The notes under the pieces are model-generated. The model saw nothing but the letters and a program-made list of their open reading frames with translations. It had not been told where the DNA came from and searched no databases. DNA of 64,000 nucleotides, taken from an uncultured Candidatus Actinomarina sp. Its GTDB lineage: Bacteria > Actinomycetota > Acidimicrobiia > Actinomarinales > Actinomarinaceae. Within the stretch, counting starts at the first letter, position 1. Each line of letters begins with the position of its first letter. Made by a program: the position numbers and the translations under genes. The stretch covers positions 607 to 64,606 of the forward strand of contig CACKFQ010000003.1 of NCBI GenBank assembly GCA_902599555.1, given 5' to 3'. Below, piece by piece: positions 1 to 64,000 of this stretch.

Positions 1-639
1 TGCAACTAATGTTATAGAGCCACCTAAAGTGTCTTTTTTCTTTCTTGCCTTTAAAATTTCATCTATCATTAATTCACTTGTTTCCTTATCTGGACAGGAC
101 ACTTCAGATTCATCAACAAGTTTTTTAATTTGTTCTATGTCTTCTAAATTAATATTTTCTAACTTTTGCTCACCAATGGACGAAACATAGCCAACAACTT
201 CAACTCCAAGTTGATTTAAAATTTGATGACAGATAGCTCCAATTGCACATCTAATTGCAGTTTCACGAGCACTTGCTCTTTCAAGTGAAAGCCTTATATC
301 ATCATGTTGATACTTAAATGTCCCGACTAAGTCAGCATGTCCTGGACGAGGAACTACGAAAGGTTCTATTTCTTTATCCTTCCAATTTTTCCAGTCTTTA
401 TTGATTATCTTTATTGCTATCGGACCACCTGTTGATAAATTATTAATGACACCAGATGTAACTAAAACCTCATCTTTTTCAATATTCATTCTTCCGCCAG
501 AACCTAAAGATTTTTGCCTTCTTGCTAGAAACTCGTCGATATAATTTTTACTTACTTCAAAATTTGATGGAATGCCTTCTATAATTGCTGTTAATTCTGG
601 TCCATGACTCTCACCAGCAGTCAAATATTTAATTTTCAT
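1..639 (-). CDS. aroC: chorismate synthase (N-terminal part; gene runs off the window start)
   Basis: Not in the ORF track because it is truncated by the window edge. The reverse complement from ATG 639-637 reads MKIKYLTAGESHGPELTAIIEGIPS...FVVPRPGHADLVGTFKYQHD, the chorismate synthase N-terminal signature. The start overlaps the aroE stop by 11 nt. Confidence 0.9.
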   Translation of the reverse strand, partial: MKIKYLTAGESHGPELTAIIEGIPSNFEVSKNYIDEFLARRQKSLGSGGRMNIEKDEVLVTSGVINNLSTGGPIAIKIINKDWKNWKDKEIEPFVVPRPGHADLVGTFKYQHDDIRLSLERASARETAIRCAIGAICHQILNQLGVEVVGYVSSIGEQKLENINLEDIEQIKKLVDESEVSCPDKETSELMIDEILKARKKKDTLGGSITLVA

Positions 640-1444
640 GATCTATCCTTTCTAAAATTTCCTTGTAAGCTTCGTTAAATTTAATACTTTGTCCTGTCCA
701 TATGTTAAACGATGAAATTGCTTGAGCAATTAACATTATTGTTCCATCAATGGATGTTACATTTTTAGGAAGTTCACTTGTTAATTTCTTTGATACGCCA
801 TATCCAAAGTTATAGAACAATTCTAATTTTGAGAAATTTAGAAGACTCATTGGAAGTTTTTCGTTTTCATATGGTGGCATTCCCAGTGGCGTAGTATTTA
901 TAATGACCTCAATATCACCAGCAATCTCATTGAGATCTGAATAAGTTAAGTCTCCATCCTTTTTATTTCTAGACACTATGTAAACCTTATTATTTTCTGA
1001 TAACGTATACTGTGCAGTCTGAGCACTTCCTCCACTGCCAAGAATAAGAACATGTTTGTCGTTAATATCAAAATTTAAAAATTCAAAAGTTTGATTAATA
1101 CCATCCACATCTGTGTTTGATAATGAAACAATATTGTCATCTACTTTTACGGTATTTACAGCTTTAATATTATCAACTGCTAATGACCTCGAAACATTTT
1201 TTAAATCTTTAGATAAGTTATAAATGTTTTCTTTATGAGGAATTGTTATGTTATAACCATCAAAATTATTATTTAAACTTTCAAAGATATCTAAAGTAAA
1301 ATTTTCAATTGGTAATTTTTTATAAGTAATATCAACATTAGAAATCTCCGAGAGAGTTTGATGTATATTTGGAGAAAATGTCTTTATTAATGGCCAACCT
1401 ATTATCCCTAATCTAATTGTCATAATTTGCTCCAATTTTTTCAA
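629..1444 (-). CDS. aroE: shikimate 5-dehydrogenase
   Basis: 271-aa ORF with GIIGWPL..SPNIH, NITIPHK and GSGGSA (Rossmann) motifs. The true start may be the internal ATG at 1423 (MTIRLGIIG...). Confidence 0.9.
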   Translation of the reverse strand: MKKLEQIMTIRLGIIGWPLIKTFSPNIHQTLSEISNVDITYKKLPIENFTLDIFESLNNNFDGYNITIPHKENIYNLSKDLKNVSRSLAVDNIKAVNTVKVDDNIVSLSNTDVDGINQTFEFLNFDINDKHVLILGSGGSAQTAQYTLSENNKVYIVSRNKKDGDLTYSDLNEIAGDIEVIINTTPLGMPPYENEKLPMSLLNFSKLELFYNFGYGVSKKLTSELPKNVTSIDGTIMLIAQAISSFNIWTGQSIKFNEAYKEILERIDHEN

Positions 1445-2681
1445 GATCTGAAAAAAAACTAGGGTATGAATCTGAAATACAATTTATGTTATCTGGTTTA
1501 ATTCCTTCATTAATTGCTAGGTTTGCAATTACACCAGTCATAGCTATTCTATGGTCCTCAAAAGTTTTAATTTGTCCTGATTTGAGTTTTTGAGGACCTT
1601 TAACTTTAAACCCATCAGGGTTAACCTCTATTTCTCCATCAAGAGTTTTAATAAATTTTTCCATAGATTCTATACGGTCTGATTCTTTTAGTCTCAACTC
1701 ACCTGCACCACTAACGGTAGTTACTCCCTTTGCTTGAGTTGCCAAAAGGGTAAATATTGGAAATTCATCTACCATGTCAGATACGTCTTCTTTACTAACC
1801 TTGATAGCAGAGAGGTTGGATTTTGAAACATGTATATCTCCTACTGATTCATTATTTTTGACTTCTAAATTTTCGATTGATATTTTTGCGTTCATTCTCT
1901 TTAATATCTTGAGGAAACCAATTCTTCTCTCATTAAGTAAAACATCTTTGATGATTAATTTTTTACTTTTCATTAGCCCAAGTGCTATCAAAAAAGCTGC
2001 TGAAGAAGGATCTCCAGGAACAATATAATCCATACTTCTAAGGCTTTGTACAGGCTCTATTGTTATAGAATTACCAAGTCTTACTGTATTTACTCCCATT
2101 AAATTTAACATTCGTTCAGTGTGATCTCTTGTTGGCAACTCTTCAGTAACAGTCGTAGGAAATTCATCATGATATAGTGATGCAAGAAGAAATCCACTTT
2201 TAACTTGTGCACTTGGTTTGTCTGAATGAATGCTTTCAAATTTATAATCTTTTGGTTCAAAATTAATTGGTAATTTACCATTCGAATCTTTTATACCAGC
2301 ACCCTTTTCATTGAGCGGCTTAACTACTCTCTTCATTGGGCGATTGATTAATTGAGGACTACCAGTTAATTCAGTGCTGAAATTTTGTTTTGACAGTAGA
2401 CCTATAAGAAGCCTTGCGGTTGTGCCAGAATTTACTGCATCAAGTGAATTATTAGGTTGTTTTAAGCCACGTAACCCTACTCCGTGAATCTCAACTTCAC
2501 TGTTGTTTGTTTCATTTATTTCTACACCTAATTGTCTAAAAATCTGTATCGTGGCTTTAGTATCTCCTGACAATAAAATATTTTTGATTCTTGAAACTCC
2601 AGTTGCTAAAGAGCAGAGAATTACTGCTCGATGAGAAAGAGATTTGTCACCAATAATACTCAAAGTACCTTGAATTTTCAC
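1413..2681 (-). CDS. aroA: 3-phosphoshikimate 1-carboxyvinyltransferase (EPSP synthase)
   Basis: 422-aa ORF with GDKSLSHRA, NSGTTARLL and DHRIAM motifs. Confidence 0.95.
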   Translation of the reverse strand: MKIQGTLSIIGDKSLSHRAVILCSLATGVSRIKNILLSGDTKATIQIFRQLGVEINETNNSEVEIHGVGLRGLKQPNNSLDAVNSGTTARLLIGLLSKQNFSTELTGSPQLINRPMKRVVKPLNEKGAGIKDSNGKLPINFEPKDYKFESIHSDKPSAQVKSGFLLASLYHDEFPTTVTEELPTRDHTERMLNLMGVNTVRLGNSITIEPVQSLRSMDYIVPGDPSSAAFLIALGLMKSKKLIIKDVLLNERRIGFLKILKRMNAKISIENLEVKNNESVGDIHVSKSNLSAIKVSKEDVSDMVDEFPIFTLLATQAKGVTTVSGAGELRLKESDRIESMEKFIKTLDGEIEVNPDGFKVKGPQKLKSGQIKTFEDHRIAMTGVIANLAINEGIKPDNINCISDSYPSFFSDLEKIGANYDN

Positions 2682-3517
2682 TATGTGAGGTCTCTTTCTC
2701 CAAATTTGTCTGCTAACGCCCTACGCCAATCAACAGTATCTGACAAATAATCTAACATAATTTTTTCGTCATTAATTTTTTGAATTTTTTCAAGTTCTGA
2801 TATTAATTTATCAATTAAATCTTTGACATTGTCAACATTTGTTAAGTACATATCAGAAATCATATTTGGTGAAGTCCTAGATAGACGAGTAGCTCCATCA
2901 AAACCCCCGGAAGCTAAATTTATCAATTCGTTTAAATCTTGTTCTTTCATAGCAAGCGACACTAAGGCTGAACTTAGAATATGCGGCAAGTGACTTGTCA
3001 ATGAAATTAACTCGTCGTGTTTAGATTGATCAATCCATATCTCTTTAGATTTAATAGCTCGTACAAATTCTGAAACTATTGCTTTGCTTTGTTCATCTGT
3101 TGACTTTGTTTCACATAGCAAAAATGGTGCACCTTCATACATTTCAGGAGTCGGCACCCATGTACTATTATCAGCAACACCACATAATGGATGTCCACCT
3201 ATTGAAGGAATGGTAGATGTATCCATTTTTTTACATATAAGCTCTTTTGTACCTCCCAGGTCAACAATAGCTTTTGTTTTCAGAGATAATGGTGAATCAA
3301 AATAGTTGATAATTTCATTTATAGGTGTAGCCAAAACGGTAAGATCATAATCTATTGATTCTTTATGATCCAGCGAAAGAGCACCGAGCTCTTTTGCACG
3401 CCCTACATTTTTTTCTGAAATATCAGATCCACTTACTTTAATGCCACTATTAACCAACTTGATTCCCAAATTAGTTCCCATTAAACCAAGACCAATAATA
3501 TGAACTTTATTTAGCAT
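2681..3517 (-). CDS. tyrA: prephenate/arogenate dehydrogenase
   Basis: 278 aa with an N-terminal IIGLGLMGTNLG Rossmann motif and an HPLCG catalytic-His motif. Sits in a shikimate-pathway context. Confidence 0.85.
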   Translation of the reverse strand: MLNKVHIIGLGLMGTNLGIKLVNSGIKVSGSDISEKNVGRAKELGALSLDHKESIDYDLTVLATPINEIINYFDSPLSLKTKAIVDLGGTKELICKKMDTSTIPSIGGHPLCGVADNSTWVPTPEMYEGAPFLLCETKSTDEQSKAIVSEFVRAIKSKEIWIDQSKHDELISLTSHLPHILSSALVSLAMKEQDLNELINLASGGFDGATRLSRTSPNMISDMYLTNVDNVKDLIDKLISELEKIQKINDEKIMLDYLSDTVDWRRALADKFGERDLT

Positions 3518-4530
3518 TAAAGTGACCTTCCGACCGCCTTTGCGACAATCGATGCTTTGCTTATCAAAGTTTCTAATTCGCTAGGTAGTAACGCTTGTGG
3601 GCCATCACATAAAGCTTCTTCCGGCCTTGGGTGAATTTCAATTAATAACCCATCAGCCCCAGCAGCTATAGCTGCTAACGCAACTGGTTCAACTAAAGTA
3701 TTATCACCTGTCGCATGACTAGGATCAGCAATTACAGGTAAATGACTGTTCTGCTTCAAAAAAGGAATAGCATTTATATCAAATGTATTCCTTGTGGCTG
3801 TCTCATATGTTCTAATCCCTCTTTCACACAACATAACATTCTCATTTCCTCTAGATAAGATGTATTCACTTGCAAGTAATAACTCATCCAATGTTGCAGA
3901 CATTCCTCGTTTTAACAAAACAGGAAGCTCTGATTCACCAACAGCTTCGAGGAGTTTGAAATTCTGCATGTTTCTTGCACCAATTTGTAGAACATCTACA
4001 TATTTTTCCATCATTGATAAATGTTGCGCATCCATTATTTCACTAAAGAGAGGTAATGAAGTTATTTCGGAGGCCTCCTTTAGCATTTTTAATCCATCTT
4101 CACCCAATCCCTGGAAACTATATGGAGAAGTTCTTGGCTTAAATGCACCACCTCTCAAACCATTTGATCCTGCATCCTTTGCAGCCATTGCAGTTTCAAT
4201 TGTTTGTTCCTGTGTCTCCGCACTGTCTGGGCCAGCAATAATTGCGATTTCATCACCACCAATGGTTAGGTTTTGTACTTGAATAATGGAATTTTTCTTT
4301 TTGTAGTTTTTGCTCGCAAGTTTATATGGTTTTCCTACTGGAATAACTCGACTCACATTTGGTAAAAGCTTCATCACGGCTCGGTGATCATCATTCACTT
4401 TTCCACTAACTGCCACAACACTTCTTTCAACACCGTTGATAACAAGTGGTTCATGTCCTTGCTGTATGGCTTTTTCTTTTACTTTTTCAATATCTTCATC
4501 AGTATGAGACTGCTTCATTACTACTATCAA
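3517..4530 (-). CDS. aroF: 3-deoxy-7-phosphoheptulonate (DAHP) synthase, type I-beta, with N-terminal ferredoxin-like regulatory domain
   Basis: 337 aa. TTG start lies 4 nt after AGGAGG. The N-terminus MIVVMK... matches the Thermotoga-type DAH7PS N-terminus as I recall it. Core motifs IAGPDS, RGGAFKPRTSPYSFQGLG, LQIGARNMQNF and KRG are present. Confidence 0.93.
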   Translation of the reverse strand: MIVVMKQSHTDEDIEKVKEKAIQQGHEPLVINGVERSVVAVSGKVNDDHRAVMKLLPNVSRVIPVGKPYKLASKNYKKKNSIIQVQNLTIGGDEIAIIAGPDSAETQEQTIETAMAAKDAGSNGLRGGAFKPRTSPYSFQGLGEDGLKMLKEASEITSLPLFSEIMDAQHLSMMEKYVDVLQIGARNMQNFKLLEAVGESELPVLLKRGMSATLDELLLASEYILSRGNENVMLCERGIRTYETATRNTFDINAIPFLKQNSHLPVIADPSHATGDNTLVEPVALAAIAAGADGLLIEIHPRPEEALCDGPQALLPSELETLISKASIVAKAVGRSL

Positions 4531-4541
4531 TTTTCCTCCTC

Positions 4542-4572
4542 AAAATAAAAAAATCGGGCTTTTGCCCGATTT
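4542..4572 (-). terminator. intrinsic terminator, proposed attenuator terminator of the DAHP-synthase operon leader
   Basis: On the minus strand AAAUCGGGC (4572-4564), loop AAAA, GCCCGAUUU (4559-4551), then UUUUAUUUU. It runs directly into AGGAGG (4540-4535), so no promoter can fit between the terminator and the gene. Confidence 0.75.
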
Positions 4573-4595
4573 CACACAACGTACTTTAGGGCAAC

Positions 4596-4640
4596 CTATA
4601 TGTGCTCTCTAAAGTAAAAGTATGTGTTATTTAATTTCAT
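4596..4640 (-). CDS. candidate leader peptide MKLNNTYFYFREHI (Tyr-Phe-Tyr-Phe sensor)
   Basis: ATG AAA TTA AAT AAC ACA TAC TTT TAC TTT AGA GAG CAC ATA TAG, read directly from the sequence. The aromatic codons overlap segment 1 of the alternative hairpins upstream of the terminator. There is no SD, but TAACAT lies 8 nt upstream. Confidence 0.6.
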   Translation of the reverse strand: MKLNNTYFYFREHI

Positions 4641-4683
4641 TAACAAGTATGTTAGCAGACTATATAGCTTTGCAAATAAATTT

Positions 4684-5028
4684 TTATCTATCAGGTCTTA
4701 ACTTTTTTGCATCGTCTAAATAGACATGATTAATTACTTCTAAATCTTTATTTATGTAGATCAATATGCGAATGCACCCTGAAAGGTCACTATTTATATT
4801 TGGTGCAAGAGTATCTATAGCGGCAATAGATGTCATTCCAAGCTCTCTAAATGCTTTTGCTGGAAAAGCTTCAGTAATGTCATTAGTTACTGTAAAAATA
4901 ACAAATTCAATATCATTTTCAGTTATTGCATTATTAATTAGAATTTCATTAATAAGTTTTTTTGAAGAAGACATAATGCTTTCTTCATTGTTTTTTACAA
5001 CTGCAATTGCTCCACGTATGCTTTTCAT
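4684..5028 (-). CDS. aroH: chorismate mutase, AroH (monofunctional) type
   Basis: 114 aa. The pattern IRGA...(E)AFPAKAFREL...CIRILI...HVYL....LRPD matches the B. subtilis AroH layout and size. Confidence 0.88.
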   Translation of the reverse strand: MKSIRGAIAVVKNNEESIMSSSKKLINEILINNAITENDIEFVIFTVTNDITEAFPAKAFRELGMTSIAAIDTLAPNINSDLSGCIRILIYINKDLEVINHVYLDDAKKLRPDR

Positions 5029-5046
5029 AATATTTGTTTACTATAT

Positions 5047-5077
5047 AAAAAGAGTGGACTGATGTCCACTCTTTTTT
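5047..5077 (-). terminator. intrinsic terminator downstream of groEL (symmetric, A/T runs on both sides)
   Basis: 9-bp stem agagtggac (5051-5059) / gtccactct (5064-5072), 4-nt loop, flanked by an A-run and a T-run. Lies 20 nt after the groEL stop. Confidence 0.6.
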
Positions 5078-5097
5078 AATTCTTAGATATAAATTGA

Positions 5098-6738
<1,641 letters not shown>

Positions 6739-7032
6739 TTACTTACTTACTTTTGCAAGAATATCTCTACTTGAAAGAATAAGATACTCTGTGCCTTCAA
6801 CTTTAATTTCTGTACCACCATATTTTGAGTAAACGACTTTGTCGCCTTTTTCAACATCTGGTTTAATTTTTTCGCCACTATCATTTGGCTCTCCTGGACC
6901 AACTGCTACAACTTCACCCTCTTGTGGTTTTTCTTTCGCAGTATCAGGTATATAGATCCCTGATGGGGTCTTACTGTCTTCTTCTGACAAAGGTTTTACT
7001 ACAACTCTGTCTCCTAGTGGTTGAAGATTCAT
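6739..7032 (-). CDS. groES: co-chaperonin GroES
   Basis: 97 aa ([11 protein letters not shown]...[10 protein letters not shown]...), immediately upstream of groEL. Confidence 0.97.
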
Positions 7033-7070
7033 ATATATTTACCTCCTAAATAAATATCTACATTGTGAAT

Positions 7071-7098
7071 TTAATACTGTCTTGTTTATATATGTAAA
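7071..7098 (-). promoter_or_regulatory. candidate sigma-70-type promoter for groES-groEL (TTTACA-N16-TATTAA)
   Basis: On the minus strand TTTACA (7098-7093), a 16-nt spacer, then TATTAA (7076-7071), about 40 nt upstream of the groES ATG. Hexamer match only, in AT-rich DNA. Confidence 0.3.
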
Positions 7099-7113
7099 TA
7101 AATTATTTAAAAA

Positions 7114-8115
7114 TTAAGCAATTATTGAGCTTAAACGGACATCATCAGCATTTATGTCATTTGTTATTAAATTATTTTGAGCAGCAACACAAATCATTGC
7201 AGCATTATCAGTAGATAACTTTGGTGTTGGTAAGTAGATATTAAGGTCATTATTTTCTGCAAAAATATTCATTTTTTCCCTGAGTCTTGAATTAGCCATC
7301 ACTCCTCCACCGCCAGAAATATTTTTAACACCCGTTTCATTAACTGCTTTAACAAAATTTGATAATAATGAATCAACAATAGCCTCTTGATAAGATGCAG
7401 CAAAGTCAGCTTTTGTTACTTTGTCATTTGGATCTAGATTGTTCAAAAAATTTGTTGCAGCAGTTTTTAAGCCTGAAAATGAATAGTTATACTCATGCTT
7501 TGTTTTTGGTCGGGGAAGCTCTATTTTGTTAGGATCTCCACCTTCACCTATTTTTTGAATAGCAGGACCTCCTGGAAAACCGAATCCACAAAACCTAGAT
7601 AATTTGTCAAAGGCTTCACCCGCTGCATCATCTATCGTTGTACCTAATAATTGGTAATTATCCCACTCTTCAACTAGTACAATTTGTGTATGGCCACCTG
7701 AAACTAAAAGTGTCATAAATGGTGGTTTCATTGTTCTATTTTCAATTAATGGTGCTGCCAAATGTCCTACCATATGGTCAACAGTTAGAAATGGTTTATC
7801 TATGGACCAAGCTACTGACTTAGCAAAATTATATCCTACTACAAGACTTCCAACGAGACCGGGGCCATCTGTAGTTGAAACTATATCAATATCTGAAATT
7901 TGTAAATTTGCACTATTTAATGACGCATGAAATATATTTCTTATCATCTCAGCATGTGCTCTTGATGCAACTTCAGGAACTACACCTCCAAATTTTTCAT
8001 GTATATCTACTTGTGATGAAATAGTATTTACTAACAATTCGTCACCTTTTAATATCGCAATAGCTGTTTCATCGCATGATGTTTCAAATCCAAGAATTAT
8101 TTGGTCGTCAAGCAT
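7114..8115 (-). CDS. tsaD: tRNA N6-adenosine threonylcarbamoyltransferase TsaD
   Basis: Kae1/Gcp family (ILGFETSCDETA..., GGH, GGGGV). The track ORF extends to 8151. I prefer ATG 8115 (MLDDQIILGFETSCDE), which overlaps the rimI stop by 8 nt. Confidence 0.92.
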   Translation of the reverse strand: MLDDQIILGFETSCDETAIAILKGDELLVNTISSQVDIHEKFGGVVPEVASRAHAEMIRNIFHASLNSANLQISDIDIVSTTDGPGLVGSLVVGYNFAKSVAWSIDKPFLTVDHMVGHLAAPLIENRTMKPPFMTLLVSGGHTQIVLVEEWDNYQLLGTTIDDAAGEAFDKLSRFCGFGFPGGPAIQKIGEGGDPNKIELPRPKTKHEYNYSFSGLKTAATNFLNNLDPNDKVTKADFAASYQEAIVDSLLSNFVKAVNETGVKNISGGGGVMANSRLREKMNIFAENNDLNIYLPTPKLSTDNAAMICVAAQNNLITNDINADDVRLSSIIA

Positions 8116-8551
8116 AAATTTTCTCCAAGTGAAATAAGTTAGCATCTTCATTTACATAATAATTTTTTCTAACACCATACTGTTTGAATCCAAAAGACTT
8201 ATACAAACTCATAGCTATATCATTCGACTGCCTGACTTCCAATAATATTTTGTTAAAATCAGATACCTCAAAATAAGAAATTAGCTCCTGTGTAAGTTTT
8301 TTTGCAATTGAATTATTTCTATGACTTTCCAAAACTCCGATTCCTAAAATATGAATATCAAAAAACGTTTTTTGAATTGCAAGATACCCAACAATTTGAT
8401 TGTCTTGTTCAAAAACCCAATATACAAACTCTCCATTATTAATTTTGTTGTTAATCACAACACTATCCCAAGCAGTCTCAAATAAACTTTTTTCTAATTT
8501 TGCTAACTTATCTGCTAATTCAATTGTTGATCTTTCAATTTTCTTAATCAT
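8108..8551 (-). CDS. rimI: GNAT N-acetyltransferase, RimI-like
   Basis: 147-aa GNAT-sized protein in the conserved tsaB-rimI-tsaD context. Confidence 0.8.
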   Translation of the reverse strand: MIKKIERSTIELADKLAKLEKSLFETAWDSVVINNKINNGEFVYWVFEQDNQIVGYLAIQKTFFDIHILGIGVLESHRNNSIAKKLTQELISYFEVSDFNKILLEVRQSNDIAMSLYKSFGFKQYGVRKNYYVNEDANLFHLEKIYA

Positions 8552-9248
8552 GGAAGTTAACCTTGCCTTCTAAACTTTTTGTTGAAAAGGATACGTCAGG
8601 TTCTCGCATATATTCAAGCCTGACTTCGTTAAAATTTGGAAAATCATTATTTTTAAATAATTCTTTTCCAATATTAAAAATATTTTCAGACGAGACATGT
8701 TCTGGAGAACCAAATTTAATATATGAATTTTCACCGAATAAATTTTCATTCAAGTTGTGCCAATCACCTACTACAAGTTTTTTATCATTATCTTCTTCTA
8801 ATTTAATCTTTAGTATTTCAGCATTTAGAACCTCAGGTTCAGAATCTCTAACAACTCCACCCGGTACTGGCTTATATAAACAAAAAGCGTATTCCTCTCT
8901 CTTAATATCAATAATTGTACAAATTTTTCTATGACCAGTGTGTGCTGCAAAAGCTAATGCGTCTAGTCCATTTACAGGTACCAATGGGATTCCTAGGCTG
9001 CCACATACTCCCTGTGCTACTGCTAAACCAATTCTTAGGCTTGTGTAATAACCAGGACCAATATCAAGATACACTACACTAATGTCGGACTTTTCTATTC
9101 TCGACTTCTTTGTTATTTCATCGATTGATTTCATCAATAAATTTGTAGTACCATTTTCTGATAAAACTGAGCTGGTAGAAATCAACTTATCATCGTGAAT
9201 GGCTACAGAAATATATTTGCCTGAAGTTGAAATGGATAAGCTATACAT
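8544..9248 (-). CDS. tsaB: t6A biosynthesis protein TsaB (YeaZ)
   Basis: 234 aa with the GPGYYTSLRIG motif (the GPGSFTGLRIG equivalent), plus context. Confidence 0.85.
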   Translation of the reverse strand: MYSLSISTSGKYISVAIHDDKLISTSSVLSENGTTNLLMKSIDEITKKSRIEKSDISVVYLDIGPGYYTSLRIGLAVAQGVCGSLGIPLVPVNGLDALAFAAHTGHRKICTIIDIKREEYAFCLYKPVPGGVVRDSEPEVLNAEILKIKLEEDNDKKLVVGDWHNLNENLFGENSYIKFGSPEHVSSENIFNIGKELFKNNDFPNFNEVRLEYMREPDVSFSTKSLEGKVNFHD

Positions 9249-9663
9249 TTATAAAAATCTCTCTAGTGTGTTCATCGACTACATTAATTTCAATCAAATC
9301 CATTATAGGAATATTTGCTTCAGCCATTAAATTTGCCCACTCAATTACTACTAAAGTATTTTCTTCATTTAATGGTAAATCTAAATCAATAAACTCGGAC
9401 CAACTACCAAGGCGATACAAATCTACATGGAATATTTTAATTTCGCCAACTTCATAATTTTTGACAATATTAAAAGTTGGAGAAGTAACAACATCATTGC
9501 ATCCAAAGAATTTTATAATTTTTTTTGCGATAGTAGTTTTACCCGCTCCTAGAGGACCTGACAATCCAATTATTTTTGGAAGAATTAAACTTTTTAAATA
9601 ACTGTCAAGAAAGCTATCTAAATCATCTTCTTTAATTAGATTACTCAACTTCAAATCTTTCAA
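9241..9663 (-). CDS. tsaE: t6A biosynthesis ATPase TsaE (YjeE)
   Basis: 140 aa with P-loop GPLGAGKTT and SPTF..V..Y motifs. Confidence 0.88.
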   Translation of the reverse strand: MKDLKLSNLIKEDDLDSFLDSYLKSLILPKIIGLSGPLGAGKTTIAKKIIKFFGCNDVVTSPTFNIVKNYEVGEIKIFHVDLYRLGSWSEFIDLDLPLNEENTLVVIEWANLMAEANIPIMDLIEINVVDEHTREIFINV

Positions 9664-10720
9664 GTCTTTTAGACATATTAGTCAAAATTTCCCACTCAAT
9701 TGTTTTATTCCACTGAGCTATGTCAGATACGGAAATATTCAATTTTCCGTCCATAGAATTGCCTAAAACAGTCACTTCATCGTCAATTTGAACATTTGCA
9801 TCCGTAACGTCAAATAATATTTGATCCATTGTGACCCGGCCAATTAAATTACAAAATTGATTATTTACAATGACTTTTCCATCAGGAAATGAATTCCAAG
9901 GATACCCATCACCATATCCAATAGGTGCAGTCGCAATAATTGAGTCTCTGGATAGTCTTTGAGCTTTTCCATAAGAAACTGCCTCACCTTTTTTTCTTAC
10001 TTGTAAATTAGAAATTCTTGTCTTGATTTCCATAGTTGGTATCAGATCGTTTTTATTTTCAACTGCTGTAATTTGAACACCATATGCAGCAATCCCAACT
10101 CTTGCCATATTAAAAGAATTATCTAGTTTGTATAAAGTTGATGCTGAGTTATCTACATGTAAAAGCATGTTGGTTGAATCTATATCTGAAATAGTCTTTT
10201 CAAATAATTCAATTGATTTTTTAGTCTCGGTTTCATCAGTATCCGCCATAGGAAAGTGAGTACATATTCCTATAAGATTTAAATCTGAGTCAACTATTTT
10301 TTTATATAAGTCATAAAACTTTTCTGGAGGACATCCTAATCTGTGCATTCCAGTATCAATTTTGAGATGAACGCTATATTCATCTCCTGTCTCAATCAAA
10401 GTATCAATAAAGCTCTCGTTGTATACAGTAAGATTAATATCATTTTCCTTTATATTTTCTAACTGACTTTTTGATGGCTCAGCAAGTAATAATACCCTTG
10501 ATTCTTCATATACTTTTTTAACTTGTATTCCTTCGTCAACAGAAGCAACAGCAAACCATTTAATACCAGATTCTTTTGCATTTTTTACGGCCCACTCCAG
10601 ACCATGGCCATAAGCATTTGCTTTGACAACTAAACAAAGCTCTTTTCTAGATAAATTTTTAAGTACTTCTAAATTATGAAGAAAACTTTTTTTATTTAGG
10701 TATATATACCCTCTATCCAT
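9641..10720 (-). CDS. alr: alanine racemase
   Basis: VVKANAYGHG PLP-lysine motif. The track ORF extends to 10789. ATG 10720 (MDRGYIYLNKKSF...) gives the usual ~31 aa before the PLP motif and avoids overlapping the small ORF upstream. Confidence 0.92.
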   Translation of the reverse strand: MDRGYIYLNKKSFLHNLEVLKNLSRKELCLVVKANAYGHGLEWAVKNAKESGIKWFAVASVDEGIQVKKVYEESRVLLLAEPSKSQLENIKENDINLTVYNESFIDTLIETGDEYSVHLKIDTGMHRLGCPPEKFYDLYKKIVDSDLNLIGICTHFPMADTDETETKKSIELFEKTISDIDSTNMLLHVDNSASTLYKLDNSFNMARVGIAAYGVQITAVENKNDLIPTMEIKTRISNLQVRKKGEAVSYGKAQRLSRDSIIATAPIGYGDGYPWNSFPDGKVIVNNQFCNLIGRVTMDQILFDVTDANVQIDDEVTVLGNSMDGKLNISVSDIAQWNKTIEWEILTNMSKRLERFEVE

Positions 10721-10730
10721 TTTTATTTTT

Positions 10731-10904
10731 CTATTCTGAATCCTTTTCGCTTTTTGGTTTTCGTGAACCAAGCGCTGCTCCAATTGCAACCCCTACAGCT
10801 ATCCATGTTGGTTCATTTGTAGCAGCAAAAAGTGCAACCCCTATTGCTGTGCAAACACCAATCCAATTTCCAACGTTGTTTGAATTTGTTGATTTATTAT
10901 TCAT
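10731..10904 (-). CDS. small hydrophobic glycine-zipper-like protein (57 aa), hypothetical
   Basis: Hand translation gives MNNKSTNSNNVGNWIGVCTAIGVALFAATNEPTWIAVGVAIGAALGSRKPKSEKDSE*. It is below the track's size cutoff. It exactly fills the glmS-alr gap: ATG 3 nt after the glmS stop, stop 10 nt before the alr ATG. Confidence 0.5.
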   Translation of the reverse strand: MNNKSTNSNNVGNWIGVCTAIGVALFAATNEPTWIAVGVAIGAALGSRKPKSEKDSE

Positions 10905-10906
10905 TT

Positions 10907-12703
10907 TTATTCCACTGTCACTGATTTTGCTAGATTTCTTGGCTGATCAATTGACTCACCATTAAGGTTAGCAACATGATAAGCAATGAACTGGAGTGGA
11001 ATTATGGATATGACTGTAGTTAAAATTTCATTACTATCTGGAAGGGTGACATATTCGTCAGATATATTTTCTAATTTTTCTGATTGATTATCACCAATTG
11101 CTATGACATAAGCTCCTCTAGCAATAACCTCTTGTACGTTACTAGTTGTTTTGTCTAACAAGTGATTTTGACTAGCAGTTACAATTATCGGAGTTCCGTC
11201 TTCAATTAAAGCTAAAGTTCCGTGTTTTAGTTCTCCAGCTGCCAACGCTTCTGCATGTAAGTAAGAAATTTCTTTTAATTTCAAAGCACCCTCTGCTGCA
11301 AGTGCGTAATCTAGCCCTCTACCAATAAAATAAATATCATTCTTTTTATAAATTTTTTCAGATATATCTTTTATTTGTTTCTCACAATCCATAGTCTCTT
11401 CGATCAATTTTGGTAGTTCGGCAATCTCATCAAAAGAAACATCTAATTTATTTTGAGAATCCCAATGTTTAGCTAACAGTAATTGTCCAACTAACATTCC
11501 AAGATAGGCTTTAGTTGAAGCTACACCTATTTCTGGGCCAACGTGTAAGTAAAAAACACTGTCAGCCATTCTTGCTAACGAGCTGCCCACAACATTCACT
11601 AAAGCAAGCACATGAGCATCATTTTCCTTTAAAAGCTCTGTTGCAGCAATGGTGTCCATGGTCTCACCAGATTGTGAAATTACAATGCCTAAATCGTTTT
11701 TGCCAACTATTGGTTCTCTATATCTAAATTCCGAAGCAAGTTCGACACTGACGGGAACTCCTAAAACTTTTTCAAAAAGGTCTTTTCCGAATAAACCAGC
11801 ATGGTAAGCAGTGCCGCATGCAACTATCCAAATTTTTTCATACTTTGATGCTTCATCTTGTTTAATTGGAATCTCTTTAGAAGTTGTTTCAAGTCTTCCA
11901 GAAATGGTTCGTTCTATTACTTCTGACTGTTCAAGTATTTCCTTGTACATAAAGTGGTCATACCCAAGCTTTTCAGCTTCGGAAACCTCCCAGTCTATTT
12001 CTTGAATTTCTCTTTCAATTTGGTTCAATTCTGAATCAAACAACTTATATTGACCATTTTTAATTTCTACAAAATCTCCATTTTCCAAAAAAATCATTTT
12101 ATTTGTGTGTTCTAAAATAGCTGCTGAATCAGATGCTAAAAATACTTCGTTTTCTCCAACACCTAAGACAAGAGGGCTCATTAAACGGCCTGCAACAATA
12201 GTTCCTTCTTCTTTTGTAGTAGTTACAACAAGAGCATATGTGCCTTCTAAAGTTTTTGCTACATCAGTTACAGTTTTCAACAATTGACCATTCCATTTTC
12301 TACTTAACTCAACTGCAACAACCTCTGTGTCAGTATCAGATTTAAATTCAAAACCTTCTTCTAAAAGATCTTTCTTAATTTCTGCATAGTTCTCGATTAT
12401 TCCATTATGAATGATTGCAAATTCTTCACTATCGTCAGAATGTGGATGAGCATTAACATCATTTGGAACTCCATGAGTTGCCCATCTTGTATGACCAATA
12501 CCTATATTGCCTTTAATATTACTATCTTTTAAATGATTTTTTAAAACGTCCAGTTTACCTTCTTTTTTTTCAACAGTAATTTTGTTACCATCAGAAATTG
12601 CAATTCCAGCTGAATCGTACCCTCGATACTCTAAACGTGATAAACCATTAATTAGAATTGGTAATGGTTCTTTTGGGCCTGAATACCCGACTATTCCACA
12701 CAT
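10907..12703 (-). CDS. glmS: glutamine--fructose-6-phosphate aminotransferase
   Basis: 598 aa with N-terminal MCGIVGY (catalytic Cys2), SIS domains, and C-terminal ...AKSVTVE. Confidence 0.98.
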   Translation of the reverse strand: MCGIVGYSGPKEPLPILINGLSRLEYRGYDSAGIAISDGNKITVEKKEGKLDVLKNHLKDSNIKGNIGIGHTRWATHGVPNDVNAHPHSDDSEEFAIIHNGIIENYAEIKKDLLEEGFEFKSDTDTEVVAVELSRKWNGQLLKTVTDVAKTLEGTYALVVTTTKEEGTIVAGRLMSPLVLGVGENEVFLASDSAAILEHTNKMIFLENGDFVEIKNGQYKLFDSELNQIEREIQEIDWEVSEAEKLGYDHFMYKEILEQSEVIERTISGRLETTSKEIPIKQDEASKYEKIWIVACGTAYHAGLFGKDLFEKVLGVPVSVELASEFRYREPIVGKNDLGIVISQSGETMDTIAATELLKENDAHVLALVNVVGSSLARMADSVFYLHVGPEIGVASTKAYLGMLVGQLLLAKHWDSQNKLDVSFDEIAELPKLIEETMDCEKQIKDISEKIYKKNDIYFIGRGLDYALAAEGALKLKEISYLHAEALAAGELKHGTLALIEDGTPIIVTASQNHLLDKTTSNVQEVIARGAYVIAIGDNQSEKLENISDEYVTLPDSNEILTTVISIIPLQFIAYHVANLNGESIDQPRNLAKSVTVE

Positions 12704-12742
12704 TATATCTCCATTCCAACGAGCAGGTTAAAACAAAGACTG

Positions 12743-12872
12743 CTGTAAATTGTCTCTGTTCACAGATTTCTCTATGTTTTTAAACAATTTATTACGACTG
12801 CAGAGCCGAGTATGCATCCGCCGAATGTTTCGATAACATACTTCCTCGTCACCTTTTTCAAGGCCTGGCGCT
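12743..12872 (-). ncRNA. glmS ribozyme: glmS ribozyme (GlcN6P-dependent self-cleaving leader)
   Basis: The minus strand reads A|GCGCCAGG-CCUUGAAAAAGG-UGACGAGGAAGUAUGUUAUCGAAACAUUCGGCGGAUGCAUACUCGGCUCUGCAGUCGUAA...AGAGAAAUCUGUG...ACAG. The conserved blocks AGCGCCAG, GACGAGG, GUUAUCGAA, UUCGGCGGAUGC, CGGCU and AGAGAAAUC occur in the order recalled for Bacillus glmS ribozymes, directly upstream of glmS. Confidence 0.85.
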
Positions 12873-12905
12873 AATTGCTCGTTATTACAATTATAAGAAA
12901 CTTAT

Positions 12906-14213
12906 TTAAGTTTGTAAGAAGTTTTTAATTTTGTTGACTAAATTTTCACTGAATTTCTCAACAGATTCTTCCTCACTAGCCTCGACAAGCACTCTAAGAA
13001 GGGGTTCTGTGCCAGAATTTCTTATTAAGTATCTACCGTCTAAATTTTCTTCCTCTGACAATTTCCTTCCAATATTATCTAATTTTTCTAGTTGCTTTAT
13101 ATCCGGCATACTGTTTAGTTCTATATTGATTAGCTTTTGCGGATATTCTTTAATATTGTCCTCACGAAATTGAGATAAAGTGGTTTTAAAAAATGATAAA
13201 GCTTTTAAAGAATATATTAAAGTAAGAAGACCATCACCTACCGGAAGCTTGTCAGAAATTATAATATGTCCAGATTGCTCTCCACCAATAGAAGCGTTGC
13301 TTTCTAACATTGCTTCGGCAACATATTTATCTCCAACAGCTGTTTCAATATTTTTAAAATTATTTTTTTCCATTGCAGTTTTAAATCCAAAATTAGACAT
13401 AACAGTTGAAACAACAACATCATTGTTAAGTTGATTGGTAGAGGATAAATATTTTGCGATTAATAATATCAAGACATCTCCATTACAAGTAATACCGTTT
13501 TCATCAACCATAATGAGTCTGTCTGCATCTCCATCGAATGCAGCACCAATCTCTCCTTTTTTTAGATTTTTTATTAAATTTTCAGTATGCGTAGCCCCAC
13601 TGTCTAAGTTTATATTTTCTCCATTAGGCTCATTTGCAATCATTTTAAATTTAGAATCATTATCTTTTAATAACTCATCTATTATTTTGTAAGCAGAACC
13701 ATTTGCACTATCAATAAGCAAATCAAAGTTTGTTAAATCAAAATCAAGAATCTGATTAAGAAATTCGAAATAAACTTTAAATCCCTCTTCAGATTCTTTA
13801 TAAGTAGTGTGCACACTTGGTAAAGAAATATTTTCAATGTTTGCTTCAATTTCAATTTCAATTTCATCTTGAAGCTTCGAACCATTTTCATTAATTAATT
13901 TAATACCGTTATACTCGCTTGGATTATGTGAAGCTGAAATTATGATACCTAGATTATGTCCAAAAGTTTCAAGCAATACTGGCATAGATCCTGAAGGTAA
14001 TATTCCATAATTAATTACTTCGATATTTTCTGAAAATCCTTCACATATCCAATCTAAAATTTCTAATGAAGAATGACGGGTATCTAAAATTACGGCAACA
14101 GAAGTCGGTTTTAGGATGTCCTCAACAGAACAAGTAACATTAGAAACTATTTCGTTAGTTAAATTTTTGTTTGGAATACCTCGGATTCCATCGGTACCGA
14201 AATATTTCTTCAA
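12906..14213 (-). CDS. glmM: phosphoglucosamine mutase
   Basis: 435 aa with MKKYFGTDGIRG, SASHNPSEYNGIK (phosphoserine loop) and FDGDADR motifs. Confidence 0.95.
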   Translation of the reverse strand: MKKYFGTDGIRGIPNKNLTNEIVSNVTCSVEDILKPTSVAVILDTRHSSLEILDWICEGFSENIEVINYGILPSGSMPVLLETFGHNLGIIISASHNPSEYNGIKLINENGSKLQDEIEIEIEANIENISLPSVHTTYKESEEGFKVYFEFLNQILDFDLTNFDLLIDSANGSAYKIIDELLKDNDSKFKMIANEPNGENINLDSGATHTENLIKNLKKGEIGAAFDGDADRLIMVDENGITCNGDVLILLIAKYLSSTNQLNNDVVVSTVMSNFGFKTAMEKNNFKNIETAVGDKYVAEAMLESNASIGGEQSGHIIISDKLPVGDGLLTLIYSLKALSFFKTTLSQFREDNIKEYPQKLINIELNSMPDIKQLEKLDNIGRKLSEEENLDGRYLIRNSGTEPLLRVLVEASEEESVEKFSENLVNKIKNFLQT

Positions 14214-14221
14214 TTTGTTTT

Positions 14222-14611
14222 TTATCTCTTAGTAAACTGTTCAGCTCTTCTAGCTTTTTTAAGACCGTATTTCTTTCGTTCGACCTTACGAGCATCCCGT
14301 GTAAGAAGTCCTGCCTTCTTAAGCTTTGGCCTTAGTTCAGGGTCCATTTTGATTAATGCTCTGGATATTCCAAGAGCTACAGCATCTGATTGTGCAGAAA
14401 GACCGCTTCCGTTTACATTGACGACCATATCAAATTTTCCTTCAAGAGAAACCACCTTAAACGGTTTTTCTATTGTCATTTTCATTGATGGGCTTGGAAA
14501 ATATTGTTCTAGATCTTTTCCATTGAATGAAAACTTACCATTTCCTTCAGTAATAGTTACTCTTGCTACAGAAGATTTTCTTCTTCCTGTTCCATAAAAA
14601 TTATCAGGCAT
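14222..14611 (-). CDS. rpsI: 30S ribosomal protein S9
   Basis: 129 aa with GTGRRK...GGG.. and C-terminal ...KKARRAEQFTKR. Paired with rplM. Confidence 0.97.
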   Translation of the reverse strand: MPDNFYGTGRRKSSVARVTITEGNGKFSFNGKDLEQYFPSPSMKMTIEKPFKVVSLEGKFDMVVNVNGSGLSAQSDAVALGISRALIKMDPELRPKLKKAGLLTRDARKVERKKYGLKKARRAEQFTKR

Positions 14612-15065
14612 TTTCTTCTACTTTCTTTATATTAAAAACTAATTCTTTTGGATTTTGGCTTTGGTGAGGGTGGTTTGCATCAGGATAAATATGTAGCTTC
14701 TTTAATACAGCTCTACCTAATCGGTTTTTTGGAAGCATGCCCCATACTGCCCTTTCTATTATTTTTTCAGGCTTTCTTTGTCTTAATGAATTAAAACTTT
14801 CGGACTTGATTCCTCCAGGATAACCAGAATGAGAATGATACATTTTTTGTTCAGGTTTTTTTGAAGTAATTGCAATTTTTCCTGCATTTATTACAACAAC
14901 ATGATCACCAACATCTAAATGGGGAGCATACTGTGGTTTGTGCTTACCACGTAATATTTGAGCTAATTCACTTGCTAAGCGACCAATAGGTAGTCCAGAT
15001 GCATCAACTAAGTGCCATTCACGCTCAGAAGCCTCTATGCCATTAAAAGTTGTTTTAGTATTCAT
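14604..15065 (-). CDS. rplM: 50S ribosomal protein L13
   Basis: 153 aa with W.LVDA.G..LGRLAS..A..LRGKHKP.Y.PH.D.GD. Confidence 0.97.
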   Translation of the reverse strand: MNTKTTFNGIEASEREWHLVDASGLPIGRLASELAQILRGKHKPQYAPHLDVGDHVVVINAGKIAITSKKPEQKMYHSHSGYPGGIKSESFNSLRQRKPEKIIERAVWGMLPKNRLGRAVLKKLHIYPDANHPHQSQNPKELVFNIKKVEENA

Positions 15066-15126
15066 TTATCAATCTTTTTGAATTGTAACGAACTACTAGT
15101 ATAAAGTGCATTTATATTTATGAAAA

Positions 15127-15852
15127 CTAGTATTTAACATTCCAAAGGACTAAGCCATTTGGAGGAGCTATGAAGTTTAGCCTATCTTCTTTAGGATTAA
15201 GAAGATTTTTAGAAACTTCGTCATACGTGACTTTATCCTCACAATAAGCTATTTGAACACCAACTAAATTACGCACCATGTTTCTTAAAAAAGAGTTACC
15301 AGTAATTGTATACTCAAAATAATCACGCTTTTTTACCCAGTTGCTCTTGTATATTTGTCTATTTGGATTTTTATTTACGTCATGTTTTGAAAAAGAAGAA
15401 AAATTATGTTCACCCTCAAACAGCTCTGCTATATAGTTTAGTTTTTTTAAATCTAATTTCTTTGGATAAATATATGATTGACTGCTTAGATAAGGATATT
15501 GCTGGTTTATATCTGACACAAAATATTTATAAGTTCTCTCAAATGCGTCATACCTAGCGTGAAAGCTATCTTTTACTGTCTTAAAAGAGTTTATAGAGAT
15601 TTTGGAACCTAAAATTTTATTTAAAGAATTTATTGTTTTGTAATTTATAGCTAATTCTGTTTTTATATTTATAACTTGAGCTTTAGCATGAACCCCTGAA
15701 TCTGTTCTGCCAGAGTAATTCAATTCATATTTTTCAGTAAATATTTCTAGTGCTTTTTGGAATTCTCCTTGTACCGTTGTTTTATCTTTTTGGATTTGAA
15801 AACCGTGGAAATTAGTTCCATCATAGGAAATAATTAACTTGTAGTTTTTCAT
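15127..15852 (-). CDS. truA: tRNA pseudouridine(38-40) synthase
   Basis: 241 aa with YDGT.F.GFQ.Q and GRTDSGVHA (catalytic Asp). Confidence 0.93.
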   Translation of the reverse strand: MKNYKLIISYDGTNFHGFQIQKDKTTVQGEFQKALEIFTEKYELNYSGRTDSGVHAKAQVINIKTELAINYKTINSLNKILGSKISINSFKTVKDSFHARYDAFERTYKYFVSDINQQYPYLSSQSYIYPKKLDLKKLNYIAELFEGEHNFSSFSKHDVNKNPNRQIYKSNWVKKRDYFEYTITGNSFLRNMVRNLVGVQIAYCEDKVTYDEVSKNLLNPKEDRLNFIAPPNGLVLWNVKY

Positions 15853-16397
15853 TAAACAAAAATACGAATTGGATCAGAAAAAAATATTAAAATAGCTAAA
15901 AATGTTACAGAGGCAATACTTGATGTTCTTTTGTCAAGTAGGAAGGCCGTTGCAAGTGCTTTTGTTAATACAAAATACATCCAACCAAATATTAATAAAG
16001 TCAAAAGTTGAAATATATTTTGCGGAATTGAAATGTAATTATTAACAAGAATAATTATTCCAAAAATACCAAGAATCCCATGGGTGTAACCTGTAAAAAT
16101 TAATAGGTTAGTAATTTCAATTATCGTATTAAATGCCCTTGTTAATAAAAACCATGAAGCCAGAGTGGCAAACAACCAAGCAAATATACCATCTACTAAT
16201 CCGTAAAAAACAATATCGCTAATGTTGGTTGAGCTTGCGTTCAGGATGAATGGGATATAAATACTTAGAAGGCTTGCCAACACTACTATAAGAGAATTTC
16301 CAGACTCATATCTATCATTACTGAATCTGATAAACACATCTTGATTTAATCTAATGAATTTTTGAAATTGTGACCAGATATCTTTTAAAGAATTCAA
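15852..16397 (-). CDS. integral membrane protein, about 5 TM (Yip1-like; family uncertain)
   Basis: 181-aa hydrophobic ORF wedged between rplQ (2-nt gap) and truA (TAATG overlap). The family assignment is from general appearance only. Confidence 0.7.
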   Translation of the reverse strand: MNSLKDIWSQFQKFIRLNQDVFIRFSNDRYESGNSLIVVLASLLSIYIPFILNASSTNISDIVFYGLVDGIFAWLFATLASWFLLTRAFNTIIEITNLLIFTGYTHGILGIFGIIILVNNYISIPQNIFQLLTLLIFGWMYFVLTKALATAFLLDKRTSSIASVTFLAILIFFSDPIRIFV

Positions 16398-16399
16398 AT

Positions 16400-16750
16400 T
16401 TAAACTAGTTCTAATACAGCTAGCTCTGTGCCATCACCTTGTCTATATGTAGTTCTTGTAATCCTAGTGTATCCACCATTTCTGTCTTCATACTTTGGAC
16501 CAATTTCATCAAAAAGTTTTGCAACAACAGATTTGTTTTGAATCATTTTTAACACTTGTCTTCTATCATGAAGAGTACCGCTTTTTGCTTTTGTAATTAC
16601 TTTTTCTGCATAAGGCTTTACAGTTTTAGCTTTTGTTACTGTTGTTTCAATTTTTTCGTGTTCAATTAAAGCACTTATCAAATTACTAATAATTTGATCC
16701 TCATGTGAGGAAGAACCTCCAAGCCTTTTACCTTTAGTAGGTTTAGGCAT
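16400..16750 (-). CDS. rplQ: 50S ribosomal protein L17
   Basis: 116 aa with ...NGGYTRI..., downstream of rpoA. Confidence 0.96.
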
Positions 16751-17702
16751 CAGCCATATCTCCTGAGTCTAAGTCAGAACTTGTTGGAAGACTTAGTCCA
16801 AGCTCATCAAGCTTTGCAACTAACTCATCCAAGCTTTTTTGTCCAAAGTTTGTTAAATTGAGCAAATCATCTTCTGTATATTCAAGAATTTGTCCAACTG
16901 TGGTTATATTTTCTCTACCAAGACAATTTCTTGGTCTTTCAGATAAATCTAAAGCATCAACAGATAATGAAAGATCTGGAGAACTTCCTTCAGAAATTGT
17001 TAATTCTCCTAGTTCTAGTCCAACTCCTTCATCAATATCTGCAAAAAGCTTCCATAATTCACCAAGAGTTTTTCCTACTGATGAAATTGCTTCGCTTGGC
17101 TCAATTGAACCATCAGTTTCAACATCTAAAGTTAACTTATCATAGTCAGTTACTTGACCAACCTGTGTAGGTGAAACAGCATAACTTACTTTTACAATTG
17201 GAGAAAAAATAGAGTCAATTGGTATGAAATTTGAGTCACTTGTTTTATTTTTATCAGCCAATCTGTATCCTACTCCATGTGCTATTGAAACTTCCATATC
17301 AAGAGTAGAACTGTCTGACAATGTACATACTTTCAAATCAGTATTTACAACTTCGACTCCAGCAGGACATTGGATTTGTGCTGCAAGAACATCTCCTGGG
17401 CCTTTGGCCTTAACAGTAAGTGTATGATTTTCTTGATCATCAACCTTTAGTACAAGTCTTTTTAAATTTAGAAGTAAGTCTAAAACATCTTCTACAACTC
17501 CCGGAATTGATGTAAATTCATGATTTACTCCATCAATTTTGATTCCAGTTACAGCTACTCCTGGAACTCTAGAAAGTAGCGCCCTTCTCATTGTGTTGCC
17601 TAAAGTAAGACCAAATCCTGGTTCTAATGGTTCGATTACAAACTGTGTTCTGTTTTTACCAAGCTCTTCTTGGGTAATTTCTGGTCTTTGTAGCATTAAC
17701 AT
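16743..17702 (-). CDS. rpoA: DNA-directed RNA polymerase subunit alpha
   Basis: 319 aa with N-terminal-domain GFG.TLGN..RR.LLS and a C-terminal-domain ELSVRS-like segment ([11 protein letters not shown]). Confidence 0.97.
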
Positions 17703-17723
17703 TTTATTTCTCCTCTCAAATGT

Positions 17724-18338
17724 TTACTTCGAATAAAGCTCTACTATTAACTGTTCTTCAATCTGTGAACTTGCATCACCCCTAGAAGGTTCAGCATTAA
17801 TTTTTACAGATTTCTTTTTATTATCTACATCTAACCAGCTAGGTATTACATAGTCCTGTCCAGTATCAATAGTATGTTGGATAATAATTAAATCTTTGCT
17901 TGCATCTTTAATCTCAATCACATCTCCTGGTTTTACCTTATGTGATGGAACATCTACAAATTTACCGTTTAGCTTAAAGTGTCTATGAGAAACTAACTGC
18001 CTTGCTTGAGGCCTGGTTGAAGCGAATCCAGCTCTGTAAATAACATTATCTAATCTTGATTCAAGAAGTACAAGGAGGTTTTCACCGGTAATACCAGGCA
18101 TTCTTGTAGCTTCTTTATAATAATTTCTAAACTGTTTTTCAAGGACACCATACATATATCGTACTTTTTGTTTTTCTTTTAACTGAGTTCCGTAATCTGT
18201 TTCTCTAACTCGTTTTCTGCCATTCTCACCTGGTGGGTATGGCCTATCCTGAAGCGCTTTATCGCCTTTTCTATTCTCAAAAACATTAAAGCCTATTCTT
18301 CTTGAAACTCTAACTCTGGGTCCTGTGTACCTTGCCAT
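17724..18338 (-). CDS. rpsD: 30S ribosomal protein S4
   Basis: 204 aa, MARYTGP...; alpha-operon order. Confidence 0.97.
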   Translation of the reverse strand: MARYTGPRVRVSRRIGFNVFENRKGDKALQDRPYPPGENGRKRVRETDYGTQLKEKQKVRYMYGVLEKQFRNYYKEATRMPGITGENLLVLLESRLDNVIYRAGFASTRPQARQLVSHRHFKLNGKFVDVPSHKVKPGDVIEIKDASKDLIIIQHTIDTGQDYVIPSWLDVDNKKKSVKINAEPSRGDASSQIEEQLIVELYSK

Positions 18339-18721
18339 TATCCTCTTCTTCTCTTCTTTGGTCTGCAGCCATTATGAGGTGTTGGTGTTATGTCTTTGAT
18401 TGTTCCAACATCCATACCCATGTTTTGTAAAGTTCTTACAGCGGTTTCTCTACCTGCACCTGTACCACTGATTATTATGTCTAACTTTTGAACTCCGTAT
18501 TCAGTAGCTCTTCTAACAGCTTCCTCAGCTGCTACTTGTGCAGCATAAGGAGTAGACTTTCTAGAACCCTTGAAGCCAACAGAGCCACCAGATGTCCAAA
18601 CTATAGTTTCACCAGACGGGTTCGATATATTTATAATTGTATTATTAAAACTTGCCTTTATATGCGCTACTCCAGCAGGTACGTTTTTTTTGACTTTCTT
18701 TTTAGTTTTTTGCTCAGCCAT
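18338..18721 (-). CDS. rpsK: 30S ribosomal protein S11
   Basis: 127 aa with ...FNNTIINIS...[12 protein letters not shown]. Confidence 0.97.
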
Positions 18722-19098
18722 TATTTCAATGCTTTCTTCTTACCAGCTATAGCGAATCTAGGACCTTTTCTTGTCCTTGCATTTGTATGGGTTCTTTGAC
18801 CTCTAACAGGGAGTCCTTTTCTGTGTCTTAAACCTTGGTAAGTACCGATTTCAGTTTTTCTTCTAATATTTTGTGATACGTCTCTTCTAAGGTCACCCTC
18901 TACTCTGAAATTTGCCTCAATGTATTTTCTAATTTGTGCAACCTCATCGTTTGTAAGATTGCTGACACGTGTACTTGGATCAATATTGAGGTCTGTGCAA
19001 ATATCATCTGCTCTTTTTGCTCCGATACCATGTATATAACGCAGTGACGCAATAACTCTTTTTTCTCTTGGAATGTCAATGCCTGAAATACGCGCCAT
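18721..19098 (-). CDS. rpsM: 30S ribosomal protein S13
   Basis: 125 aa, [10 protein letters not shown].... Confidence 0.97.
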
Positions 19099-19104
19099 TA
19101 AAAC

Positions 19105-19221
19105 TTAACCTTGCCTCTGCTTGTGACGAGGATTTCTTTTATTTATTACGTAAAGCTTGCCTTTTCTTCTAACGATTTGATCGTTAGGGCCTCTCTTTTT
19201 AACGCTTGATTTAACTTTCAT
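19105..19221 (-). CDS. rpmJ: 50S ribosomal protein L36, cysteine-free (C-minus) form
   Basis: Hand translation gives [38 protein letters not shown]. It is below the track cutoff. An ATGA overlap joins it to the infA stop, and it sits in the canonical infA-rpmJ-rpsM slot. Confidence 0.9.
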
Positions 19222-19442
19222 TTATGTCTCCAAATAATCCTACCTCTTGTGGGATCATATGGTGAAACTTCCATTTCAACAGTATCCCCAGGTAAAATTC
19301 TTATGTACCTCATTCTCATTTTTCCAGACACATGAGCTAAAATTTCTGCACCACTTTCAAGTTGTACCTTAAATGAGGCGTTTGGCAGAGTTTCCATAAC
19401 TGTTCCTTGAACTTTAATTATGTTTTTTTCTTTTTCTACCAA
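19218..19442 (-). CDS. infA: translation initiation factor IF-1
   Basis: 74 aa with S1-like ...ILPGDTV.VE.SPYD.TRGRI..R.K. Apparent TTG start. Confidence 0.95.
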
Positions 19443-19508
19443 AATTAGCCTTGATTATGTGACCGATTTACTAGATTAGTGCGATTTGAAACTATTACAA
19501 ACACAAAA

Positions 19509-20276
19509 TTAAAATAAGTTTTCTGTAAAAACACGTGTTCCTTCCTCTGTCAATCCTATTGTATGCTCCCAATGGGCTGAATTTTGGCCATCTATTGTCT
19601 TAACTGTCCATCCGTCTTCATCTACCATCGTTTCTTCAGACCCTAAGTTAAACATAGGTTCTATACAAATAGCCATTCCTGTTTTTAACTCAAAGCCTGT
19701 ATTTTTTTTACCATAATGAGGTACTTGTGGTTCTTCATGCATTTCTTGACCAATGCCGTGTCCAACATAGTTTTTTACATTACCAAGATTTTTACGTGTT
19801 GCTATTTTGTCAATTTTATATCCAATTGTTCCTAATTTTTGCCCGTCTTCAACTAGTTTTACTGCTTCGTTTAACGCGTGCTTAGTAGTCTCAATTAGAA
19901 ACTTATCTTCACTTGAGATTTCTCCAACACCATAAGTAAATGCAGCATCAGCATGAAAACCTTCAAATGATACTCCAACATCTATAGAAATTAAGTCACC
20001 TTCCTGTATGATTGTATCGTTAGGTATCCCATGAACTATTGCGTCATTTGGTGAGGCACAAATGTAAGCAGGATAAGGATCGTGTCCAGGGGGCGCATAG
20101 CCAAAAAAGCTTGATTGAACGTTTGAATTTTCTACAATATTTTTAGCAATAATATCTAGATCTTTGAGAGTCATCCCAGGTTTAGTTGAATTGTAAATTT
20201 CGTAATGTATATTTGAAACTACTTTACCTGCTTTTGCCATCTTCTTAAAATCTTCAGAAGTTTTATATGTAAGCAT
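19509..20276 (-). CDS. map: methionine aminopeptidase, type I
   Basis: 255 aa with M24A pattern (HGIP, D..G, H, E, E ligand spacing) in the canonical adk-map-infA order. Confidence 0.94.
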   Translation of the reverse strand: MLTYKTSEDFKKMAKAGKVVSNIHYEIYNSTKPGMTLKDLDIIAKNIVENSNVQSSFFGYAPPGHDPYPAYICASPNDAIVHGIPNDTIIQEGDLISIDVGVSFEGFHADAAFTYGVGEISSEDKFLIETTKHALNEAVKLVEDGQKLGTIGYKIDKIATRKNLGNVKNYVGHGIGQEMHEEPQVPHYGKKNTGFELKTGMAICIEPMFNLGSEETMVDEDGWTVKTIDGQNSAHWEHTIGLTEEGTRVFTENLF

Positions 20277-20279
20277 TAT

Positions 20280-20840
20280 CTATTCAAATTCCTTCAGTAT
20301 TAAGTTGTATATACTTTCAACTTCACCAACAGCATTTATCTTTGAAACTAATTTTTTTTGTTCGTAGTATTCAATTAAAGGAGCTGTGTCATTTTCATAA
20401 ACTTCAAGCCTAACTCTTACGGATTCTTCAGTGTCATCACTCCTGCCACTAGTTTCACCTCTATTTAAAATTCTTTTTATTAGCTCATCTCGGTCAGCTT
20501 CAAAAACGATAACTTTGGAAATTTTAAATTCTTCACTGATTTTATTTAGACTTTCTGCTTGAGCAATTGTTCTAGGAAAGCCATCTAATATTGCTCCGTT
20601 AACACAATCATTAGATAGAAGCCTTTCTTGCAGCATTTCAATGACCAAAGAATCCGGAACAAGCTTACCTTCATCAAGTAGATTTTTTGCCATTTTGCCA
20701 AGCTCAGTTTCATTGCTTACATGCCCACGAAGCATGTCGCCTGTTGATATGTGAGCAAGATTTTTTTCTTTAGCTAATGTTACTGCTTGAGTGCCTTTTC
20801 CAGCACCTGGTGGTCCTAGAAATATTACTAAATTGCTCAA
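20280..20840 (-). CDS. adk: adenylate kinase (short, Cys-free lid)
   Basis: 186 aa with the GPPGAGKGTQ P-loop. The lid segment has no Cys. Confidence 0.96.
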   Translation of the reverse strand: MSNLVIFLGPPGAGKGTQAVTLAKEKNLAHISTGDMLRGHVSNETELGKMAKNLLDEGKLVPDSLVIEMLQERLLSNDCVNGAILDGFPRTIAQAESLNKISEEFKISKVIVFEADRDELIKRILNRGETSGRSDDTEESVRVRLEVYENDTAPLIEYYEQKKLVSKINAVGEVESIYNLILKEFE

Positions 20841-22150
20841 TCAATGAATCCTTCATAATTTCGCATACTTAATTGGCTCTCAATTTGCTTCATAGTTTCC
20901 AAAGCTACACCAACTGTAATAAGAATTGAAATACCACTAAATCCCAGAGGTATATCCCATATAACAGATGCTATTGAAGGAAGGACCGCAACTGACGCTA
21001 AAAATACAGATCCCGGAAGAGTAATTCTATTAATAATATGTGAAAGATAATTGGTAGTAGAAATTCCAGGCCTAACTCCAGGTATAAAGCCACCCTGTCT
21101 TCTTATCATATCTGACTGACGAACAGGATCAAATTGGATTGTTGTATAAAAATAAGTAAAGAAAATTATCAATATACCAAGAAAGAAAACATAAAACCAC
21201 GTTGTCCCTTGAGAGTTAGCTAAATTAATGTCAATCCAATTTCTAATAGCGGCTGTAACATTATTGTCTTGTGGAAGAGAAGTAGCTACCAGAGCAGGGA
21301 AGAACAAAATACTAGTTGCAAATATTACTGGAATAACTCCAGCACTATTTACTTTCAATGGAATATATGTGCTTTGTCCGCCCATAACTTTTCTTCCTCT
21401 AACTCGTTTTGCAAACTGTATAGGAATTCTTCTTTGACCTTGTTCTACATAAATTATTCCAACAATCATAAGTATGAACATAACCATAAGAAACACGAAT
21501 TGACCTAACCTTCCTTGACCAGCTGTTACTTGATAAGAACTTCCAAACTGAGATGGTAATTGACTGACAATACTTGCAAAAATTATTAAAGACATACCAT
21601 TTCCAACACCCCTTTGAGAAATAAGCTCGCCGATCCACATAATAAACGCTGTACCAGCAGTCATTGTTAAGACTATTAGCCCAACTCGAGATGGTGTATA
21701 GTTTGGAATCAATGAGATTCCTCCAGTTAAACTTCCTCTAGAAAATAAGTAAGTAAGTGCTGTGGATTGCAATAGGGCTAAAACAACAGTTATATATCTT
21801 GTCCATTGTGTAATAACTTTTCTACCAGACTCACCCTCTTCTTGAAGTTTTTGCAACCTTGGAATTACAACAGTTAATAGCTGAAGGATAATACTGGCAG
21901 TTATGTAAGGCATTATTCCAAGAGCAAATACTGAAAAAGTCTCTAATGCTCCTCCAGAAAATAAATTAAGCAACCCGTATATACCAGCCTGTGATCCAGA
22001 ATCTGTAAGTCGTTGTACAGCATCAAGATCTACTCCTGGTACTGGTACAGCAGCTCCCAATCTATAAACAGCAAACATGAAAAGAGTAAAAAGTATTCTT
22101 TTTCTTAAATCTGGAATTTTGAATATATATCTAAAAATAGATAGTTTCAT
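20837..22150 (-). CDS. secY: preprotein translocase subunit SecY
   Basis: 437 aa, 10-TM pattern, with FALGIMPYITASIILQLL. Confidence 0.97.
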   Translation of the reverse strand: MKLSIFRYIFKIPDLRKRILFTLFMFAVYRLGAAVPVPGVDLDAVQRLTDSGSQAGIYGLLNLFSGGALETFSVFALGIMPYITASIILQLLTVVIPRLQKLQEEGESGRKVITQWTRYITVVLALLQSTALTYLFSRGSLTGGISLIPNYTPSRVGLIVLTMTAGTAFIMWIGELISQRGVGNGMSLIIFASIVSQLPSQFGSSYQVTAGQGRLGQFVFLMVMFILMIVGIIYVEQGQRRIPIQFAKRVRGRKVMGGQSTYIPLKVNSAGVIPVIFATSILFFPALVATSLPQDNNVTAAIRNWIDINLANSQGTTWFYVFFLGILIIFFTYFYTTIQFDPVRQSDMIRRQGGFIPGVRPGISTTNYLSHIINRITLPGSVFLASVAVLPSIASVIWDIPLGFSGISILITVGVALETMKQIESQLSMRNYEGFID

Positions 22151-22152
22151 AA

Positions 22153-22602
22153 TTACTCGTTAATAATTTCTACAGTACCGCCAGCACTTTCAATTTTGCT
22201 TTTAGCGACTTCACTTATAGCATGAATTTTCAAATCTATTTTTTTGGTAATTTCACCATCACCTAATATTTTTACCAAACCTTTTTTTCTAGTTAGTCCC
22301 ATCTCTCTTAGGATATCAGGAGTAACTTCACCTTCTAAATTCTTTTCTTCTAATTCACTGACATTGACAACAACATATGACATTTTTGCAGCATTTCCAA
22401 TACCCCTCACTTTAGGAATACGCCTATATAAAGGTATTTGACCACCCTCAAAATATGCTGGGACGGTTTTTCTTGCACCTGTACCCTTAGTTCCTCTACC
22501 AGCAGTCTTTCCTCTTTTACCTGATTCACCTCTACCTTTTCTTAATTTTTGCTTTGTAGATCCAGGTGTTGGTTTCAAATGATGAAATCTTAGTTTTTTC
22601 AT
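22153..22602 (-). CDS. rplO: 50S ribosomal protein L15
   Basis: 149 aa with a Gly/Lys/Arg-rich N-terminus (GRGESGKRGKTAGRGTKG). Confidence 0.96.
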   Translation of the reverse strand: MKKLRFHHLKPTPGSTKQKLRKGRGESGKRGKTAGRGTKGTGARKTVPAYFEGGQIPLYRRIPKVRGIGNAAKMSYVVVNVSELEEKNLEGEVTPDILREMGLTRKKGLVKILGDGEITKKIDLKIHAISEVAKSKIESAGGTVEIINE

Positions 22603-22603
22603 A

Positions 22604-22783
22604 TTATTTAATCTCTTCTATTTCTACTAAATGTTCAATTTTGTGAAGCATTCCTTCAACCATTGGATTGAGCTCTCTTTCAGTTGAAGAATTAATTTTC
22701 TTAAGACCTAAACTTCTTACAGTCTCTCGAGCTTTTGGTTTTTGTCCAATTAAGCTTCTTTTTAAAGTAATTTTAACTTTCAT
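22604..22783 (-). CDS. rpmD: 50S ribosomal protein L30
   Basis: Hand translation gives [59 protein letters not shown]. At 59 aa it is just under the track cutoff. Canonical rpsE-rpmD-rplO slot. Confidence 0.92.
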
Positions 22784-23324
22784 CTGCTACCTTTACTTTT
22801 TTTTCAGCTTTAGTTTTTTCATATGCCTCAACTAACCCAGCTGGTGCGACCTCTGATGGTTTTTTTCCTCTAAGTACAGCAACCATGTCTGGTGTTCTTT
22901 GATTTAACAATCCATTGATTGTTGCTTTGGCAACATTGAGATGAGTAGGTGAACCTAGGGATTTTGCCAGTATATCTTTAACTCCAGCAACTTCAAGTAC
23001 CTGCCTAGCTGCACCTCCAGCAATAACTCCTGTACCTGGAGCTGCTGGTTTTAGAAGAACTCGTGAAGATCCATGCTTTCCAATTATCGAGTGAACAATT
23101 GTTGAACCTGCCATTGGAATATCTTGAATATTTTTTTTGGCATTTTCAATAGCTTTTTGAATAGCTAGTGGAACTTCAGATCCTTTTCCATACCCAATGC
23201 CAGCCTTTCCATTTCCATCTCCAACTGCTACAAGAGCAGTAAATGCAAAATTTCTTCCACCCTTTACCACTTTGGCCACTCTATTAATGTGGATTACACT
23301 TTCTTGAAGTTCTAACTCAGCCAT
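22773..23324 (-). CDS. rpsE: 30S ribosomal protein S5
   Basis: 183 aa with ...[20 protein letters not shown]. Confidence 0.97.
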
Positions 23325-23671
23325 TAAAATTCAATTCCTTTGTCTCTAATTCCATCTGCTAAAGATTTGACTCTGCCGTGGTAAACATAGCCACCTCTAT
23401 CAAAAACTGCTTTTGAAATTTTAAGGTCATTTAGCTTTTTACCCATAAGTTCTCCTACCTCTTTTGAGGCGTCGACTGATAGATTTTTAGATTTAACTTC
23501 TTTTGAAAGAGTGCTAGCTGATGCTATAGTTATTTGATTTAAATCATCTATAGCCTGTACGTATATATTGTTGTTGCTTTTAAAAACAGCAATACGCGGA
23601 ACAGAAGCTGTTCCGTTGATTTTTTTTCTAATTCTTATTTTTCTGTGTTGTCTTTTGTCTTTAATTTTCAT
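23324..23671 (-). CDS. rplR: 50S ribosomal protein L18
   Basis: 115 aa with ...[15 protein letters not shown]...FDRGGY.YHGRVK.LADG.R..G..F. Confidence 0.96.
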
Positions 23672-23679
23672 AATATTTT

Positions 23680-24231
23680 TTATGCTCCAGCGGTTACAGC
23701 AGCTTTACCTGCTTTTCTTCTAACATATTCATCTTCATACCTGATACCTTTACCCTTATATGGCTCAGGTGGTTTAATAGCTCTAATATTTGCTGACACT
23801 TGCCCAACAAGTGCCTTGTCTATTCCAGAAACAATAATTGTATTTTGATCTGGAACTTCAAAATTTATACCTTCAACTTTTTTGAAAATTACAGGATGTG
23901 AAAATCCACAAAGGATTTCGATATCATTACCCTTCAAAGTTACTCTATGTCCAACGCCTTGTAATAATAAGGTCTTCTTATAACCTTCCAAAACTCCTTG
24001 AATATTGTTCGCAATTAAAGATCTATACAATCCATGAAGGCTTCTAACTTCAGCAACTTCAGAACTTCTAGAAAAATTTAAAATTTTTTCATTAATCTCG
24101 TAATTTATTCTGTCATCAACTATCTCAACTGTTAGCTCACCTTTAGGACCTTTAACAGAAATTAAATTTCCCTCGATTTTCAATTCTACTTTTTCAGGTA
24201 TTTCAATTGGTTTGTTTCCAATCCTACTCAT
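23680..24231 (-). CDS. rplF: 50S ribosomal protein L6
   Basis: 183 aa, MSRIGNKPI.IP.... Confidence 0.97.
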   Translation of the reverse strand: MSRIGNKPIEIPEKVELKIEGNLISVKGPKGELTVEIVDDRINYEINEKILNFSRSSEVAEVRSLHGLYRSLIANNIQGVLEGYKKTLLLQGVGHRVTLKGNDIEILCGFSHPVIFKKVEGINFEVPDQNTIIVSGIDKALVGQVSANIRAIKPPEPYKGKGIRYEDEYVRRKAGKAAVTAGA

Positions 24232-24626
24232 GACCAGACCTCACAAATTAATTCTCCACCAAGTTTTCTTTTTCGAGCTTCAGAATCTGGTAATAAGCCT
24301 CTTGAAGTTGAAACTACAACAGTTCCCAACCCACCATTATTTCTTGGGAGTGAATCAGAACCTACATAAAGTCTTCTTCCTGGTTTGCTGAGTCTGTTCA
24401 AGCCAGCTAAAACTGGTGAACCATCTAAAGAATATTTTAAATCTATTTCTATCTGTTTATTTGAACCATCTCCAGAAACTTTAACGTCACTAATATACCC
24501 CTCATCCTTTAAAAGTTTTGAAAGTTCTAGTTTGAACTTTGAATGAGGTACCAAAACGGATGGCTTGCTGACCATTGATGCATTTCTTATTCTTGTAAGA
24601 AAATCTGAAATTGGATCTGAATTCAT
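24228..24626 (-). CDS. rpsH: 30S ribosomal protein S8
   Basis: 132 aa with DPISD.LTRIRNA.... Confidence 0.97.
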   Translation of the reverse strand: MNSDPISDFLTRIRNASMVSKPSVLVPHSKFKLELSKLLKDEGYISDVKVSGDGSNKQIEIDLKYSLDGSPVLAGLNRLSKPGRRLYVGSDSLPRNNGGLGTVVVSTSRGLLPDSEARKRKLGGELICEVWS

Positions 24627-24628
24627 TT

Positions 24629-24934
24629 TTACCAGGAAGCTTTCTTAATACCAGGCAACTCACCTTTTAATGCTAAATCTCTAAATGTATTTCTTGACAT
24701 TCCAAATTTTCTGAGGGTACCTCTAGGTCTACCTGTTACTTCGCATCGGTTTCGATGTCTTGTAGCAGACGCATCTCTCGGCATTTTTGCAATCTTTTTT
24801 TGAGCTTCACGTTTTTCATCATATGATGTATTAGGATCTTTAATGACCTTAAGCAATTCTTGGCGTCTTTCAGCATAAACTGAGATTGCTCTCTTTCTTT
24901 GATTGTTTTTTACTATTTTGCTCGTTTTTGCCAT
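24629..24934 (-). CDS. rpsN: 30S ribosomal protein S14, long non-zinc-ribbon (C-minus) form
   Basis: 101 aa, ends ...LPGIKKASW. It has a single Cys and no CxxC pairs. Confidence 0.95.
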
Positions 24935-24936
24935 AA

Positions 24937-25482
24937 TTAATTCTCCCTAAATGGAAATCCTAGCGATTGTAATAATACATAACCTTTTTCGTTATCGTTA
25001 GCAGAAGTACAAATTGTAATATTCATTCCTCTAATATCTCTAACCTTGTCATATTCAACTTCAGGAAAAACCAACTGTTCATTTAATCCAAGTGTGTAAT
25101 TTCCGTTTCCATCAAATGATTTTTTATTAAAACCTCTAAAGTCACGAATTCTTGGGACAACGACTTGTACAAACCTGTCATAAAATTCCCACATTCTGTC
25201 ACCTCTTAAAGTGACAGATGTACCAATTGGCATACCTTCTCTAATTTTAAATCCAGCAATTGATTTTTTTGCTCTTCTAATTACAGGTTTTTGTCCAGAA
25301 ATTGCAGTTAGTTCATTAACCATAGACTCAAGCGCTCTACCATCTGTAGCTGCTTTTCCATCACCGATATTGATAATTATTTTTTCAAGACTTGGTATTT
25401 CATTTACATTACTCAATTGAAGCTCAGACATAATCTTTTGCTTTAACTCGGTATTAAACTGCTCTTTTAGTCTAGGAATCAT
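24937..25482 (-). CDS. rplE: 50S ribosomal protein L5
   Basis: 181 aa; spc-operon order. Confidence 0.97.
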
Positions 25483-25781
25483 ACTTCATCACCTGTCTGG
25501 GCTAGTACTCTATATTTTTTGCCATTTTTATCAAACTTATATCCAACTCGTCCCGATTTCTTTTTTACAACTAATGCAACATTGGACACGTTTATTGGCA
25601 TACTTTTATCAATAACTCCGCCTTGCATTGTTTGACCCTGTGGTTTTTGATGTTTTTTATTAACATTCACTCCCTCAACTAGGACAGTTCCTTTTTTTGG
25701 AAATGCTTGTAAAACTTTTCCTTGTTTTCCAGCATCTTTTCCTGATATTACTTTTACCATGTCTCCTTTTTGGATTTTCAT
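25479..25781 (-). CDS. rplX: 50S ribosomal protein L24
   Basis: 100 aa, MKI.KGD.V.VI.GKD.GK.G.V (KOW motif). Confidence 0.96.
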   Translation of the reverse strand: MKIQKGDMVKVISGKDAGKQGKVLQAFPKKGTVLVEGVNVNKKHQKPQGQTMQGGVIDKSMPINVSNVALVVKKKSGRVGYKFDKNGKKYRVLAQTGDEV

Positions 25782-26149
25782 TACAAAACCTCCGGAGCTA
25801 AAGACACTATTCTCATAAACTTTTTTTCTCTTAATTCTCTACCTACTGGTCCAAAAATTCTTGTTCCTCGAGGTTGCTCTTGTTCATTAATAATTACACA
25901 CGCATTTTCGTCAAAACGTATATAAGTTCCATCTTTTCTTCTAGTTTCTTTCTTGGTTCTAACAACAACGGCTTGAACGATGTCACCTTTTTTGATTTGA
26001 CCACCTGGAATAGCGTCTTTTACTGTAGCAACAAAAGTATCTCCTAGTTCAGCATATCTAATTCGAGAGCTTCCTTTAACTTTGATACAAAGTACTTCTT
26101 TTGCTCCAGAGTTGTCAGCAACTTTAAGTCTAGATTCTTTTTGAATCAT
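25781..26149 (-). CDS. rplN: 50S ribosomal protein L14
   Basis: 122 aa, [16 protein letters not shown].... Confidence 0.98.
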
Positions 26150-26409
26150 CTTGCCCTCTCCACCACTTCAGTTACACGCCATTTTTTTGTTTTAGAAAAT
26201 GGTTTAGTTTCCATTATTTTGACTGTATCGCCTACTTTTGCTTCAAAACTTTCATCATGAGCATGTAATTTTCTTGTCTTTTTAACAATTTTTTTGTATT
26301 TTGGATGAGGAAATTGAAGTTCTATTGCAACTGTTACGGTTTTTTCACGAGCATCAGAAACAACTATTCCGGTCCTTACTTTTCTTGATGATCTTTCCAT
26401 ACTTTCCAT
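26146..26409 (-). CDS. rpsQ: 30S ribosomal protein S17
   Basis: 87 aa with ...HPKYKK......K..AHDE....GD.V.I.E..P.SK.K.W. Confidence 0.96.
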
Positions 26410-26621
26410 TATTCAGTTACCTCATTATTTAATTCGCTTAGTTTTTCAGTTAAAACTGTGTTTGCTTGTGCAATCTCTTTTTTAATTTTTCTAAAAATGG
26501 AAGTGTCTTCTATTTGGCTTGTTGCAAGTGCAAACCTAGAATCCATAAGTTCTTTTTTCAAATCAACAATTTTATTTTCTAATTCTTGAACAGATAGTTC
26601 TCTTAAATCATTAACACTCAT
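26409..26621 (-). CDS. rpmC: 50S ribosomal protein L29
   Basis: 70 aa helical protein in the canonical rplP-rpmC-rpsQ slot. Confidence 0.93.
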
Positions 26622-27031
26622 ACGTTGTCCCTCATAACAAATTTAGTTTTCATAGGTAGCTTGTGACCAGCTTTTCTCATTGCTTCACGAGCAACATCCT
26701 CCGACACACCGGATATTTCAAATAGTATACGACCCGGCTTAACCACCGCCACATAATATTCAACATTTCCTTTACCAGACCCCATTCTTACTTCTGCAGG
26801 TTTTTTTGTAATTGGTTTGTGAGGAAAGATATTAATCCATACTTTACCGCCACGTTTCATGGTTCGTGTAATTGTAATTCTTGCAGCTTCTATTTGTCTG
26901 GCAGTGACATATGAGGTTTCGACTGCTTGTATACCAAAGTCACCAAATGCAACAACGTTACCACCTTTTGAATTACCTTTTCGTCTTCCTCGAAAAGACT
27001 TTCTATATTTTGTTTTCTTTGGCATTAACAT
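26618..27031 (-). CDS. rplP: 50S ribosomal protein L16
   Basis: 137 aa, [14 protein letters not shown].... Confidence 0.97.
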
Positions 27032-27035
27032 ATAT

Positions 27036-27935
27036 TTACTCTTCTTCTAAAATTGATTTTTCTTCTTCAAACTTTGCTTGAGCGTCTTCTTTAGTAATTT
27101 TTTTACCACCACCAGCTTCAACTATTTTTGATGATTGTTCCTCATTAGCTTTTTTACCACCACCAGCTTCTAAAATTTTTGATTCTTTATTTTCTCCAAC
27201 AGCAGCTTCCGCTCTTGATTTAACTGATTTAACTCTTCCAGCTGCTGGACCACCACTAGCTAAGTTTGCTTCCGCAGATATTTTTTCTTGTCTAAGCTTG
27301 TTTGAACCAACAACATCACCTTTGTATACCCAAACTTTTACACCGATTGCTCCGACTGTTGTGTGTGCTGCTGCTCTTCCAAAATCTATGTCGGCACGTA
27401 ATGTATGGAGAGGAACTCTTCCTTCTCTGTACCACTCTCTTCTTCCCATTTCTGCTCCACCAAGTCTTCCAGAACATTCAACTCTAACACCTTCGGCACC
27501 AGCTTTTAATGCAGCGGTAACAGCTCTTTTCATAGCCCTTCTAAAAGCTACTCTGTTTTCTAATTGATCTGCTATTCCTCTAGCCAAAAGTTGAGCATCT
27601 AATTCTGCTTCTCTGATTTCAATAATGTTTAGCTTTACTGGTTGCTTAGATAACTTTTCAATACCTTTTCTTAACCTGTCAGCTTCAACACCTTTACGGC
27701 CGATTACTACTCCTGGTCTGGCTGTATGTATATCAACAGTCAGTGTTCCACCTTTGTCTCTTCTTTCAATGTCGATACGAGATACAGCAGCCTTAGGAAG
27801 CTGTTGTGATAGAAAATCTCTAATTTGATAATCTTGATTAACTAAGTCCTTGTAATCTTTGCTGTTGAACCAACGAGATTTCCAATCATTTACAATACCA
27901 ATTCTAAATGCGTAAGGATGTGTTTTTTGACCCAT
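27036..27935 (-). CDS. rpsC: 30S ribosomal protein S3 with about 85-aa C-terminal low-complexity extension
   Basis: 299 aa. N-terminus MGQKTHP..FR.G....W.S.W with KH/S3-C domains. The tail contains the two 17-aa repeats [17 protein letters not shown] and [17 protein letters not shown]. Confidence 0.96.
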
Positions 27936-28282
27936 TATTCACCCACACTTTCTAGCTCAATTAGTAAATGAGTTGTTCTTTTATTAATTCTTCCAGCCCT
28001 ACCTCTTGCACGTGGTCTGAAACGTTTTAGTGTTGGCCCTTCATTAGCAATTGCTTTTGAAATATAAAGATCAGAAGAATCTAAATTATAGTTTGCTTCA
28101 GCATTAGCAATAGCACTTTCGAGAAGTTGTTTAATTTCAGTAGCTGCTTTTCTTTTTGTAAAAGTTAATACATTTAAAGCATCTTGGACATCAAGCCCTC
28201 TAATGAGATTTAAAACAAGTCTCATTTTATAAGGAGATTGCCTTAAATATTTACTTTGTGCTTTTACGGTTGTTTTTTCCAT
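27935..28282 (-). CDS. rplV: 50S ribosomal protein L22
   Basis: 115 aa; S10-operon order. Confidence 0.96.
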
Positions 28283-28545
28283 TAGCTTTGTCCTGGGTGT
28301 CCTTTAAATGTTCTTGTTGGTGAAAACTCTCCGAGTTTGTGACCAACCATTGCTTCTGTTATGAATACTGGTAAGTGTTGTCTTCCATTATGTACAGCTA
28401 TTGTTAAACCAACCATTTCAGGGACAACAGTTGAGCGACGACTCCAAGTCTTTATGACTCCCTTGTTGCCTGTATTTTGAGCTTCTTCTACTTTTTTTAA
28501 TAGATGTTCATCAACAAATGGTCCTTTTCTTAAACTTCTTGACAT
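28282..28545 (-). CDS. rpsS: 30S ribosomal protein S19
   Basis: 87 aa, [13 protein letters not shown].... Confidence 0.97.
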
Positions 28546-28546
28546 A

Positions 28547-29380
28547 TTAGTTTCTTCCCTTTTGAGATCTACGTCTCACAATTGATTTATTGCTATATTT
28601 ATTTTTCTTTCTAGTCTTTTTCTCAGGTTTTCCCCATGGGCTTACAGGAACACGACCTCCAGAAGATTTACCTTCTCCACCACCAAGTGGGTGGTCAACA
28701 GGGTTCATAGCAACACCTCTAGTCTGTGGCCTTACACCTTTCCATCTATTTCGTCCTGCTTTTCCTAACTTTGTTAATTCTGCCTCTGCATTACCTACAG
28801 TTCCGACAGTTGCTCTACAGTCCATAGGAACATTTCTCATCTCACCAGATGGAAGTCTTAATAGTGCTGTGTCGCCTTCTTTGCTCATTAACTGCACTGA
28901 AGATCCTGCAGATCGAGCCATTTTGGCCCCTCCACCAGGTCTTAACTCTACAGCATGAACAAATGTACCAGCGGGAATGTTTCTTAATGGAAGACAGTTT
29001 CCGTCTTTTATGTCTGCTTTAGAACCAGACTCAATAATTGAATCTACTTCAACTCCATCTGGCGCAATAATATAAGCTTTTTCACCATCAACATAATGAA
29101 GTAGTGCTATTCTTGCATTTCTGTTTGGATCATATTCTATTCCGGCTACTCTTGCTGGAATTCCATCTTTAATTCTCTTAAAATCTATAACCCTATACTT
29201 CTGTTTATGTCCGCCGCCTCTATGACGAGATGTTATTCGACCTTTATTATTTCTTCCACCAGATGATTTTTTAGACTGTAATAATGACTTTTCAGGCTTC
29301 TTTTTTGTAATATCTTTAAAGTCTGTTGAAACTTGGCCTCTCATGCCCGGAGTAACTGGTCTAATTTTTTTTGAACCCAT
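28547..29380 (-). CDS. rplB: 50S ribosomal protein L2
   Basis: 277 aa with ...GGGHKQ.YR.IDF.R... and ...MNPVDHP.GGGEG. Confidence 0.98.
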
Positions 29381-29382
29381 AA

Positions 29383-29670
29383 TTAAACTCCAAAAGCCTC
29401 GATAGTATCACCTTCAGAAAGTGTAACTATTGCTATTTTTCTAGTACTTTGTTGGCCAAATACATATCCAAATCTTTTCTTCTTGCCTTTGCGGTACATT
29501 GTGTTAACTCTGAGTACATTTACATCAAACATCTGTTCAACGGCTTTTTTGATTTGAGGCTTATCAGTTTTTGGGTGAACAAAAAATGTATAAGAATTTG
29601 AGTCAGCAATTCTATCGTAGGATTTTTCTGAAATAACTGGCGCAATCAAAACATCTTCGAGGTACTTCAC
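29383..29670 (-). CDS. rplW: 50S ribosomal protein L23
   Basis: 95 aa; S10-operon order. Confidence 0.95.
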
Positions 29671-30290
29671 GATTCATCCCCCAAATATTTCGAAATAGCA
29701 TTTGTAGAAAAAATTGTATCATCTGTTGATATGATATCTATTGCAGCAACTTTATTTACAGAGACTAATTTTGAGTCTTCTAGGTTTCTGAATGACTTGA
29801 ATAAAACTTCATCTTCATCAGCATAAACCAATGTAAAGCTTCTTTTAATATCAAATTCTTTTATAGCTGAGGCAGCTAATTTAGTTGATGGAGATTCTAT
29901 ACCATTCCCATCGATCACAAAAACTGATTCTTCTGAAATTCTTTGAGAAATCGCCATGGCTAATGCCTTGCTTTTCATTTTTTTTGGTGTCCTGTCTTTG
30001 TATACCCTAGTTCCAGGACCATGAGCAACACCACCACCAACAAATTGTGGAGATCTTAAAGAACCTTGACGTGCTCGTCCTGTTCCTTTTTGAGCCCAAG
30101 GTTTAGCACCAGTACCAGAAACTTGCGCCCTTGTTTTAACCGATGCAGTATTATTTCTAAAGTTTGTTCTACTTCCCTTTACAACTTGATGTAAAAGGCC
30201 AACATTTATTTCTTCAATTGGTTCAAATTTATACTGTTTTTTTGAAACTTTGTTTTCTTTTGTATTTAAGGTATCTAATTTAACACTCAT
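29667..30290 (-). CDS. rplD: 50S ribosomal protein L4
   Basis: 207 aa with ...KPW.QKGTGRARQGS.RSPQ..GGG.A.GP. Confidence 0.97.
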   Translation of the reverse strand: MSVKLDTLNTKENKVSKKQYKFEPIEEINVGLLHQVVKGSRTNFRNNTASVKTRAQVSGTGAKPWAQKGTGRARQGSLRSPQFVGGGVAHGPGTRVYKDRTPKKMKSKALAMAISQRISEESVFVIDGNGIESPSTKLAASAIKEFDIKRSFTLVYADEDEVLFKSFRNLEDSKLVSVNKVAAIDIISTDDTIFSTNAISKYLGDES

Positions 30291-30919
30291 TGCTTAACCT
30301 TTACAGCCTTTTGAACTTTTACAATATTCCCCTTATTGCCAGGTACTGAACCGTTTACCAATAAGTAATTTTTTTCTTCATTTAGACCAACAATGGTAAC
30401 TGATTGTATTGTTGACTTTTCATTTCCCATTCTTCCAGCCATTTTTTGACCTTTAAATACATGTCCTGGATATGAAGCATTACCAATAGAACCACCTGCT
30501 CTATGCACTTTATGAACACCGTGGCTAGCTTTTTGGCCTGAAAAATTATGTCTTTTCATTACTCCAGCAAATCCTTTTCCTTTTGAAATGCCTGAAATGT
30601 CTACTTTTTGTCCAACTTCGAAAACGTCTGAAACTTTCACTACAGCACCAGGATCTAATTCAAAACTTTCGTCTACTTCGACTTCGAAAACAATTTCCCC
30701 TGGTTCAGAGTTATATTTTTTGAAATGATTTTGGAGAGGTTTAGTAGAGTTTTTTTTGGTTCCTATTGTAAGCTGTGCTGCACTATATCCATCTACTTCG
30801 TTGTTTTTTATCTGAACTACTCTACAATCTGAAACATCTAGAACAGTAACTCCTAGGGCTTTTGAGTTCTCATCAAATATCTGAGTCATACCAACTTTTC
30901 TAGCTATTAAAGTGTTCAT
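30287..30919 (-). CDS. rplC: 50S ribosomal protein L3
   Basis: 210 aa with ...GKGF.G.MKRHNF.G...SHG....HR..GS.G. Confidence 0.97.
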
Positions 30920-31227
30920 AATTTAATCTCTACTTCAACGCCTGCTGGTAGATCGAGTCTCATAAGAGAGTCAACTGTTTTTGGAGTAGGTTCAACTATA
31001 TCAATCAATCGCTTATGAATTCTCATTTCAAAATGTTCACGAGACTTTTTATCTACGTGAGGTGACCTGATTACGCAGTATCTATGTATTTGAGTTGGTA
31101 ACGGAACCGGACCTTTAACTTTTGCTTGTGTTTTTAGAACTGTTTCAGCAATTTTACGTGCAGATTCATCAACAACATAGTTGTCGTAAGCTTTAAGCTT
31201 TATTCTAATTTGTTGTCCTTTTGCCAT
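30916..31227 (-). CDS. rpsJ: 30S ribosomal protein S10
   Basis: 103 aa, ...IRIKLKAYD....D.....I.... Confidence 0.97.
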
Positions 31228-31236
31228 TTTTTCCTC

Positions 31237-31271
31237 AAAAAAAACCGGGAGTATGAATTCTACTCCCGGTT
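31237..31271 (-). terminator. strong intrinsic terminator after tuf, abutting the rpsJ RBS
   Basis: On the minus strand an 11-bp stem AACCGGGAGUA/UACUCCCGGUU (31271-31261 / 31253-31243), a 7-nt loop, then U8 (31244-31237). GAGGAA (31236-31231) and the rpsJ ATG (31227) follow immediately. Confidence 0.75.
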
Positions 31272-31279
31272 AGTTTTTA

Positions 31280-32464
31280 TTACTCGATAACTTTTGTCAC
31301 CTGACCAGCTCCAACAGTCCTACCACCTTCTCTAATTGCGAACTTCACTCCCTCTTCCATTGCAATTGGAGAAATGAGTTCTACAGAGATAGAAACGTTG
31401 TCACCAGGCATAACCATTTCAGTACCTTCACTAAGAGTTACTTCACCAGTAACGTCAGTAGTTCTGAAATAGAATTGCGGTCTATATCCTTTAAAAAATG
31501 GATTGTGTCTTCCACCTTCTTCTTTAGTAAGAACATAAACTTCTGCCTCAAACTTTGTATGAGGTGTAATTGAGCCAGGTTTTGCAATAACCTGTCCTCT
31601 TTCAACATCATCTTTGTCAACTCCACGTAAGAGAAGACCAACGTTGTCACCTGCTCTACCTTCATCAAGAAGTTTTCTGAACATCTCAACACCAGTACAG
31701 ACTGATTTAGATGTTTCTCTAATTCCAACAATCTCAACTTCTTCGTTTACGTTAACAATACCTTGTTCAATTCTTCCTGTTACAACAGTACCTCTACCAG
31801 TAATAGAGAACACGTCTTCAACAGGCATCAAAAACGGTTTGTCAACAATTCTTGTTGGCTCTTCTATATAAGAATCAACTTGTTCCATTAATTCTTTAAC
31901 AGCATTGACGCCTTCTTCTTTCCCTTCAAGAGCAGCAAGTGCTGATCCTTTAACTACAGGAACATCATCTCCTGGAAAGTCATATTCGTTTAATAATTCT
32001 CTTACTTCCATCTCTACAAGATCTAAAAGTTCATCATCATCAACTTGATCGACTTTATTAAGGAATACTGCAATAGCTGGTACACCTACTTGCCTAGCAA
32101 GTAGAACGTGTTCTCTTGTTTGTGGCATAGGACCATCAGCTGCAGAAACAACTAAAATTGCTCCATCAACCTGTGCCGCACCTGTAATCATGTTTTTTAC
32201 ATAATCTGCGTGACCAGGCATATCTACGTGAGCATAATGTCTATTTTCAGTCTCATACTCAACGTGAGCTATTTGAATTGTGATTCCTCTTTCCCTCTCT
32301 TCAGGGGCTTTGTCAATATCTTCAAAAGCAGTAGCGTCTCCTCCACCAGCTTCCGATAAGACTTTTGTAATAGCGGCCGTCAATGTGGTTTTACCGTGGT
32401 CAATGTGTCCCATTGTACCAACGTTCACATGAGGCTTGCTACGGTCAAATTTTTCCTTTGACAT
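31280..32464 (-). CDS. tuf: elongation factor Tu
   Basis: 394 aa with [18 protein letters not shown] and NKVD motifs. Confidence 0.99.
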
Positions 32465-32504
32465 ATTTTCTCCTTTTTTGTTAAAATTTAAACCTTTTTA
32501 AGGC

Positions 32505-34592
32505 TTAAACTTCTACCTCTACTCCACGAATACTCGCAGTTATTTCTTTAGTTATGCTGTCTGGTACGTCTTCATAACTATCAAACTGCATCGTAAATGT
32601 TGCACGGCCTTGAGTTCGAGAACGCAAATCAGTTGCGTACCCAAACATTTCTGATAACGGTACTTTAGCATTGACAACCTTTGCAGATCCTCTTTGCTCC
32701 ATTTCAGCTATCTTTCCTCTTCTTGAGGAAAGATCTCCGACAACATCTCCCATGAAATCTTCTGGTGTTACCACCTCTACAGTCATAACTGGTTCAAGCA
32801 ATTTAACACCAGCTTTTTTTGCACCGTCTTTAAGTGCCATTGATCCAGCAATTTTAAAAGCCATTTCAGAAGAGTCAACATCGTGATAAGTTCCATCCTT
32901 AAGGGTCGCTCTTATATTTACTAATGGATATCCAGCTAAAACTCCAGTTTCCATAGCAGCTTCAACTCCTGCATTAACAGATGGTATGTATTCTTTAGGT
33001 ATTCTTCCACTTTTGATTAAATCTACAAATTCATATCCATCATCTATAGGTTCTAATTCCATAATTACATGACCATATTGACCACGACCACCACTTTGTC
33101 TAATATATTTTGCTTCAACATCTGTTTTCTTCTTTAAAGCCTCTCGATAAGCAACTTGGGGTTTTCCAATATTTGCTTCGACTTTAAATTCCCTTTTTAA
33201 TCTATCCACTAATATATCTAGATGTAATTCTCCCATTCCAGATATTATTGTTTGACCAGTTTCTTCGTCAGATTGAACACGGAATGTTGGATCTTCTTCA
33301 GCTAGTTTTTGTAATCCTTCTGATAATTTTTCTTCATCAGCTTTTGATTTTGGCTCAATAGCGACAGATATAACAGGTTCAGGAAAAGTCATTGACTCTA
33401 ACTGAATTAATTGGGAGGAATCTGATAAAGTATCTCCAGTTTTTGCATTTTTTAAACCAACGCCTGCAACAATATCTCCAGCACAAATAAAATCTATATC
33501 CTCCCTTGAATTAGAATGCATTCTTAGAATTCTTCCTAATCTCTCTTCTTTTCCAGTTGTGGTGTTGGTTACTTTGTCACCTTTATTCAGAGTTCCTGAA
33601 TAAACTCTAAAATATGTAAGCTTTCCTACATGCGGGTCACTAACTACTTTGAAAGCTAATGCAGAAAAAGGATCATCATCACTATGAGATCTTGAAAGCT
33701 CATTTTCTTCATCTCCAGGTTTAAAACCCGTTACATCTTCAATGTCTAAGGGAGATGGTAAGTAATCAACAACTGCATCAAGTAAGAGCTGGACTCCTTT
33801 ATTTTTAAATGCGCTTCCGGCAAGAACAGGAACAAACATACCTTCTAAAGTACCTTTTCTAATTGCTTTTTTAATGTCTTCAACGGTGAGCTCTTCATCA
33901 GCAAAATATTTTTCTAACACATCATCATCTGCTTCAGCCACAACATCTAAAAGTTCTTGCCTTTTGGAATTGGCTTCGTCGAGCATGTCTTCGGGAATAT
34001 CGCTAATGTCCCATTCCGAACCGTCATCTTTAGACCATGTGTGAGATTTCATTTCTACTAAATCAATAACACCAACAAAATCTGCTTCAGAACCAATTGG
34101 AATATGGAGAACTGCTGGCTTCGCTTCTAACCTATCTATGATTGACTGAACATCAAAATCGAAATCTGCACCAGTTCGGTCTAATTTATTTACAAAACAA
34201 ATCCTTGGAACATTATATTTATCTGCCTGTCTCCAAACAGTTTCTGACTGCGGCTCAACTCCTGCTACACCATCAAATACTGCAACTGCTCCATCAAGGA
34301 CTCTTAATGATCTCTCTACTTCGACGGTAAAGTCAACGTGACCTGGGGTATCAATTATATTAATAGTGTGCTTGTTCCAACTACATGTAGTTGCAGCTGA
34401 AGTAATAGTTATACCTCGTTCTTGCTCTTGCTCCATCCAATCCATAACAGCGGCTCCATCATGGACTTCACCAATCTTGTAAGTTTTACCTGTGTAATAC
34501 AAGATTCTTTCAGTGAGAGTTGTTTTACCAGCATCAATATGAGCCATAATTCCAATGTTTCTTAAATTGTTTAAATCTACTTCTCTAGTCAT
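32505..34592 (-). CDS. fusA: elongation factor G
   Basis: 695 aa with [17 protein letters not shown] and NKLD motifs. Confidence 0.99.
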
Positions 34593-34595
34593 TGA

Positions 34596-35063
34596 TTACC
34601 ACCTGTAGTGAGCAAAGGCTCTATTTGACTCTGCCATTTTATGAACATCTTCTCTTTTTTTAACTGAAGCACCGGTTTTATTGCTAGCATCTAAAATTTC
34701 TCTTCCAAGTCTTTCAGACATGGTGTTTTCACCTCTTTTTCTAGAGGAATCTACCATCCAACGTATTGCTAAAGTAGTACTTCTTCTTTGAGGAACTTCC
34801 ATAGGAACCTGATAATTTGTTCCACCTACTCTTCTGGATTTTGTTTCTATTTGAGGTCTGACATTTTCAAAAGCATCTTTTAGTGTATTTAATGGATCTG
34901 ATCCGGTTTGCTTTTCAACAAGCTCTAATGCAGAATAAACTATATTGCTAGCTAAGTCTTTTTTACCATCTAGTAAAACTTGATTTATAAGTTGAGAGAC
35001 CAACAAACTGTTGTAGATTGGGTCAGGTTCTGGTTTTCTTTTAAGTGATGGTCCTCTTCTCAT
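34596..35063 (-). CDS. rpsG: 30S ribosomal protein S7
   Basis: 155 aa, ends ...NRAFAHYRW. Confidence 0.98.
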
Positions 35064-35067
35064 TTAC

Positions 35068-35436
35068 TTAACCCTTTTTACTTCCATACCTTGATCTAGC
35101 TTGTTTTCTTTCTGTCACACCAGCTGTGTCTAAAGCACCTCTAATCACTTTATACCTCACGCCAGGCAAGTCCTTAACTCTTCCACCTCTAACTAAAACT
35201 ATTGAGTGTTCTTGAAGATTGTGTCCTTCACCAGGTATGTAGGCAGTCACTTCTGTACCTGTAGAAAGCCTAACTCTACAGACTTTACGCAAAGCAGAGT
35301 TTGGTTTTTTTGGAGTAACAGTATATACGCGGGTACATACCCCTCTACGCTGAGGCGATCCTTTTAGTCCTGGTGTCTTTTCTTTTGACACTTTAGACTT
35401 TCTACCTTTTCTTACCAACTGTTGCGTTGTAGGCAT
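35068..35436 (-). CDS. rpsL: 30S ribosomal protein S12
   Basis: 122 aa, MPT.QQL.RKGR... and [10 protein letters not shown]. Confidence 0.98.
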
Positions 35437-35529
35437 AGTTATTCCAATCTAAAATTTACTTATTTGGCTTACCGAAAAAGAAGTATATGACGAATTTAAA
35501 CTTACAACAACCTTATTTTTATAAGTTTT

Positions 35530-38500
35530 TTACTCATCCCTCACTTCGTTTTCATCACCTAACATAGCTAGCCATTGTGCAGGATTTGGCAAAGCTTCGT
35601 CCTCTGAATCCTCAGAAGTTGAAGCCATAAATCCTAATTCAGAAACTTCAGGAGCATCTGGAAGAGAAGGTTTCATACTTTGATAAGCGTTAGAACCAGT
35701 TCCAGCAGGAATTAGTGTTCCAATAATAACATTCTCTTTTAAGCCTGAAAGAGAGTCATTACTTCTCTTCATTGCTGCTTCAGTGAGCACTCTTGTAGTT
35801 TCTTGGAAAGATGCAGCTGATAACCATGAGTCTGTTGCAAGGCTAGCTTTTGTGATACCCATAAGCTCTGGTCTTCCTTCAGCAGGAACTTTCCCATCTT
35901 TGACTAATTCTTGATTAGTCTTTCTAAATAAAGTTGAATCAACAAGTTCATTTGGTAAAAAGTCTGAATTGTTTGATTTAACAATCCTTACCCTTCTTAA
36001 CATTTGGCGAACTATCATTTCAACATGCTTGTCATGAACCTCAACTCCTTGATCTCTATAAGTCTTTTGGACTTCATCAACCAAGTATTCTTGACAAGTT
36101 CTTACACCATTAATTTGTAAAACTTCTTTTGGATCTTTAGGACCTGTTGTTAAAGATTGTCCAGCATCAACCATATCTCCTTGATTGATAAGCATGGTCT
36201 GTCTTCTTAAGACTAGTAATTCTACATCTTCTTTTTCATTTCCAATGATTACATTTCTGTTGCCTTCTGGTGTTACTTCTACAGATTTAACTTTTCCTTG
36301 TATCGGAGAAAGCACTGATTTACCTTTTGGAGTTCTTGCTTCAAATAATTCTACGATTCTTGGTAATCCAGATGTAATATCCAAACCTACAACACCACCT
36401 GTGTGGAAGGTTCTCATTGTTAATTGTGTTCCAGGCTCGCCAATTGACTGTGCTGAAATTATTCCTACCGCTTCACCAACTTCAACTGGTTTTCCTGTTG
36501 CCAAACTAAATCCATAACATAAAGGATCCATAGATTCTGGATTAAGAGAGTTAAATGGAGTCAACACATTAACATCTTCTACACCAGACTTTGCTATTCC
36601 ATCAAGGACCTCAGCGTCTATATAAGTACCTTTAGTAAGCTTTGTGCCATTTTCCATCTCAACTACTTTTTTGTCTACCTTTATGTCTTCAGCTAAAACA
36701 CGACCATACAATGTTGAGTGCAGGTATCGACTTAACTTTCCATCAATAACAACTTTTTTGTTTGTACCGCGCCAATCAATATTCTCATCGCCTAAATCTT
36801 TAACTACAATTCCTGCAGCAACATCTACTAACCTTCTTGTTAAATAACCGGAGTCTGCAGTTCTAAGAGCTGTATCGGCGAGACCTTTTCTAGCACCGTG
36901 AGTAGATATGAAATACTCAAGTACTGACATACCCTCTCTGAAGTTACTTTTTATTGGTCGTTCAATTATGTCACCTTTAGGATTCGCAACTAAGCCTCTC
37001 ATTCCTGCCAATTGCCTTACTTGCATCATGTTTCCTCGAGCACCAGATTTAACCATCATGTCTACTGGATTGAACTGTTCTGCTTCAAGCTCAGCACTCA
37101 TAGCATATTGAACTTGGTCTGTAGCTTCATTCCATATCTCAATAATTTTTTGCTTACGCTCAGCTTCAGTAATAATGTCATCTAAATATAATTTTTCAAC
37201 CTTCTCAGCTTCTGCTTCATATTTTTCTAGTATTTGATTTTTGGTTGGAGGTGTTTTCACATCGTTCATGGCAACAGTCAAGCCCGCTTTAGCACCAAAT
37301 GTAAAGCCAACAGATTTCATTGAGTCTAAAAATATTCTGAGTTCAGCTTTATTGTAGCGCTCAATAACTTCAGAAATAATTTTTTTCATTTCTGGTTTTC
37401 TGACAGAAGCCTGAATATAAGGAAAATCAGCGGGCATAATTGAATTAAAATGTAATCTTCCTAGCGTTGTTTTCATCAACTGTTTGCCGTCAATTGGTTG
37501 ATCAGTTAACAGTTCGGAGAATCTTCCTTTTAATTCAGAGTGCATTTCTGAATTACCAGCCAAATCTCCAACCCTTACATTAATTGGTGTTTGCAACTCA
37601 ATATGGCCATTTTCATAAGCAACTTGAGCTTCATTGAAATCAACAAAATTAAATTCTGCAGTTTCTAAATCTTCATGACATTCAGTAATGTAATAAAGTC
37701 CGATAACCATGTCTTGGCTTGGTGAAACAATAGGGTTTCCAGAAGCTGGGGACAAAACATTATTTGTAGATAGCATAAGAACTCTTGCTTCAGCCTGTGC
37801 TTCTGCCGAAAGTGGAACATGGACTGCCATTTGGTCTCCATCAAAATCAGCATTAAAAGCTTCACAAACCAAAGGATGGACCTGAATAGCTTTTCCTTCT
37901 ACAAGGATCGGTTCAAATGCCTGAATGCCAAGCCTGTGTAAAGTAGGTGCTCTGTTTAAAAGAACCGGGTGTTCTTCAATTACTTCAGCTAGTACATCCC
38001 AGACTTGAGCCCTTGATCTTTCAACCATTCTTTTCGCAGATTTAATATTTTGAGCAAGCCCAAGCTCAACAAGCCTCTTCATGACGAACGGTTTGAATAA
38101 CTCTAGCGCCATCATTTTAGGAAGACCACATTGTTGAAGTTCTAAATGAGGACCAACTACAATTACAGATCTTGCTGAGTAGTCAACTCTTTTACCAAGT
38201 AGGTTCTGACGAAATCTTCCCTGTTTTCCTTTAAGCATATCTGAAAGTGACTTAAGTCCACGTCCACCTGCACCCGCAACAGCACGCCCTCTTCTACCGT
38301 TATCAAACAGGGCATCTACAGACTCTTGCAACATTCGTTTTTCATTGCTAATAATTATGTCTGGAGCTCCAAGCTCAATAAGTTTTTTCAGCCTGTTATT
38401 TCTGTTAATTAATCTTCTGTATAAGTCATTAAGGTCTGAAGTAGCAAATCTACCACCATCTAACTGAACCATAGGGCGAAGTTCAGGAGGTATAACAGGA

Positions 38501-39444
38501 ACTACTTCAAGTATCATTGCTTCTGGTGGATTTTTTCCATCTGCAAAAGGCTTAATAACTTTCATACGCTGAATAGCTCTTTGGCGTCTTTGAGCTGACT
38601 TAGAATCTAAGTCTGTTTCTAATTTTTCCATTTCAGCTTTTAAGTCAACAAGTTGTACTAATTCTCTTACTGCTTCTGCTCCCATACCACCAGTAAAATA
38701 CTCATCATATTTGTCAATCATTTCACGCCACAATGTATCATTTTCTATAAGCGTTTTTGGCTTAAGTGTCTTTAAAGTAGAGAATGCTTCTTCGATAACT
38801 TTTATTTCAGCATCAGACTTAGCTTTCTTTTGTTTTATTTCTTTTTCAACTTCTTTTTTCCTAATTTGGATCTCTGGCTCAGGAATTTTTGCATTCTCCA
38901 TTGCTTTAATTTCAGTATCCATCTGTTTAATTCTTTTTTGTTCCCATTCTTCAAAATCTTCATTAACAATTTCTACCTCTGCAATAACTGCTTCTTCAAG
39001 CTCAGCTAAATCTTTTGTTCTCTTTTTAGAATCGATAGACACTACTAAATAGGCGGCAAAATAAATCACTTTTTCGAGTTCTTTTGGTGACATGTCTAAG
39101 AAATAACCTAATCTACTTGGAACTCCCTTAAAATACCAAATGTGAGTAACCGGTGCTGCGAGTTCAATATGTCCCATTCTCTCTCTTCTAACTTCACGTC
39201 TGGTTACTTCAACACCACATCTTTCGCAAACAATTCCTCTATATCTAATTCTTTTGTATCTTCCACAAGAGCATTCCCAATCTTTTGTAGGTCCAAAAAT
39301 TCTTTCATCAAAAAGACCGTCTTTCTCAGGCTTTAAGGTTCTGTAATTAATTGTTTCTGGTTTTTTAACTTCACCAAAAGACCAGCTTCTCATTTGATCT
39401 GAGGTAGCAAGACTAATACTTAACTCATCAAAAACTTTATCCAT
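35530..39444 (-). CDS. rpoC: DNA-directed RNA polymerase subunit beta-prime
   Basis: 1304 aa with Zn motif CSCGRY..(x)..CERCG and catalytic [10 protein letters not shown] ~100-residue coiled-coil-like insertion lies after YFAAYLVV. Confidence 0.99.
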
Positions 39445-39446
39445 AT

Positions 39447-42400
39447 TTAGACCTCAGCCTCGTCTTGTTCTGGGCGCGTCATATCAATTCCTAGTGTTTC
39501 AGCTGTTTTGACATATTCATCACTTATATCTTTCATTGAAATTTCCTCACCTGCTGAAAGAATTTCAACATTCAAGCACAAGCTTTGCATTTCTTTTAAT
39601 AGAACTTTAAAAGACTCTGGTATGCCTGGCTCAGGAATATTATCACCTTTAACTATTGATTCATATACCTTTACCCTACCAACAGTATCATCAGATTTAA
39701 TAGTAAGAAGTTCTTGAAGTGCATAGCTAGCACCATAAGCTTCTAACGCCCAAACTTCCATTTCTCCAAATCTTTGCCCACCAAATTGAGCTTTGCCACC
39801 CAATGGTTGCTGAGTAATCATAGAGTAAGGACCAGTTGATCTTGCATGAATTTTTTCATCAACTAAGTGAATAAGCTTTAATATATATGTGTACCCAACA
39901 GTAATTTTTGAATCAAAAGATTCACCAGTTCGACCATCATATAGCGTTGCTTTACCATTTTCATCAACCATCAAATTTCCATCTCTGTTTGGATTTACAT
40001 TTCTTAAAATTTCATGTATTTCATCTTCATCTGCCCCATCAAACACCGGCGTTGAGATAAGAGTTCCAGGCTTTGCACCACTAGATGCTTTTGTTTGACC
40101 TTTGTATTCATTCCAACCCTGGTCGGCTGCCCAACCAAGATGTGTCTCTAAAATTTGCCCCAGATTCATTCGGCTAGGAACACCTAGAGGTGAGAGCATA
40201 ATATCTAAAGGTGTGCCATCCTCCATATAAGGCATATCTTCAATTGGAAGAATTTTTGATATAACACCTTTGTTTCCATGCCTACCTGATAGCTTGTCGC
40301 CAACTTGAATTTTTCTTTGTATTGCGACATATACCCTTACTTTTTGATTGACGCCAGGAGGTAAGTCAGCTCCATCATCACGCTTTAAAATTTGTACATC
40401 TATGACTTTTCCTCTTTCACCATGAGGAACTCTCAAAGAGGTGTCTCTAACTTCCCTTGCTTTTTCACCAAAAATAGCTCTCAAAAGTCTTTCTTCAGGT
40501 GTTAACTCGGTTTCTCCCTTTGGAGTAACTTTTCCAACAAGATAATCTCCTGGTGATACTTCAGCACCGATTCTAACAATTCCCATTTCATCTAAATCCA
40601 TTAAAACTTCTTCAGCTACATTAGGAATATCTCTTGTTATTTCCTCTTCACCAAGTTTTGTATCTCGTGCTTCTATTTCATGTTCAGCTATGTGTACAGA
40701 AGTTAAGACATCTTCTTTAACAAGTCTTTCAGATATTACAATTGAATCTTCAAAGTTATAGCCATCCCACGGCATATATCCAACAAGTAAATTCTTACCT
40801 AGAGCTAACTCTCCACCTTGTGTGCTAGGACCGTCAGCTAGTACGTCTCCTGGTTTAACTTTTGTACCAACCTTGACAAGTGGTTTTTGATTCCAACTTG
40901 TAGCCTGGTTGGATCTTTTGAATTTTAAAACTTCAAATCTATGTTTTTTATTAGTTCCCTCTTCTTTTACTGAGATTTCATCACCAGATACTTCTTCAAC
41001 AGTTCCAGAAATATTAGATATAAGAGCTTCTCCAGAATCTCTTGCAACATTTTCTTCCATTCCTGTACCTACATAGGGTGCTTCAGTTTTAACTAATGGA
41101 ACTGCCTGTCTCTGCATGTTTGATCCCATTAATGCTCTGTTTGCATCATCATGCTCAAGAAATGGAATGAGAGCTGTAGTGACTGAGCAGATTTGTTTAG
41201 GACTGACATCCATATAATCTATTTCTTTATCTGAAACGAAAGCAACTTCTCCTCCATTTTGTCGAGAGAGAACTCTCTTGTTTTGGAAGGTTCCATCATC
41301 TTTTAAAGGAGCATTGGCCTGAGCAATTGTAAAATTATCCTCTTCAGCAGCAGTTAAGTACACGGCTTTATTAGTTTTTACAACCCCATTTTCAACTTTC
41401 CAATATGGTGTCTCAATAAATCCAAATTTGTTAACTCGACCATATGTAGCAAGGGTACCTATTAGGCCAATATTTGGTCCTTCTGGTGTCTCAATTGGAC
41501 ACATTCTTCCATAATGGGAAGGGTGAACGTCTCTAACTTCAAATCCTGCTCTTTCTCTTGACAAACCTCCAGGGCCTAAAGCTGATAGTCTTCTTCTATG
41601 AGTTAAACCTGCAATCGGATTTGGTTGATCCATGAACTGGCTTAATTGACTTGTACCAAAAAATTCTTTTAATGATGCTTGAATTGGACGAATATTAATT
41701 AATGATTGAGGTGTAATCGCTTCCGGTTCCTGGGTTGTCATTCTTTCTCTAACAACTCTTTCTAATCTACTAAGACCTACTCTTACTTGGTTTTGAACTA
41801 ATTCACCTACTGTTCTAATTCTTCTATTTCCAAAGTGATCAATGTCATCTAGGCGAACAGGAATTTCTTTACCTTTATTGTTAATAAAGCTATCTTCACC
41901 TGCGTGTAAAGCGATGACATATTTAATTGAATCAATCATATCTTCAATTCTTAACATTCCGTCATCTTCAGTTGTATAAGACTCAGCATCTTTTTCGCCG
42001 TATTGTCTTCCTAACTTTTGTTCAACTTTGTATCGGCCAACTTTTGTTAAGTCATATCTTTTAGGAGTGTAAAACATTTGTTTTACCAAGTTTCTAGCAG
42101 ATTCAACTGTTGCAGGTTCCCCTGGTCTTAACTTTCTATATAAATCAATAAGTGCTGCTTCTCTTGTTGTGTCAGGATCTCGTTCAATAGTGTTTCTTAC
42201 GGATGGGTAATCTCCTAATAACTCTATTGCATCTTCTTTATTTTCAATTACATCAAGGGCCATCAAGAAACCAGTGATGTGTTGTCTTCTTTTTCTATCT
42301 ACTCTTACACCGAGAGTGTCTCGTTTGTCTGTGTCGAATTCAAGCCATGCACCTCTTCCAGGAATCATTTTTCCAATGAAGACTTCTTTGTCAGATGTTT

Positions 42401-42839
42401 TATCTATTTCTTGAGAAAAATATACTCCAGGTGATCTGACTAACTGACTAACAATAACTCTTTCTGTTCCATTAATAATGAAAGTTCCAGTATCTGACAT
42501 GATTGGAAAATCACCAAGAAAAACTGTTTGTTGTTTTATTTGACCGGTTTCACGATCTAAAAATTGAGCAGTTACATATAAAGGTTGTGAATAAGTTGAG
42601 TCAGTTATCTTACAGTCTTCAAGAGTTTTTAATGGCTCTTCGAAGTAATGATTTAAGAATTCTAAAGAAAATCTACCAGAGAAATCTTCAATAGGAGAAA
42701 TTTCATCTAAAATCTCTTTTAAACCCTCTTCAATAAACCACTTGAAAGAATCTTTTTGTATAATTAATAAATCTGGAATATCTAGAACTTTAGGAATTTT
42801 TGCAAATGAAAGTCTAGAATTCTGAACAGCGGACAACAA
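39447..42839 (-). CDS. rpoB: DNA-directed RNA polymerase subunit beta
   Basis: 1130 aa, canonical beta subunit throughout. Two adjacent in-frame TTG starts (42839 or 42836) follow GAGGAGG, so the exact start is uncertain by one codon. Confidence 0.98.
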
Positions 42840-42863
42840 GCCTCCTCAAAAATTAAATAACAG

Positions 42864-42878
42864 CTACCCGAAAGGTAG
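42864..42878 (-). terminator. weak hairpin between rplL and rpoB (possible partial attenuator or processing site)
   Basis: On the minus strand CUACC-UUUCG-GGUAG followed by an interrupted U-rich stretch (CUGUUAUUUAAUUUUUG). By position it is analogous to the known rplL-rpoB attenuator of E. coli. Confidence 0.25.
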
Positions 42879-42922
42879 AGTATATTAGTACTTTTTATTT
42901 AAGTAAACAAATAATTAATAAA

Positions 42923-43306
42923 TTATTTGAGTTCTACAGTTGCGCCAGCGCCTTCTAAAGCTTCTTTTGCTTTATCAGCATCTTCTTTAGAAACACCAAT
43001 CAAAATGTCTGATGGAGCACCGTCTACAAGCTCTTTTGCTTCTTTTAGTCCAAGACTAGTAAGGCCTCTTACTTCCTTAATTACTTGTATTTTTTGTGAT
43101 CCTGCATCAGAAAGAACTACATCATATGAATCTTTTTCTGCTGCTACTGCATCATCTCCTCCACCAGCTGGTGCAGCAGCTACAGCTACAGGGGCTGCGG
43201 CAGTAACATCAAATTTTTCTTCAAATGCATCTAAAAACTCTTTTAGTTCTAAGACAGTCATTTCCTCAAAGACACCAAGCAACTCATCAGTTGTCATTTT
43301 TGCCAT
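42923..43306 (-). CDS. rplL: 50S ribosomal protein L7/L12
   Basis: 127 aa with an Ala-rich hinge and C-terminal ...[16 protein letters not shown]. Confidence 0.98.
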
Positions 43307-43309
43307 TTG

Positions 43310-43903
43310 CTATTCCTCCTCTTTTTTAACCTCTTCAGAAGCTACTTCTTCTTTAACTGAATCAGCAGCTTCAGAAACTTCTTCTCCGCTTGCTTTTTTA
43401 TCCACTAAAGCACTCAATGCATAGCCAGCCTTATTTATTACAGCTTTTGCACCAGCAGCAACCTTTACCAATGGTGCATTGAAGCCACCAGCAATTTTTG
43501 CTAGAAGTACATCTCTTGGTTCAATTTCAGCTAGAACATTAAGTTGGTCTATAGTTAATGGTTCAGAATCCATCAAACCACCTTTAACTACAAAGGCTTC
43601 ATTTTCTTTTGAAAATTCTTTTAAGACTTTTGCAGCTTCGACTGGGTCAGATTCAATTACTGCCACTCCAGTAGGACCAGAAAAATAATCATTTAAAGAA
43701 TCTAATCCAATATTTTCTGCAGCTCTTTTAGCTAAAGACATTTTGACTACATTGAATGAAGCACCAGCATTTTTTAATTCACGTCTTAGCTTTGTTTGCT
43801 GGGTAACAGTAAGTCCTCTATACTCTGCAAGCACTAAAGCATTTGCAGATTTGAATAAATCTTCTAAGTCTTTTACAACTTTTACTTTATCTTCTCGTAC
43901 CAT
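43310..43903 (-). CDS. rplJ: 50S ribosomal protein L10 (with about 28-aa acidic C-terminal tail)
   Basis: 197 aa, upstream of rplL. The tail is ...KKASGEEVSEAADSVKEEVASEEVKKEEE. Confidence 0.96.
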   Translation of the reverse strand: MVREDKVKVVKDLEDLFKSANALVLAEYRGLTVTQQTKLRRELKNAGASFNVVKMSLAKRAAENIGLDSLNDYFSGPTGVAVIESDPVEAAKVLKEFSKENEAFVVKGGLMDSEPLTIDQLNVLAEIEPRDVLLAKIAGGFNAPLVKVAAGAKAVINKAGYALSALVDKKASGEEVSEAADSVKEEVASEEVKKEEE

Positions 43904-43980
43904 AAAAAAAGTCCTTCAATACCAAGGACCTGTAAACTTTACCTGCGTTAGATTTAAAATTGTTTACTAACGGTCTTTGG
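43904..43980 (-). promoter_or_regulatory. candidate L10 (rplJ) leader attenuator: terminator / antiterminator alternative pairing
   Basis: On the minus strand the terminator-like hairpin GUCCUU(43929-43924)/AAGGAC(43916-43911) plus U7 ends at the rplJ ATG, and its 3' arm contains the only SD-like AAGGA. The upstream CCAAAGACC (43980-43972) pairs 8/9 with GGUCCUUGG (43930-43922), which excludes the terminator. Confidence 0.45.
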
Positions 43981-44033
43981 TTTTAATTGTCAGATTTAAA
44001 TATAATCCATATCAAAAAATAAATGCAAATTAT

Positions 44034-44720
44034 TTATATGTTTATATCGACACTAATTGATGGACCCATAGTTGAAGACATATGTACAGTTTTTATGAAT
44101 TCGCCTTTAGATGATGAAGGTTTAGCTTTTGTTAAAACAGCAATAACCTCGTCTAAATTTTCAGCTAACTTAGCTTCATCAAAAGAGACTTTTCCGATAG
44201 ACAAATGTACATTGCCTAATTTGTCATTCTTAATTTCAACTTTTCCTTTTTTAAAGTCCTCAACTGCCTTTGCAACATTAGGAGTTACTGTACCAGTCTT
44301 TGGATTGGGCATTAACCCTTGTGGTCCTAAAATTTTACCTAACTGACCAACCTCAGCCATCATTTCAGGTGTAGAAATAACTATATCTGCATCTAGTTTT
44401 TGTTCGGATGCAACTTTAGTAGCAAGCTCTTTACCACCTACAATTTCTGCTCCAGCTGATTCAGCTTCTGTTAAGGCTTCTCCACCAGCAAATACAGCAA
44501 TTCGAACATCCTTACCAGTTCCATTTGGTAATGAGACTGTTGTTCTTATGTTCTGTTCAGCATCTTTTGGATCTATACCTAAAGAGAATGCAACATCTAC
44601 TGACTCATCAAAGTTTGCAGGAGCATTATTTTTACACAAACTTATTGCTTCTGATTTTGACTGCTTTTCAGCTGGGATAGCTTCTTTAGCTGATTTGTAT
44701 TTTTTTCCTATTTTTTTCAT
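44034..44720 (-). CDS. rplA: 50S ribosomal protein L1
   Basis: 228 aa with ...FDE.VD....LGIDP...DQ..R....LP.GTGK. Confidence 0.97.
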
Positions 44721-44769
44721 TTTTCCTCCTTTGGTTCAAACGACTTTTAGTCTCCCAAAAATAAGTTTT

Positions 44770-45195
44770 CTAGTTTTCTACAGTTACTCCCATAGACCTT
44801 GCTGTTCCAGCAATGATAGAAATAGCTGCATCTATATCATTAGCATTTAAGTCTTCCATTTTTGCTTCAGCAATATTTTTAAGCTGGTCTCTTGTGATTG
44901 AAGCTACTTTTTCTTTATGTGGCTCTGGAGATCCAGAGGTTATGCCTATAGCTTTTTTAATTAAATATGAAGCGGGAGCTGTTTTTGTAACAAATGTAAA
45001 AGAGTTATCTTCATATATTGTAATTTCAACAGGAACAGTTTCACCTTGCCTGCTAGCAGTATCATTGTTAAATGCCTGGACAAAGTCCATAATGTTAACT
45101 CCGTACTGACCCAAAGCAGAACCAACTGGAGGTGCTGGAGTAGCGCCGCCACCTGGAATTTGAAGTTTTAATAATGCTTTAACTGGTTTTGCCAT
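44770..45195 (-). CDS. rplK: 50S ribosomal protein L11
   Basis: 141 aa with ...L.IPGG.A.PAPPVG.ALGQ.GVNIM.F. Confidence 0.98.
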
Positions 45196-45204
45196 ATCTT
45201 TTCC

Positions 45205-45834
45205 TTAATTTTTAACTATATCTGTGAAACCCAGTTCAACAGGAGTTTCTCGTCCAAATATATTAACTAAAACTGTAACTTTTGATTGATCTAAATTAAT
45301 TTCTTCAATGATGCCATTGAAATCAGCGAAAGGTCCAGTAGTTACTCTTACAGTTTCTCCAACTTCAAAATCTGGTTTAAATTTAGGTGATTCTTTCTTT
45401 ACTTCTTCAACTTCATTAGAACCTAATATTCTCTCAATTTCTCTCCTTGAGAGAGCTATTGGTCTTTTGCCAGATCCAACAAAACCGATTATTGAAGGGG
45501 TATTTCTAATTTCATACCAAGTTGTATCATCCAAGTCCATTCTGACCAGGACATATCCAGGAAAAGTTTTCTTTTCTAAATTTACTTTTTTTCCGTTCCT
45601 TATTTCCACCACTTCATCTGTAGGAATAACAACGTCGTAAACCTTGTCTTCTAAATGAAGGTTTTTTATTCTAGTTAAAATGTTTGTTTTTACTTTTTTT
45701 TCATGTCCGGATTGAGCGTTAAGCACGAACCATTCACCAGGCATATCATATGGATGTGTTGGAACTGAAGCCTCTTCAGTTTCAGCTTCTTCAGTAGACT
45801 GGTCCTCTTCAGTTGTAGCTGTATCTTCTAACAT
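45205..45834 (-). CDS. nusG: transcription termination/antitermination factor NusG (acidic N-terminal extension)
   Basis: 209 aa with NGN domain W.V......GHE.KV and a C-terminal KOW (G..V.V..GPFA.F.G.I). Its ATG directly abuts the secE stop. Confidence 0.96.
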   Translation of the reverse strand: MLEDTATTEEDQSTEEAETEEASVPTHPYDMPGEWFVLNAQSGHEKKVKTNILTRIKNLHLEDKVYDVVIPTDEVVEIRNGKKVNLEKKTFPGYVLVRMDLDDTTWYEIRNTPSIIGFVGSGKRPIALSRREIERILGSNEVEEVKKESPKFKPDFEVGETVRVTTGPFADFNGIIEEINLDQSKVTVLVNIFGRETPVELGFTDIVKN

Positions 45835-46137
45835 TTATTCTCCGAAAGATAATAGGTTAATCAATGTATTTTTAAAACTAAAGTCCATTCCAAAAATAAA
45901 AAAAGTAAAGAAAGCGATAGTTACAACAGTGACAATAGTAAATGAAGATAATGTCGAATAACTTGGCCAATTAACTCTTTTTAGCTCAGTCCTAACTTCT
46001 CCTAAATAATTTGTAATTCTTCTAAATCTTGAAACTTTTTCGCCTGATTGATGCCTACCAATATTTCTATCAGCCTTTTTTGCTAAACGCTCTTCACGTT
46101 CAGACATCCTTCTCATTTCTCTGTTCATTTCATTCAT
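45835..46137 (-). CDS. secE: preprotein translocase subunit SecE
   Basis: The track ORF (to 46173) would overlap tRNA-Trp, so I trimmed it to ATG 46137 (MNEMNREM...). It has the conserved ...YLGEVRTELKRVNWPS... followed by a single TM. Confidence 0.9.
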   Translation of the reverse strand: MNEMNREMRRMSEREERLAKKADRNIGRHQSGEKVSRFRRITNYLGEVRTELKRVNWPSYSTLSSFTIVTVVTIAFFTFFIFGMDFSFKNTLINLLSFGE

Positions 46138-46148
46138 AATTACCTCAG

Positions 46149-46222
46149 CAGGGGCGGTGAGACTCGAACTCACAACCTACGGTTTTGGAGACCGTCGCTC
46201 TGCCAATTAGAGCTACACCCCT
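46149..46222 (-). tRNA. trpT: tRNA-Trp (anticodon CCA)
   Basis: Hand-folded cloverleaf AGGGGTG-TA-GCTC-TAATTGGCA-GAGC-G-ACGGT-CTCCAAA-ACCGT-AGGTT-GTGAG-TTCGAGT-CTCAC-CGCCCCT-G. No encoded 3' CCA. Confidence 0.95.
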
Positions 46223-46225
46223 CAG

Positions 46226-46600
46226 TTATTGCTCCTTCTCTAATTTGCTAGATGAGCGCTTGCGTCCAAATATTAAAAATATAATTGATAATATTCCGAG
46301 CAATGTCAATAATATTATTTTTGTGCTCTTACTTGTAGTTGTTTTTACTTTTTTATCTAATGATGACATTACCTTCGAAGCAAAGTCTGTTGGTACTTCA
46401 ACTTCTTTTTTGAATTCATTATCTAATTCCTTTTTAAAGGCTTTATATCTTTTTCCAGAGACTTGACATTTAATACACGAAGAGGCGTGTGCATTGTTAT
46501 CGAAACCAAAATATTGATTGCTAAGATAAGAAGACAACATATTATTTCTGGTTCTTTTACAAAGTATATTTGTTTTCAAGTTTGAAAAAATATCTTTCAT
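46226..46600 (-). CDS. membrane-anchored zinc-binding (ZAS) anti-sigma factor
   Basis: 124 aa. C14-x23-H38-x3-C42-x2-C45 (HASSCIKC) fits the ZAS pattern. A single C-terminal TM (IILLTLLGILSIIFLIFG) leaves only ~12 residues beyond it. An ATGA overlap joins it to the sigma gene. Confidence 0.8.
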   Translation of the reverse strand: MKDIFSNLKTNILCKRTRNNMLSSYLSNQYFGFDNNAHASSCIKCQVSGKRYKAFKKELDNEFKKEVEVPTDFASKVMSSLDKKVKTTTSKSTKIILLTLLGILSIIFLIFGRKRSSSKLEKEQ

Positions 46601-47181
46601 CTTTCTACTTCCTCTAATATCTGTCTTAATTTTTGATGAGCTCTATGCAATCTAACTTTTGCAGCTGTAACACTTATTCCAAGAAACTCAGCAATCTCTT
46701 TGTGTGATCTACCTTCAATGTTTTTCAACTCAACAATTATTCTCTGATCCATTGGAATCTTATCTAAAGCACTTACTAAGACAGAAGATAGATCTGAATT
46801 AATGGCAACTAGCTCTGGATCTTTTTTTTCGTCAATAACAATTGGCTCATAAGTTTCCTCAATATTAAGAGTGTTATGCTTCTTTGCTTTTTTTCTGAGA
46901 GTCCATGCTGTGTTAACGGTAATTCTATAAATCCAGGTACTAAATGTAGAATCTCCGCGAAACTTTTCAATTGCTTTCCATGCTCTAATAAATGACTCTT
47001 GTGCTACATCATTTGCCATTTCTCTGTTGCCGGTTAATTTGTAAGCTAATGAAAAGACTAAATCCTGATGCCTAACAACTAATTGTTCAAACGCAGATTT
47101 GTCACCAAACTGTGATTTTTTGACTAACTCTGAATTAGAGATGTCATCATTGTAGTTTTCTATATTAGAAACGTTTTTCAT
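46597..47181 (-). CDS. ECF (group 4) sigma-70 family sigma factor
   Basis: 194 aa with region 2 (...DVAQESFIRAWKAI..F......FSTWIYRI..N) and region 4 HTH (...SHKEIAEFLGISVTAAKVRLHRA). Confidence 0.92.
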   Translation of the reverse strand: MKNVSNIENYNDDISNSELVKKSQFGDKSAFEQLVVRHQDLVFSLAYKLTGNREMANDVAQESFIRAWKAIEKFRGDSTFSTWIYRITVNTAWTLRKKAKKHNTLNIEETYEPIVIDEKKDPELVAINSDLSSVLVSALDKIPMDQRIIVELKNIEGRSHKEIAEFLGISVTAAKVRLHRAHQKLRQILEEVER

Positions 47182-47218
47182 TATCTAATGTAAGAATAAT
47201 TATTAAAAATTGATAAAT

Positions 47219-47380
47219 CTACCTTTTTTCTCTGTGAAGAGTATGCTTTCGCAACCTAGGGCTATATTTCATTAGCTCTAGCCTATCTGGTGTGTTTGTT
47301 TTATTTTTGGTAGTCACATAATTGTGATCACCAGTTTCTGTACACACCAAAGTAATTGGTGGCCTTTTGTCAGACGCCAT
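47219..47380 (-). CDS. rpmG: 50S ribosomal protein L33 (C-minus form)
   Basis: Hand translation gives [53 protein letters not shown]. It is below the track cutoff. SD AAGGA lies upstream. The slot after tRNA-Tyr/Thr/Met matches mycobacterial order. Confidence 0.9.
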
Positions 47381-47401
47381 TTTTTTCCTTTCTTACTTTT
47401 G

Positions 47402-47475
47402 TAGCGGCGGGCAGACTTGAACTGCCGACCTCACGATTATGAGTCGTGCGCTCTTACCAACTGAGCTACGCCGCC
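47402..47475 (-). tRNA. metT: tRNA-Met (anticodon CAT; elongator type, Ile-lysidine identity not excluded)
   Basis: Cloverleaf GGCGGCG-TA-GCTC-AGTTGGTAA-GAGC-G-CACGA-CTCATAA-TCGTG-AGGTC-GGCAG-TTCAAGT-CTGCC-CGCCGCT-A. No encoded CCA. Confidence 0.9.
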
Positions 47476-47497
47476 TTAAGACTTAGTTTAGCCTCTG

Positions 47498-47570
47498 AGC
47501 CCTCTTCCGGGATTGAACCGGAGACCTCTTCCTTACCATGGAAGTGCTCTACCAACTGAGCTAAGAGGGC
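47498..47570 (-). tRNA. thrT: tRNA-Thr (anticodon GGT)
   Basis: Cloverleaf GCCCTCT-TA-GCTC-AGTTGGTA-GAGC-A-CTTCC-ATGGTAA-GGAAG-AGGTC-TCCGG-TTCAATC-CCGGA-AGAGGGC-T. No encoded CCA. Confidence 0.95.
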
Positions 47571-47575
47571 TTTAG

Positions 47576-47657
47576 TGCCGAGAGTAGGATTCGAACCTAC
47601 GAAGGCGTAGCCGGCAGATTTACAGTCTGCTCCCTTTGGCCGCTCGGGCATCTCGGC
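47576..47657 (-). tRNA. tyrT: tRNA-Tyr (anticodon GTA, long variable arm)
   Basis: 82 nt, GCCGAGA...GCAGA-CTGTAAA-TCTGC-CGGCTACGCCTTC-GTAGG-TTCGAAT-CCTAC-TCTCGGC-A. Confidence 0.93.
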
Positions 47658-47736
47658 ATAACAATAAAGTCTCTATAAAGTTTAGATTATAAATAAAAAT
47701 TAGTGAGATGAATTTTTAAATGATTAGGATATTTTT

Positions 47737-48714
47737 ATGGACAAAAAAATCCTCAACTTATTAAATAAGTGGAAAGAAAACAATTTAATAACAAGCTCTA
47801 CCTACCAAGAAATTGTAGAATTCGAGAGTAATTCAAGCCCAACACAAAAATCAAAAGTCGCAAAAGCAATAACCTTAATAGGAAGTCTTTTTTTACTATC
47901 CGGATTACTAGGAACTCTTCCTTTAATTTGGGATAATTTAACATACTGGGCGCAACTCCTTCTTCTAGTCGTAACTACAGTTTTTTTAATATATGCGGCA
48001 AATTACAGCGAAAAGTTTGAAGATAAAAATATTTTTATTTTTAAATCATCTGAGAGGGTGTCTTCTGTACTGTTTTTAATTTCAACAATTTCTTTTGGTT
48101 CAGTAATAGTATTTTCTTTAAATATAATTAATAACACCACAGGATTCTCATTGTCAGAAGATATCCAGATATTAATAGTTTCATTTATGGTATTAATTTA
48201 CTCTCTCTTTATGTATTTAAGAACTAAACAAATTTTTCAACATGTAGCACTGTTTTATTCCTCCATCTTTTTTCTTGGATCAGTTGGAAATATTATATTT
48301 CCTAATATTGAACCCTGGGCAGGTGGCTTATTCCTCATTGCAACAGGACTGATTTGGGGACTATACACTTTTAATAAAATTTTAGGCCCTAGTTGGCTTG
48401 GCTATTTATTAGCAACTTCTACTATTTCAATTGGTTCGATAATTTTGATTGAAAATTTATTTGGAAATAATAATCTACTTAAAATAATTTTATTAATTAT
48501 TGGTTCAGTAATTTTTGTGTGGGCAAGTATACAACTTTCAGAGCAGGTAATTTTCTACATAGGTGGCTTGGGATTAGTTATTAATCTACCAAGGTTAATA
48601 ACAGAGTTGCTTCCGGATAACATCTGGCCGCCACTTATACTTTTCTTAGTTGGTGGAGTACTTGTAGCTGTAGGTTTGTATTTAAATTCAATTAGAGAAA
48701 ATCTAAAAAATTAA
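47737..48714 (+). CDS. polytopic membrane protein with short soluble N-terminal domain (DUF2157-like; family uncertain)
   Basis: 325 aa. About 45 soluble residues are followed by roughly 8-9 hydrophobic segments. SD-like AGGA lies 7 nt upstream. Confidence 0.8.
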   Translation: MDKKILNLLNKWKENNLITSSTYQEIVEFESNSSPTQKSKVAKAITLIGSLFLLSGLLGTLPLIWDNLTYWAQLLLLVVTTVFLIYAANYSEKFEDKNIFIFKSSERVSSVLFLISTISFGSVIVFSLNIINNTTGFSLSEDIQILIVSFMVLIYSLFMYLRTKQIFQHVALFYSSIFFLGSVGNIIFPNIEPWAGGLFLIATGLIWGLYTFNKILGPSWLGYLLATSTISIGSIILIENLFGNNNLLKIILLIIGSVIFVWASIQLSEQVIFYIGGLGLVINLPRLITELLPDNIWPPLILFLVGGVLVAVGLYLNSIRENLKN

Positions 48715-49469
48715 TGACAAGTAGGTTATTGTTACTCGTTTCAATTTCAATACTTTTAGTTACTACTGTTGTTGTAGCTTTATTTGGAGTTGTCCCATTA
48801 CCTGAATATGAAACCTTTTCATCAGGTAATGGATTTAATGGAAAGTTAATTTATCATGTTGAGTTTCAATCGGAAAATATAATTCCTCCAGCACCTGACA
48901 TAATGGATTCTTGTATTTTTTTTATAGATTTATCTGAAAGCCCAGCGCAAGAGAAAGAAGTAGTTTGCAATAGTGATCTATACAACATCTCTTATGATAT
49001 AAGTTTTTATGATGCACAAATACATAATGATGACCAGATTCTGCTTTCATACTGGGACTATCAAGAAAGTAATGATCGTAAGGTTTTAATTGTTGATATC
49101 GAGTCAGGAATAATATCTGAAAGTAAGGATGTTGCTCACTTAAGCGAAAATAACAGAATGAATGTATACGGTGAGAAATTGATTGAGCCTTGGGAAACAA
49201 CTGATTACAATTCCCGGCTTATTGGTGTATATTATGTAAACAGAATTGACACTATTAAAGTCTACAATTCTAGAGCACCATCAAATTACTACTTTGAATC
49301 TCTACACTGGTCTCCTGATGGGGACAATATTGTTGCAGGAGACTCTGAAAATAATTTGATTATATTTTCTAAGAAAAAACTATTTAATCCAGTAAAAATA
49401 CCTTTGAGTTATGAAAAAGTTAATGACGAGAGGGTTGAATTAATAAATGTATTAGGTTGGACTAATTAG
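48714..49469 (+). CDS. signal-anchored exported protein with a PD40/TolB-like beta-propeller repeat motif
   Basis: 251 aa with an N-terminal TM (LLLLVSISILLVTTVVVALFGVV) and an LHWSPDGDNIVAG motif. TAATG coupling to the upstream ORF. Confidence 0.75.
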   Translation: MTSRLLLLVSISILLVTTVVVALFGVVPLPEYETFSSGNGFNGKLIYHVEFQSENIIPPAPDIMDSCIFFIDLSESPAQEKEVVCNSDLYNISYDISFYDAQIHNDDQILLSYWDYQESNDRKVLIVDIESGIISESKDVAHLSENNRMNVYGEKLIEPWETTDYNSRLIGVYYVNRIDTIKVYNSRAPSNYYFESLHWSPDGDNIVAGDSENNLIIFSKKKLFNPVKIPLSYEKVNDERVELINVLGWTN

Positions 49470-50422
49470 CTAAAATCATTCTTGGGCCTGACCCCAATTT
49501 CACTAATTACATGAGCTGCACTTCTATTAGCAATTTCAGCTGAATCTACTAAAGTTAGATTTTTTTGGAGTCCATACAAATAGCCACCAGCAAAGAAATC
49601 ACCCGCACCAGTTTTATCTACAACGTTAGCTTCCGTTGCATCAAAATGATAAGATCGTCCTTTTTCAATGATCAATACACCACTAGAACCAAGTGTGCAA
49701 ATTAGTTGTTCGACATTAGGAAATAAATTCAAAAAATTTTCAATGGATTCATCAATATTGTTAAGCTCAAAAAGAGAATTTAATTCATCTTCATTACAAA
49801 ATACGTAATCAATTTCACTTTTGATGAAATCTTTAAAACTTTCCCTGTGCATATCTACACAAAACACATCAGATAAGCTTATTGCATTCATTCCACCAGT
49901 TTCTTTGTTAAGTTTTGCAGCATAAAGAAACGCTTCCTTACTTGAAGGCTTGTCCCATAGGTATCCTTCCATATATAATATGTTTGCATCTTTTATTGAA
50001 TCTACGTTTAAATCATTTACTGAGAGGTATTCACCAGCCCCAAGATAGGTATTCATTGTTCTTTCTCCATCGGGAGTAATGAAAATAGCACATAACCCAG
50101 TCTGGTTGTCCTCTTCTTCAAAAACTGTAAAATCTTTTAATCCTGAGTCTTTTAAACTAGATTGGAATTGATTACCTAACTCATCATGTGAAATCTTTCC
50201 AATAAAACCTACTTCTCCACCTAGTTGAGATATCCAATAGGCAGTATTTGCTGCTGAACCACCAGCTTCATAAATTGGGTTCTCCATATTTTGAAGAAGA
50301 AAGTTGGAACGTTCCTTATCAACTAAAGTCATTCTTGCTTTGTTTAGACTTAGCTCATTGATCTTAGATTCTTCTATTTGAGTTAATGAATCTACTAGTG
50401 CGTTTCCAATACAAATTATCAC
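49466..50422 (-). CDS. PfkB-family carbohydrate/adenosine kinase
   Basis: 318 aa with the DKTGAGDFFAGG ATP/anion-hole motif and an N-terminal GNALVD motif. Confidence 0.88.
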   Translation of the reverse strand: MIICIGNALVDSLTQIEESKINELSLNKARMTLVDKERSNFLLQNMENPIYEAGGSAANTAYWISQLGGEVGFIGKISHDELGNQFQSSLKDSGLKDFTVFEEEDNQTGLCAIFITPDGERTMNTYLGAGEYLSVNDLNVDSIKDANILYMEGYLWDKPSSKEAFLYAAKLNKETGGMNAISLSDVFCVDMHRESFKDFIKSEIDYVFCNEDELNSLFELNNIDESIENFLNLFPNVEQLICTLGSSGVLIIEKGRSYHFDATEANVVDKTGAGDFFAGGYLYGLQKNLTLVDSAEIANRSAAHVISEIGVRPKNDFS

Positions 50423-50431
50423 AAAATGATT

Positions 50432-50782
50432 TTAAATGATTTGTCCAGGATTTCCTTCCAAATCAACTATTTCTTTTGTAAATTTTTGAAGCTCTTTCAT
50501 GCCTCCTGAAAGGTTGTAGGATTCAACATCTACAGAATTAACATAGTTTGTCACTCGACCTGACCTTGCTCCAGACCTACAAACAAAGATATATTTTTTA
50601 TCAACCATTAACTTGTCAATATTTTCAACAATACTTCCCATAGGAATGTGTGTGGCACTTTGGTAATGGCCTGCATCCCATTCATCATTTTCTCTTACAT
50701 CAATAAGTTGATACCCTTGTTGAATTAAATTTTCAAGATTTTCTGGCATTACAGAAGGAGTGTTGTTAATATCTAATACCAC
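50432..50782 (-). CDS. rhodanese-domain sulfurtransferase
   Basis: 116 aa, single rhodanese domain with active-site loop CRSGARS. Confidence 0.88.
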   Translation of the reverse strand: MVLDINNTPSVMPENLENLIQQGYQLIDVRENDEWDAGHYQSATHIPMGSIVENIDKLMVDKKYIFVCRSGARSGRVTNYVNSVDVESYNLSGGMKELQKFTKEIVDLEGNPGQII

Positions 50783-51602
50783 TCTGACGCTGCCTTAATC
50801 TTCTGACTCTTTCAACTGTAGGTGGATGTGTTGAGAATAATTTGCTTAAACTATTTCCAGAAAATGCTTTGAGTGGGTCAGAAATAAATAGCTGGCTTAC
50901 AGCTGGGTTGACATCCATTGGAACTTTTGCATACCTTTCAATTTTTTCTAAAGCAGATGCTAAAGCTAAAGGATTGCCAGAAATCTCTGCACCAGTTTTG
51001 TCCGCACCAAATTCCCTTGTTCTAGAAATTGCCATCCTGATAATTAATGAAGCTATTGGTGCCGCAATCATTGCTATAACAATTACTGCTGGATGAGTGT
51101 TTCTGTTTCTGTTACCACCACCCCAAAATACCATTCTGGACATAAAGGAAATAGCAGCAGCCAACATTGCTGCAATACTTGAAACTAAAATGTCTCTATT
51201 TTTAATATGTGCTAATTCATGTGCAAGGACTCCTTCTAATTCATCTCTATTCAAAAGTTTTAAGATACCAGTTGTTACTGCTACTTTTGCATTTTTTGGA
51301 TTTCTGCCAGTTGCAAAAGCATTTGGTTGATCACTATTAATTACATATAACTCAGGCATTGGCATTTTTTCTTTCTGTATAAGATGGGACATTATTTGGG
51401 TTACTTCTTCGTATTCTCCATCTTTTATTGGTTGAGCTCTTGTTGATTTAATAGCTAAATTACCAGAAAAAAAGTATATAAAAAAATTAAAAATTACAGC
51501 AAAAAAGAGTGCAGAGATTACATCAAAACCTAAAGCAGTTGCTGAAAATAAGACAACCAAAGTCATTAACGTTAGTAGTACTGTAGTTTTTACAAAATTC
51601 AT
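50766..51602 (-). CDS. htpX: M48 zinc metalloprotease HtpX
   Basis: 278 aa with N-terminal TMs, HELAHIKNRD (HExxH) and a distal EF.AD motif. Confidence 0.92.
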   Translation of the reverse strand: MNFVKTTVLLTLMTLVVLFSATALGFDVISALFFAVIFNFFIYFFSGNLAIKSTRAQPIKDGEYEEVTQIMSHLIQKEKMPMPELYVINSDQPNAFATGRNPKNAKVAVTTGILKLLNRDELEGVLAHELAHIKNRDILVSSIAAMLAAAISFMSRMVFWGGGNRNRNTHPAVIVIAMIAAPIASLIIRMAISRTREFGADKTGAEISGNPLALASALEKIERYAKVPMDVNPAVSQLFISDPLKAFSGNSLSKLFSTHPPTVERVRRLRQRQSGIRY

Positions 51603-51626
51603 GATTTAATTATAAAATTGTCATAA

Positions 51627-52643
51627 TTATATTTTTTTTGCTTCCAAACAATAAAAGCCGCCAAGTCCATTTGAGTCAATAAGGGCCTTAAGCCCGGACA
51701 GTTGACTATTAATTTTCAAATTTTCCATACCTTCAGATAGCAAAAGTTTTGTTTGCAAATTATCAAAATACTCATCAAAACCATTAGAGATTAAAAAATC
51801 TCTCTGTAGTGATAATCTTGATTCATAGCCAAGGGTTTTTAGTTTTTTTATCACAGCAGAAAAATTAATATCATAAGTAATATCTACATTTCCCGGTTCT
51901 AATATTGGATCCACAGAAAGGTGGTGGTCTTTATAAGTCCTAAGTAATGACCTATACTTTCTTTTACCTCTATCCATTTGTTCGTAACCATAATCAAAAA
52001 AAAGAATATTTTTTGGACTTAATTTACTGATTATTTTTTCTAAAAATATATCAATATTTGTTTGAATTTCCACGTCTATATTTTCATCAGCCTTTATACG
52101 GTTCCATTCAATCCACTCAACAGTCTTTTTTCTTGCATCAACAAAATCATATGAAAAGATTCCATCATTAAAACAAACTATTTTTTCCTGCCATTTTCCA
52201 TCTTTATATACTGCAATAGAACAAGGAATGTTGTCTAAAACTTCATTTCCAAAAACCAAATCACTATTTTTAAAAGTAAGTTCTTCAAGGTTTGAGGCAT
52301 TTTGGATATTTTTTTGACTCAACTCAGTTCTAGCTGTCGAAGATTTTTCAACAGCATATTTATTTTTAGTTTTAATATGTTCAATAAGTGATCCCGTTCC
52401 AGAACCAAATTCAGTAATATTTAAATCTAAATTGCTTTTTTGAATCCATTTATTAATAATTTTTCCAAAATACTCAGAAACTTCTGGAGAAGTAAGAAAA
52501 TCTCCACTTTTCTTTGATCTAACTTTTTTATTAGTAAAAAAACCATATTTTGAATAAAGAGCTTCCTCCATATATTCATCAAAAAATATTTTGTTGGTTT
52601 TATATTTTTTTAGAAGATAGTTATTAAATTCTTTGAATTCCAA
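51627..52643 (-). CDS. MidA/NDUFAF7-family (COG1565/DUF185) SAM-dependent methyltransferase
   Basis: 338 aa. SGDFLTSPEVSEYFGKII..W, EFGSGTGSL, GNEVLDNIP, FFDYGY and VDITYDINFS parallel the GDFITSPEISQIFGE, ELGPGRGTL, HEFFDVLP, DYG and DLTADVDFS blocks recalled for human NDUFAF7. The ATG follows the nuoN stop after a 3-nt gap. Confidence 0.85.
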   Translation of the reverse strand: MEFKEFNNYLLKKYKTNKIFFDEYMEEALYSKYGFFTNKKVRSKKSGDFLTSPEVSEYFGKIINKWIQKSNLDLNITEFGSGTGSLIEHIKTKNKYAVEKSSTARTELSQKNIQNASNLEELTFKNSDLVFGNEVLDNIPCSIAVYKDGKWQEKIVCFNDGIFSYDFVDARKKTVEWIEWNRIKADENIDVEIQTNIDIFLEKIISKLSPKNILFFDYGYEQMDRGKRKYRSLLRTYKDHHLSVDPILEPGNVDITYDINFSAVIKKLKTLGYESRLSLQRDFLISNGFDEYFDNLQTKLLLSEGMENLKINSQLSGLKALIDSNGLGGFYCLEAKKI

Positions 52644-52646
52644 GTT

Positions 52647-54125
52647 TTAATTACCAAAAAAAATCGAAGAGACTTCACCAAGGTAACTGAATATCCCAGG
52701 AAAAATACCTGCAACAAAAGTTATAAGAACTGTAAGAGCTCCTACAACTTTAAGAGGACTTTGAAATTCAAATGATTTTTCTTCTTCAGGATTTTTTAGT
52801 TCATCCATCCATATAACTTTTGAAATTCTTGCATAGTAAACAAGTGCAATAACTGCATTTATCGCACCTACTATAGCTAAGGAAACACCAATTATTTCCC
52901 CAGTACTCAAAAGACTTCTAAAGACCACAAACTTAGCAAACCAACCTCCAAGCGGAGGTATGCCTGCCAAAGAGAAAAAGAAAACAGTTGTTAGAACTCC
53001 AGTAAGAGGTGAGTGTTTCGCAATGCCTCCCCATTCATAAAAATTATCTGATTTCGTAAAGTTCGTAAAAAGATGTACTGATAAAAAGGCTCCTATATTC
53101 ATAAAGGCATAAATAATTAAATAAGTGACGCTTGCAAAAATACCATCTTGATAATTTCCAGTTATTCCAGATACAGCGAGTGGAGCGATAATAAATCCCG
53201 CCTGAGATATTGAGGAATACGCAAGCAACCTTACTGGGTTTGTTTGCTGTAGTGCTACTAAATTTCCTAGTGTCATTGTGGCACCTGCAACAATTGCTAA
53301 AATTACGCCCCAACTTCGGCCAGAACTTGCAAACACCTTTGTCAAAAGTACAATCAGTGCAACAAAGCCTGTAGCTTTGGAGCTAACTGAAAGATAAGCA
53401 GTTATTGGTAAAGGTGCACCTTCATAAGTGTCTGGAGCCCATGAGTGAAATGGAACAACAGATATTTTAAATCCAATTCCTGAAATAACTAAAATAGCAC
53501 TCAATAAAAGTACTGGCGAAGAGCCCAATGAGTTTGCAAGTAAATAGGCAGATATATCTGCGAAAACTAATTGTCCGGTTAATCCATAAATTAGTGAGAA
53601 TCCATACAATATTAGAGAAGCCGAGAGAACGCCTAGTAAGAAGAATTTAATTGCACCTTCATTAGATTTTCTGTCACCCTTTTTCCAACCAGATAATAAA
53701 AACATAGGCGTTGATGCTAACTCAATTCCAATAAATATTGTTAGCAGGTCCCTAGACGAACTTACTACTAAAGCGCCAAGTAGAGAGCTAAGGAGGAGGT
53801 AATAATACTCCCCTTGATAAAACTTATCACTTTCTATGAAGTTTATTGATAGTAAAAAAGTCAAATAAGTGATGAGTATAAACAGGCCTTTAAGAATGAT
53901 TGAAAATTTATCTACTACAAAGCTGTTGCCAAAAGTATAAATTGGATCTGAGTAAGTAGCCCACTGAATTACTAGGGGTGCTAAAGAAGCTAATGTCCCA
54001 AAAAGAGCAAAAGCTGCAACATAATATTTTGATTTTCTTGGAAGAATTAAATCTAATATTAAAGTCCCAACAATAGTGAATATAACTATTAACTCAGTTG
54101 AAATTGCAAAGTAGTTTATAGTAAT
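52647..54125 (-). CDS. nuoN: NADH-quinone oxidoreductase subunit N (proposed non-canonical ATT start)
   Basis: The track starts at TTG 53864 (405 aa), but the frame is open up to 54143. Codons 54125-53865 encode ITINYFAISTELIVIFTIVGTLILDLILPRKSKYYVAAFALFGTLASLAPLVIQW...FVVDKFSIILKGLFILITY, the usual NuoN N-terminal helices. There is no ATG/GTG/TTG in those 87 codons. GGAGGA (54136-54131) lies 5 nt before ATT 54125. Confidence 0.85.
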   Translation of the reverse strand: MTINYFAISTELIVIFTIVGTLILDLILPRKSKYYVAAFALFGTLASLAPLVIQWATYSDPIYTFGNSFVVDKFSIILKGLFILITYLTFLLSINFIESDKFYQGEYYYLLLSSLLGALVVSSSRDLLTIFIGIELASTPMFLLSGWKKGDRKSNEGAIKFFLLGVLSASLILYGFSLIYGLTGQLVFADISAYLLANSLGSSPVLLLSAILVISGIGFKISVVPFHSWAPDTYEGAPLPITAYLSVSSKATGFVALIVLLTKVFASSGRSWGVILAIVAGATMTLGNLVALQQTNPVRLLAYSSISQAGFIIAPLAVSGITGNYQDGIFASVTYLIIYAFMNIGAFLSVHLFTNFTKSDNFYEWGGIAKHSPLTGVLTTVFFFSLAGIPPLGGWFAKFVVFRSLLSTGEIIGVSLAIVGAINAVIALVYYARISKVIWMDELKNPEEEKSFEFQSPLKVVGALTVLITFVAGIFPGIFSYLGEVSSIFFGN

Positions 54126-54127
54126 TT

Positions 54128-55696
54128 TTATCCTCCAAATGCTTTAGAAAGAAGGCTAACAACAGCATCATTAGTTGCTCCAAATATTAGCTTTGGAAAT
54201 ACACCGATAAGAATTGTTAGAATTACCAGTGGGATCCATGCAGCTAATTCATAGCCATCTGCATCATGAAGCTCCATTTCATTCCATTCATCAGATGGTT
54301 CACCAAGATTAACTCTTTGCAACATCCACAACAAATATCCTGCGGTTAATACAGTTCCTATTGCACCAGCGACCATTGATCCTCGAAAAACTGTAATATT
54401 TAATCCATCAAGTGGATTAAATGCTCCAAGTAATGCCATAAACTCTCCCCAAAATCCAGCAAGTCCTGGCAGGCCTAAAGAAGCCATTGCAGTAAACCCT
54501 AACAGTGCTCCAGTCTTTGGAAGTAGTTTCATATTTCCACCTAACCTTCCCATATCCCGAGTGTGATATGTGTGAGCCATGGATCCCGATAGGAAAAATA
54601 ATAAGCCAGTGATCACTCCATGTGCGACCATACCAATCATTGCAGCATTTATACCAATTGGTGTTAATGAAGCTATACCCAACATTACAAAACCCATATG
54701 ACCAACTGAAGAAAATGCTATTAATCTCTTTAGATCAGTTTGAGCTAAACATGCAAGTGAACCATATATAATCCCTATTGCAGAAAGAATTGCAATCGCA
54801 GGCGCCCAGGCTTTTGCTTGTTCCGGAAGTATTGGTATTGCGATTCTAACAAAACCATAAGATCCTAATTTCAAGAGTATTGCTGCTAACAATACTGAAC
54901 CAACTGTAGGAGCTGCCGTGTGTGCATCGGGAAGCCAGGTATGTAACGGCCACATTGGTACTTTAACCGCAAAGCCAAGAAACAAAACTGCAAAAACTAG
55001 CATTGCAAATGTTCCTGTAAACGCACCATTAGTTCCAAGCTCAATTAACTCAGGAATGCTAAAAGTTCTATTTCCTCTGTAATACAAGCCTAAAAAGCCC
55101 AGTAACATAAATGCGGAACCAAATAGAGTAAAAACAAAAAACTTGATACTTGCATATAGTCTTGTTTCAATTTGATTTTTAAATCCTGCTACAGTTCTTA
55201 CAGTTTTATCTCCCCAAATTCCAATCATGAAATACATCGGAAGAAGAACTATTTCAAAAAATACAAAAAACAATATTAAATCAAGTGCAACAAATGTGCC
55301 ATTCATACCAGTCTCTAAAACTAAAATTAATGCAAGAAATCCCTTAGGACTTTTTGGTTCTGGTAGATGTTCAATTGAATAAATAATTGCTAAAACTGTA
55401 ATAAATGTAGACAAAATTAATAAAGGAAGAGATATTCCATCTATCCCAGTTTCATAATTTGCGTTGATGCTTTTTATCCATGAAATTTTATTACCTAGTT
55501 GTAATTTGTCTGCATTAGAAAAATCAAACTGAGGTAGGAGTAAGGCACTTAAAATAAATGTGACTATTGAAGATACTAATGCGAAGCCTTTAATTAAAAG
55601 CTCTTGGCTTTTTGGTATTGCGGTCAAAATTAATGCACTAATTAAAGGCAGAAAAACTACTGCCGTCAATCCTGTACCGTTTGTTAATAATTCCAC
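54128..55696 (-). CDS. nuoM: NADH-quinone oxidoreductase subunit M
   Basis: 522 aa antiporter-like subunit with ...PMWPLHTWLPDAH.... Confidence 0.96.
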   Translation of the reverse strand: MELLTNGTGLTAVVFLPLISALILTAIPKSQELLIKGFALVSSIVTFILSALLLPQFDFSNADKLQLGNKISWIKSINANYETGIDGISLPLLILSTFITVLAIIYSIEHLPEPKSPKGFLALILVLETGMNGTFVALDLILFFVFFEIVLLPMYFMIGIWGDKTVRTVAGFKNQIETRLYASIKFFVFTLFGSAFMLLGFLGLYYRGNRTFSIPELIELGTNGAFTGTFAMLVFAVLFLGFAVKVPMWPLHTWLPDAHTAAPTVGSVLLAAILLKLGSYGFVRIAIPILPEQAKAWAPAIAILSAIGIIYGSLACLAQTDLKRLIAFSSVGHMGFVMLGIASLTPIGINAAMIGMVAHGVITGLLFFLSGSMAHTYHTRDMGRLGGNMKLLPKTGALLGFTAMASLGLPGLAGFWGEFMALLGAFNPLDGLNITVFRGSMVAGAIGTVLTAGYLLWMLQRVNLGEPSDEWNEMELHDADGYELAAWIPLVILTILIGVFPKLIFGATNDAVVSLLSKAFGG

Positions 55697-55704
55697 TTTT
55701 CCTC

Positions 55705-57720
55705 CTATATAATAAACAAAATTAATAAACTAATCGTCACAACGCCACCTAAAAACAACATTAAATATTGCTGTGTTCTTCCTGTCTGTAGTAATTTAAC
55801 TTTCCCACCAAAGCTATCAGTTCCTGTGGAAGACATATTCAAAACTTTATCGATTCCATTTTGATCAATATTGTTATAAACTATTACACCCATAAATGAC
55901 GCAAGCTGACCAAAACCATTTACAAATCTATCTATTACATTTGTGTTAAATGCATCAACTGCTTTAGCCATATTTAATTTGATTGGATCAATAATAAATT
56001 TGAAATAGAAATCATCAATGTAGTATTTATTTTCTAATACTTTCCAAATAGGTTCGATTTTAATTTTGTCGTCTCCAGTCTCAGCACTTCCTTGAAGTTG
56101 GTATAAATAGTAACCTAGACCTATCCCTAGCAATCCTGCAGTTAAACCGAGTCCTAGAGCAAATAAGTCGAAGCTTTCTGGGTGATATTCAATAATAGGA
56201 TTTTTACGAGTAGTTACCCATTTGGTAAAGCCTGTGTAAACCCCTGGAATATTAACCCATCCAGAAGCTGCTGCAAATACAGCCAGTACAACTAGAGGTG
56301 TGGTCATCATGGAATCTGACTCATGTGGATGACCGTGGCCTCTGTACTCTCCTAAGAAAGTAAGGCAAACTGCTCTAGTCATATAAAAAGCAGTTATGAA
56401 AGCACCTAATACAGCTATAAAGAAAAAGGTTGTTTCACCTTCATGATTAAAAGATGCAAGGATTTCATCCTTAGAAAAGAAACCTGCGAATGGTGGTAAA
56501 CCGGCAAGTGCTACTGTTCCAATAATAAATGTTGAAAAAGTTTTTGGCATGACTTTCCTCAAACCACCCATTTCTAACATACTATTACTGTGTACTGCAT
56601 GTATTACTGATCCAGCCCCTAGAAATAATAGAGCTTTAAAAAACGCATGTGTCCACAAATGAAAGAGTGCTGCAGTGTACGCTCCAGAACCAATTGCGGC
56701 AACCATATAACCAAGCTGACTTACAGTTGAATATGCGAGAACTTTCTTTAGATCATCTTGAACAATTGCTATAAGTCCAGCCGTAAGAAGAGTTATTACT
56801 CCAAATAACATTACAATGTCTAATGCTTCATTTGCTATTCCTTGATAAAAAGGGAACATTCTAGCTAATAAGTAGACTCCTGCTGTGACCATTGTTGCAG
56901 CATGCATTAGTGCTGAAACTGGAGTTGGGCCTGCCATTGCGTCAGGTAGCCAGACATGTAATGGAAACTGTGCGCTTTTACCCATTGCACCTATAAATAG
57001 CAATACCCCGGCTACAAATGCGACATTTTTTATTGCTGGATAATCATGCGTTGCTTGATACAGAATTTCAGATATCCTCATAGTGCCAGTATTTAAAGCC
57101 AGAATTATTATTCCAATCATTAAGCCCACATCAGCAATCTTATTTGTAATAAAAGCCTTCATAGCTGCTGAAGAGTTGTCCTTGACTTCCCAATAATGCC
57201 CTATAAGTAAATACGAACAGACTCCAACTAGTTCCCAACCAATTAAAATTTGGATTAACGTAGGTGAAGAAACTAATACAAGCATACTTCCTGCAAATAA
57301 AGTCAAGGACGTGAAGAAAAATGTATATCTTATTTCACCTTCCATATAATTTGTCGCATAAATAAATACAAGAAGCGCGACAAGTCCAACAACAAAATAC
57401 ATCATGATTGATAGACCGTCTACTACCCAACCGAATTCAATATCAAATTGTCCGATATTTCCAACATTAATAAAAAATTCATTGGCAACCCCTTCAGTTA
57501 CATGAAGGTACATTAAAGCTAAGCTGTAAATAAAAATTATTGCGATAGTGCCTAATGCAATTTCAGCACCCTTTAGTGGAAGGCTCTTTCCTGCAAAAGT
57601 AATTATTAGTGCAGCTATAAAAGGAAGAACTACAAGGACCCAAACAAATTCTGCAAGTACGCCGCCGTCTGTGTAGACGACCTCACCCTCTGCGAACAAA
57701 TTAATATTTGTTTTTACCAT
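55705..57720 (-). CDS. nuoL: NADH-quinone oxidoreductase subunit L
   Basis: 671 aa antiporter-like subunit with ...FPLHVWLPDAM..PTPVSAL.H and a C-terminal extension (lateral helix region). Confidence 0.96.
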   Translation of the reverse strand: MVKTNINLFAEGEVVYTDGGVLAEFVWVLVVLPFIAALIITFAGKSLPLKGAEIALGTIAIIFIYSLALMYLHVTEGVANEFFINVGNIGQFDIEFGWVVDGLSIMMYFVVGLVALLVFIYATNYMEGEIRYTFFFTSLTLFAGSMLVLVSSPTLIQILIGWELVGVCSYLLIGHYWEVKDNSSAAMKAFITNKIADVGLMIGIIILALNTGTMRISEILYQATHDYPAIKNVAFVAGVLLFIGAMGKSAQFPLHVWLPDAMAGPTPVSALMHAATMVTAGVYLLARMFPFYQGIANEALDIVMLFGVITLLTAGLIAIVQDDLKKVLAYSTVSQLGYMVAAIGSGAYTAALFHLWTHAFFKALLFLGAGSVIHAVHSNSMLEMGGLRKVMPKTFSTFIIGTVALAGLPPFAGFFSKDEILASFNHEGETTFFFIAVLGAFITAFYMTRAVCLTFLGEYRGHGHPHESDSMMTTPLVVLAVFAAASGWVNIPGVYTGFTKWVTTRKNPIIEYHPESFDLFALGLGLTAGLLGIGLGYYLYQLQGSAETGDDKIKIEPIWKVLENKYYIDDFYFKFIIDPIKLNMAKAVDAFNTNVIDRFVNGFGQLASFMGVIVYNNIDQNGIDKVLNMSSTGTDSFGGKVKLLQTGRTQQYLMLFLGGVVTISLLILFII

Positions 57721-58019
57721 TTCATTAAATCAAATTCGTTAATGTTTGCGGTTTGTCTATTTCTAAACAACATGAGTACAATCGCAAGACCAATTCCAAC
57801 CTCAGCAGCAGCAATTGTAATAATAAAAATTGTGAAAATTTGTCCTTGCATCAATGTATCTGCAAGCATGGTATCAAACATAATAAAGTTGATATTGACA
57901 GAATTCAAAATTAACTCAATTGACAATAAAACCATTACGGCATTTCTTCTAACTAAGATTCCATAAATACCTAAAGAAAATAGCGCAGCTGCAACAACTA
58001 ATACAGGCTGAACAATCAT
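57714..58019 (-). CDS. nuoK: NADH-quinone oxidoreductase subunit K
   Basis: 101 aa, 3 TM, with ...LSIELILNSVN... and AAAEVGIGLAI. Confidence 0.95.
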   Translation of the reverse strand: MIVQPVLVVAAALFSLGIYGILVRRNAVMVLLSIELILNSVNINFIMFDTMLADTLMQGQIFTIFIITIAAAEVGIGLAIVLMLFRNRQTANINEFDLMKW

Positions 58020-58534
58020 ACTTGATCCTCATCAATTAATGCTTCGTCTTTCCTAGCAAGCGTTATGCCTCCAATTAAAGCTGCGAGTAAAACAAAAGAC
58101 ACTAGTTCAAATGGGAATACAAATCTACTAAGTAGTATTTCACCTAATAGCTCCGTTGAAGAACCGGATGTTATCGTCACATCGCCATCAAAACCATTAA
58201 TTAATATATATGAGAATAGAAGAAAAATTGATCCAGCTATTGCTGCTCCCAATTTTTTATTTTTATCGTTATCAAGTTCTGCATTTTTGCCAAGGGGAGC
58301 ACGTGTAATCATAATACCGAACAAGAAAAGAACTATTACTGCTCCAATATAAACGAGAACCAATACAAGTGCTACGAACTCTGTTGACAACATTAAAAAC
58401 AATATTGCCGTTAAAGCCAAAGTAAAAACTAATGAAATAGCTGCATGAATAACGTTTGAGGTTGTAACTACCCTTATTGCAGTTGATAAAAGCGCAAGAA
58501 GAACGAAATAAGTTACAATTTCAAAAATTTCCAT
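58016..58534 (-). CDS. nuoJ: NADH-quinone oxidoreductase subunit J
   Basis: 172 aa hydrophobic protein between nuoI and nuoK. Confidence 0.92.
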   Translation of the reverse strand: MEIFEIVTYFVLLALLSTAIRVVTTSNVIHAAISLVFTLALTAILFLMLSTEFVALVLVLVYIGAVIVLFLFGIMITRAPLGKNAELDNDKNKKLGAAIAGSIFLLFSYILINGFDGDVTITSGSSTELLGEILLSRFVFPFELVSFVLLAALIGGITLARKDEALIDEDQV

Positions 58535-58536
58535 TT

Positions 58537-59022
58537 TTAGCTTTCTAGACCTTCAGCCTCTGGAACAGTTTTTAACCAATCATCCAAACGTTCTTTGTCG
58601 TGCAACATGTCGCCCATGTTAAATTCAGAATATTCATATTCTGGTGACCAAAATAATGCATCAAAAGGACAAACTTCTACACAAATTCCACAGTACATAC
58701 ATAATGCATAATCAATATCGAACCTGTCTAGAACGGCTCTACTTCTTTGCCTACCCCCAGGTTTAGATGGAGGTTGTAACTCTTTATGGCCCTCAATATA
58801 AATACACCAATCTGGGCATTGACGGGCACAAAGCATGCAACTAGTGCATGCTTCTTGATCTAAAGCGATCACACCCCTTGCTCTTGGTGCAACTTTCTCT
58901 TTTTCAAACGGATAGTTTACATTTGGTTTTGAATGGAAAGGAGACAAAGTTTTTAACATATTAACAATTACGATTTTTATTCCAATTAAAAATCCAGGCA
59001 CTTTTGGTTTAAATGTTTTCAT
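58537..59022 (-). CDS. nuoI: NADH-quinone oxidoreductase subunit I (2x[4Fe-4S])
   Basis: 161 aa with CTSCMLCARQCP and CMYCGICVEVCP ferredoxin motifs. Confidence 0.96.
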   Translation of the reverse strand: MKTFKPKVPGFLIGIKIVIVNMLKTLSPFHSKPNVNYPFEKEKVAPRARGVIALDQEACTSCMLCARQCPDWCIYIEGHKELQPPSKPGGRQRSRAVLDRFDIDYALCMYCGICVEVCPFDALFWSPEYEYSEFNMGDMLHDKERLDDWLKTVPEAEGLES

Positions 59023-59993
59023 TAAAATCCAACCTTCATAACTGCAGTTACAAGAATATTAACTAAAGATGCAGGAATAAGTATCTTCCATGCAAGATTT
59101 TGAAGTTGATCTTCTCGGAATCTTGGTTGGGACCATCTTATTGCAACCAAGATAAAACCTAAAATAGCTGTCTTTGTCAAAAGAACTACTGGTCCATAAA
59201 AGTTTACCCATTCAGTTGGAAGGAGTGGTACATGGTAACCACCAAGGAATAATGTTGAAGCAATTGCACACAAAATAAACATATTCATGTATTCAGAAAT
59301 ATAAAATATAAGAAACCTGATACCAGAGTATTCTGTCATAAAACCCATAGTTAGTTCTGATTCACCAATTGGCATATCAAACGGTACTCGCATCATTTCA
59401 GCTGTTGCGGCAACCATGAAAATTAAGAATCCTACAATCTGTCCCCCAACTACAAAAGGTACTCCCCATTCAATTTGCTTTTCTACTATTCCAACTAGTG
59501 ACATAGTTTCAGCTTGAATAACTACTCCAACAACAGCAAGAATTAACGGAAGTTCATAAGCTATAAGCTGTCCTGCAGCTCTCAAACCACCCATTAGGGA
59601 ATACTTGTTTGCTGATGACCATCCAGCAGTTAGCACACCTATAGTTCCCAAAGAGCTGATCGCAAGTGCAAAGAAAACACCCAATTCTAAATCTGCTACT
59701 ACCAAAGTTGGGCTCATTGGGACTACTGCAAAAAGTGCAACGCAAGAAACCATAACATAAGCAGGTGCCCATTTAAACACGGGCCTATCAACTTCTGTAG
59801 GGATAATATCTTCTTTTTGAACAAATTTAAGTATTTCCGCAAGAGGAAATATGAAACCTCTAAGTCCTACATGTAAAGGACCCGGTCTTCGCTGCATCCA
59901 TGAGGCACCCTTTACATCCATTATTGTGAATATAATTGCTCCGTTCAAAGCAGCAATCGCAAGAAATCCAACCTTGACTAAAACTTCTGTCAT
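59022..59993 (-). CDS. nuoH: NADH-quinone oxidoreductase subunit H
   Basis: 323 aa with ...MQRR.GP..VG..G..QP.A. The 4-nt ATGA-type overlap with the nuoD stop leaves no space for nuoEFG. Confidence 0.96.
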   Translation of the reverse strand: MTEVLVKVGFLAIAALNGAIIFTIMDVKGASWMQRRPGPLHVGLRGFIFPLAEILKFVQKEDIIPTEVDRPVFKWAPAYVMVSCVALFAVVPMSPTLVVADLELGVFFALAISSLGTIGVLTAGWSSANKYSLMGGLRAAGQLIAYELPLILAVVGVVIQAETMSLVGIVEKQIEWGVPFVVGGQIVGFLIFMVAATAEMMRVPFDMPIGESELTMGFMTEYSGIRFLIFYISEYMNMFILCAIASTLFLGGYHVPLLPTEWVNFYGPVVLLTKTAILGFILVAIRWSQPRFREDQLQNLAWKILIPASLVNILVTAVMKVGF

Positions 59994-61186
59994 CTATCTA
60001 CGTCTCCTAGAACAAAGTCTAAACTTCCCATAATTGCAATTAAGTCTGGGAGTAAAGCCCCCTCAAGCATAATAGGTAAAATAGAAACATTGCTGAAAGA
60101 AGCTGTACGAACTTTAAGTCTGTAAGGCCCTAACCCACCATCTGAGACTATATAGTAACCCATTTCACCTTTTGGATTCTCTGCTCTTACATAGGTACGT
60201 CCTTGGGGAACTTTGATAACTTTGGGCACCTTTGCTTGTAGTGGGCCAGATGGCATAGAGTCGATTGCTTGTAAAACAATTTTTGCAGATTCAACCATTT
60301 CTTTAACTCTGACATCCCATCTGTCGTAACAATCTCCATTTTCTCCAACTGGAATATCATAATCAAATTGATCATATGGCAGATAATCTGTCTGGGTTCT
60401 TAAGTCTGACTTAACTCCTGATGCCCTGAGTATTGGGCCAGAAACACCATAAGCTTCTGCTGTTTCTGCAGTGAGAACGCCTACATTTTTGGTTCTTTTC
60501 TTAAAAACTTCATTTCCACCGATTAAATTTTGAAATTGATCAGCTGCCTGTATAACTTTTTCCATGGCTACTTTTGTATCTCTATAAAATCCAGCGGGTA
60601 AATCTTGAATATTTTTTTTCGAAGTGGGCCCTGCTCCGGCTGCAGGTTTTACTCCTCCAATACGATTAAAGTTTGGATGAAAACGTCCTCCAGTTACTGA
60701 CTCTATCAAATCTAAAACTCGTTCCCTATCTTCCATTGCATAAAAAATTGGGGTTAGAGCACCAACCTCAAGAGCGTATGCACCATTAAAGACGAAATGT
60801 GAAGAAATTCTGGCCATTTCAGTAAGAATTAGTCTGATATGCTTTGCTCTTTCGGGTACTTCTATTTCCATTAATCTTTCAGCTCCTGCAATAAATGGAA
60901 TCTCATTTGAAAACCCTGCGACCCAATCTATTCGATTTACAAGTGTTGTAATTTGAGGATAAGATCTTACTTCTGCGAGCTTTTCATATCCGCGATGCAT
61001 ATAGCCCAAAACAGGTTTTACATCATGTACTTTTTCACCATCTACTTTTGCTACCAGTCTTAAAACTCCATGAGTAGATGGATGTTGAGGTCCGATGTTA
61101 AGTGTCATATCTTCAGTTTCAATTTCAACTGATACAGAAGCCTCTGAAAATCTGTTCATATTCTGTGGATCTAAAGCATTAACCAT
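59990..61186 (-). CDS. nuoD: NADH-quinone oxidoreductase subunit D
   Basis: 398 aa with GPQHPSTHGVLRL and GYMHRGYEKL, ending ...LDFVLGDVDR. Confidence 0.97.
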   Translation of the reverse strand: MVNALDPQNMNRFSEASVSVEIETEDMTLNIGPQHPSTHGVLRLVAKVDGEKVHDVKPVLGYMHRGYEKLAEVRSYPQITTLVNRIDWVAGFSNEIPFIAGAERLMEIEVPERAKHIRLILTEMARISSHFVFNGAYALEVGALTPIFYAMEDRERVLDLIESVTGGRFHPNFNRIGGVKPAAGAGPTSKKNIQDLPAGFYRDTKVAMEKVIQAADQFQNLIGGNEVFKKRTKNVGVLTAETAEAYGVSGPILRASGVKSDLRTQTDYLPYDQFDYDIPVGENGDCYDRWDVRVKEMVESAKIVLQAIDSMPSGPLQAKVPKVIKVPQGRTYVRAENPKGEMGYYIVSDGGLGPYRLKVRTASFSNVSILPIMLEGALLPDLIAIMGSLDFVLGDVDR

Positions 61187-61724
61187 CTACTGATCCATCA
61201 CTTTCTGATTCTTCTGGCATTCCCTCAACATCTACATCTCCCGGCCAAGGTTTAACTTCTCTACTTATTAACTCAAAAGATTTCAGCATAGGATTTCCTT
61301 CATACCCATCAGGAAGATAAAGTTTTTCAAGATTTGGATGATTTTCAAAATTTATACCAAACATTTCGTATGCTTCTCTTTCATGCCAATTTGCACCAGC
61401 GTACACATCAATAAGTGAGTTAATATTTGGCTCTGATTTACTAATACTTGTTGATACAGTAACTAAGTTAGTATTGTCTAAATCTGAAAGGCATGTGATT
61501 ATTTCAAAACTAGGAGAAACACTCTCTTTTGGTGCTTCACCAACAGAAACTTCATTGTCCCAATCTATTGCTGAGAGCCAAGAGAAAAATTTTAAATTAA
61601 ATTCATCTCTAAGTTTTTTATGCACATCAATCCACTCTGTTGAATCAATTTTTATGTTGATTGTTTCAAACTCAAGAGTTGCCTCTTTAAAGCTTTCTTT
61701 TATATTGTTAAAAAATTCTTCCAT
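61179..61724 (-). CDS. nuoC: NADH-quinone oxidoreductase subunit C
   Basis: 181 aa with ...ANWHEREAYEMFGI.F..HP. Confidence 0.95.
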   Translation of the reverse strand: MEEFFNNIKESFKEATLEFETINIKIDSTEWIDVHKKLRDEFNLKFFSWLSAIDWDNEVSVGEAPKESVSPSFEIITCLSDLDNTNLVTVSTSISKSEPNINSLIDVYAGANWHEREAYEMFGINFENHPNLEKLYLPDGYEGNPMLKSFELISREVKPWPGDVDVEGMPEESESDGSVDG

Positions 61725-61725
61725 C

Positions 61726-62223
61726 TTAAATTGGCTCAGTTTGAACTTCTAACCACTTCTCTTTCATGTCTTCTCCGCGAATTTTTTTCTGTAGAAGAAT
61801 AATTCCTTCTTGCAATGCCTCAGGTCTTGGTGGACAACCGGGAACATAAACATCAACAGGGATTAATTGATCTACTCCCTTGGTGACTGAGTAAGAGTCC
61901 CAATAAGGTCCACCACTATTAGAACAAGATCCCATTGAAATAACATATTTTGGCTCAGGCATTTGGTCATAAAGCCTTTTCACAGAAGGAGCCATTTTAT
62001 CTGTTACTGTTCCTGCAACAATCATAAAATCCGCCTGACGTGGAGATGCTGGAAGAGGAATAACTCCTAACCTCATAAAATCATGCCTTGGCCCGCTTAC
62101 AGCCATAACCTCAATAGCGCAACATGCTAATCCAAATTGAAAGTACCATAGCGAGTATGATCTGGCCCAGTTGAATACTGAAGATATGGGTTTTGGTAGG
62201 CCGAATTTATCTATGACTCCCAT
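61726..62223 (-). CDS. nuoB: NADH-quinone oxidoreductase subunit B
   Basis: 165 aa with the N2-cluster ligand pattern GLACCAIE ... [10 protein letters not shown] ... GCPPRPE. Confidence 0.97.
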
Positions 62224-62579
62224 TTTAAGACATCCTTTCTTATTGCGTATATAAGTCCAATTAACAAAATAAATATAAAAACAAACATTTCAATTAAGCC
62301 AAAGTAGCCAAGTTTTTCTAGGTTGATAGCCCATGGAAATATGAAGACCGCTTCGACATCAAATATTACGAAAAGCAAGCCGAATATATAATACCTTACG
62401 TATGTTTGACTCCATCCAGTTCCAACTGGATCAACACCACATTCATAAGTTTGCAACTTTTCTTCATAAGGCTTGTTTGGTCTTAGTACTGAAGCTACTC
62501 CAAGAAGCAATACGACAAGAAAGAGGCCAAAACCTAGCACTGCTCCTATGGTCACGTAATCTTGAAAATAAGAAATCAT
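62211..62579 (-). CDS. nuoA: NADH-quinone oxidoreductase subunit A
   Basis: 122 aa, 3 TM, with ...YECG.DP.G......Y...L.F.IFD.E..F..PW. No SD precedes the ATG. Confidence 0.94.
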
Positions 62580-62660
62580 AATTTATAGTTTAGTTAAACC
62601 TCTAAAAAGTTTAGTTTTTTCTCAAACTTCAGTGTAATTTTTTTGTAAGATTTTTTATAA

Positions 62661-63749
62661 GTGATTAATAAAAATTTTTTACAAGAACCTAACCTAATAG
62701 ATCTTTCGAAAGAAATTTTTAAAGCAGTAGTTCGTGACAAAGTTGAAATAGATACAAGATTTGAACTTTTGTCACAAGACCTTTACGAAGCAGATACTAT
62801 AAACTTCATACTGGCTGATGGTCTGGGTTATAAAAATCTAAGCAGTACAGATTCTTCTTTGAATAAGAACGTTACTCAATCTATTAATACAACATTTCCT
62901 TCATCAACGAACGTTGCCTTATCATCAATATCCTTAATGAAGAATCCAATTGAGCATGGTTTGATAGGATATTACATGTATGACAAATCAAAATATGGCC
63001 TCATAAATGCTTTAAATTGGAATGAGGATAATAAAAATTTATTATCAAACAATTATTATCGAAAACAAAGTTCAATTTGGAAAATTTTTAAAGACAACAA
63101 AATTTATGCTTCGAATTTTCAACCTAGAAACCTGGTTGGGAGTCCACTGTCAAATTTTTTGTATGAGCAATCGAATACTATTCCTTATGATAATGCACAA
63201 AGTCTTCTAGAGTTGTTATCAGATTCTTCGATTTTAGAGAATAGGTTTAATTTTATCTATTATCCATTAATTGACGTTACAGCTCATATATTTGGAGTGA
63301 ATTCAGATGAGTGGCAAATTGAAATAACTAAATTTGAAAAATTGGTTAATGAGATTTCAAATATTAGTAACAAGAAAACAAAAACAATAATTTCTGCTGA
63401 TCACGGTCTTGTAAATATTAACGATGAATTTCGTCATCATTTGAATTATGGTGATGACCTACAAATATACGGAGACCAACGTTCAGTTTATATAAATGGG
63501 GCTAAAGAAAATGTTTTAGAAACTTTTTCAAAAATACCAGGTGTTTTATTGGAGCAACATGAGTTGTCTTGTCTTCTAGGAGATCCCATAGATGAATTTT
63601 TACAGTCAATTTATCCTGATTTTTGTTTTTTAGTTGAAGATAAAAATATCGTATATCCAAAACATCTTTCGGCAAAATTAAAGGGTTACCATGGAGGAAT
63701 ATCCGAAGAAGAGTTAAAAATTCCAATTATTGAATTCTCTAACTTCTAA
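62661..63749 (+). CDS. alkaline-phosphatase-superfamily metalloenzyme (nucleotide pyrophosphatase/phosphodiesterase-like), no signal peptide
   Basis: 362 aa with a GTG start. Motifs ILADGLGY (metal Asp), TTFPSST (nucleophile Ser/Thr), IDVTAHIFG (D..H), SADHGL and GYHGG occur in the order expected for NPP/AP-type catalytic sites. Confidence 0.8.
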   Translation: MINKNFLQEPNLIDLSKEIFKAVVRDKVEIDTRFELLSQDLYEADTINFILADGLGYKNLSSTDSSLNKNVTQSINTTFPSSTNVALSSISLMKNPIEHGLIGYYMYDKSKYGLINALNWNEDNKNLLSNNYYRKQSSIWKIFKDNKIYASNFQPRNLVGSPLSNFLYEQSNTIPYDNAQSLLELLSDSSILENRFNFIYYPLIDVTAHIFGVNSDEWQIEITKFEKLVNEISNISNKKTKTIISADHGLVNINDEFRHHLNYGDDLQIYGDQRSVYINGAKENVLETFSKIPGVLLEQHELSCLLGDPIDEFLQSIYPDFCFLVEDKNIVYPKHLSAKLKGYHGGISEEELKIPIIEFSNF

Positions 63750-63767
63750 GTTACGTATACTTAGCAT

Positions 63768-64000
63768 GTGAAAAATTTAAAAATTTTGCTTCTTCTTCTA
63801 ACATTTTCTTTTTGTTCCCAGTCCAGTGAAATGACAATGGGAGCTCCTGAGCCATATTTTGGTGGAGTAGAAGATATGGCTACTTCTGAAGTAGCTTTCT
63901 CAAGAGAATCTTCTTTTTCACAAGGTGACTATATCATTAAAACTGCTTATGCAAGCACAGACGTTAGTTCATCTAATTTTGAAAATACAATTGATGAAGT
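63768..64000 (+). CDS. putative lipoprotein or exported protein (N-terminal part; runs off the window end)
   Basis: Hand translation from GTG 63768 gives VKNLKILLLLLTFSFCSQSSEMTMGAPEPYFGG..., open to the window end. The hydrophobic signal ends in a lipobox-like FSFC. Confidence 0.5.
   Translation, partial: MKNLKILLLLLTFSFCSQSSEMTMGAPEPYFGGVEDMATSEVAFSRESSFSQGDYIIKTAYASTDVSSSNFENTIDE

What the first reader, a model, noticed from the sequence alone, without database searches (positions are those of the whole stretch)
4541..4654. Candidate ribosome-mediated attenuator with a Tyr-Phe-Tyr-Phe leader peptide in front of the DAHP synthase-tyrA-aroA-aroE-aroC operon
Most junctions in this window are overlaps or under 15 nt, yet the aroH to DAHP-synthase spacer is 153 nt. 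Read on the minus strand it contains four elements. (i) ATG(4640) AAA TTA AAT AAC ACA TAC TTT TAC TTT AGA GAG CAC ATA TAG(4596) encodes MKLNNTYFYFREHI, with four consecutive Tyr/Phe codons at 4622-4611. (ii) Segment 1 UACUUUAG (4616-4609, inside those codons) is complementary to segment 2 CUAAAGUA (4589-4582). (iii) UUGCCC (4594-4589, touching segment 2) is complementary to GGGCAA (4567-4562), which is part of the terminator 5' arm and loop. (iv) A 9-bp terminator AAAUCGGGC/GCCCGAUUU (4572-4564/4559-4551) plus UUUUAUUUU runs straight into AGGAGG (4540-4535) and the TTG start (4530). No promoter can fit after it, so the terminator must sit inside the operon leader. The peptide stop codon is 2 nt upstream of UUGCCC. 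A terminating ribosome would therefore mask segment 2 and let the terminator form. A ribosome stalled on the Tyr/Phe codons would mask only segment 1 and allow the 2:3 antiterminator. This is trp/pheA-type geometry. The peptide ATG has no SD, but TAACAT (TANNNT, 4654-4649) sits 8 nt upstream, compatible with a leaderless short ORF like the attenuator sORFs described in mycobacteria. The controlled genes make Tyr/Phe precursors, and the DAHP synthase also carries an allosteric N-terminal domain, so two control layers are plausible.
Basis: partly seen in the sequence, partly recalled or inferred. Interest (0 to 1): 0.78.

Follow-up and report, generated by a model that had tools for sequence, protein, structure and literature searches.

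The report
Tyr/Phe leader-peptide attenuator of aromatic operon
A 100-base leader in front of the aromatic amino-acid operon of the tiny marine bacterium Candidatus Actinomarina encodes a 14-residue peptide with four Tyr/Phe codons followed by a transcription terminator; it is very probably a classical ribosome-sensing attenuator, a well-known kind of switch that had not been described in this group.

Summary
The window comes from Candidatus Actinomarina, a streamlined marine actinobacterium. The 153-nt aroH–DAHP synthase spacer holds five things. There is a promoter-like TTKGYA-N16-TGnTAnnnT. An ATG without an SD follows 6-8 nt later. It opens a 13-14 codon ORF, M-x5-[Y/F]-F-Y-F-x2-H-I-stop. 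Next comes a long hairpin (P1) that pairs the ORF with the post-stop segment. A 9-10 bp terminator abuts the SD of the DAHPS-tyrA-aroA-aroE-aroC operon.

All 40 full-length Actinomarinales species genomes found keep this layout. So do 126 of 127 loci once metagenome contigs are added (24 peptide variants, always four aromatic codons). The leader is 89% identical across the order, against 64-73% for the flanking genes.

Frame-preserving changes and 3-periodic variability argue that the ORF is translated. These changes include synonymous substitutions, Tyr/Phe swaps and a 3-nt deletion.

In folding with a ribosome parked on the aromatic codons, UUGCCC:GGGCAA becomes the best structure of the nascent RNA. 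That helix is only 5-6 bp, shows no covariation, and loses to the terminator at equilibrium.

The closest precedent is the aroR (Phe-Tyr-Phe) attenuator of Corynebacterium glutamicum aroF. Verdict: real, well supported, a new member of a known kind, of moderate interest.

The parts
4671..4676 (-). -35-like hexamer TTTGCA (TTKGYA in the order), 16 nt upstream of the -10
   Evidence: Alignment A1: T8, T9, G11 and A13 are invariant among variable neighbours. The L020 clade has TTGGCA-N16-TATGAT.
4649..4657 (-). Extended -10 TGCTAACAT (TGnTAnnnT)
   Evidence: T27, G28, T30, A31 and T35 are invariant in A1. The distance to the ATG is 6-8 nt in the GTDB genomes and metagenome contigs. Function as a promoter is inferred.
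4596..4640 (-). Leader ORF MKLNNTYFYFREHI plus its stop; no SD, probably leaderless or with a 1-2 nt leader
   Evidence: Kept in 126 of 127 loci with 24 peptide variants. Codon table. Third-position variability in codons 2-6 is 0.29 against 0.10 and 0.09.
4611..4622 (-). Regulatory codons TAC TTT TAC TTT (Tyr-Phe-Tyr-Phe)
   Evidence: Only TAC, TAT or TTT at the first codon, TTT at the second, TAC or TAT at the third, and TTT at the fourth in all loci.
4602..4627 (-). P1 5' strand (segment 1): codons 5-13, RNA nt 14-39
   Evidence: MFE folds of the window and of all 31 orthologues. Compensatory changes occur in the outer helix.
4574..4595 (-). P1 3' strand (segment 2): RNA nt 46-67, including UUGCCC
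   Evidence: UGCCC pairs with G32, G34 and G36-C37-A38 in P1.
4589..4594 (-). Antiterminator 5' strand UUGCCC
   Evidence: GCCC is invariant, and the two U are U or C in some clades. It forms the MFE helix of the nascent RNA when the aromatic codons are masked.
4562..4567 (-). Antiterminator 3' strand GGGCAA, i.e. the end of the terminator 5' arm plus two loop bases
   Evidence: Invariant.
4550..4573 (-). Intrinsic terminator hairpin (G)AAAUCGGGC-AAAA-GCCCGAUUU(U)
   Evidence: Pattern scan. -13.8 kcal/mol. Invariant in the 40 full-length genomes chosen by protein similarity.
4542..4549 (-). Rest of the U-tract (TTTATTTT)
4535..4540 (-). Shine-Dalgarno AGGAGG of the DAHP synthase gene; not in any predicted helix
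3517..4530 (-). First controlled gene: type I-beta DAHP synthase with N-terminal FXD domain (TTG start). It is followed by tyrA 2681-3517, aroA 1413-2681, aroE 629-1444 and aroC, which starts near 640 and runs off the window end.
   Evidence: Pfam. Full-length match to T. maritima DAHPS 1RZM/3PG9.
4684..5028 (-). Upstream aroH (AroH-class chorismate mutase). Its transcripts have no terminator of their own and would end at the leader terminator.
   Evidence: Pfam CM_1. There is no hairpin between its stop and the leader.

Best explanation
This is a ribosome-mediated transcription attenuator that reports the supply of charged tRNA-Tyr and tRNA-Phe. It controls the DAHPS-tyrA-aroA-aroE-aroC operon of Candidatus Actinomarina.

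The steps below are inferred. Transcription starts at or 1-2 nt before the ATG at 4640, from an extended -10 promoter. A 70S ribosome translates the 14-codon ORF.

If Tyr-tRNA and Phe-tRNA are plentiful, the ribosome runs to the stop codon and covers UUGCCC. After release, the long P1 hairpin re-forms and sequesters UUGCCC. Either way GGGC stays free, the terminator at 4573-4550 forms, and transcription ends about 10 nt before the SD.

If either charged tRNA is scarce, the ribosome stalls on codons 7-10 and holds the 5' strand of P1. The freed UUGCCC pairs with GGGCAA as soon as that emerges. The terminator cannot nucleate, and RNA polymerase reads into the operon.

Transcripts coming from aroH, on which the ORF is internal and has no SD, would mostly fold P1 and terminate. 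The terminator would therefore also serve aroH.

The sequence elements, their conservation and the predicted folds are shown. The start site, translation of the ORF, the antiterminator and the physiological response are inferred.
For: (1) Anatomy. All elements are present at the stated coordinates, and the fold has z = -5.4.

(2) Conservation.
- The scan that chose loci by DAHPS protein similarity returned 41 Actinomarinales loci. Forty of them include the spacer. L041 is a contig fragment that begins at DAHPS residue 137, so its upstream region is absent.
- All 40, with DAHPS 76-99% identical, keep the promoter motif, ORF, P1, terminator and SD.
- Leader identity is 88.7% on average. The aroH 3' end is at 64%, the DAHPS 5' end at 73%, and third codon positions at about 50%.
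- Actinomarinales have a median intergenic spacer of 2 bp (PMC7771536).

(3) Coding signature.
- Of 127 usable loci, 126 keep an in-frame ATG near the promoter, a run of four aromatic codons, and the stop. There are 56 distinct RNAs and 24 distinct peptides.
- Synonymous changes occur: AAA/AAG, TTA/CTA, AAT/AAC, ACA/ACT, TAC/TAT, CAC/CAT.
- Tyr-to-Phe swaps occur at the first aromatic codon.
- One clade has an in-frame 3-nt deletion.
- The stop alternates between TAG and TAA.
- In codons 2-6, third positions are about three times as variable as the first two.
- The first two aromatic codons lie in an internal loop of P1. RNA pairing therefore does not explain why they are conserved.
- In the one exception, L129, a deletion fuses aroH in frame to codon 5 of the ORF.

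(4) Structure.
- Every orthologue folds into P1 plus the terminator.
- The outer helix shows compensatory changes: CG to UA, and CACA:UGUG to UGCA:UGCA.
- Cognate strands pair better than permuted ones; 2 of 2000 permutations do as well.
- One-sided changes in the inner helix are G-U compatible.

(5) Switch geometry.
- With a ribosome mask on an aromatic codon and the RNA cut at the terminator loop, UUGCCC:GGGCAA is the MFE helix in 27 of 31 orthologues at all four stall positions. In the other four it is the MFE at the later positions only.
- Without a ribosome, P1 forms. GGGC is left unpaired in 23 of the 31 orthologues.
- The direct-path barrier from antiterminator to terminator is about 11.5 kcal/mol. 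By my own rough rate estimate, that would outlast passage through the U-tract.

(6) Logic.
- The controlled genes make the Tyr/Phe precursors.
- The order is reported to be auxotrophic for Trp, which fits the absence of Trp codons.
- The order has two sigma factors and no two-component systems, so regulation in cis is a plausible choice.

(7) Precedent. C. glutamicum aroR has Phe-Tyr-Phe in front of aroF. Leader peptides without an RBS are known in actinobacterial attenuators (Morbach 2000, cited).
Against: - The antiterminator is only 5-6 bp, at -5.6 to -7.4 kcal/mol. The terminator is at -13.5 to -14.2.
- In full-length RNA with a stalled ribosome, the terminator is still the MFE in every orthologue. 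The switch must therefore be kinetic.
- The antiterminator, the inner P1 helix and the terminator never vary, so covariation neither supports nor tests them.
- The outermost U-A pair of the antiterminator is broken in 8 of 31 sequences.
- Without a ribosome, GGGC is not left free in the MFE of 8 of 31 orthologues.
- The apical loop AUAUA and the codon AUA are invariant, although synonymous changes would be allowed. The model does not explain this.
- The test 'variable columns are the unpaired ones' is not significant, p = 0.15.
- The -10 to ATG distance of 8 nt in the window is at the long end for a start exactly on the A.
- There are no transcript-end, ribosome or expression data.
- For the metagenome subset, the terminator and the last ORF codons were fixed by the search pattern and filter. 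Only the 40 genomes chosen by protein similarity are unbiased for those parts.
Confidence: 0.75

Rival explanations
1. It is a terminator/antiterminator switch operated by something other than a translating ribosome. A protein, an uncharged tRNA or a small molecule would bind the invariant apical part of P1 (GnGnGCACAUAUARGYUGCCC). The short ORF would be incidental or only auxiliary.
For: The apical loop and the His-Ile codons are invariant at the nucleotide level, and AUA shows no synonymous change. Residues 11-12 vary (R/S/G/I, E/A) while the paired G's do not, so this part is constrained as RNA, not as peptide. The antiterminator is weak on its own, and a bound factor could help it.
Against: This does not explain the invariant ATG at a fixed distance from the -10. 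It does not explain the in-frame deletion, the stop kept as TAG or TAA, or the 3-periodic variability of codons 2-6. It also does not explain why four codons, two of them unpaired, stay aromatic. No Rfam family, T-box included, matches even at E up to 10. The element is only about 50 nt, and the genome is reported to have little regulatory capability.
Confidence: 0.1
2. It is an ordinary terminator ending aroH (and groESL-aroH) transcripts, with constitutive partial read-through feeding the downstream operon. The conserved upstream sequence would serve another purpose, for example transcript stability.
For: aroH has no other terminator. The same hairpin sequence occurs as a generic terminator in about 13 unrelated metagenome contigs. 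The terminator is the equilibrium structure in all modelled states.
Against: A plain terminator does not need a conserved promoter-like motif, a conserved ORF with aromatic codons, or a second copy of GCCC placed right after the stop codon. Intrinsic terminators normally drift quickly (my general knowledge). Here about 100 nt are 89% identical across an order whose flanking genes are at 64-73%. An operon with five biosynthetic genes would be left without a promoter of its own.
Confidence: 0.07
3. It is an independent small gene: a roughly 95-nt sRNA, or a 14-residue peptide with a function of its own, that merely sits between aroH and the operon.
For: It has its own promoter-like motif and terminator, and very high conservation.
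Against: The N-terminal half of the peptide is variable and the residues after the aromatic run vary. The terminator lies 10-20 nt from the operon's SD in every genome, with no room for another promoter. So the operon depends on read-through whatever else the RNA does. The element is always linked to this operon, and no second copy occurs in the window or in the flanks of the fetched loci.
Confidence: 0.04

Closest known systems
aroR-aroF attenuator of Corynebacterium glutamicum (Mentz et al. 2013, PMC4046766; Neshat et al. 2014, J Biotechnol 190:55, as summarised in PMC11802643 and PMC7356990)
   Same: It is an actinobacterial leader peptide with mixed Phe and Tyr codons (Phe-Tyr-Phe), directly upstream of a DAHP synthase gene. 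Ribosome stalling there raises expression.
   Different: The order is different (Mycobacteriales against Actinomarinales). The run has three aromatic codons there and four here. By my own knowledge, the DAHP synthase is type I-alpha there; here it is type I-beta with an FXD domain. The operon content also differs. Independent origin is likely. In C. glutamicum only Phe limitation was reported to matter.
Classical trp and pheA (pheL) attenuators of Escherichia coli
   Same: The layout has four segments: regulatory codons in segment 1, 1:2 pairing, 2:3 antiterminator and 3:4 intrinsic terminator. The stop codon lies just before segment 2. The terminator is thermodynamically stronger than the antiterminator.
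   Different: There is no SD, and the start is probably leaderless. The leader is much shorter, about 100 nt. The antiterminator has only 5-6 bp. The codons are mixed Tyr and Phe, whereas Tyr-reporting leader peptides are, to my knowledge, not known in E. coli. The attenuator controls the common pathway plus tyrA. There is no match to the Rfam Phe/Trp leader models.
Leaderless polycysteine short-ORF attenuators of mycobacteria (Canestrari et al. 2020, bioRxiv 10.1101/834739)
   Same: An actinobacterial leaderless short ORF carries a run of codons for the amino acid whose metabolism the operon serves. A stalled ribosome remodels downstream RNA structure.
   Different: Those act on translation by unmasking the ribosome-binding site. 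Here the SD is unpaired, and the regulated structure is an intrinsic terminator.
ilvBNC attenuator of C. glutamicum, whose leader peptide is made without a ribosome-binding site (Morbach et al. 2000, cited in PMC4046766)
   Same: It is a transcription attenuator whose leader peptide lacks an SD.
   Different: The amino acids are branched-chain, and the operon and lineage differ.
Tyr/Phe T-box leaders in front of aro genes in Firmicutes
   Same: Both give cis-acting control of aromatic biosynthesis genes by tRNA charging, through a terminator/antiterminator choice.
   Different: T-boxes bind uncharged tRNA directly and, by my knowledge, are longer than 180 nt with a conserved T-box sequence. 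Nothing of that kind is found here.

Membership tests
Ribosome-mediated (leader-peptide) transcription attenuator | A short ORF in the leader with a run of codons for the end-product amino acid(s) of the controlled pathway | tested here: met
   A 13-14 codon ORF with [Y/F]-F-Y-F is present in 126 of 127 loci. The operon encodes DAHPS, TyrA, AroA, AroE and AroC.
Ribosome-mediated (leader-peptide) transcription attenuator | An intrinsic terminator between the leader ORF and the first structural gene, with no promoter after it | tested here: met
   The hairpin at 4573-4550 plus T-run was found by the scan and has -13.8 kcal/mol. The SD begins 10-20 nt after the stem in all genomes.
Ribosome-mediated (leader-peptide) transcription attenuator | An antiterminator that excludes the terminator, and is itself excluded by pairing with the ORF region (1:2, 2:3, 3:4) | tested here: inconclusive
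   UUGCCC pairs either with G32/G34/GCA in P1 or with GGGCAA of the terminator arm. With the aromatic codons masked, it is the MFE of the nascent RNA at all four stall positions in 27 of 31 orthologues, and at the later positions in the rest. But it has only 5-6 bp, never varies, and loses at equilibrium.
Ribosome-mediated (leader-peptide) transcription attenuator | The leader ORF is translated | not testable with these tools
   The evidence is indirect only: frame conservation, an in-frame indel, synonymous changes and 3-periodic variability.
Ribosome-mediated (leader-peptide) transcription attenuator | Read-through rises when the cognate charged tRNA is limiting | not testable with these tools
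   The organism is uncultured and no expression data were available.
C. glutamicum aroR-type attenuator (as a homologous family) | Sequence or structural homology of the leader to aroR | not tested
Only the functional parallel is documented.
Mycobacterial leaderless short-ORF translational attenuators | [quoted passage not shown] | tested here: not met
   AGGAGG at 4540-4535 is unpaired in all folds. The structure next to it is a terminator.
Mycobacterial leaderless short-ORF translational attenuators | The short ORF starts at the 5' end of the transcript | tested here: inconclusive
   A conserved TGnTAnnnT lies 6-8 nt before the ATG and there is no SD. No transcript 5' ends were available.
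Rfam leader families (Phe_leader, Trp_leader, leu/phe leader, T-box and others) | A match to the covariance model | tested here: not met
   cmscan of 3500-7500 at E up to 10 gives no relevant hit in 4531-4683. The gathering-threshold scan of the whole window finds only glmS and tRNAs.

The most novel reading that the evidence does not exclude
The leader is more than a textbook attenuator. The nucleotide-level invariance of the His-Ile-stop codons and the apical loop, together with a very short antiterminator, could mean a second input. Examples would be a programmed pause or slow release of the ribosome at the stop codon, sensing of free aromatic amino acids through the nascent YFYF-x-x-HI peptide, or a bound factor. 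It might also be essentially the only dedicated regulator of aromatic biosynthesis in the most streamlined free-living actinobacteria, having arisen independently of C. glutamicum aroR.
Probability: 0.1. Interest if true: 0.65.

Novelty: new member of a known kind. Interest (0 to 1): 0.4.

Why it matters
Candidatus Actinomarinales are among the smallest and most abundant free-living marine bacteria. They are reported to have two sigma factors, no two-component systems, 'little regulatory capabilities' and a median intergenic spacer of 2 bp (PMC7771536).

A 153-nt spacer that is better conserved than the genes around it is therefore one of the few visible regulatory devices in these genomes. 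It suggests how a minimal cell matches Tyr/Phe synthesis to demand without a protein regulator. It would act on top of the probable allosteric control of the DAHP synthase through its FXD domain.

It adds a second, probably independent, case of a mixed Tyr/Phe leader peptide controlling DAHP synthase in Actinobacteria. It is also a compact example, with a 5-6 bp antiterminator, of a probably leaderless transcription attenuator.

It gives a ready marker for metatranscriptome studies. The ratio of leader reads to operon reads would report the aromatic amino-acid status of Actinomarina in the sea. It does not change any concept of gene regulation.

Tried and rejected
- **Known RNA families.** Rfam at permissive and gathering thresholds gave nothing in the spacer.
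- **T-box reading.** Rejected: there is no model hit, the element is too short, and there is no tRNA-acceptor bulge.
- **Same leader in other phyla.** I looked for it in front of FXD-type DAHPS genes in other phyla (39 loci). None has it; two chance short ORFs turned up. The element is therefore confined to Actinomarinales.
- **Other leaders of this design.** I scanned the window and all Actinomarinales flanks for a short ORF with an amino-acid run, then a terminator, then an SD. All 159 hits were this element. The window has no second copy of the core.
- **Equilibrium folding with a stalled ribosome.** The terminator always wins, so a thermodynamic switch is rejected and only a kinetic one remains.
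- **An alternative helix.** CACAUA (codons 13-14) pairing with UGUGUG could have explained the invariant loop. It appears in the window fold, but the 3' partner varies freely while CACAUAUA does not. Not supported.
- **Variable columns test.** The Fisher test that variable columns are the unpaired ones gave p = 0.15, not significant.
- **Column-wise covariation.** On the 31-row alignment A1 the antiterminator has no informative columns, and neither do the inner P1 helix or the terminator. RNAalifold on the 49-row alignment A2 found no pair with changes on both sides. The outer helix shifts register between clades, so I used a cognate-versus-permuted duplex test instead.
- **Promoter scan.** The standard scan does not list the leader promoter, which matches 8 of 12 in the window. 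The case for it rests on its conservation pattern.
- **Contig ends inside the leader.** L113, for example, ends 1 nt into the ATG. I considered using these as transcript ends and dropped the idea, because I could not tell whether those contigs are metatranscriptomes.
Full report
**What is in the sequence.**

- The short ORF runs from ATG 4640 to TAG 4596 and encodes MKLNNTYFYFREHI.
- Four aromatic codons lie at 4622-4611.
- UACUUUAG at 4616-4609 faces CUAAAGUA at 4589-4582.
- UUGCCC at 4594-4589 faces GGGCAA at 4567-4562.
- A hairpin AAAUCGGGC/GCCCGAUUU and a T-run end about 10 nt before AGGAGG (4540-4535).

The only slip is that the stop codon is 1 nt, not 2 nt, before UUGCCC.

The consensus scan calls the hairpin a terminator. 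Pfam confirms the genes. Upstream are groES, groEL and an AroH-class chorismate mutase. Downstream are a DAHP synthase with the N-terminal ferredoxin-like domain, TyrA, EPSP synthase, shikimate dehydrogenase and chorismate synthase.

The DAHP synthase matches the Thermotoga maritima enzyme (1RZM/3PG9) over its whole length, including the N-terminal domain.

The putative transcript 4640-4541 folds at -30.1 kcal/mol, with z = -5.4 against shuffles. A short ORF with four consecutive Tyr/Phe codons arises in 0.37% of dinucleotide shuffles of the spacer.

**Whose genome it is.**

A scan of one genome per species with the DAHP synthase protein returned 41 loci from Candidatus Actinomarina/Actinomarinales at 76-99% protein identity. 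The next best hits drop to about 54% in other phyla.

According to López-Pérez et al. 2020 (PMC7771536), these are the most streamlined actinobacteria.

- Genome size is about 1.1 Mb and GC content about 32.5%.
- The median intergenic spacer is 2 bp.
- They have two sigma factors and no two-component systems.
- They are consistently auxotrophic for Arg, His and Trp.

In such a genome a 153-nt spacer stands out. The Trp auxotrophy fits a leader that carries Tyr and Phe codons but no Trp codon.

**Comparative test.**

Forty of the 41 Actinomarinales loci include the spacer. The other, L041, is a contig fragment that starts inside the DAHPS gene. All 40 spacers (36 distinct) keep the whole arrangement:

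- a -35-like TTKGYA;
- 16 nt downstream, a TGnTAnnnT extended -10;
- 6-8 nt later, an ATG without any SD;
- a 13-14 codon ORF;
- the post-stop segment, the terminator, and the SD of the operon.

In the alignment, the invariant promoter positions sit among freely varying neighbours. That is the pattern expected of a real promoter.

The leader, from the ATG to the T-run, is on average 88.7% identical (minimum 78%). The last 90 nt of aroH are at 64% and the first 300 nt of the DAHPS gene at 73%. Third codon positions are at about 50%.

The 39 DAHPS loci from other phyla have no comparable leader.

A metagenome scan with the terminator as its pattern returned 104 stretches. About 90 of them are this leader and about 13 are unrelated terminators with the same hairpin.

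Pooled with the genomes, 127 loci are long enough to judge, and 126 keep three things: an in-frame ATG near the promoter, a run of four aromatic codons, and the stop. They comprise 56 distinct RNAs and 24 distinct peptides. For the metagenome subset the terminator and the last codons were fixed by my search and filter, so only the start, the frame and the aromatic run are free observations there.

**Is the ORF read as codons?**

The substitutions say yes.

- Synonymous changes are frequent: AAA/AAG, TTA/CTA, AAT/AAC, ACA/ACT, TAC/TAT, CAC/CAT.
- The first aromatic codon is TAC, TAT or TTT and nothing else.
- One clade has lost exactly one codon (MKINTYFYF...).
- The stop alternates between TAG and TAA.
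- In codons 2-6, third positions are about three times as variable as first and second positions (0.29 against 0.10 and 0.09).

The first two aromatic codons lie in an internal loop of the predicted hairpin, so RNA pairing does not explain their constancy.

The single exception among the 127 loci, L129, is instructive if it is real. A deletion removes the aroH stop, the promoter and ORF codons 1-4, and it joins aroH in frame to codon 5 (...KLRPNTYFYFREHI*). Ribosomes would still read the aromatic codons and stop at the same place.

One truncated contig, L145, has a ninth T in the Phe codons. That would shift the frame, but a homopolymer error cannot be excluded.

**The RNA structure.**

Every orthologue folds into the same two elements.

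The first is a long hairpin P1, which has three parts:

- an outer helix, between codons 5-7 and the distal post-stop segment;
- an apical part, in which G32, G34 and G36-C37-A38 pair with U48-G49-C50-C51-C52.

The second is the terminator, which follows P1 immediately.

The outer helix shows compensatory changes, CG to UA at one pair and CACA:UGUG to UGCA:UGCA in L157/L181. Cognate strands pair better than permuted ones, -5.76 against -5.08 kcal/mol, and 2 of 2000 permutations do as well. That test ignores phylogeny.

In the inner helix, the few one-sided changes are G-U compatible.

The most variable positions inside the core (nt 33, 45, 47 and 35) are all bulged or looped in P1. However, a formal test of 'variable equals unpaired' is not significant, p = 0.15, because the apical loop AUAUA never varies.

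Residues 11-12 of the peptide vary (R/S/G/I, E/A) while the paired G's in those codons do not. The 3' part of the ORF is therefore constrained as RNA and the aromatic run as codons.

**Does the switch work on paper?**

At equilibrium, no. With a ribosome masked onto any aromatic codon, the full-length RNA still prefers the terminator. The terminator has about -13.8 kcal/mol and the UUGCCC:GGGCAA helix -5.6 to -7.4.

Kinetically, yes. I cut the RNA at the terminator loop, the state before the 3' arm exists, and masked the aromatic codons.

- The antiterminator helix is then the minimum-energy structure at all four stall positions in 27 of 31 orthologues.
- In the other four (L002, L006, L011, L014/L016) it is the minimum only at the later stall positions.
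- Without a ribosome, P1 forms instead, and GGGC is left unpaired in 23 of the 31.

The direct refolding path from antiterminator to terminator has a barrier of about 11.5 kcal/mol. With a usual rate prefactor, which is my own rough estimate, that gives a lifetime of seconds or more. This is longer than RNA polymerase needs to clear the U-tract.

From memory, the E. coli trp attenuator also has a terminator considerably more stable than its antiterminator.

A ribosome at the stop codon would cover UUGCCC, since the stop ends 1 nt before it. The terminated state is therefore also explained.

The chain of alternative partners is GnGnGCA: UGCCC: GGGCA: GCCC. It offers a reason why none of these bases ever changes, because any change would need three or four simultaneous compensations. 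That is an argument, not a test. Covariation is silent on the antiterminator.

**Most likely mechanism.**

This is a ribosome-mediated transcription attenuator that reports Tyr-tRNA and Phe-tRNA charging. It controls the common aromatic pathway plus tyrA and starts from a leaderless or near-leaderless short ORF (confidence about 0.75).

Transcripts arriving from aroH, which has no terminator of its own, would carry the ORF internally without an SD. They would fold P1 and stop at the same terminator, which therefore does double duty.

**Rivals.**

- A switch driven by a factor or ligand that binds the invariant apical region (0.1).
- A plain aroH terminator with constitutive read-through (0.07).
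- An independent small RNA or peptide gene (0.04).

Each of these fails to explain some of the following: the conserved start, frame, aromatic codons and stop; the conserved promoter; or the position of the terminator hard against the operon's SD.

**Comparison with what is known.**

No Rfam family matches.

The closest known system is the aroR leader peptide (Phe-Tyr-Phe) in front of aroF, a DAHP synthase gene, in Corynebacterium glutamicum. It was detected by RNA-seq (PMC4046766). It is described as a ribosome-stalling attenuator that responds to Phe limitation (Neshat et al. 2014, as summarised in PMC11802643, and PMC7356990).

Leader peptides without a ribosome-binding site are also known there (Morbach et al. 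2000, cited).

Mycobacterial leaderless polycysteine ORFs work by unmasking an RBS (bioRxiv 10.1101/834739). That feature is not met here, because the SD is unpaired and the structure is a terminator.

The 2005 survey of actinobacterial attenuators found trp, ilvB, cys and leuA elements but none for aro genes (PMC1262725). A full-text search found no paper that links Actinomarina with attenuators.

The element is therefore a new member of a known kind. The principle is the same as in trp, pheA and aroR. The lineage is new, and the origin is probably independent: the DAHP synthase class differs and the leader is confined to one order. The form is unusually compact.

**What remains open.**

- The transcription start, translation of the ORF and the response to Tyr/Phe are inferred.
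- The antiterminator is short and is supported only by conservation and folding.
- The absolute invariance of the loop AUAUA, including the Ile codon AUA, is unexplained. It is the one hint that something beyond the textbook model, such as stop-codon context, a pause signal or a bound factor, may be involved.

Noticed in passing
window 12737-12883 (-): A glmS ribozyme (Rfam RF00234, 89 bits) lies in the 202-nt spacer directly upstream of the glmS-sized ORF at 10907-12703. It is another cis-acting RNA regulator in this streamlined genome.
   Followed up: no
window 5029-5097 (-), hairpin 5047-5076: The groEL-aroH spacer holds a 13-bp hairpin flanked by A-runs and T-runs, terminator-like in both directions. 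It is overlapped by a promoter-like TGGACA-17-TATAGT (5068-5040). The aroH ATG at 5028 has no SD and lies 11 nt after that -10, so aroH may also have a very short leader.
   Followed up: partly
L129 (LUMQ01001684.1), leader region: This natural deletion variant lacks the aroH stop, the leader promoter and ORF codons 1-4. aroH is fused in frame to codon 5 of the leader ORF (...KLRPNTYFYFREHI*). It is a single contig and could be an assembly artefact.
   Followed up: partly
L145 (Ga0247584_1008813), contig end inside the leader: There are nine T instead of eight in the Phe-Phe codons, which would shift the leader ORF frame (NTFFLL*). It is either a homopolymer sequencing error or a real frameshift allele.
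   Followed up: no
L116 (PVBE010145494.1, 2.5 kb), 2477-2499(+) and 838-860(-): Two different variants of the leader lie in opposite orientation on one short contig. This is probably a chimeric assembly of two strains.
   Followed up: no
L082, L085, L095, L103, L111, L119, L143, L149, L155, L161, L171, L176, L179: The bare hairpin AATCGGGCAAANGCCCGATTTTT also occurs in about 13 unrelated metagenome contigs, without the short ORF or P1. The terminator sequence alone is therefore generic and not diagnostic.
   Followed up: partly
window 4601-4597 (-), RNA nt 40-44: The apical loop AUAUA of P1, which includes the Ile codon AUA, is invariant in 49 distinct leaders. Synonymous changes would be allowed and the bases are unpaired, so this is unexplained.
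   Followed up: partly
window 46149-47657 (-): Four tRNA genes are here. Three cluster at 47402-47657 and one lies at 46149-46222, in and next to the largest spacer of the window. The rest of the window is a run of short, tightly packed ORFs plus two very large ones, almost all on the minus strand. It looks like a ribosomal-protein and RNA-polymerase region, though I ran no family search on it. GC skew is strong.
   Followed up: no

What the first reader, a model, noticed from the sequence alone, without database searches (positions are those of the whole stretch)
51627..52643. Homologue of the mitochondrial complex I assembly methyltransferase NDUFAF7 (MidA) as the last gene of the nuo operon
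The 338-aa protein starting 4 nt downstream of the nuoN stop codon (3-nt gap) carries the MidA/NDUFAF7 family blocks GDFLTSPEVSEYFG, EFGSGTGSL, NEVLDNIP, DYGY and DITYDINFS. In mitochondria NDUFAF7 dimethylates an arginine of NDUFS2 (the NuoD homologue), in the LHRGTEKL motif as I recall it. That motif is present in the NuoD encoded here (GYMHRGYEKL, Arg65, codon 60994-60992). Physical operon linkage of the bacterial homologue to nuo would be direct genomic evidence that the complex I link of this family predates mitochondria. It predicts arginine methylation of a bacterial NuoD.
Basis: partly seen in the sequence, partly recalled or inferred. Interest (0 to 1): 0.7.

Follow-up and report, generated by a model that had tools for sequence, protein, structure and literature searches.

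The report
MidA methyltransferase gene coupled to nuoN
A real gene for a MidA/NDUFAF7-type methyltransferase sits three bases after the last subunit gene of an 11-gene complex I operon in a marine actinobacterium; this layout is already published for this group, but it proves widespread in related lineages, which strengthens the case that the enzyme family served complex I long before mitochondria.

Summary
ORF 52643-51627 (minus strand, 338 aa, TTG start) begins 3 nt after the nuoN stop codon. It is a PF02636 (MidA/NDUFAF7) protein: Pfam E=7e-24, and its AlphaFold model matches the Dictyostelium MidA and bacterial COG1565 structures (TM about 0.8). It is under purifying selection (dN/dS about 0.2). 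NuoD carries GYMHRGYEKL, with Arg65 at codon 60994-60992.

Three corrections apply:
- It is not the last gene. htpX, a rhodanese gene and a pfkB kinase gene follow without terminators.
- The operon is the 11-subunit type, lacking nuoEFG.
- The arrangement was already described for Ca. Actinomarinales (Bulzu 2021 preprint). Dimethylation of the equivalent NuoD arginine is already shown in Paracoccus denitrificans (Carroll 2013).

What I add is a survey. nuoN-MidA linkage occurs in 20/20 Actinomarinales loci, 19/19 loci of a sister Acidimicrobiia clade (variable gaps) and 8/8 sampled deeper relatives, one with MidA placed before nuoA. It is absent from a third Acidimicrobiia clade (0/19) and from 80 loci of a different MidA subfamily. 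All linked genes fall in one subfamily, distinct from the mitochondrial/proteobacterial type.

Most likely function: a translationally coupled maturation factor that methylates NuoD Arg65. This is inferred, not shown. Interest is moderate.

The parts
51627..52643 (-). MidA/NDUFAF7-family (PF02636) SAM-dependent methyltransferase gene, 338 aa, TTG start
   Evidence: Pfam E=6.7e-24. PDB sequence hits are to Dictyostelium MidA 5ztz (1.5e-15) and Burkholderia COG1565 4f3n (4e-14). The AlphaFold model has pLDDT 90 and Foldseek TM 0.80-0.82 to 5zu0/4g67. dN/dS is 0.12-0.24.
52644..52649 (-). nuoN stop codon (TAA, 52649-52647) plus the 3-nt spacer (AAC) before the TTG start; likely translational coupling
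   Evidence: Sequence read. A TTG/GTG start lies 3-9 nt after the nuoN stop in all 20 Actinomarinales loci, and the ORFs overlap in L036, L167 and L170.
52647..54125 (-). nuoN, apparently initiated at a conserved ATT codon (54125-54123), 5 nt after a GGAGGA that overlaps the end of nuoM
   Evidence: NCBIfam TIGR01770 at 1e-101. There is no ATG/GTG/TTG before 53864. The ATT is conserved in all Actinomarinales loci.
54128..62579 (-). nuoA, B, C, D, H, I, J, K, L, M: the rest of an 11-gene complex I operon without nuoE/F/G
   Evidence: ORFs and translations. NuoD matches NF008974 at 2e-133. The order is colinear in L001-L021.
59990..61186 (-). nuoD, the proposed substrate
60992..60994 (-). Codon for NuoD Arg65 in GYMHRGYEKL, the position equivalent to the dimethylated Arg of NDUFS2 and of Paracoccus Nqo4
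   Evidence: The motif is invariant in 22 linked NuoDs and in L168. The equivalence comes from PMC3750175.
50766..51602 (-). htpX (M48 membrane metalloprotease), 24 nt downstream of the methyltransferase gene
   Evidence: NCBIfam HtpX at 2e-91 and Pfam PF01435. It lies downstream of MidA in all three Acidimicrobiia clades.
50432..50782 (-). Single-domain rhodanese (PspE-like) gene, overlapping the htpX end
   Evidence: Pfam PF00581 at 8e-13. Its position is conserved in Actinomarinales only.
49466..50422 (-). pfkB-family kinase (adenosine-kinase-like), the last co-directional gene
   Evidence: Pfam PF00294 at 1e-50. Conserved in Actinomarinales loci.

Best explanation
The ORF encodes a class I SAM-dependent methyltransferase of the MidA/NDUFAF7 family (PF02636). 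It is transcribed with an 11-subunit (NuoEFG-less) complex I operon of a Ca. Actinomarina-like genome, and it is translationally coupled to nuoN through a weak TTG start 3 nt after the nuoN stop. The most likely role is a sub-stoichiometric maturation factor for that complex. By analogy with NDUFAF7 acting on NDUFS2 Arg85, and with the symmetric dimethyl-Arg65 found in Paracoccus Nqo4, it would dimethylate NuoD Arg65 in the HRGxE motif. That residue lies next to Fe-S cluster N2 at the NuoD/NuoB interface, and methylation would occur before NuoD docks onto NuoB. Shown here: family and fold membership, retention of the family's invariant residues, purifying selection, and deep, recurrent genomic linkage to nuo. 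Inferred: co-transcription, translational coupling, the substrate (NuoD Arg65) and the effect on assembly or on N2. The confidence given (0.6) is for the statement as a whole. Roughly, it is 0.97 for family membership, 0.7 for a function tied to the co-encoded complex, and 0.5 for dimethylation of Arg65 specifically.
For: Family: PF02636 at E=6.7e-24, and PDB sequence matches only to MidA/COG1565 structures. The AlphaFold model has pLDDT 90.2. Its Foldseek top hits are Dictyostelium MidA (E=2e-22, TM 0.80), Burkholderia COG1565 (TM 0.82) and R. palustris 1zkd, with the next fold 15 orders of magnitude weaker. All 15 columns invariant across 36 diverse family members are present, including motif I E78-x-G80-x-G82-x-G84. 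dN/dS is 0.12-0.24. Linkage: nuoA-N-MidA-htpX-rhodanese-pfkB is colinear in 20/20 Actinomarinales loci that have upstream DNA. nuoN lies upstream on the same strand in 19/19 loci of a sister Acidimicrobiia clade, at 29-8736 nt. All 8 sampled deeper relatives (<=36% identical to any Acidimicrobiia MidA) are nuo-linked. These include ORF overlaps with nuoN (L167, L170) and one different arrangement, with MidA directly before nuoA (L164). A control of 80 loci from another MidA subfamily has no nuo gene nearby. Wherever the nuoD-nuoH junction is visible, the linked operon is the 11-subunit type. Target: Arg65 in GYMHRGYEKL is invariant in all linked NuoDs. The equivalent Arg is symmetrically dimethylated in bovine, human, Pichia and Paracoccus enzymes (PMC3750175), and NDUFAF7 is the responsible enzyme in human cells (PMC9006661). 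A non-ATG start a few nt after the nuoN stop is conserved, and there are no terminator-like sites at the junctions.
Against: No MidA homologue from any prokaryote has been characterised biochemically; its function there is 'only inferred in silico' (PMC12455994). The HRG arginine does not discriminate, because E. coli has it unmodified. The protein is only about 21-22% identical to Dictyostelium MidA and sits in a separate subfamily, so its substrate could differ. One Acidimicrobiia clade shows no nuo within 10 kb (0/19). In the sister clade, unrelated genes (ABC transporter, racemase, ilvC, glgB-like) sit between nuoN and MidA. Some relatives lie next to, or are fused to, a MobA-like NTP transferase beside a cox/xdh cluster. 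Within Acidimicrobiia the htpX neighbourhood is more pervasive than the nuo one. Because the linked genes form one subfamily, the many linked loci may represent few independent evolutionary events.
Confidence: 0.6

Rival explanations
1. The adjacency is inherited synteny compacted by genome streamlining, not a functional unit. The methyltransferase has a substrate unrelated to complex I and merely sits in a conserved chromosomal neighbourhood.
For: In the sister Acidimicrobiia clade, gaps of 1-9 kb filled with unrelated genes separate nuoN from MidA. A third clade has no nuo nearby. Actinomarinales genomes are compact, with most genes on one strand in this window. All linked genes belong to one subfamily, so the number of independent events is small.
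Against: The linkage persists down to about 26-30% MidA identity. It includes overlapping nuoN/MidA reading frames in GC-richer, non-streamlined contigs (L036, L167, L170). It also reappears in a different configuration, MidA before nuoA in L164. The family's only characterised members act on the NuoD orthologue.
Confidence: 0.15
2. The enzyme does serve the co-encoded membrane complex, but through a different target or partner. It might methylate another Nuo subunit or another NuoD residue, or act together with the HtpX membrane protease in quality control of Nuo membrane subunits.
For: An M48 peptidase gene lies downstream of MidA in all three Acidimicrobiia clades, in 40 of the 59 non-Actinomarinales loci. 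It is a divergent immediate neighbour in an unrelated lineage (L163). The subfamily differs from the mitochondrial one. L167 links MidA to a nuoJKLMN-only cluster that encodes membrane subunits only.
Against: The freshwater-type loci keep nuoN-MidA without htpX. No member of the family is known to target anything other than the NuoD orthologue. Arg65 and its motif are invariant in the linked NuoDs.
Confidence: 0.15
3. It is a nucleic-acid methyltransferase acting on DNA or RNA, as was tentatively proposed for Wolbachia MidA.
For: PMC12455994 reports preliminary m4C/m6A signals in E. coli expressing Wolbachia MidA.
Against: The authors themselves call that result preliminary. No restriction, helicase or DNA-binding genes are nearby. 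The conserved context is respiratory. The closest structures are the protein arginine methyltransferase MidA and its uncharacterised bacterial homologues.
Confidence: 0.03

Closest known systems
NDUFAF7 / MidA (human NDUFAF7; Dictyostelium MidA, PDB 5ztz/5zu0/5zzw): mitochondrial protein arginine methyltransferase and complex I assembly factor
   Same: It shares the Pfam family (PF02636), the fold (TM 0.80) and the SAM motif I. It is also associated with complex I, and its presumed target arginine in the HRGxE motif of the NuoD/NDUFS2 orthologue is conserved.
   Different: Identity is only about 21-22%, and the protein is about 60 residues shorter. Its subfamily signature is different (DFLTSPE / NEVLDNIP, against DFITAPE / QEFFDALP in Dictyostelium). 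It is encoded in the operon of its presumed client rather than elsewhere. The client is an 11-subunit enzyme without the NADH-oxidising module. Its activity is untested.
Paracoccus denitrificans Nqo4 Arg-65 symmetric dimethylation (Carroll et al. 2013, PMC3750175)
   Same: It concerns a bacterial NuoD orthologue carrying the modification at the same motif, coincidentally with the same residue number.
   Different: Paracoccus is an alphaproteobacterium with a 14-subunit enzyme. The responsible enzyme there was not identified in that paper, and no operon linkage is reported.
Ca. Actinomarinales 'HeR - 11-subunit nuo - NDUFAF7 - htpX - pspE - adenosine kinase' unit (Bulzu et al. 2021, bioRxiv 10.1101/2021.02.01.429150)
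   Same: It has the same gene order from nuoA to the pfkB kinase, in the same order of bacteria, and the gene was already annotated as NDUFAF7 (K18164/PF02636).
   Different: In this window, the gene upstream of nuoA is a divergently oriented phosphodiesterase-family ORF, not a heliorhodopsin. The paper mentions the methyltransferase only in passing. It neither surveys other lineages nor discusses the NuoD arginine.
Uncharacterised bacterial COG1565 proteins (Burkholderia thailandensis 4f3n/4g67; Rhodopseudomonas palustris 1zkd)
   Same: They share the family and the fold (TM 0.75-0.82).
   Different: They belong to the proteobacterial subfamily. A sample of 80 loci of the DF.TAPE / NE..DA.P type showed no nuo genes within the flanks.

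Membership tests
PF02636 / COG1565 (MidA-NDUFAF7 methyltransferase family) | Profile HMM match above the curated threshold | tested here: met
   PF02636.23 scores 85.1 bits against a gathering score of 23.3, E=6.7e-24, covering residues 66-268. NCBIfam has no model that matches.
PF02636 / COG1565 (MidA-NDUFAF7 methyltransferase family) | MidA-type fold (class I methyltransferase core with family-specific additions) | tested here: met
   The AlphaFold model has pLDDT 90.2 and pTM 0.89. The six best Foldseek PDB chains are all MidA/COG1565 (E 2e-22 to 8e-19, TMq 0.74-0.82), and the next hit is at E=5e-7.
PF02636 / COG1565 (MidA-NDUFAF7 methyltransferase family) | SAM-binding motif I (E/D-x-G-x-G-x-G) and the family's invariant residues | tested here: met
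   E78-F-G80-S-G82-T-G84 is present. Y30, G34, T51, N133, E134, D137, P140, D217, Y218, D254, T256 and L284 are invariant across 36 diverse members, the window protein included.
PF02636 / COG1565 (MidA-NDUFAF7 methyltransferase family) | Protein arginine (symmetric dimethyl) methyltransferase activity on the NuoD/NDUFS2 HRG arginine | not testable with these tools
   This needs mass spectrometry or an enzyme assay. The literature shows the activity only for the eukaryotic enzymes.
NDUFAF7 orthologous group (mitochondrial / alphaproteobacterial clade) | Groups with the mitochondrial and proteobacterial sequences rather than with a separate subfamily | tested here: not met
   An NJ tree of 136 representatives places the window protein in a contiguous DF.TSPE / NE..DN.P subfamily, apart from the DF.TAPE / NE..DA.P types. 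PDB scores show no preference for the eukaryotic enzyme (60.7 bits) over the Burkholderia one (55.9 bits). The tree has no support values and no labelled eukaryotic sequences, so this is a provisional result.
Substrate requirement for NDUFAF7-like action | Arginine followed by glycine in the HRGxE motif of the NuoD orthologue | tested here: met
   The motif is GYMHRGYEKL with Arg65 at codon 60994-60992, and it is invariant in the linked NuoDs. The motif is necessary but not sufficient, because E. coli has it unmodified.
11-subunit ('ancestral-type') complex I operon | Gene order nuoA-B-C-D-H-I-J-K-L-M-N with no nuoE/F/G | tested here: met
   nuoD (ends 59990) overlaps the start of nuoH (59993). 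All eleven genes were identified, and the order is the same in L001-L021, L024, L032, L036, L047 and L168.
Operon membership of the methyltransferase gene | Co-transcription with nuo | not testable with these tools
   Support is indirect. The gap is 3 nt, the strand is the same, the close spacing or overlap is conserved, and no terminator-like site lies at the junction. No transcript data are available.

The most novel reading that the evidence does not exclude
A distinct, probably actinobacterial, subfamily of MidA methyltransferases is an ancestral, operon-encoded and translationally coupled maturation factor of the 11-subunit (NuoEFG-less) complex I. If so, arginine methylation beside cluster N2 is not a proteobacterial or mitochondrial invention. 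It would belong to the older quinone-reductase core of the enzyme and predate the NADH-oxidising module. This would revise the 'proteobacterial origin' view, and it would offer E. coli, whose own NuoCD arginine is unmodified, as a clean heterologous test bed for the enzyme-substrate pair.
Probability: 0.4. Interest if true: 0.6.

Novelty: already known. Interest (0 to 1): 0.38.

Why it matters
The biochemical role of MidA/NDUFAF7 homologues in prokaryotes has never been tested. The only evidence so far is a modified arginine in Paracoccus plus in-silico arguments. An enzyme gene fused by translational coupling to the operon of its presumed client gives the cleanest available enzyme-substrate pair to test. 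The broad linkage found here is independent genomic support that the whole family works on complex I. It spans several deep lineages and two arrangements, and it always involves the 11-subunit enzyme wherever that can be seen. It also indicates that the link exists outside Proteobacteria. The specific locus, however, is already annotated and described, and the central prediction (a methylated bacterial NuoD) already has a precedent. The gain is therefore incremental.

Tried and rejected
- A 36-sequence alignment (A1) was too diverse to seed the genome scan, so I used a 10-sequence alignment (A2) instead.
- I tried to obtain taxonomy for the deeper nuo-linked relatives. Two cluster-member runs and the profile search returned no organism names, so those contigs remain unlabelled (GC 0.41-0.64).
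- P0070, a 565-aa 'NuoN+MidA fusion', was examined and rejected as a real fusion. It joins NuoN ...ALVY directly to MidA residue about 64 (NKWIQKS...), which looks like a deletion or assembly artefact.
- The promoter and terminator scan gave no more sites than shuffled sequence.
- The Shahul Hameed 2018 paper could not be read because it is not in the library. Its content is cited only through reviews.
- The 14-subunit nuo operon said to lie near this one in Actinomarina is not in the window, where bases 1-47 kb hold the rpoBC and ribosomal protein cluster. It could not be fetched, so I could not compare the two NuoD paralogues.
- The idea that the HRG arginine co-varies with MidA presence was dropped as uninformative, because the motif is nearly universal and is unmodified in E. 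coli.

Full report
**The locus**

The window has about 35% G+C, and its closest relatives are Candidatus Actinomarina single-cell genomes and MAGs (97% protein identity to L001/L002). On the minus strand there is an uninterrupted run of genes:
- nuoA 62579-62211
- nuoB 62223-61726
- nuoC 61724-61179
- nuoD 61186-59990
- nuoH 59993-59022
- nuoI 59022-58537
- nuoJ 58534-58016
- nuoK 58019-57714
- nuoL 57720-55705
- nuoM 55696-54128
- nuoN, ending at 52647
- the 338-aa ORF 52643-51627
- htpX 51602-50766
- a rhodanese gene 50782-50432
- a pfkB-family kinase gene 50422-49466

The ORF is not the last gene, because three more co-directional genes follow. Their spacings are a 24-nt gap, a 17-nt overlap and a 9-nt gap. 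A consensus scan finds no terminator-like hairpin at any junction, and overall no more signals than in shuffled sequence.

**What the protein is**

- Pfam assigns it to PF02636 (Methyltransf_28, the MidA/NDUFAF7 family) at E=6.7e-24, far above the curated threshold. NCBIfam has no matching model.
- Against all PDB sequences, the only significant matches are Dictyostelium MidA (5ztz, 1.5e-15), the Burkholderia COG1565 protein (4f3n, 4e-14) and R. palustris 1zkd (2e-7).
- An AlphaFold model built on a 10-sequence alignment is confident (pLDDT 90.2, pTM 0.89). Its six best structural matches in the PDB are those same three proteins (E 2e-22 to 8e-19, TM 0.74-0.82). Ordinary class I methyltransferases follow only at E around 5e-7.
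- All columns invariant across 36 diverse family members are present, including motif I (E78-x-G80-x-G82-x-G84).
- Against five Actinomarina orthologues, dN/dS is 0.12-0.24, so the gene is under purifying selection.
- Most automatic gene calls start at the internal ATG (314 aa). That start would remove conserved N-terminal residues (F21 is invariant in A2). Every Actinomarinales orthologue has a TTG or GTG 3-9 nt after the nuoN stop, so the 338-aa form is preferred.

**The proposed substrate**

NuoD contains GYMHRGYEKL with the arginine at residue 65, codon 60994-60992. Carroll et al. 2013 (PMC3750175) showed that the equivalent arginine is fully symmetrically dimethylated in several enzymes:
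- bovine Arg-85
- the human enzyme
- Pichia Arg-106
- Paracoccus denitrificans Nqo4 Arg-65

In the same study, E. coli NuoCD Arg-249 was unmodified, and Thermus has a threonine at that position. NDUFAF7 is the enzyme responsible in human cells, and Dictyostelium MidA methylates an NDUFS2 peptide in vitro (PMC9006661). The arginine is necessary but does not by itself predict methylation. It is invariant in all 22 nuo-linked NuoD sequences I could read, and also in a distant linked operon, L168.

**How general the linkage is**

A scan of one genome per GTDB species returned 80 loci: 21 Actinomarinales and 59 other Acidimicrobiia. I located the window's proteins in them with tblastn and ordered the loci by an NJ tree of their MidA sequences. 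Three groups emerged.

1. Actinomarinales. All 20 loci with any upstream DNA show nuoA-N, MidA, htpX, rhodanese and pfkB in the same order. The intergenic distance between nuoN and MidA is 3-9 nt.
2. A sister clade of Acidimicrobiia. All 19 loci with enough upstream DNA have nuoN upstream on the same strand, but at 29 to 8736 nt. Six lie within about 200 nt, and in L036 the two ORFs overlap. The longer gaps hold unrelated genes: an ABC transporter, a racemase, ilvC and a glycogen-branching-type enzyme.
3. A third clade. None of 19 loci with at least 9 kb upstream has any nuo gene.

I then sampled more distant family members, taken from an exhaustive HMMER search of 1.84 billion representatives. 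These are at most 36% identical to any Acidimicrobiia MidA. Every one of eight members of the same sequence subfamily was nuo-linked:
- nuoN directly upstream, often with overlapping reading frames: L165, L167, L168, L169, L170/L171, L173
- nuoN 2.5 kb upstream: L161
- MidA directly upstream of nuoA: L164

L168 shows the nuoC-D-H order, so it is again the 11-subunit type.

Four results went the other way:
- A relative sits beside a cox/xdh molybdo-enzyme cluster and a MobA-like gene (L162).
- A different subfamily member is paired divergently with an M48 peptidase gene (L163).
- An apparently archaeal contig has no nuo gene in the flanks available, with only about 1 kb upstream (L166).
- All 80 metagenome loci of the DF.TAPE / NE..DA.P type had no nuo, htpX, rhodanese or pfkB hit; 35 of these loci are 8 kb or longer.

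In an NJ tree of 136 representatives, all nuo-linked genes fall in one contiguous DF.TSPE / NE..DN.P subfamily. By its motifs, the Dictyostelium enzyme (DFITAPE, QEFFDALP) belongs to the other type.

**Interpretation**

Several features point to a functional unit rather than passive synteny: persistence down to about 26-30% protein identity, overlapping reading frames in GC-rich contigs that are not streamlined, and a second arrangement next to nuoA.

The caveats are real. All linked genes form one subfamily, so independent events are few. One clade lost the linkage. Unrelated genes can intervene. The M48 protease neighbourhood is at least as persistent within Acidimicrobiia.

My best explanation is a sub-stoichiometric maturation factor. 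Its expression would be tied to, and held below, that of NuoN through a weak non-ATG start next to the nuoN stop, and it would dimethylate NuoD Arg65 before assembly with NuoB. My rough confidences are:
- 0.97 that it is a MidA-family methyltransferase
- 0.7 that it functions with the co-encoded complex
- 0.5 that the reaction is dimethylation of Arg65

**Comparison with what is known**

- The gene is routinely annotated as 'SAM-dependent MidA family methyltransferase'.
- The exact Actinomarinales unit (11-subunit nuo, NDUFAF7, htpX, pspE, adenosine kinase) is described in the heliorhodopsin preprint of Bulzu et al. (bioRxiv 10.1101/2021.02.01.429150). That preprint calls the three genes accessory components for the complex and notes a second, 14-subunit operon elsewhere in these genomes.
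- Full-text searches for NDUFAF7+operon, COG1565 and PF02636 found no other paper that discusses the linkage.
- Methylation of a bacterial NuoD (Paracoccus) and a bacterial origin of the MidA-complex I relationship are established or argued in the literature. Even so, a 2025 paper still states that the prokaryotic function is only inferred in silico.

The specific finding is therefore already known. What appears not to have been stated is the breadth of the linkage, its restriction to a non-mitochondrial subfamily, and its consistent association with the 11-subunit enzyme.

**Limits**

- The taxonomy of the deeper linked contigs could not be determined.
- The trees are distance-based and have no support values.
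- The 14-subunit operon of this organism was not available for comparison.
- Nothing here tests enzymatic activity.

Noticed in passing
window 54123-54136 (minus strand): nuoN has no ATG/GTG/TTG start until 53864, about 87 codons into the conserved protein. An in-frame ATT (54125-54123) lies 5 nt after a GGAGGA that overlaps the last codons of nuoM. This ATT and the GGAGG are conserved in all 20 Actinomarinales loci that include nuoN (L004 starts inside MidA), so nuoN probably uses a rare ATT start codon.
   Followed up: partly
window 52571-52643: Most public gene calls for this protein start at the internal ATG (Met25, 314 aa) and so drop 24 residues, including a conserved Phe. All Actinomarinales orthologues instead have a TTG or GTG a few nt after the nuoN stop.
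   Followed up: yes
window 50766-51602; loci L022-L080, L162, L163, L168: An M48 (HtpX-type) peptidase gene accompanies the MidA gene more persistently than nuo does within Acidimicrobiia. It lies downstream in 40 of the 59 non-Actinomarinales loci, and in an unrelated lineage (L163) it is a divergent immediate neighbour. A MidA-HtpX functional link is possible but unexplored.
   Followed up: partly
P0129, P0132; L162 8888-11044: Some GC-rich relatives are fusions of a MobA-like NTP transferase domain (PF12804) with the MidA domain. In L162 the two are neighbouring genes downstream of a cox/xdh-type molybdo-enzyme cluster (CoxD/E/G, XdhC, Fer2, MoCoBD, FAD_binding_5).
   Followed up: partly
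P0070 (565 aa, from public assemblies): This is an apparent NuoN-MidA fusion protein. The junction skips the NuoN C-terminus and the first 60 or so MidA residues, so it looks like a deletion or an assembly chimera rather than a true fusion.
   Followed up: partly
window 62661-63749 (+ strand): Upstream of nuoA there is a divergently oriented ORF with a type I phosphodiesterase/nucleotide pyrophosphatase domain (PF01663). This differs from the heliorhodopsin and ferric-iron ABC transporter genes reported upstream of this operon in the published Actinomarinales cluster.
   Followed up: no
L167 3408-10004: A nuoJ-K-L-M-N-only cluster, holding membrane-arm genes only, is preceded by STAS/anti-sigma-factor and Tad pilus genes. 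It is followed by MidA with a 4-nt overlap. The operon is either split or is a membrane-arm-only module.
   Followed up: no
L168 6032-6757: A 241-aa ORF without any Pfam hit sits between a shortened nuoL (583 aa) and nuoM. It may be the detached C-terminal part of NuoL.
   Followed up: no
L164 111-1404: In one GC-rich contig the MidA gene lies directly upstream of nuoA (47% identical to the window's NuoA) instead of downstream of nuoN.
   Followed up: partly
window 1-47200: The rest of the window is almost entirely minus-strand and looks like the rpoB/rpoC, EF-G/EF-Tu and ribosomal protein super-cluster (for example the 1130-aa and 1304-aa ORFs at 39447-42839 and 35530-39444). GC skew is negative in every 2-kb bin from 1 to about 48 kb.
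   Followed up: no

What the first reader, a model, noticed from the sequence alone, without database searches (positions are those of the whole stretch)
52647..62579. Eleven-gene nuo operon (ABCDHIJKLMN) with the NADH-oxidising module nuoEFG absent
nuoD (59990-61186) and nuoH (59022-59993) overlap by 4 nt, so nuoE, nuoF and nuoG are not in the operon. The typical actinobacterial operon is 14 genes, nuoA-N. Eleven-subunit complex-I-like enzymes are known from cyanobacteria and chloroplasts (ferredoxin-dependent NDH-1), archaea (Fpo) and scattered bacteria, and they use an electron donor other than NADH via NuoF. The electron-input partner here is unknown and is not encoded next to the operon.
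Basis: partly seen in the sequence, partly recalled or inferred. Interest (0 to 1): 0.6.

Follow-up and report, generated by a model that had tools for sequence, protein, structure and literature searches.

The report
Second, NADH-module-less complex I operon
The eleven-gene nuo operon without nuoEFG is real, but it is the published second copy of complex I in the marine actinobacterium Candidatus Actinomarina, and a complete 14-gene nuoA-N operon carrying nuoE, F and G lies about 13 kb beyond the end of the window.

Summary
nuoA-B-C-D-H-I-J-K-L-M-N lie on the minus strand at 52647-62579. nuoD and nuoH overlap by ATGA, so there is no room for nuoEFG. All 11 genes are under strong purifying selection.

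The window comes from Candidatus Actinomarina (OCS155, Acidimicrobiia), not from a typical high-GC actinobacterium. Walking along public contigs past position 64000 shows a tandem, same-strand, complete nuoA-N operon with nuoE, nuoF and nuoG. Its nuoN ends about 12.8 kb upstream of the window's nuoA.

Two papers already describe this arrangement: Lopez-Perez et al. 2020 (PMC7771536) and bioRxiv 10.1101/2021.02.01.429150. The second also notes the NDUFAF7-like gene after nuoN. Eleven-subunit complex I is a well-known class (PMC3144371), so the novelty is "already known".

The electron donor is still untested. No FpoF-, ferredoxin- or flavodoxin-like gene is a conserved neighbour in the 38 high-GC relative loci whose flanks were clustered.

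I did not find three details in the papers read:
- NuoD has Trp where the quinone-ligand Tyr87 of Thermus sits, in all 88 loci.
- nuoN starts at a conserved ATT codon that gene callers miss.
- Only the 11-type NuoD keeps the arginine that NDUFAF7 methylates.

The parts
62211..62579 (-). nuoA (122 aa)
   Evidence: NCBIfam NuoA models, best E 1.9e-38, below the equivalog cut-off. Pfam PF00507 on the identical public gene.
61726..62223 (-). nuoB (165 aa). It carries the four Cys of cluster N2, including the tandem CC (LACCAIE, GSCS, GCPP).
   Evidence: NF005012 232.8 bits against a cut-off of 116, and TIGR01957 223.8 against 142.7. Motifs read from the translation.
61179..61724 (-). nuoC (181 aa, acidic C-terminal tail)
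   Evidence: TIGR01961 E 3.7e-28. PF00329. The least conserved of the eleven genes (dN/dS 0.09-0.13).
59990..61186 (-). nuoD (398 aa). H39 is kept, W88 replaces the Thermus quinone-ligand Y87, and E140 replaces D139. R65 lies in an HRG motif. There is a 13-aa insertion and a deletion of about 25 aa relative to canonical NuoD. There are no NiFe Cys pairs.
   Evidence: NF004739 417 bits against a cut-off of 360. Alignment to Thermus Nqo4 (2fug_4) and cyanobacterial NdhH. Comparison with the paralog. W in 88 of 88 loci.
59022..59993 (-). nuoH (323 aa). Its ATG overlaps the nuoD stop (ATGA).
   Evidence: NuoH models, E 1.4e-84. Junction sequence.
58537..59022 (-). nuoI (161 aa) with two CxxCxxCxxxCP motifs (clusters N6a and N6b)
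   Evidence: TIGR01971 E 1.9e-25. Motifs CTSCMLCARQCP and CMYCGICVEVCP read.
58016..58534 (-). nuoJ (172 aa)
   Evidence: NuoJ models, E 1.2e-27.
57714..58019 (-). nuoK (101 aa)
   Evidence: NF004320 97.4 bits against a cut-off of 57.
55705..57720 (-). nuoL (671 aa)
   Evidence: NF005141 611 bits against a cut-off of 556.
54128..55696 (-). nuoM (522 aa)
   Evidence: TIGR01972 535 bits against a cut-off of 263.8.
52647..54125 (-). nuoN (492 aa). It has a conserved non-canonical ATT start at 54125-54123, 5 nt after GGAGGA (54136-54131). Public gene calls truncate it to 405 aa (TTG at 53864).
   Evidence: There is no ATG/GTG/TTG in frame between the stop at 54146-54144 and 53864. ATT (ATC in one locus) is conserved across Actinomarina lineages, and the frame offset to nuoM varies between lineages. 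Codons 2-88 have dN/dS 0.03-0.08. TIGR01770 scores 370.5 bits against a cut-off of 332.6 and covers profile positions 3-470.
51627..52643 (-). NDUFAF7/MidA-family methyltransferase (338 aa), 3 nt after the nuoN stop. It is probably co-transcribed and is a candidate Arg methyltransferase for NuoD R65.
   Evidence: PF02636 85.1 bits against a cut-off of 23.3. Best PDB match is 5ztz, the Dictyostelium NDUFAF7 homolog, E 1.5e-15. It is adjacent in all low-GC Actinomarina loci that extend past nuoN and absent from the flanks of high-GC relatives. The adjacency is already noted in bioRxiv 10.1101/2021.02.01.429150.
62661..63749 (+). Divergently transcribed PF01663 phosphodiesterase / alkaline-phosphatase-superfamily gene. 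It is a conserved neighbour of the 11-gene operon across Acidimicrobiia.
   Evidence: PF01663 E 1.7e-12. A homolog sits upstream and divergent in 30 high-GC Acidimicrobiia loci.

Best explanation
This is the N-module-less (11-subunit, NUO11) paralogue of respiratory complex I in Candidatus Actinomarina. It is a second, separately maintained membrane enzyme. It coexists with a complete NADH-oxidising nuoA-N operon on the same strand, whose nuoN ends about 12.8 kb upstream, outside the window.

Shown here:
- The gene content and order.
- An intact N2 site in NuoB and two intact 4Fe-4S sites in NuoI.
- The absence of hydrogenase Ni-Fe cysteines in NuoD.
- Three antiporter-like subunits (L, M, N).
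- Strong purifying selection on all eleven genes.
- Conservation of the 11-gene order across Acidimicrobiia.
- The presence of nuoEFG in the neighbouring operon.

Inferred. The enzyme takes electrons at NuoI from a donor other than NADH. Most probably this is a low-potential soluble carrier (ferredoxin or flavodoxin type), or several interchangeable partners, as proposed for other bacterial 11-subunit enzymes. It passes them through N6a/N6b and N2 to a membrane quinone (presumably menaquinone) and pumps protons. Its quinone pocket is modified (Trp for the canonical Tyr, Glu for Asp). It probably receives a dedicated arginine methylation on NuoD from the NDUFAF7-like enzyme encoded just after nuoN.

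Confidence that it is the known NUO11 paralogue with nuoEFG next door is about 0.95. Confidence in a ferredoxin-like donor is about 0.4. The figure given for this entry covers the statement as a whole.
For: - Gene identities.
- D/H overlap.
- Source organism, and the 11-gene order in all 80 genome loci, including high-GC Acidimicrobiia at 68-73% NuoD identity.
- dN/dS of 0.002-0.13 for all eleven genes.
- Paralogous nuoH2-N2 (28-50% identity) and window-type nuoA and nuoB (100% identity) on single contigs L093, L109, L133 and L155.
- A full 14-gene operon with NuoE/F/G in L172-L175, followed by the same ABC / Polyketide_cyc2 / ADH / TK chain that leads to the window's operon.
- Literature describing two nuo clusters flanking the heliorhodopsin gene, one lacking EFG: PMC7771536 and bioRxiv 10.1101/2021.02.01.429150.
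- The 11-subunit class is widespread, including in actinobacteria, has no designated partner protein, and is proposed to be a docking platform for several donors: PMC3144371 and PMC11238625.
- No donor-like gene in the window or among conserved neighbours.
Against: No biochemical data exist for this enzyme or for any actinobacterial 11-subunit enzyme. The donor assignment rests on analogy with cyanobacterial NDH-1, Campylobacter and Desulfitobacterium.

The cyanobacterial ferredoxin-binding subunits (NdhS/V/O) were not seen near the operon. A source of reduced ferredoxin in this aerobic photoheterotroph was not examined.

Normal quinone reduction is therefore an assumption.

I could not scan a whole Actinomarina genome for partner genes.
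Confidence: 0.6

Rival explanations
1. F420H2:quinone oxidoreductase (Fpo/Fqo-like). The 11-subunit core couples oxidation of reduced coenzyme F420 to the respiratory chain. This is the proposal of Lopez-Perez et al. 2020.
For: Actinomarinales encode F420 biosynthesis and F420-dependent oxidoreductases, and the authors note up to 35% identity to M. mazei Fpo (PMC7771536). The 11-type NuoD aligns colinearly in one stretch with the FpoD model. The Trp variant of NuoD also occurs in NuoCD-like proteins of methanogen-related archaea (Methanofastidiosia, Methanonatronarchaeales).
Against: Every subunit scores lower on the Fpo models than on the Nuo models, and far below the Fpo cut-offs: FpoD 338 against 600, FpoH 236 against 475, FpoL 371 against 1050, FpoI 50 against 180. 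The canonical paralog NuoD2 scores as high on FpoD (347 bits), so the resemblance is generic. No FpoF/FrhB-like gene was seen in the operon, in the stretch between the two operons, or among the annotated conserved neighbours. FpoF-containing enzymes were found only in Euryarchaeota (PMC3144371). Fpo NuoD homologs are reported to have Tyr87 but to lack His38 (PMC4758237). Here it is the opposite.
Confidence: 0.15
2. The 11-subunit core borrows the NuoEFG module made from the neighbouring 14-gene operon, and so also oxidises NADH. It would be an isoenzyme with different membrane or quinone properties.
For: NuoEFG is encoded on the same strand, in the operon that ends about 12.8 kb away. Both operons are conserved in a very streamlined genome.
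Against: The subunits that would bind NuoG (NuoC, D, I) are only 29-42% identical to their paralogs and differ in length and in insertions and deletions. The same 11-gene type exists in organisms with no NuoEFG partner, and in Desulfitobacterium the NuoE/F homologs do not co-vary with the complex. nuoE, F and G are tightly packed inside the other operon.
Confidence: 0.1
3. The enzyme runs mainly in reverse. Proton-motive force (for example from the proton-pumping rhodopsin) drives electrons from menaquinol uphill to a low-potential acceptor (ferredoxin or F420). The modified quinone site would be tuned for quinol oxidation.
For: The Q-site ligands are altered (W88, E140) and invariant in the clade. 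The operon is in conserved synteny with the heliorhodopsin gene and iron-uptake genes. A photoheterotrophic lifestyle with a proton-pumping rhodopsin is reported.
Against: This is speculative. Nothing in the sequence gives directionality. The high-GC relatives examined with the same NuoD signature were not checked for rhodopsins.
Confidence: 0.08
4. It is the organism's only complex I, and the NADH module has been lost from the genome. This is the implicit reading of the first stage.
For: Within the 64-kb window no nuoE, F or G is present.
Against: A full nuoA-N operon with NuoE, F and G is on the same contigs in metagenomes and in Actinomarina single-cell genomes. It is also reported in two papers.
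Confidence: 0.01
5. It is a decaying or non-functional duplicate of the nuo operon that lost EFG by deletion.
For: Gene callers leave an apparent 264-nt gap and a short NuoN. The canonical quinone-ligand Tyr is missing.
Against: dN/dS is 0.002-0.13 for every gene. The 'gap' is coding sequence under purifying selection with a conserved ATT start. Cofactor motifs are intact. The 11-type is far more similar to 11-gene operons of distant Acidimicrobiia (68-73% for NuoD) than to its neighbour (about 42%), so it is an old separate lineage and not a recent truncation.
Confidence: 0.01

Closest known systems
The truncated nuo paralog of Candidatus Actinomarinales, described by Lopez-Perez et al. 2020 (mSystems, PMC7771536) and in bioRxiv 10.1101/2021.02.01.429150
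   Same: This is the same locus. It is the 11-gene nuoABCDHIJKLMN next to the heliorhodopsin and Fe3+ ABC transporter genes, followed by NDUFAF7, htpX, a rhodanese gene and a kinase gene, with a full 14-gene nuo operon close by (verified).
   Different: Nothing in the main observation differs. I did not find these points in the passages I read from those papers: the NuoD Trp88/Glu140 Q-site variant, the ATT start of nuoN, and the fact that only the 11-type NuoD keeps the NDUFAF7 target arginine.
Bacterial 11-subunit complex-I-like enzymes (NUO11), for example in Bacillus cereus, Desulfitobacterium hafniense, Chlorobi, Bacteroides and other actinobacteria (PMC3144371, PMC11238625, PMC4758237)
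   Same: Same gene set and order, no N-module, a Q-module without Ni-Fe cysteines, a tandem-Cys N2 site, and an unidentified electron donor. The best NCBIfam NuoD model (NF008974, 366 positions) matches in a single colinear stretch.
   Different: Here it coexists with a canonical 14-gene operon in a genome the 2020 paper describes as highly streamlined. NuoD carries Trp instead of the Q-ligand Tyr (31 of 143 of the nearest representative clusters share this). An NDUFAF7-like gene follows nuoN.
Cyanobacterial and chloroplast NDH-1 (ferredoxin:plastoquinone oxidoreductase)
   Same: An 11-subunit core without NuoEFG. NdhH is the second-best solved-structure match to NuoD (6hum_H, 320 bits). It is a model for ferredoxin input at NdhI.
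   Different: No NdhS/V/O or other oxygenic-photosynthesis-specific subunits were seen near the operon. The Ndh equivalog models score far below their cut-offs (NdhH 352 against 583, NdhI 57 against 302). NdhH keeps the Tyr (RWDY).
Archaeal F420H2 dehydrogenase Fpo/Fqo
   Same: A complex-I-like core without NuoEFG. The organism makes F420.
   Different: No FpoF or FpoO gene in the neighbourhood. All Fpo models score far below their cut-offs. The His38/Tyr87 pattern is the opposite of that reported for Fpo.
Canonical 14-subunit NADH:quinone oxidoreductase (Thermus Nqo, the paralogous Actinomarina nuoA-N)
   Same: Homologous core subunits. Thermus Nqo4 is the best solved-structure match to NuoD (333 bits).
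   Different: It lacks NuoE, F and G. NuoD is about 42% identical to the paralog, with a 13-aa insertion, a deletion of about 25 aa, W88 for Tyr, and HRG instead of HTG.

Membership tests
[quoted passage not shown] | Contiguous genes for NuoA, B, C, D, H, I, J, K, L, M and N | tested here: met
   The same order is found in 88 related loci.
[quoted passage not shown] | No nuoE, nuoF or nuoG in the operon | tested here: met
   nuoD and nuoH overlap by ATGA. No other ORF of at least 40 aa between nuoA and nuoN lies outside the eleven nuo genes.
[quoted passage not shown] | NuoD homolog lacks the N- and C-terminal Cys pairs that bind Ni-Fe in membrane-bound hydrogenases (PMC3144371) | tested here: met
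   The N-terminal region is NIGPQHPSTHGVLRL and the C-terminus is LDFVLGDVDR. Neither has a Cys pair.
[quoted passage not shown] | NuoB with four Cys including the tandem CC for cluster N2, and NuoI with two 4Fe-4S motifs | tested here: met
   Read from the translations: LACCAIE, MGSCS and PGCPP in NuoB; CTSCMLCARQCP and CMYCGICVEVCP in NuoI.
[quoted passage not shown] | Canonical quinone-head ligands in NuoD (Thermus H38, Y87, D139) | tested here: not met
   H39 is present, but W88 replaces Tyr and E140 replaces Asp. This is not a strict defining feature of the class, but it is a departure from Q-reactive members. It is invariant in 88 of 88 loci.
Canonical 14-subunit NADH:quinone oxidoreductase | NADH-oxidising N-module (NuoE, NuoF with FMN/NADH site, NuoG) encoded with the core | tested here: not met
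   Absent from this operon. Present only in the paralogous operon outside the window.
F420H2 dehydrogenase (Fpo/Fqo) | An FpoF/FqoF (FrhB-family) F420H2-oxidising subunit | tested here: inconclusive
   None was seen in the operon, in the stretch between the two operons, or among the annotated conserved neighbours of the high-GC relative loci. The whole genome could not be scanned.
F420H2 dehydrogenase (Fpo/Fqo) | Subunits reach the NCBIfam Fpo model cut-offs | tested here: not met
   FpoC 78 against 220, FpoD 338 against 600, FpoH 236 against 475, FpoI 50 against 180, FpoJ 31 against 110, FpoK 92 against 145, FpoL 371 against 1050.
Cyanobacterial/plastid NDH-1 | Ferredoxin-binding and oxygenic-photosynthesis-specific subunits (NdhS, V, O, L, M, N), and Ndh equivalog scores | tested here: not met
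   No such genes in the neighbourhood. NdhH 352 against 583, NdhI 57 against 302, NdhC-like 96 against 145. Genome-wide absence was not tested.
NDUFAF7/MidA protein arginine methyltransferase (gene 51627-52643) | PF02636 methyltransferase domain and similarity to characterised NDUFAF7 homologs | tested here: met
   PF02636 85.1 bits against a cut-off of 23.3. PDB 5ztz (Dictyostelium NDUFAF7 homolog) E 1.5e-15, and 4f3n (COG1565) E 4e-14.
NDUFAF7/MidA protein arginine methyltransferase (gene 51627-52643) | The substrate arginine (bovine 49-kDa Arg85, HRG motif) is present in the partner NuoD | tested here: met
   The 11-type NuoD has MHRGYEK (R65). The paralog NuoD2 and Thermus have HTG. PMC3750175 states that Arg85 corresponds to a Thr in Thermus.
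NDUFAF7/MidA protein arginine methyltransferase (gene 51627-52643) | Dimethylation of that arginine by the enzyme | not testable with these tools
   This needs mass spectrometry of NuoD or an in-vitro methylation assay.

The most novel reading that the evidence does not exclude
The Acidimicrobiia 11-subunit enzymes, including this one, form a distinct functional subtype. Its marks are an invariant Trp in place of the quinone-ligand Tyr (plus Asp to Glu) and, in Actinomarina, a co-operonic NDUFAF7-type arginine methyltransferase acting only on this paralog's NuoD. This subtype would not be a simple donor-to-menaquinone pump. It might use a different acceptor or donor chemistry, or run in reverse to make low-potential reductant. 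It might be functionally tied to the heliorhodopsin and iron-uptake genes it travels with.
Probability: 0.15. Interest if true: 0.6.

Novelty: already known. Interest (0 to 1): 0.22.

Why it matters
Candidatus Actinomarina is described as widespread in the epipelagic ocean and has a highly streamlined genome (PMC7771536). Keeping two complex I operons there argues that the N-module-less enzyme does something the NADH enzyme cannot. What feeds electrons into bacterial 11-subunit complex I is an open question for the whole class (PMC3144371, PMC11238625). This locus does not answer it, and the locus itself is already in the literature.

The small additions made here are practical ones:
- NuoN is mis-annotated in the public gene calls I saw, because of its ATT start.
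- The NuoD quinone pocket differs from the textbook one.
- The NDUFAF7-like gene has an obvious paralog-specific target.

Tried and rejected
- Looked for remnants of nuoEFG between nuoD and nuoH. None is possible, because the two genes overlap by 4 nt.
- Looked for donor candidates in the rest of the window. It holds ribosomal/rpoBC genes, aromatic amino-acid synthesis genes, groEL, tsaBDE, glmS/glmM, an ECF sigma factor, an M48 peptidase, a rhodanese and a PfkB kinase, and no redox partner.
- Clustered the flanking ORFs of 38 high-GC Acidimicrobiia loci to find a conserved partner gene. Of the ten largest conserved neighbour clusters, four were annotatable: a PF01663 phosphodiesterase, an Fe3+-binding protein, a GNAT and a NUDIX protein. 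The other six had no Pfam match (several are probably shadow ORFs on the opposite strand). No FrhB, ferredoxin or flavodoxin was found.
- Considered a programmed frameshift or read-through that would fuse NuoM and NuoN. Rejected, because the frame offset between the two genes differs between lineages (TAA-AA-ATT against TGA-A-ATT) while the ATT and the Shine-Dalgarno sequence are conserved.
This was solved with one homology search.
- Promoter and terminator scans gave no more sites than shuffled sequence, so they are uninformative.
- Tried to place the Trp-type NuoD taxonomically. Only two of ten clusters carried organism names, both archaeal.
- Could not scan a complete Actinomarina genome for FpoF/FrhB, ferredoxin, flavodoxin or 2-oxoacid:ferredoxin oxidoreductases.

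Full report

Yes. The minus strand between 52647 and 62579 carries eleven tightly packed ORFs. NCBIfam and Pfam identify them as NuoA, B, C, D, H, I, J, K, L, M and N.

The junction of nuoD and nuoH reads GTA GAT AGA TGA CAG AAG. The nuoH ATG overlaps the nuoD TGA at 59990-59993. Nothing can be encoded between D and H, and nuoE, F and G are absent from the operon.

One detail of the gene model needs correcting. ORF finders, and the public gene calls on identical contigs, start nuoN at TTG 53864 (405 aa). That leaves a 264-nt gap after nuoM. The reading frame is in fact open from just after the nuoM stop, and it contains no ATG, GTG or TTG. An ATT at 54125-54123 sits 5 nt after a GGAGGA. This ATT is conserved in all Actinomarina lineages (ATC in one locus), while the frame offset to nuoM differs between lineages. 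Codons 2-88 are under purifying selection (dN/dS 0.03-0.08). The 492-aa product passes the NuoN model over profile positions 3-470 (370.5 bits against a cut-off of 332.6). nuoN therefore spans 52647-54125 and has a non-canonical ATT start.

**2. Whose genome is it?**

The window has about 35% G+C. Its NuoD is 100% identical to that of single-cell genomes labelled uncultured Candidatus Actinomarina sp. / OCS155 cluster. This is a marine, low-GC, streamlined member of the class Acidimicrobiia. The exact NuoD sequence occurs in 667 blocks of the assembly collection, in marine metagenomes.

**3. Is the 11-gene order a local accident?**

No. All 80 genome loci returned with NuoD have nuoD followed directly by nuoH, and the full A-B-C-D-H-I-J-K-L-M-N order wherever the contig reaches far enough. 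This includes about 40 high-GC (56-69% G+C) Acidimicrobiia at 68-73% NuoD identity.

All eleven genes are under strong purifying selection between Actinomarina species (dN/dS 0.002-0.13; dS is near saturation, so the ratios are rough).

The cofactor motifs are intact:
- NuoB has the tandem-Cys N2 ligands.
- NuoI has two CxxCxxCxxxCP motifs.
- NuoD lacks hydrogenase Ni-Fe cysteines.

This is a functional enzyme of an old lineage, not a recent deletion.

**4. Is nuoEFG elsewhere?**

Yes, close by. I walked past the window end along public contigs.

The phosphodiesterase gene (62661-63749) is followed by DUF4349, heliorhodopsin, an Fe3+ ABC transporter, an iron-dependent repressor, DUF454, thymidine kinase, a Zn-ADH, two hypothetical genes and a Polyketide_cyc2 gene.

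A metagenome scan with the ADH returned contigs L093, L109, L133 and L155. Each carries, on one molecule and one strand, a paralogous nuoH2-I2-J2-K2-L2-M2-N2 (28-50% identical to the window's subunits). About 12.5-12.8 kb further on, each carries the window-type nuoA, B, C and D at 90-100% identity.

Looking up the paralogous NuoI2 gave L172-L175, which include contigs of two Actinomarina assemblies. These show the complete operon nuoA2-B2-C2-D2-E-F-G-H2...N2, followed by the same ABC / Polyketide_cyc2 / ADH / TK chain.

NCBIfam confirms the N-module genes:

| Protein | Model | Score | Cut-off |
|---|---|---|---|
| NuoE | nuoE_fam (TIGR01958) | 134.9 (E 2e-39) | 142.4 (just below) |
| NuoF | NF010120 | 458.7 | 389 |
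| NuoG | TIGR01973 | 523 | 470 |
| NuoD2 | TIGR01962 | 541 | 459 |

In window coordinates the second operon would end near 75.4 kb, and nuoEFG would lie roughly 20-25 kb beyond nuoA. The organism has a normal NADH module, and the 11-gene operon is a second enzyme.

**5. Is this known?**

Yes, the locus itself is published.

Lopez-Perez et al. 2020 (PMC7771536) report that all Ca. Actinomarinales genomes carry two nuo clusters flanking the heliorhodopsin gene and an iron-acquisition cluster. One cluster lacks EFG. The authors suggest it may use F420, by analogy with M. mazei Fpo.

bioRxiv 10.1101/2021.02.01.429150 lists afuABC - heliorhodopsin - 11-subunit nuo - NDUFAF7 - htpX - pspE - adenosine kinase for this clade. 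It also notes the full 14-subunit variant nearby.

The class of 11-subunit complex-I-like enzymes is well established. It was found in actinobacteria among many other phyla, and no designated partner protein was identified (PMC3144371). The donor question is still open in the best-studied bacterial case, where ferredoxin from PFOR is the favoured candidate (PMC11238625).

**6. How does it most likely work?**

Shown: an intact Q-module and P-module without an N-module.

Inferred: electrons enter at NuoI from a donor other than NADH, pass through N6a/N6b and N2 to a membrane quinone, and drive proton pumping.

On the donor:
- There is no donor-like gene in the window or in the stretch between the two operons.
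- There is none among the neighbours conserved across 38 high-GC relative loci. Those that could be annotated are a divergent PF01663 phosphodiesterase, an Fe3+-binding protein, a GNAT and a NUDIX protein.
- The F420 proposal gets little support from sequence. All Fpo models score well below the Nuo models and far below their cut-offs. The canonical paralog scores equally well on FpoD. No FpoF-like gene is nearby. The His38/Tyr87 pattern is the reverse of that reported for Fpo.
- Borrowing NuoEFG from the neighbouring operon is possible but unlikely, given 29-42% identity of the interface subunits.

I favour a ferredoxin- or flavodoxin-type donor, or several donors (about 0.4). F420H2 gets about 0.15, shared NuoEFG about 0.1, and predominantly reverse operation about 0.08.

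**7. Details I did not find in the papers read**

(a) NuoD has Trp88 where Thermus Nqo4 has the quinone-ligand Tyr87 (RIDW against RMDY). It also has Glu140 for Asp139, while His39 is kept. Trp is present in 88 of 88 related loci. The paralog NuoD2 has Tyr. Among the 150 nearest 50%-identity cluster representatives, 31 of the 143 that cover the site have Trp and 98 have Tyr. The only two named Trp-type clusters are archaeal (Methanofastidiosia, Methanonatronarchaeales). The 11-type NuoD also has a 13-aa insertion and lacks a segment of about 25 aa.

(b) The NDUFAF7 target arginine is bovine 49-kDa Arg85 in the HRG motif, which is a Thr in Thermus (PMC3750175). It is present in the 11-type NuoD (MHRGYEK) but not in the canonical paralog (LHTGMEK). 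This fits the NDUFAF7-like gene placed 3 nt after nuoN. That gene is adjacent only in the low-GC Actinomarina clade.

(c) The ATT start of nuoN (section 1).

**8. Verdict**

The feature is already published. Interest is low to moderate. The remaining open point, the electron donor, is a class-wide question that this sequence alone cannot settle.

Noticed in passing
window 54123-54136 (minus strand); nuoN 52647-54125: nuoN of the 11-gene operon starts at a conserved ATT (ATC in locus L043), 5 nt after GGAGGA and 2 nt after the nuoM stop. Public gene calls start at TTG 53864. They lose 87 N-terminal residues (405 of 492 aa remain) and leave a false 264-nt intergenic gap.
   Followed up: yes
window 51627-52643 (minus strand) and NuoD residue R65 (nuoD 59990-61186): An NDUFAF7/MidA-family methyltransferase gene lies 3 nt after nuoN. 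The arginine that NDUFAF7 methylates in mitochondria (HRG motif) is present in the 11-type NuoD but replaced by Thr (HTG) in the paralogous 14-type NuoD2. The adjacency is already noted in bioRxiv 10.1101/2021.02.01.429150. I did not see the paralog-specific Arg mentioned there.
   Followed up: partly
window nuoD 59990-61186, codons 88 and 140; also L009-L088: NuoD has Trp in place of the quinone-ligand Tyr (Thermus Y87) and Glu in place of Asp139. This is invariant in 88 loci of Acidimicrobiia 11-gene operons and is shared by about a fifth of the nearest representative clusters, including two archaeal NuoCD-like proteins. The functional meaning is unknown.
   Followed up: partly
window 62661-63749 (+); L048-L088 upstream of nuoA: A PF01663 phosphodiesterase / alkaline-phosphatase-superfamily gene is divergently placed upstream of nuoA. 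The same arrangement is found in 30 high-GC Acidimicrobiia loci, despite only about 70% NuoD identity. This is a conserved gene pair with no obvious link to complex I. No NCBIfam model matches the protein.
   Followed up: partly
L172:2926-4704 (paralogous 14-gene operon, outside the window): In the canonical operon NuoC2 is only 137 aa, and NuoD2 carries an N-terminal extension of about 45-55 aa that is rich in acidic residues. The C/D boundary looks unusual.
   Followed up: no
L093:10001-11521: On this metagenome contig the Zn-ADH and thymidine kinase genes read through as one 506-aa ORF, whereas they are separate genes on L089 and L172. This is probably a sequence error or a strain variant.
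   Followed up: no
L172:719-1984 (just upstream of nuoA2, outside the window): A geranylgeranyl-reductase-family gene precedes the 14-gene operon. Its second-best NCBIfam match is the menaquinone reductase MenJ model (125 bits, far below the cut-off of 700). This is consistent with a (partly saturated) menaquinone pool.
   Followed up: no
window 1-47200: The rest of the window is housekeeping. It holds shikimate/aromatic amino-acid genes (aroE-like, EPSP synthase, prephenate dehydrogenase, DAHP synthase, chorismate mutase), groEL, tsaB/D/E plus a GNAT, alanine racemase, glmS, glmM, then the ribosomal-protein / rpoBC / secE-nusG supercluster and an ECF sigma factor (46597-47181). Almost all of it is on the minus strand with minimal spacers.
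   Followed up: partly
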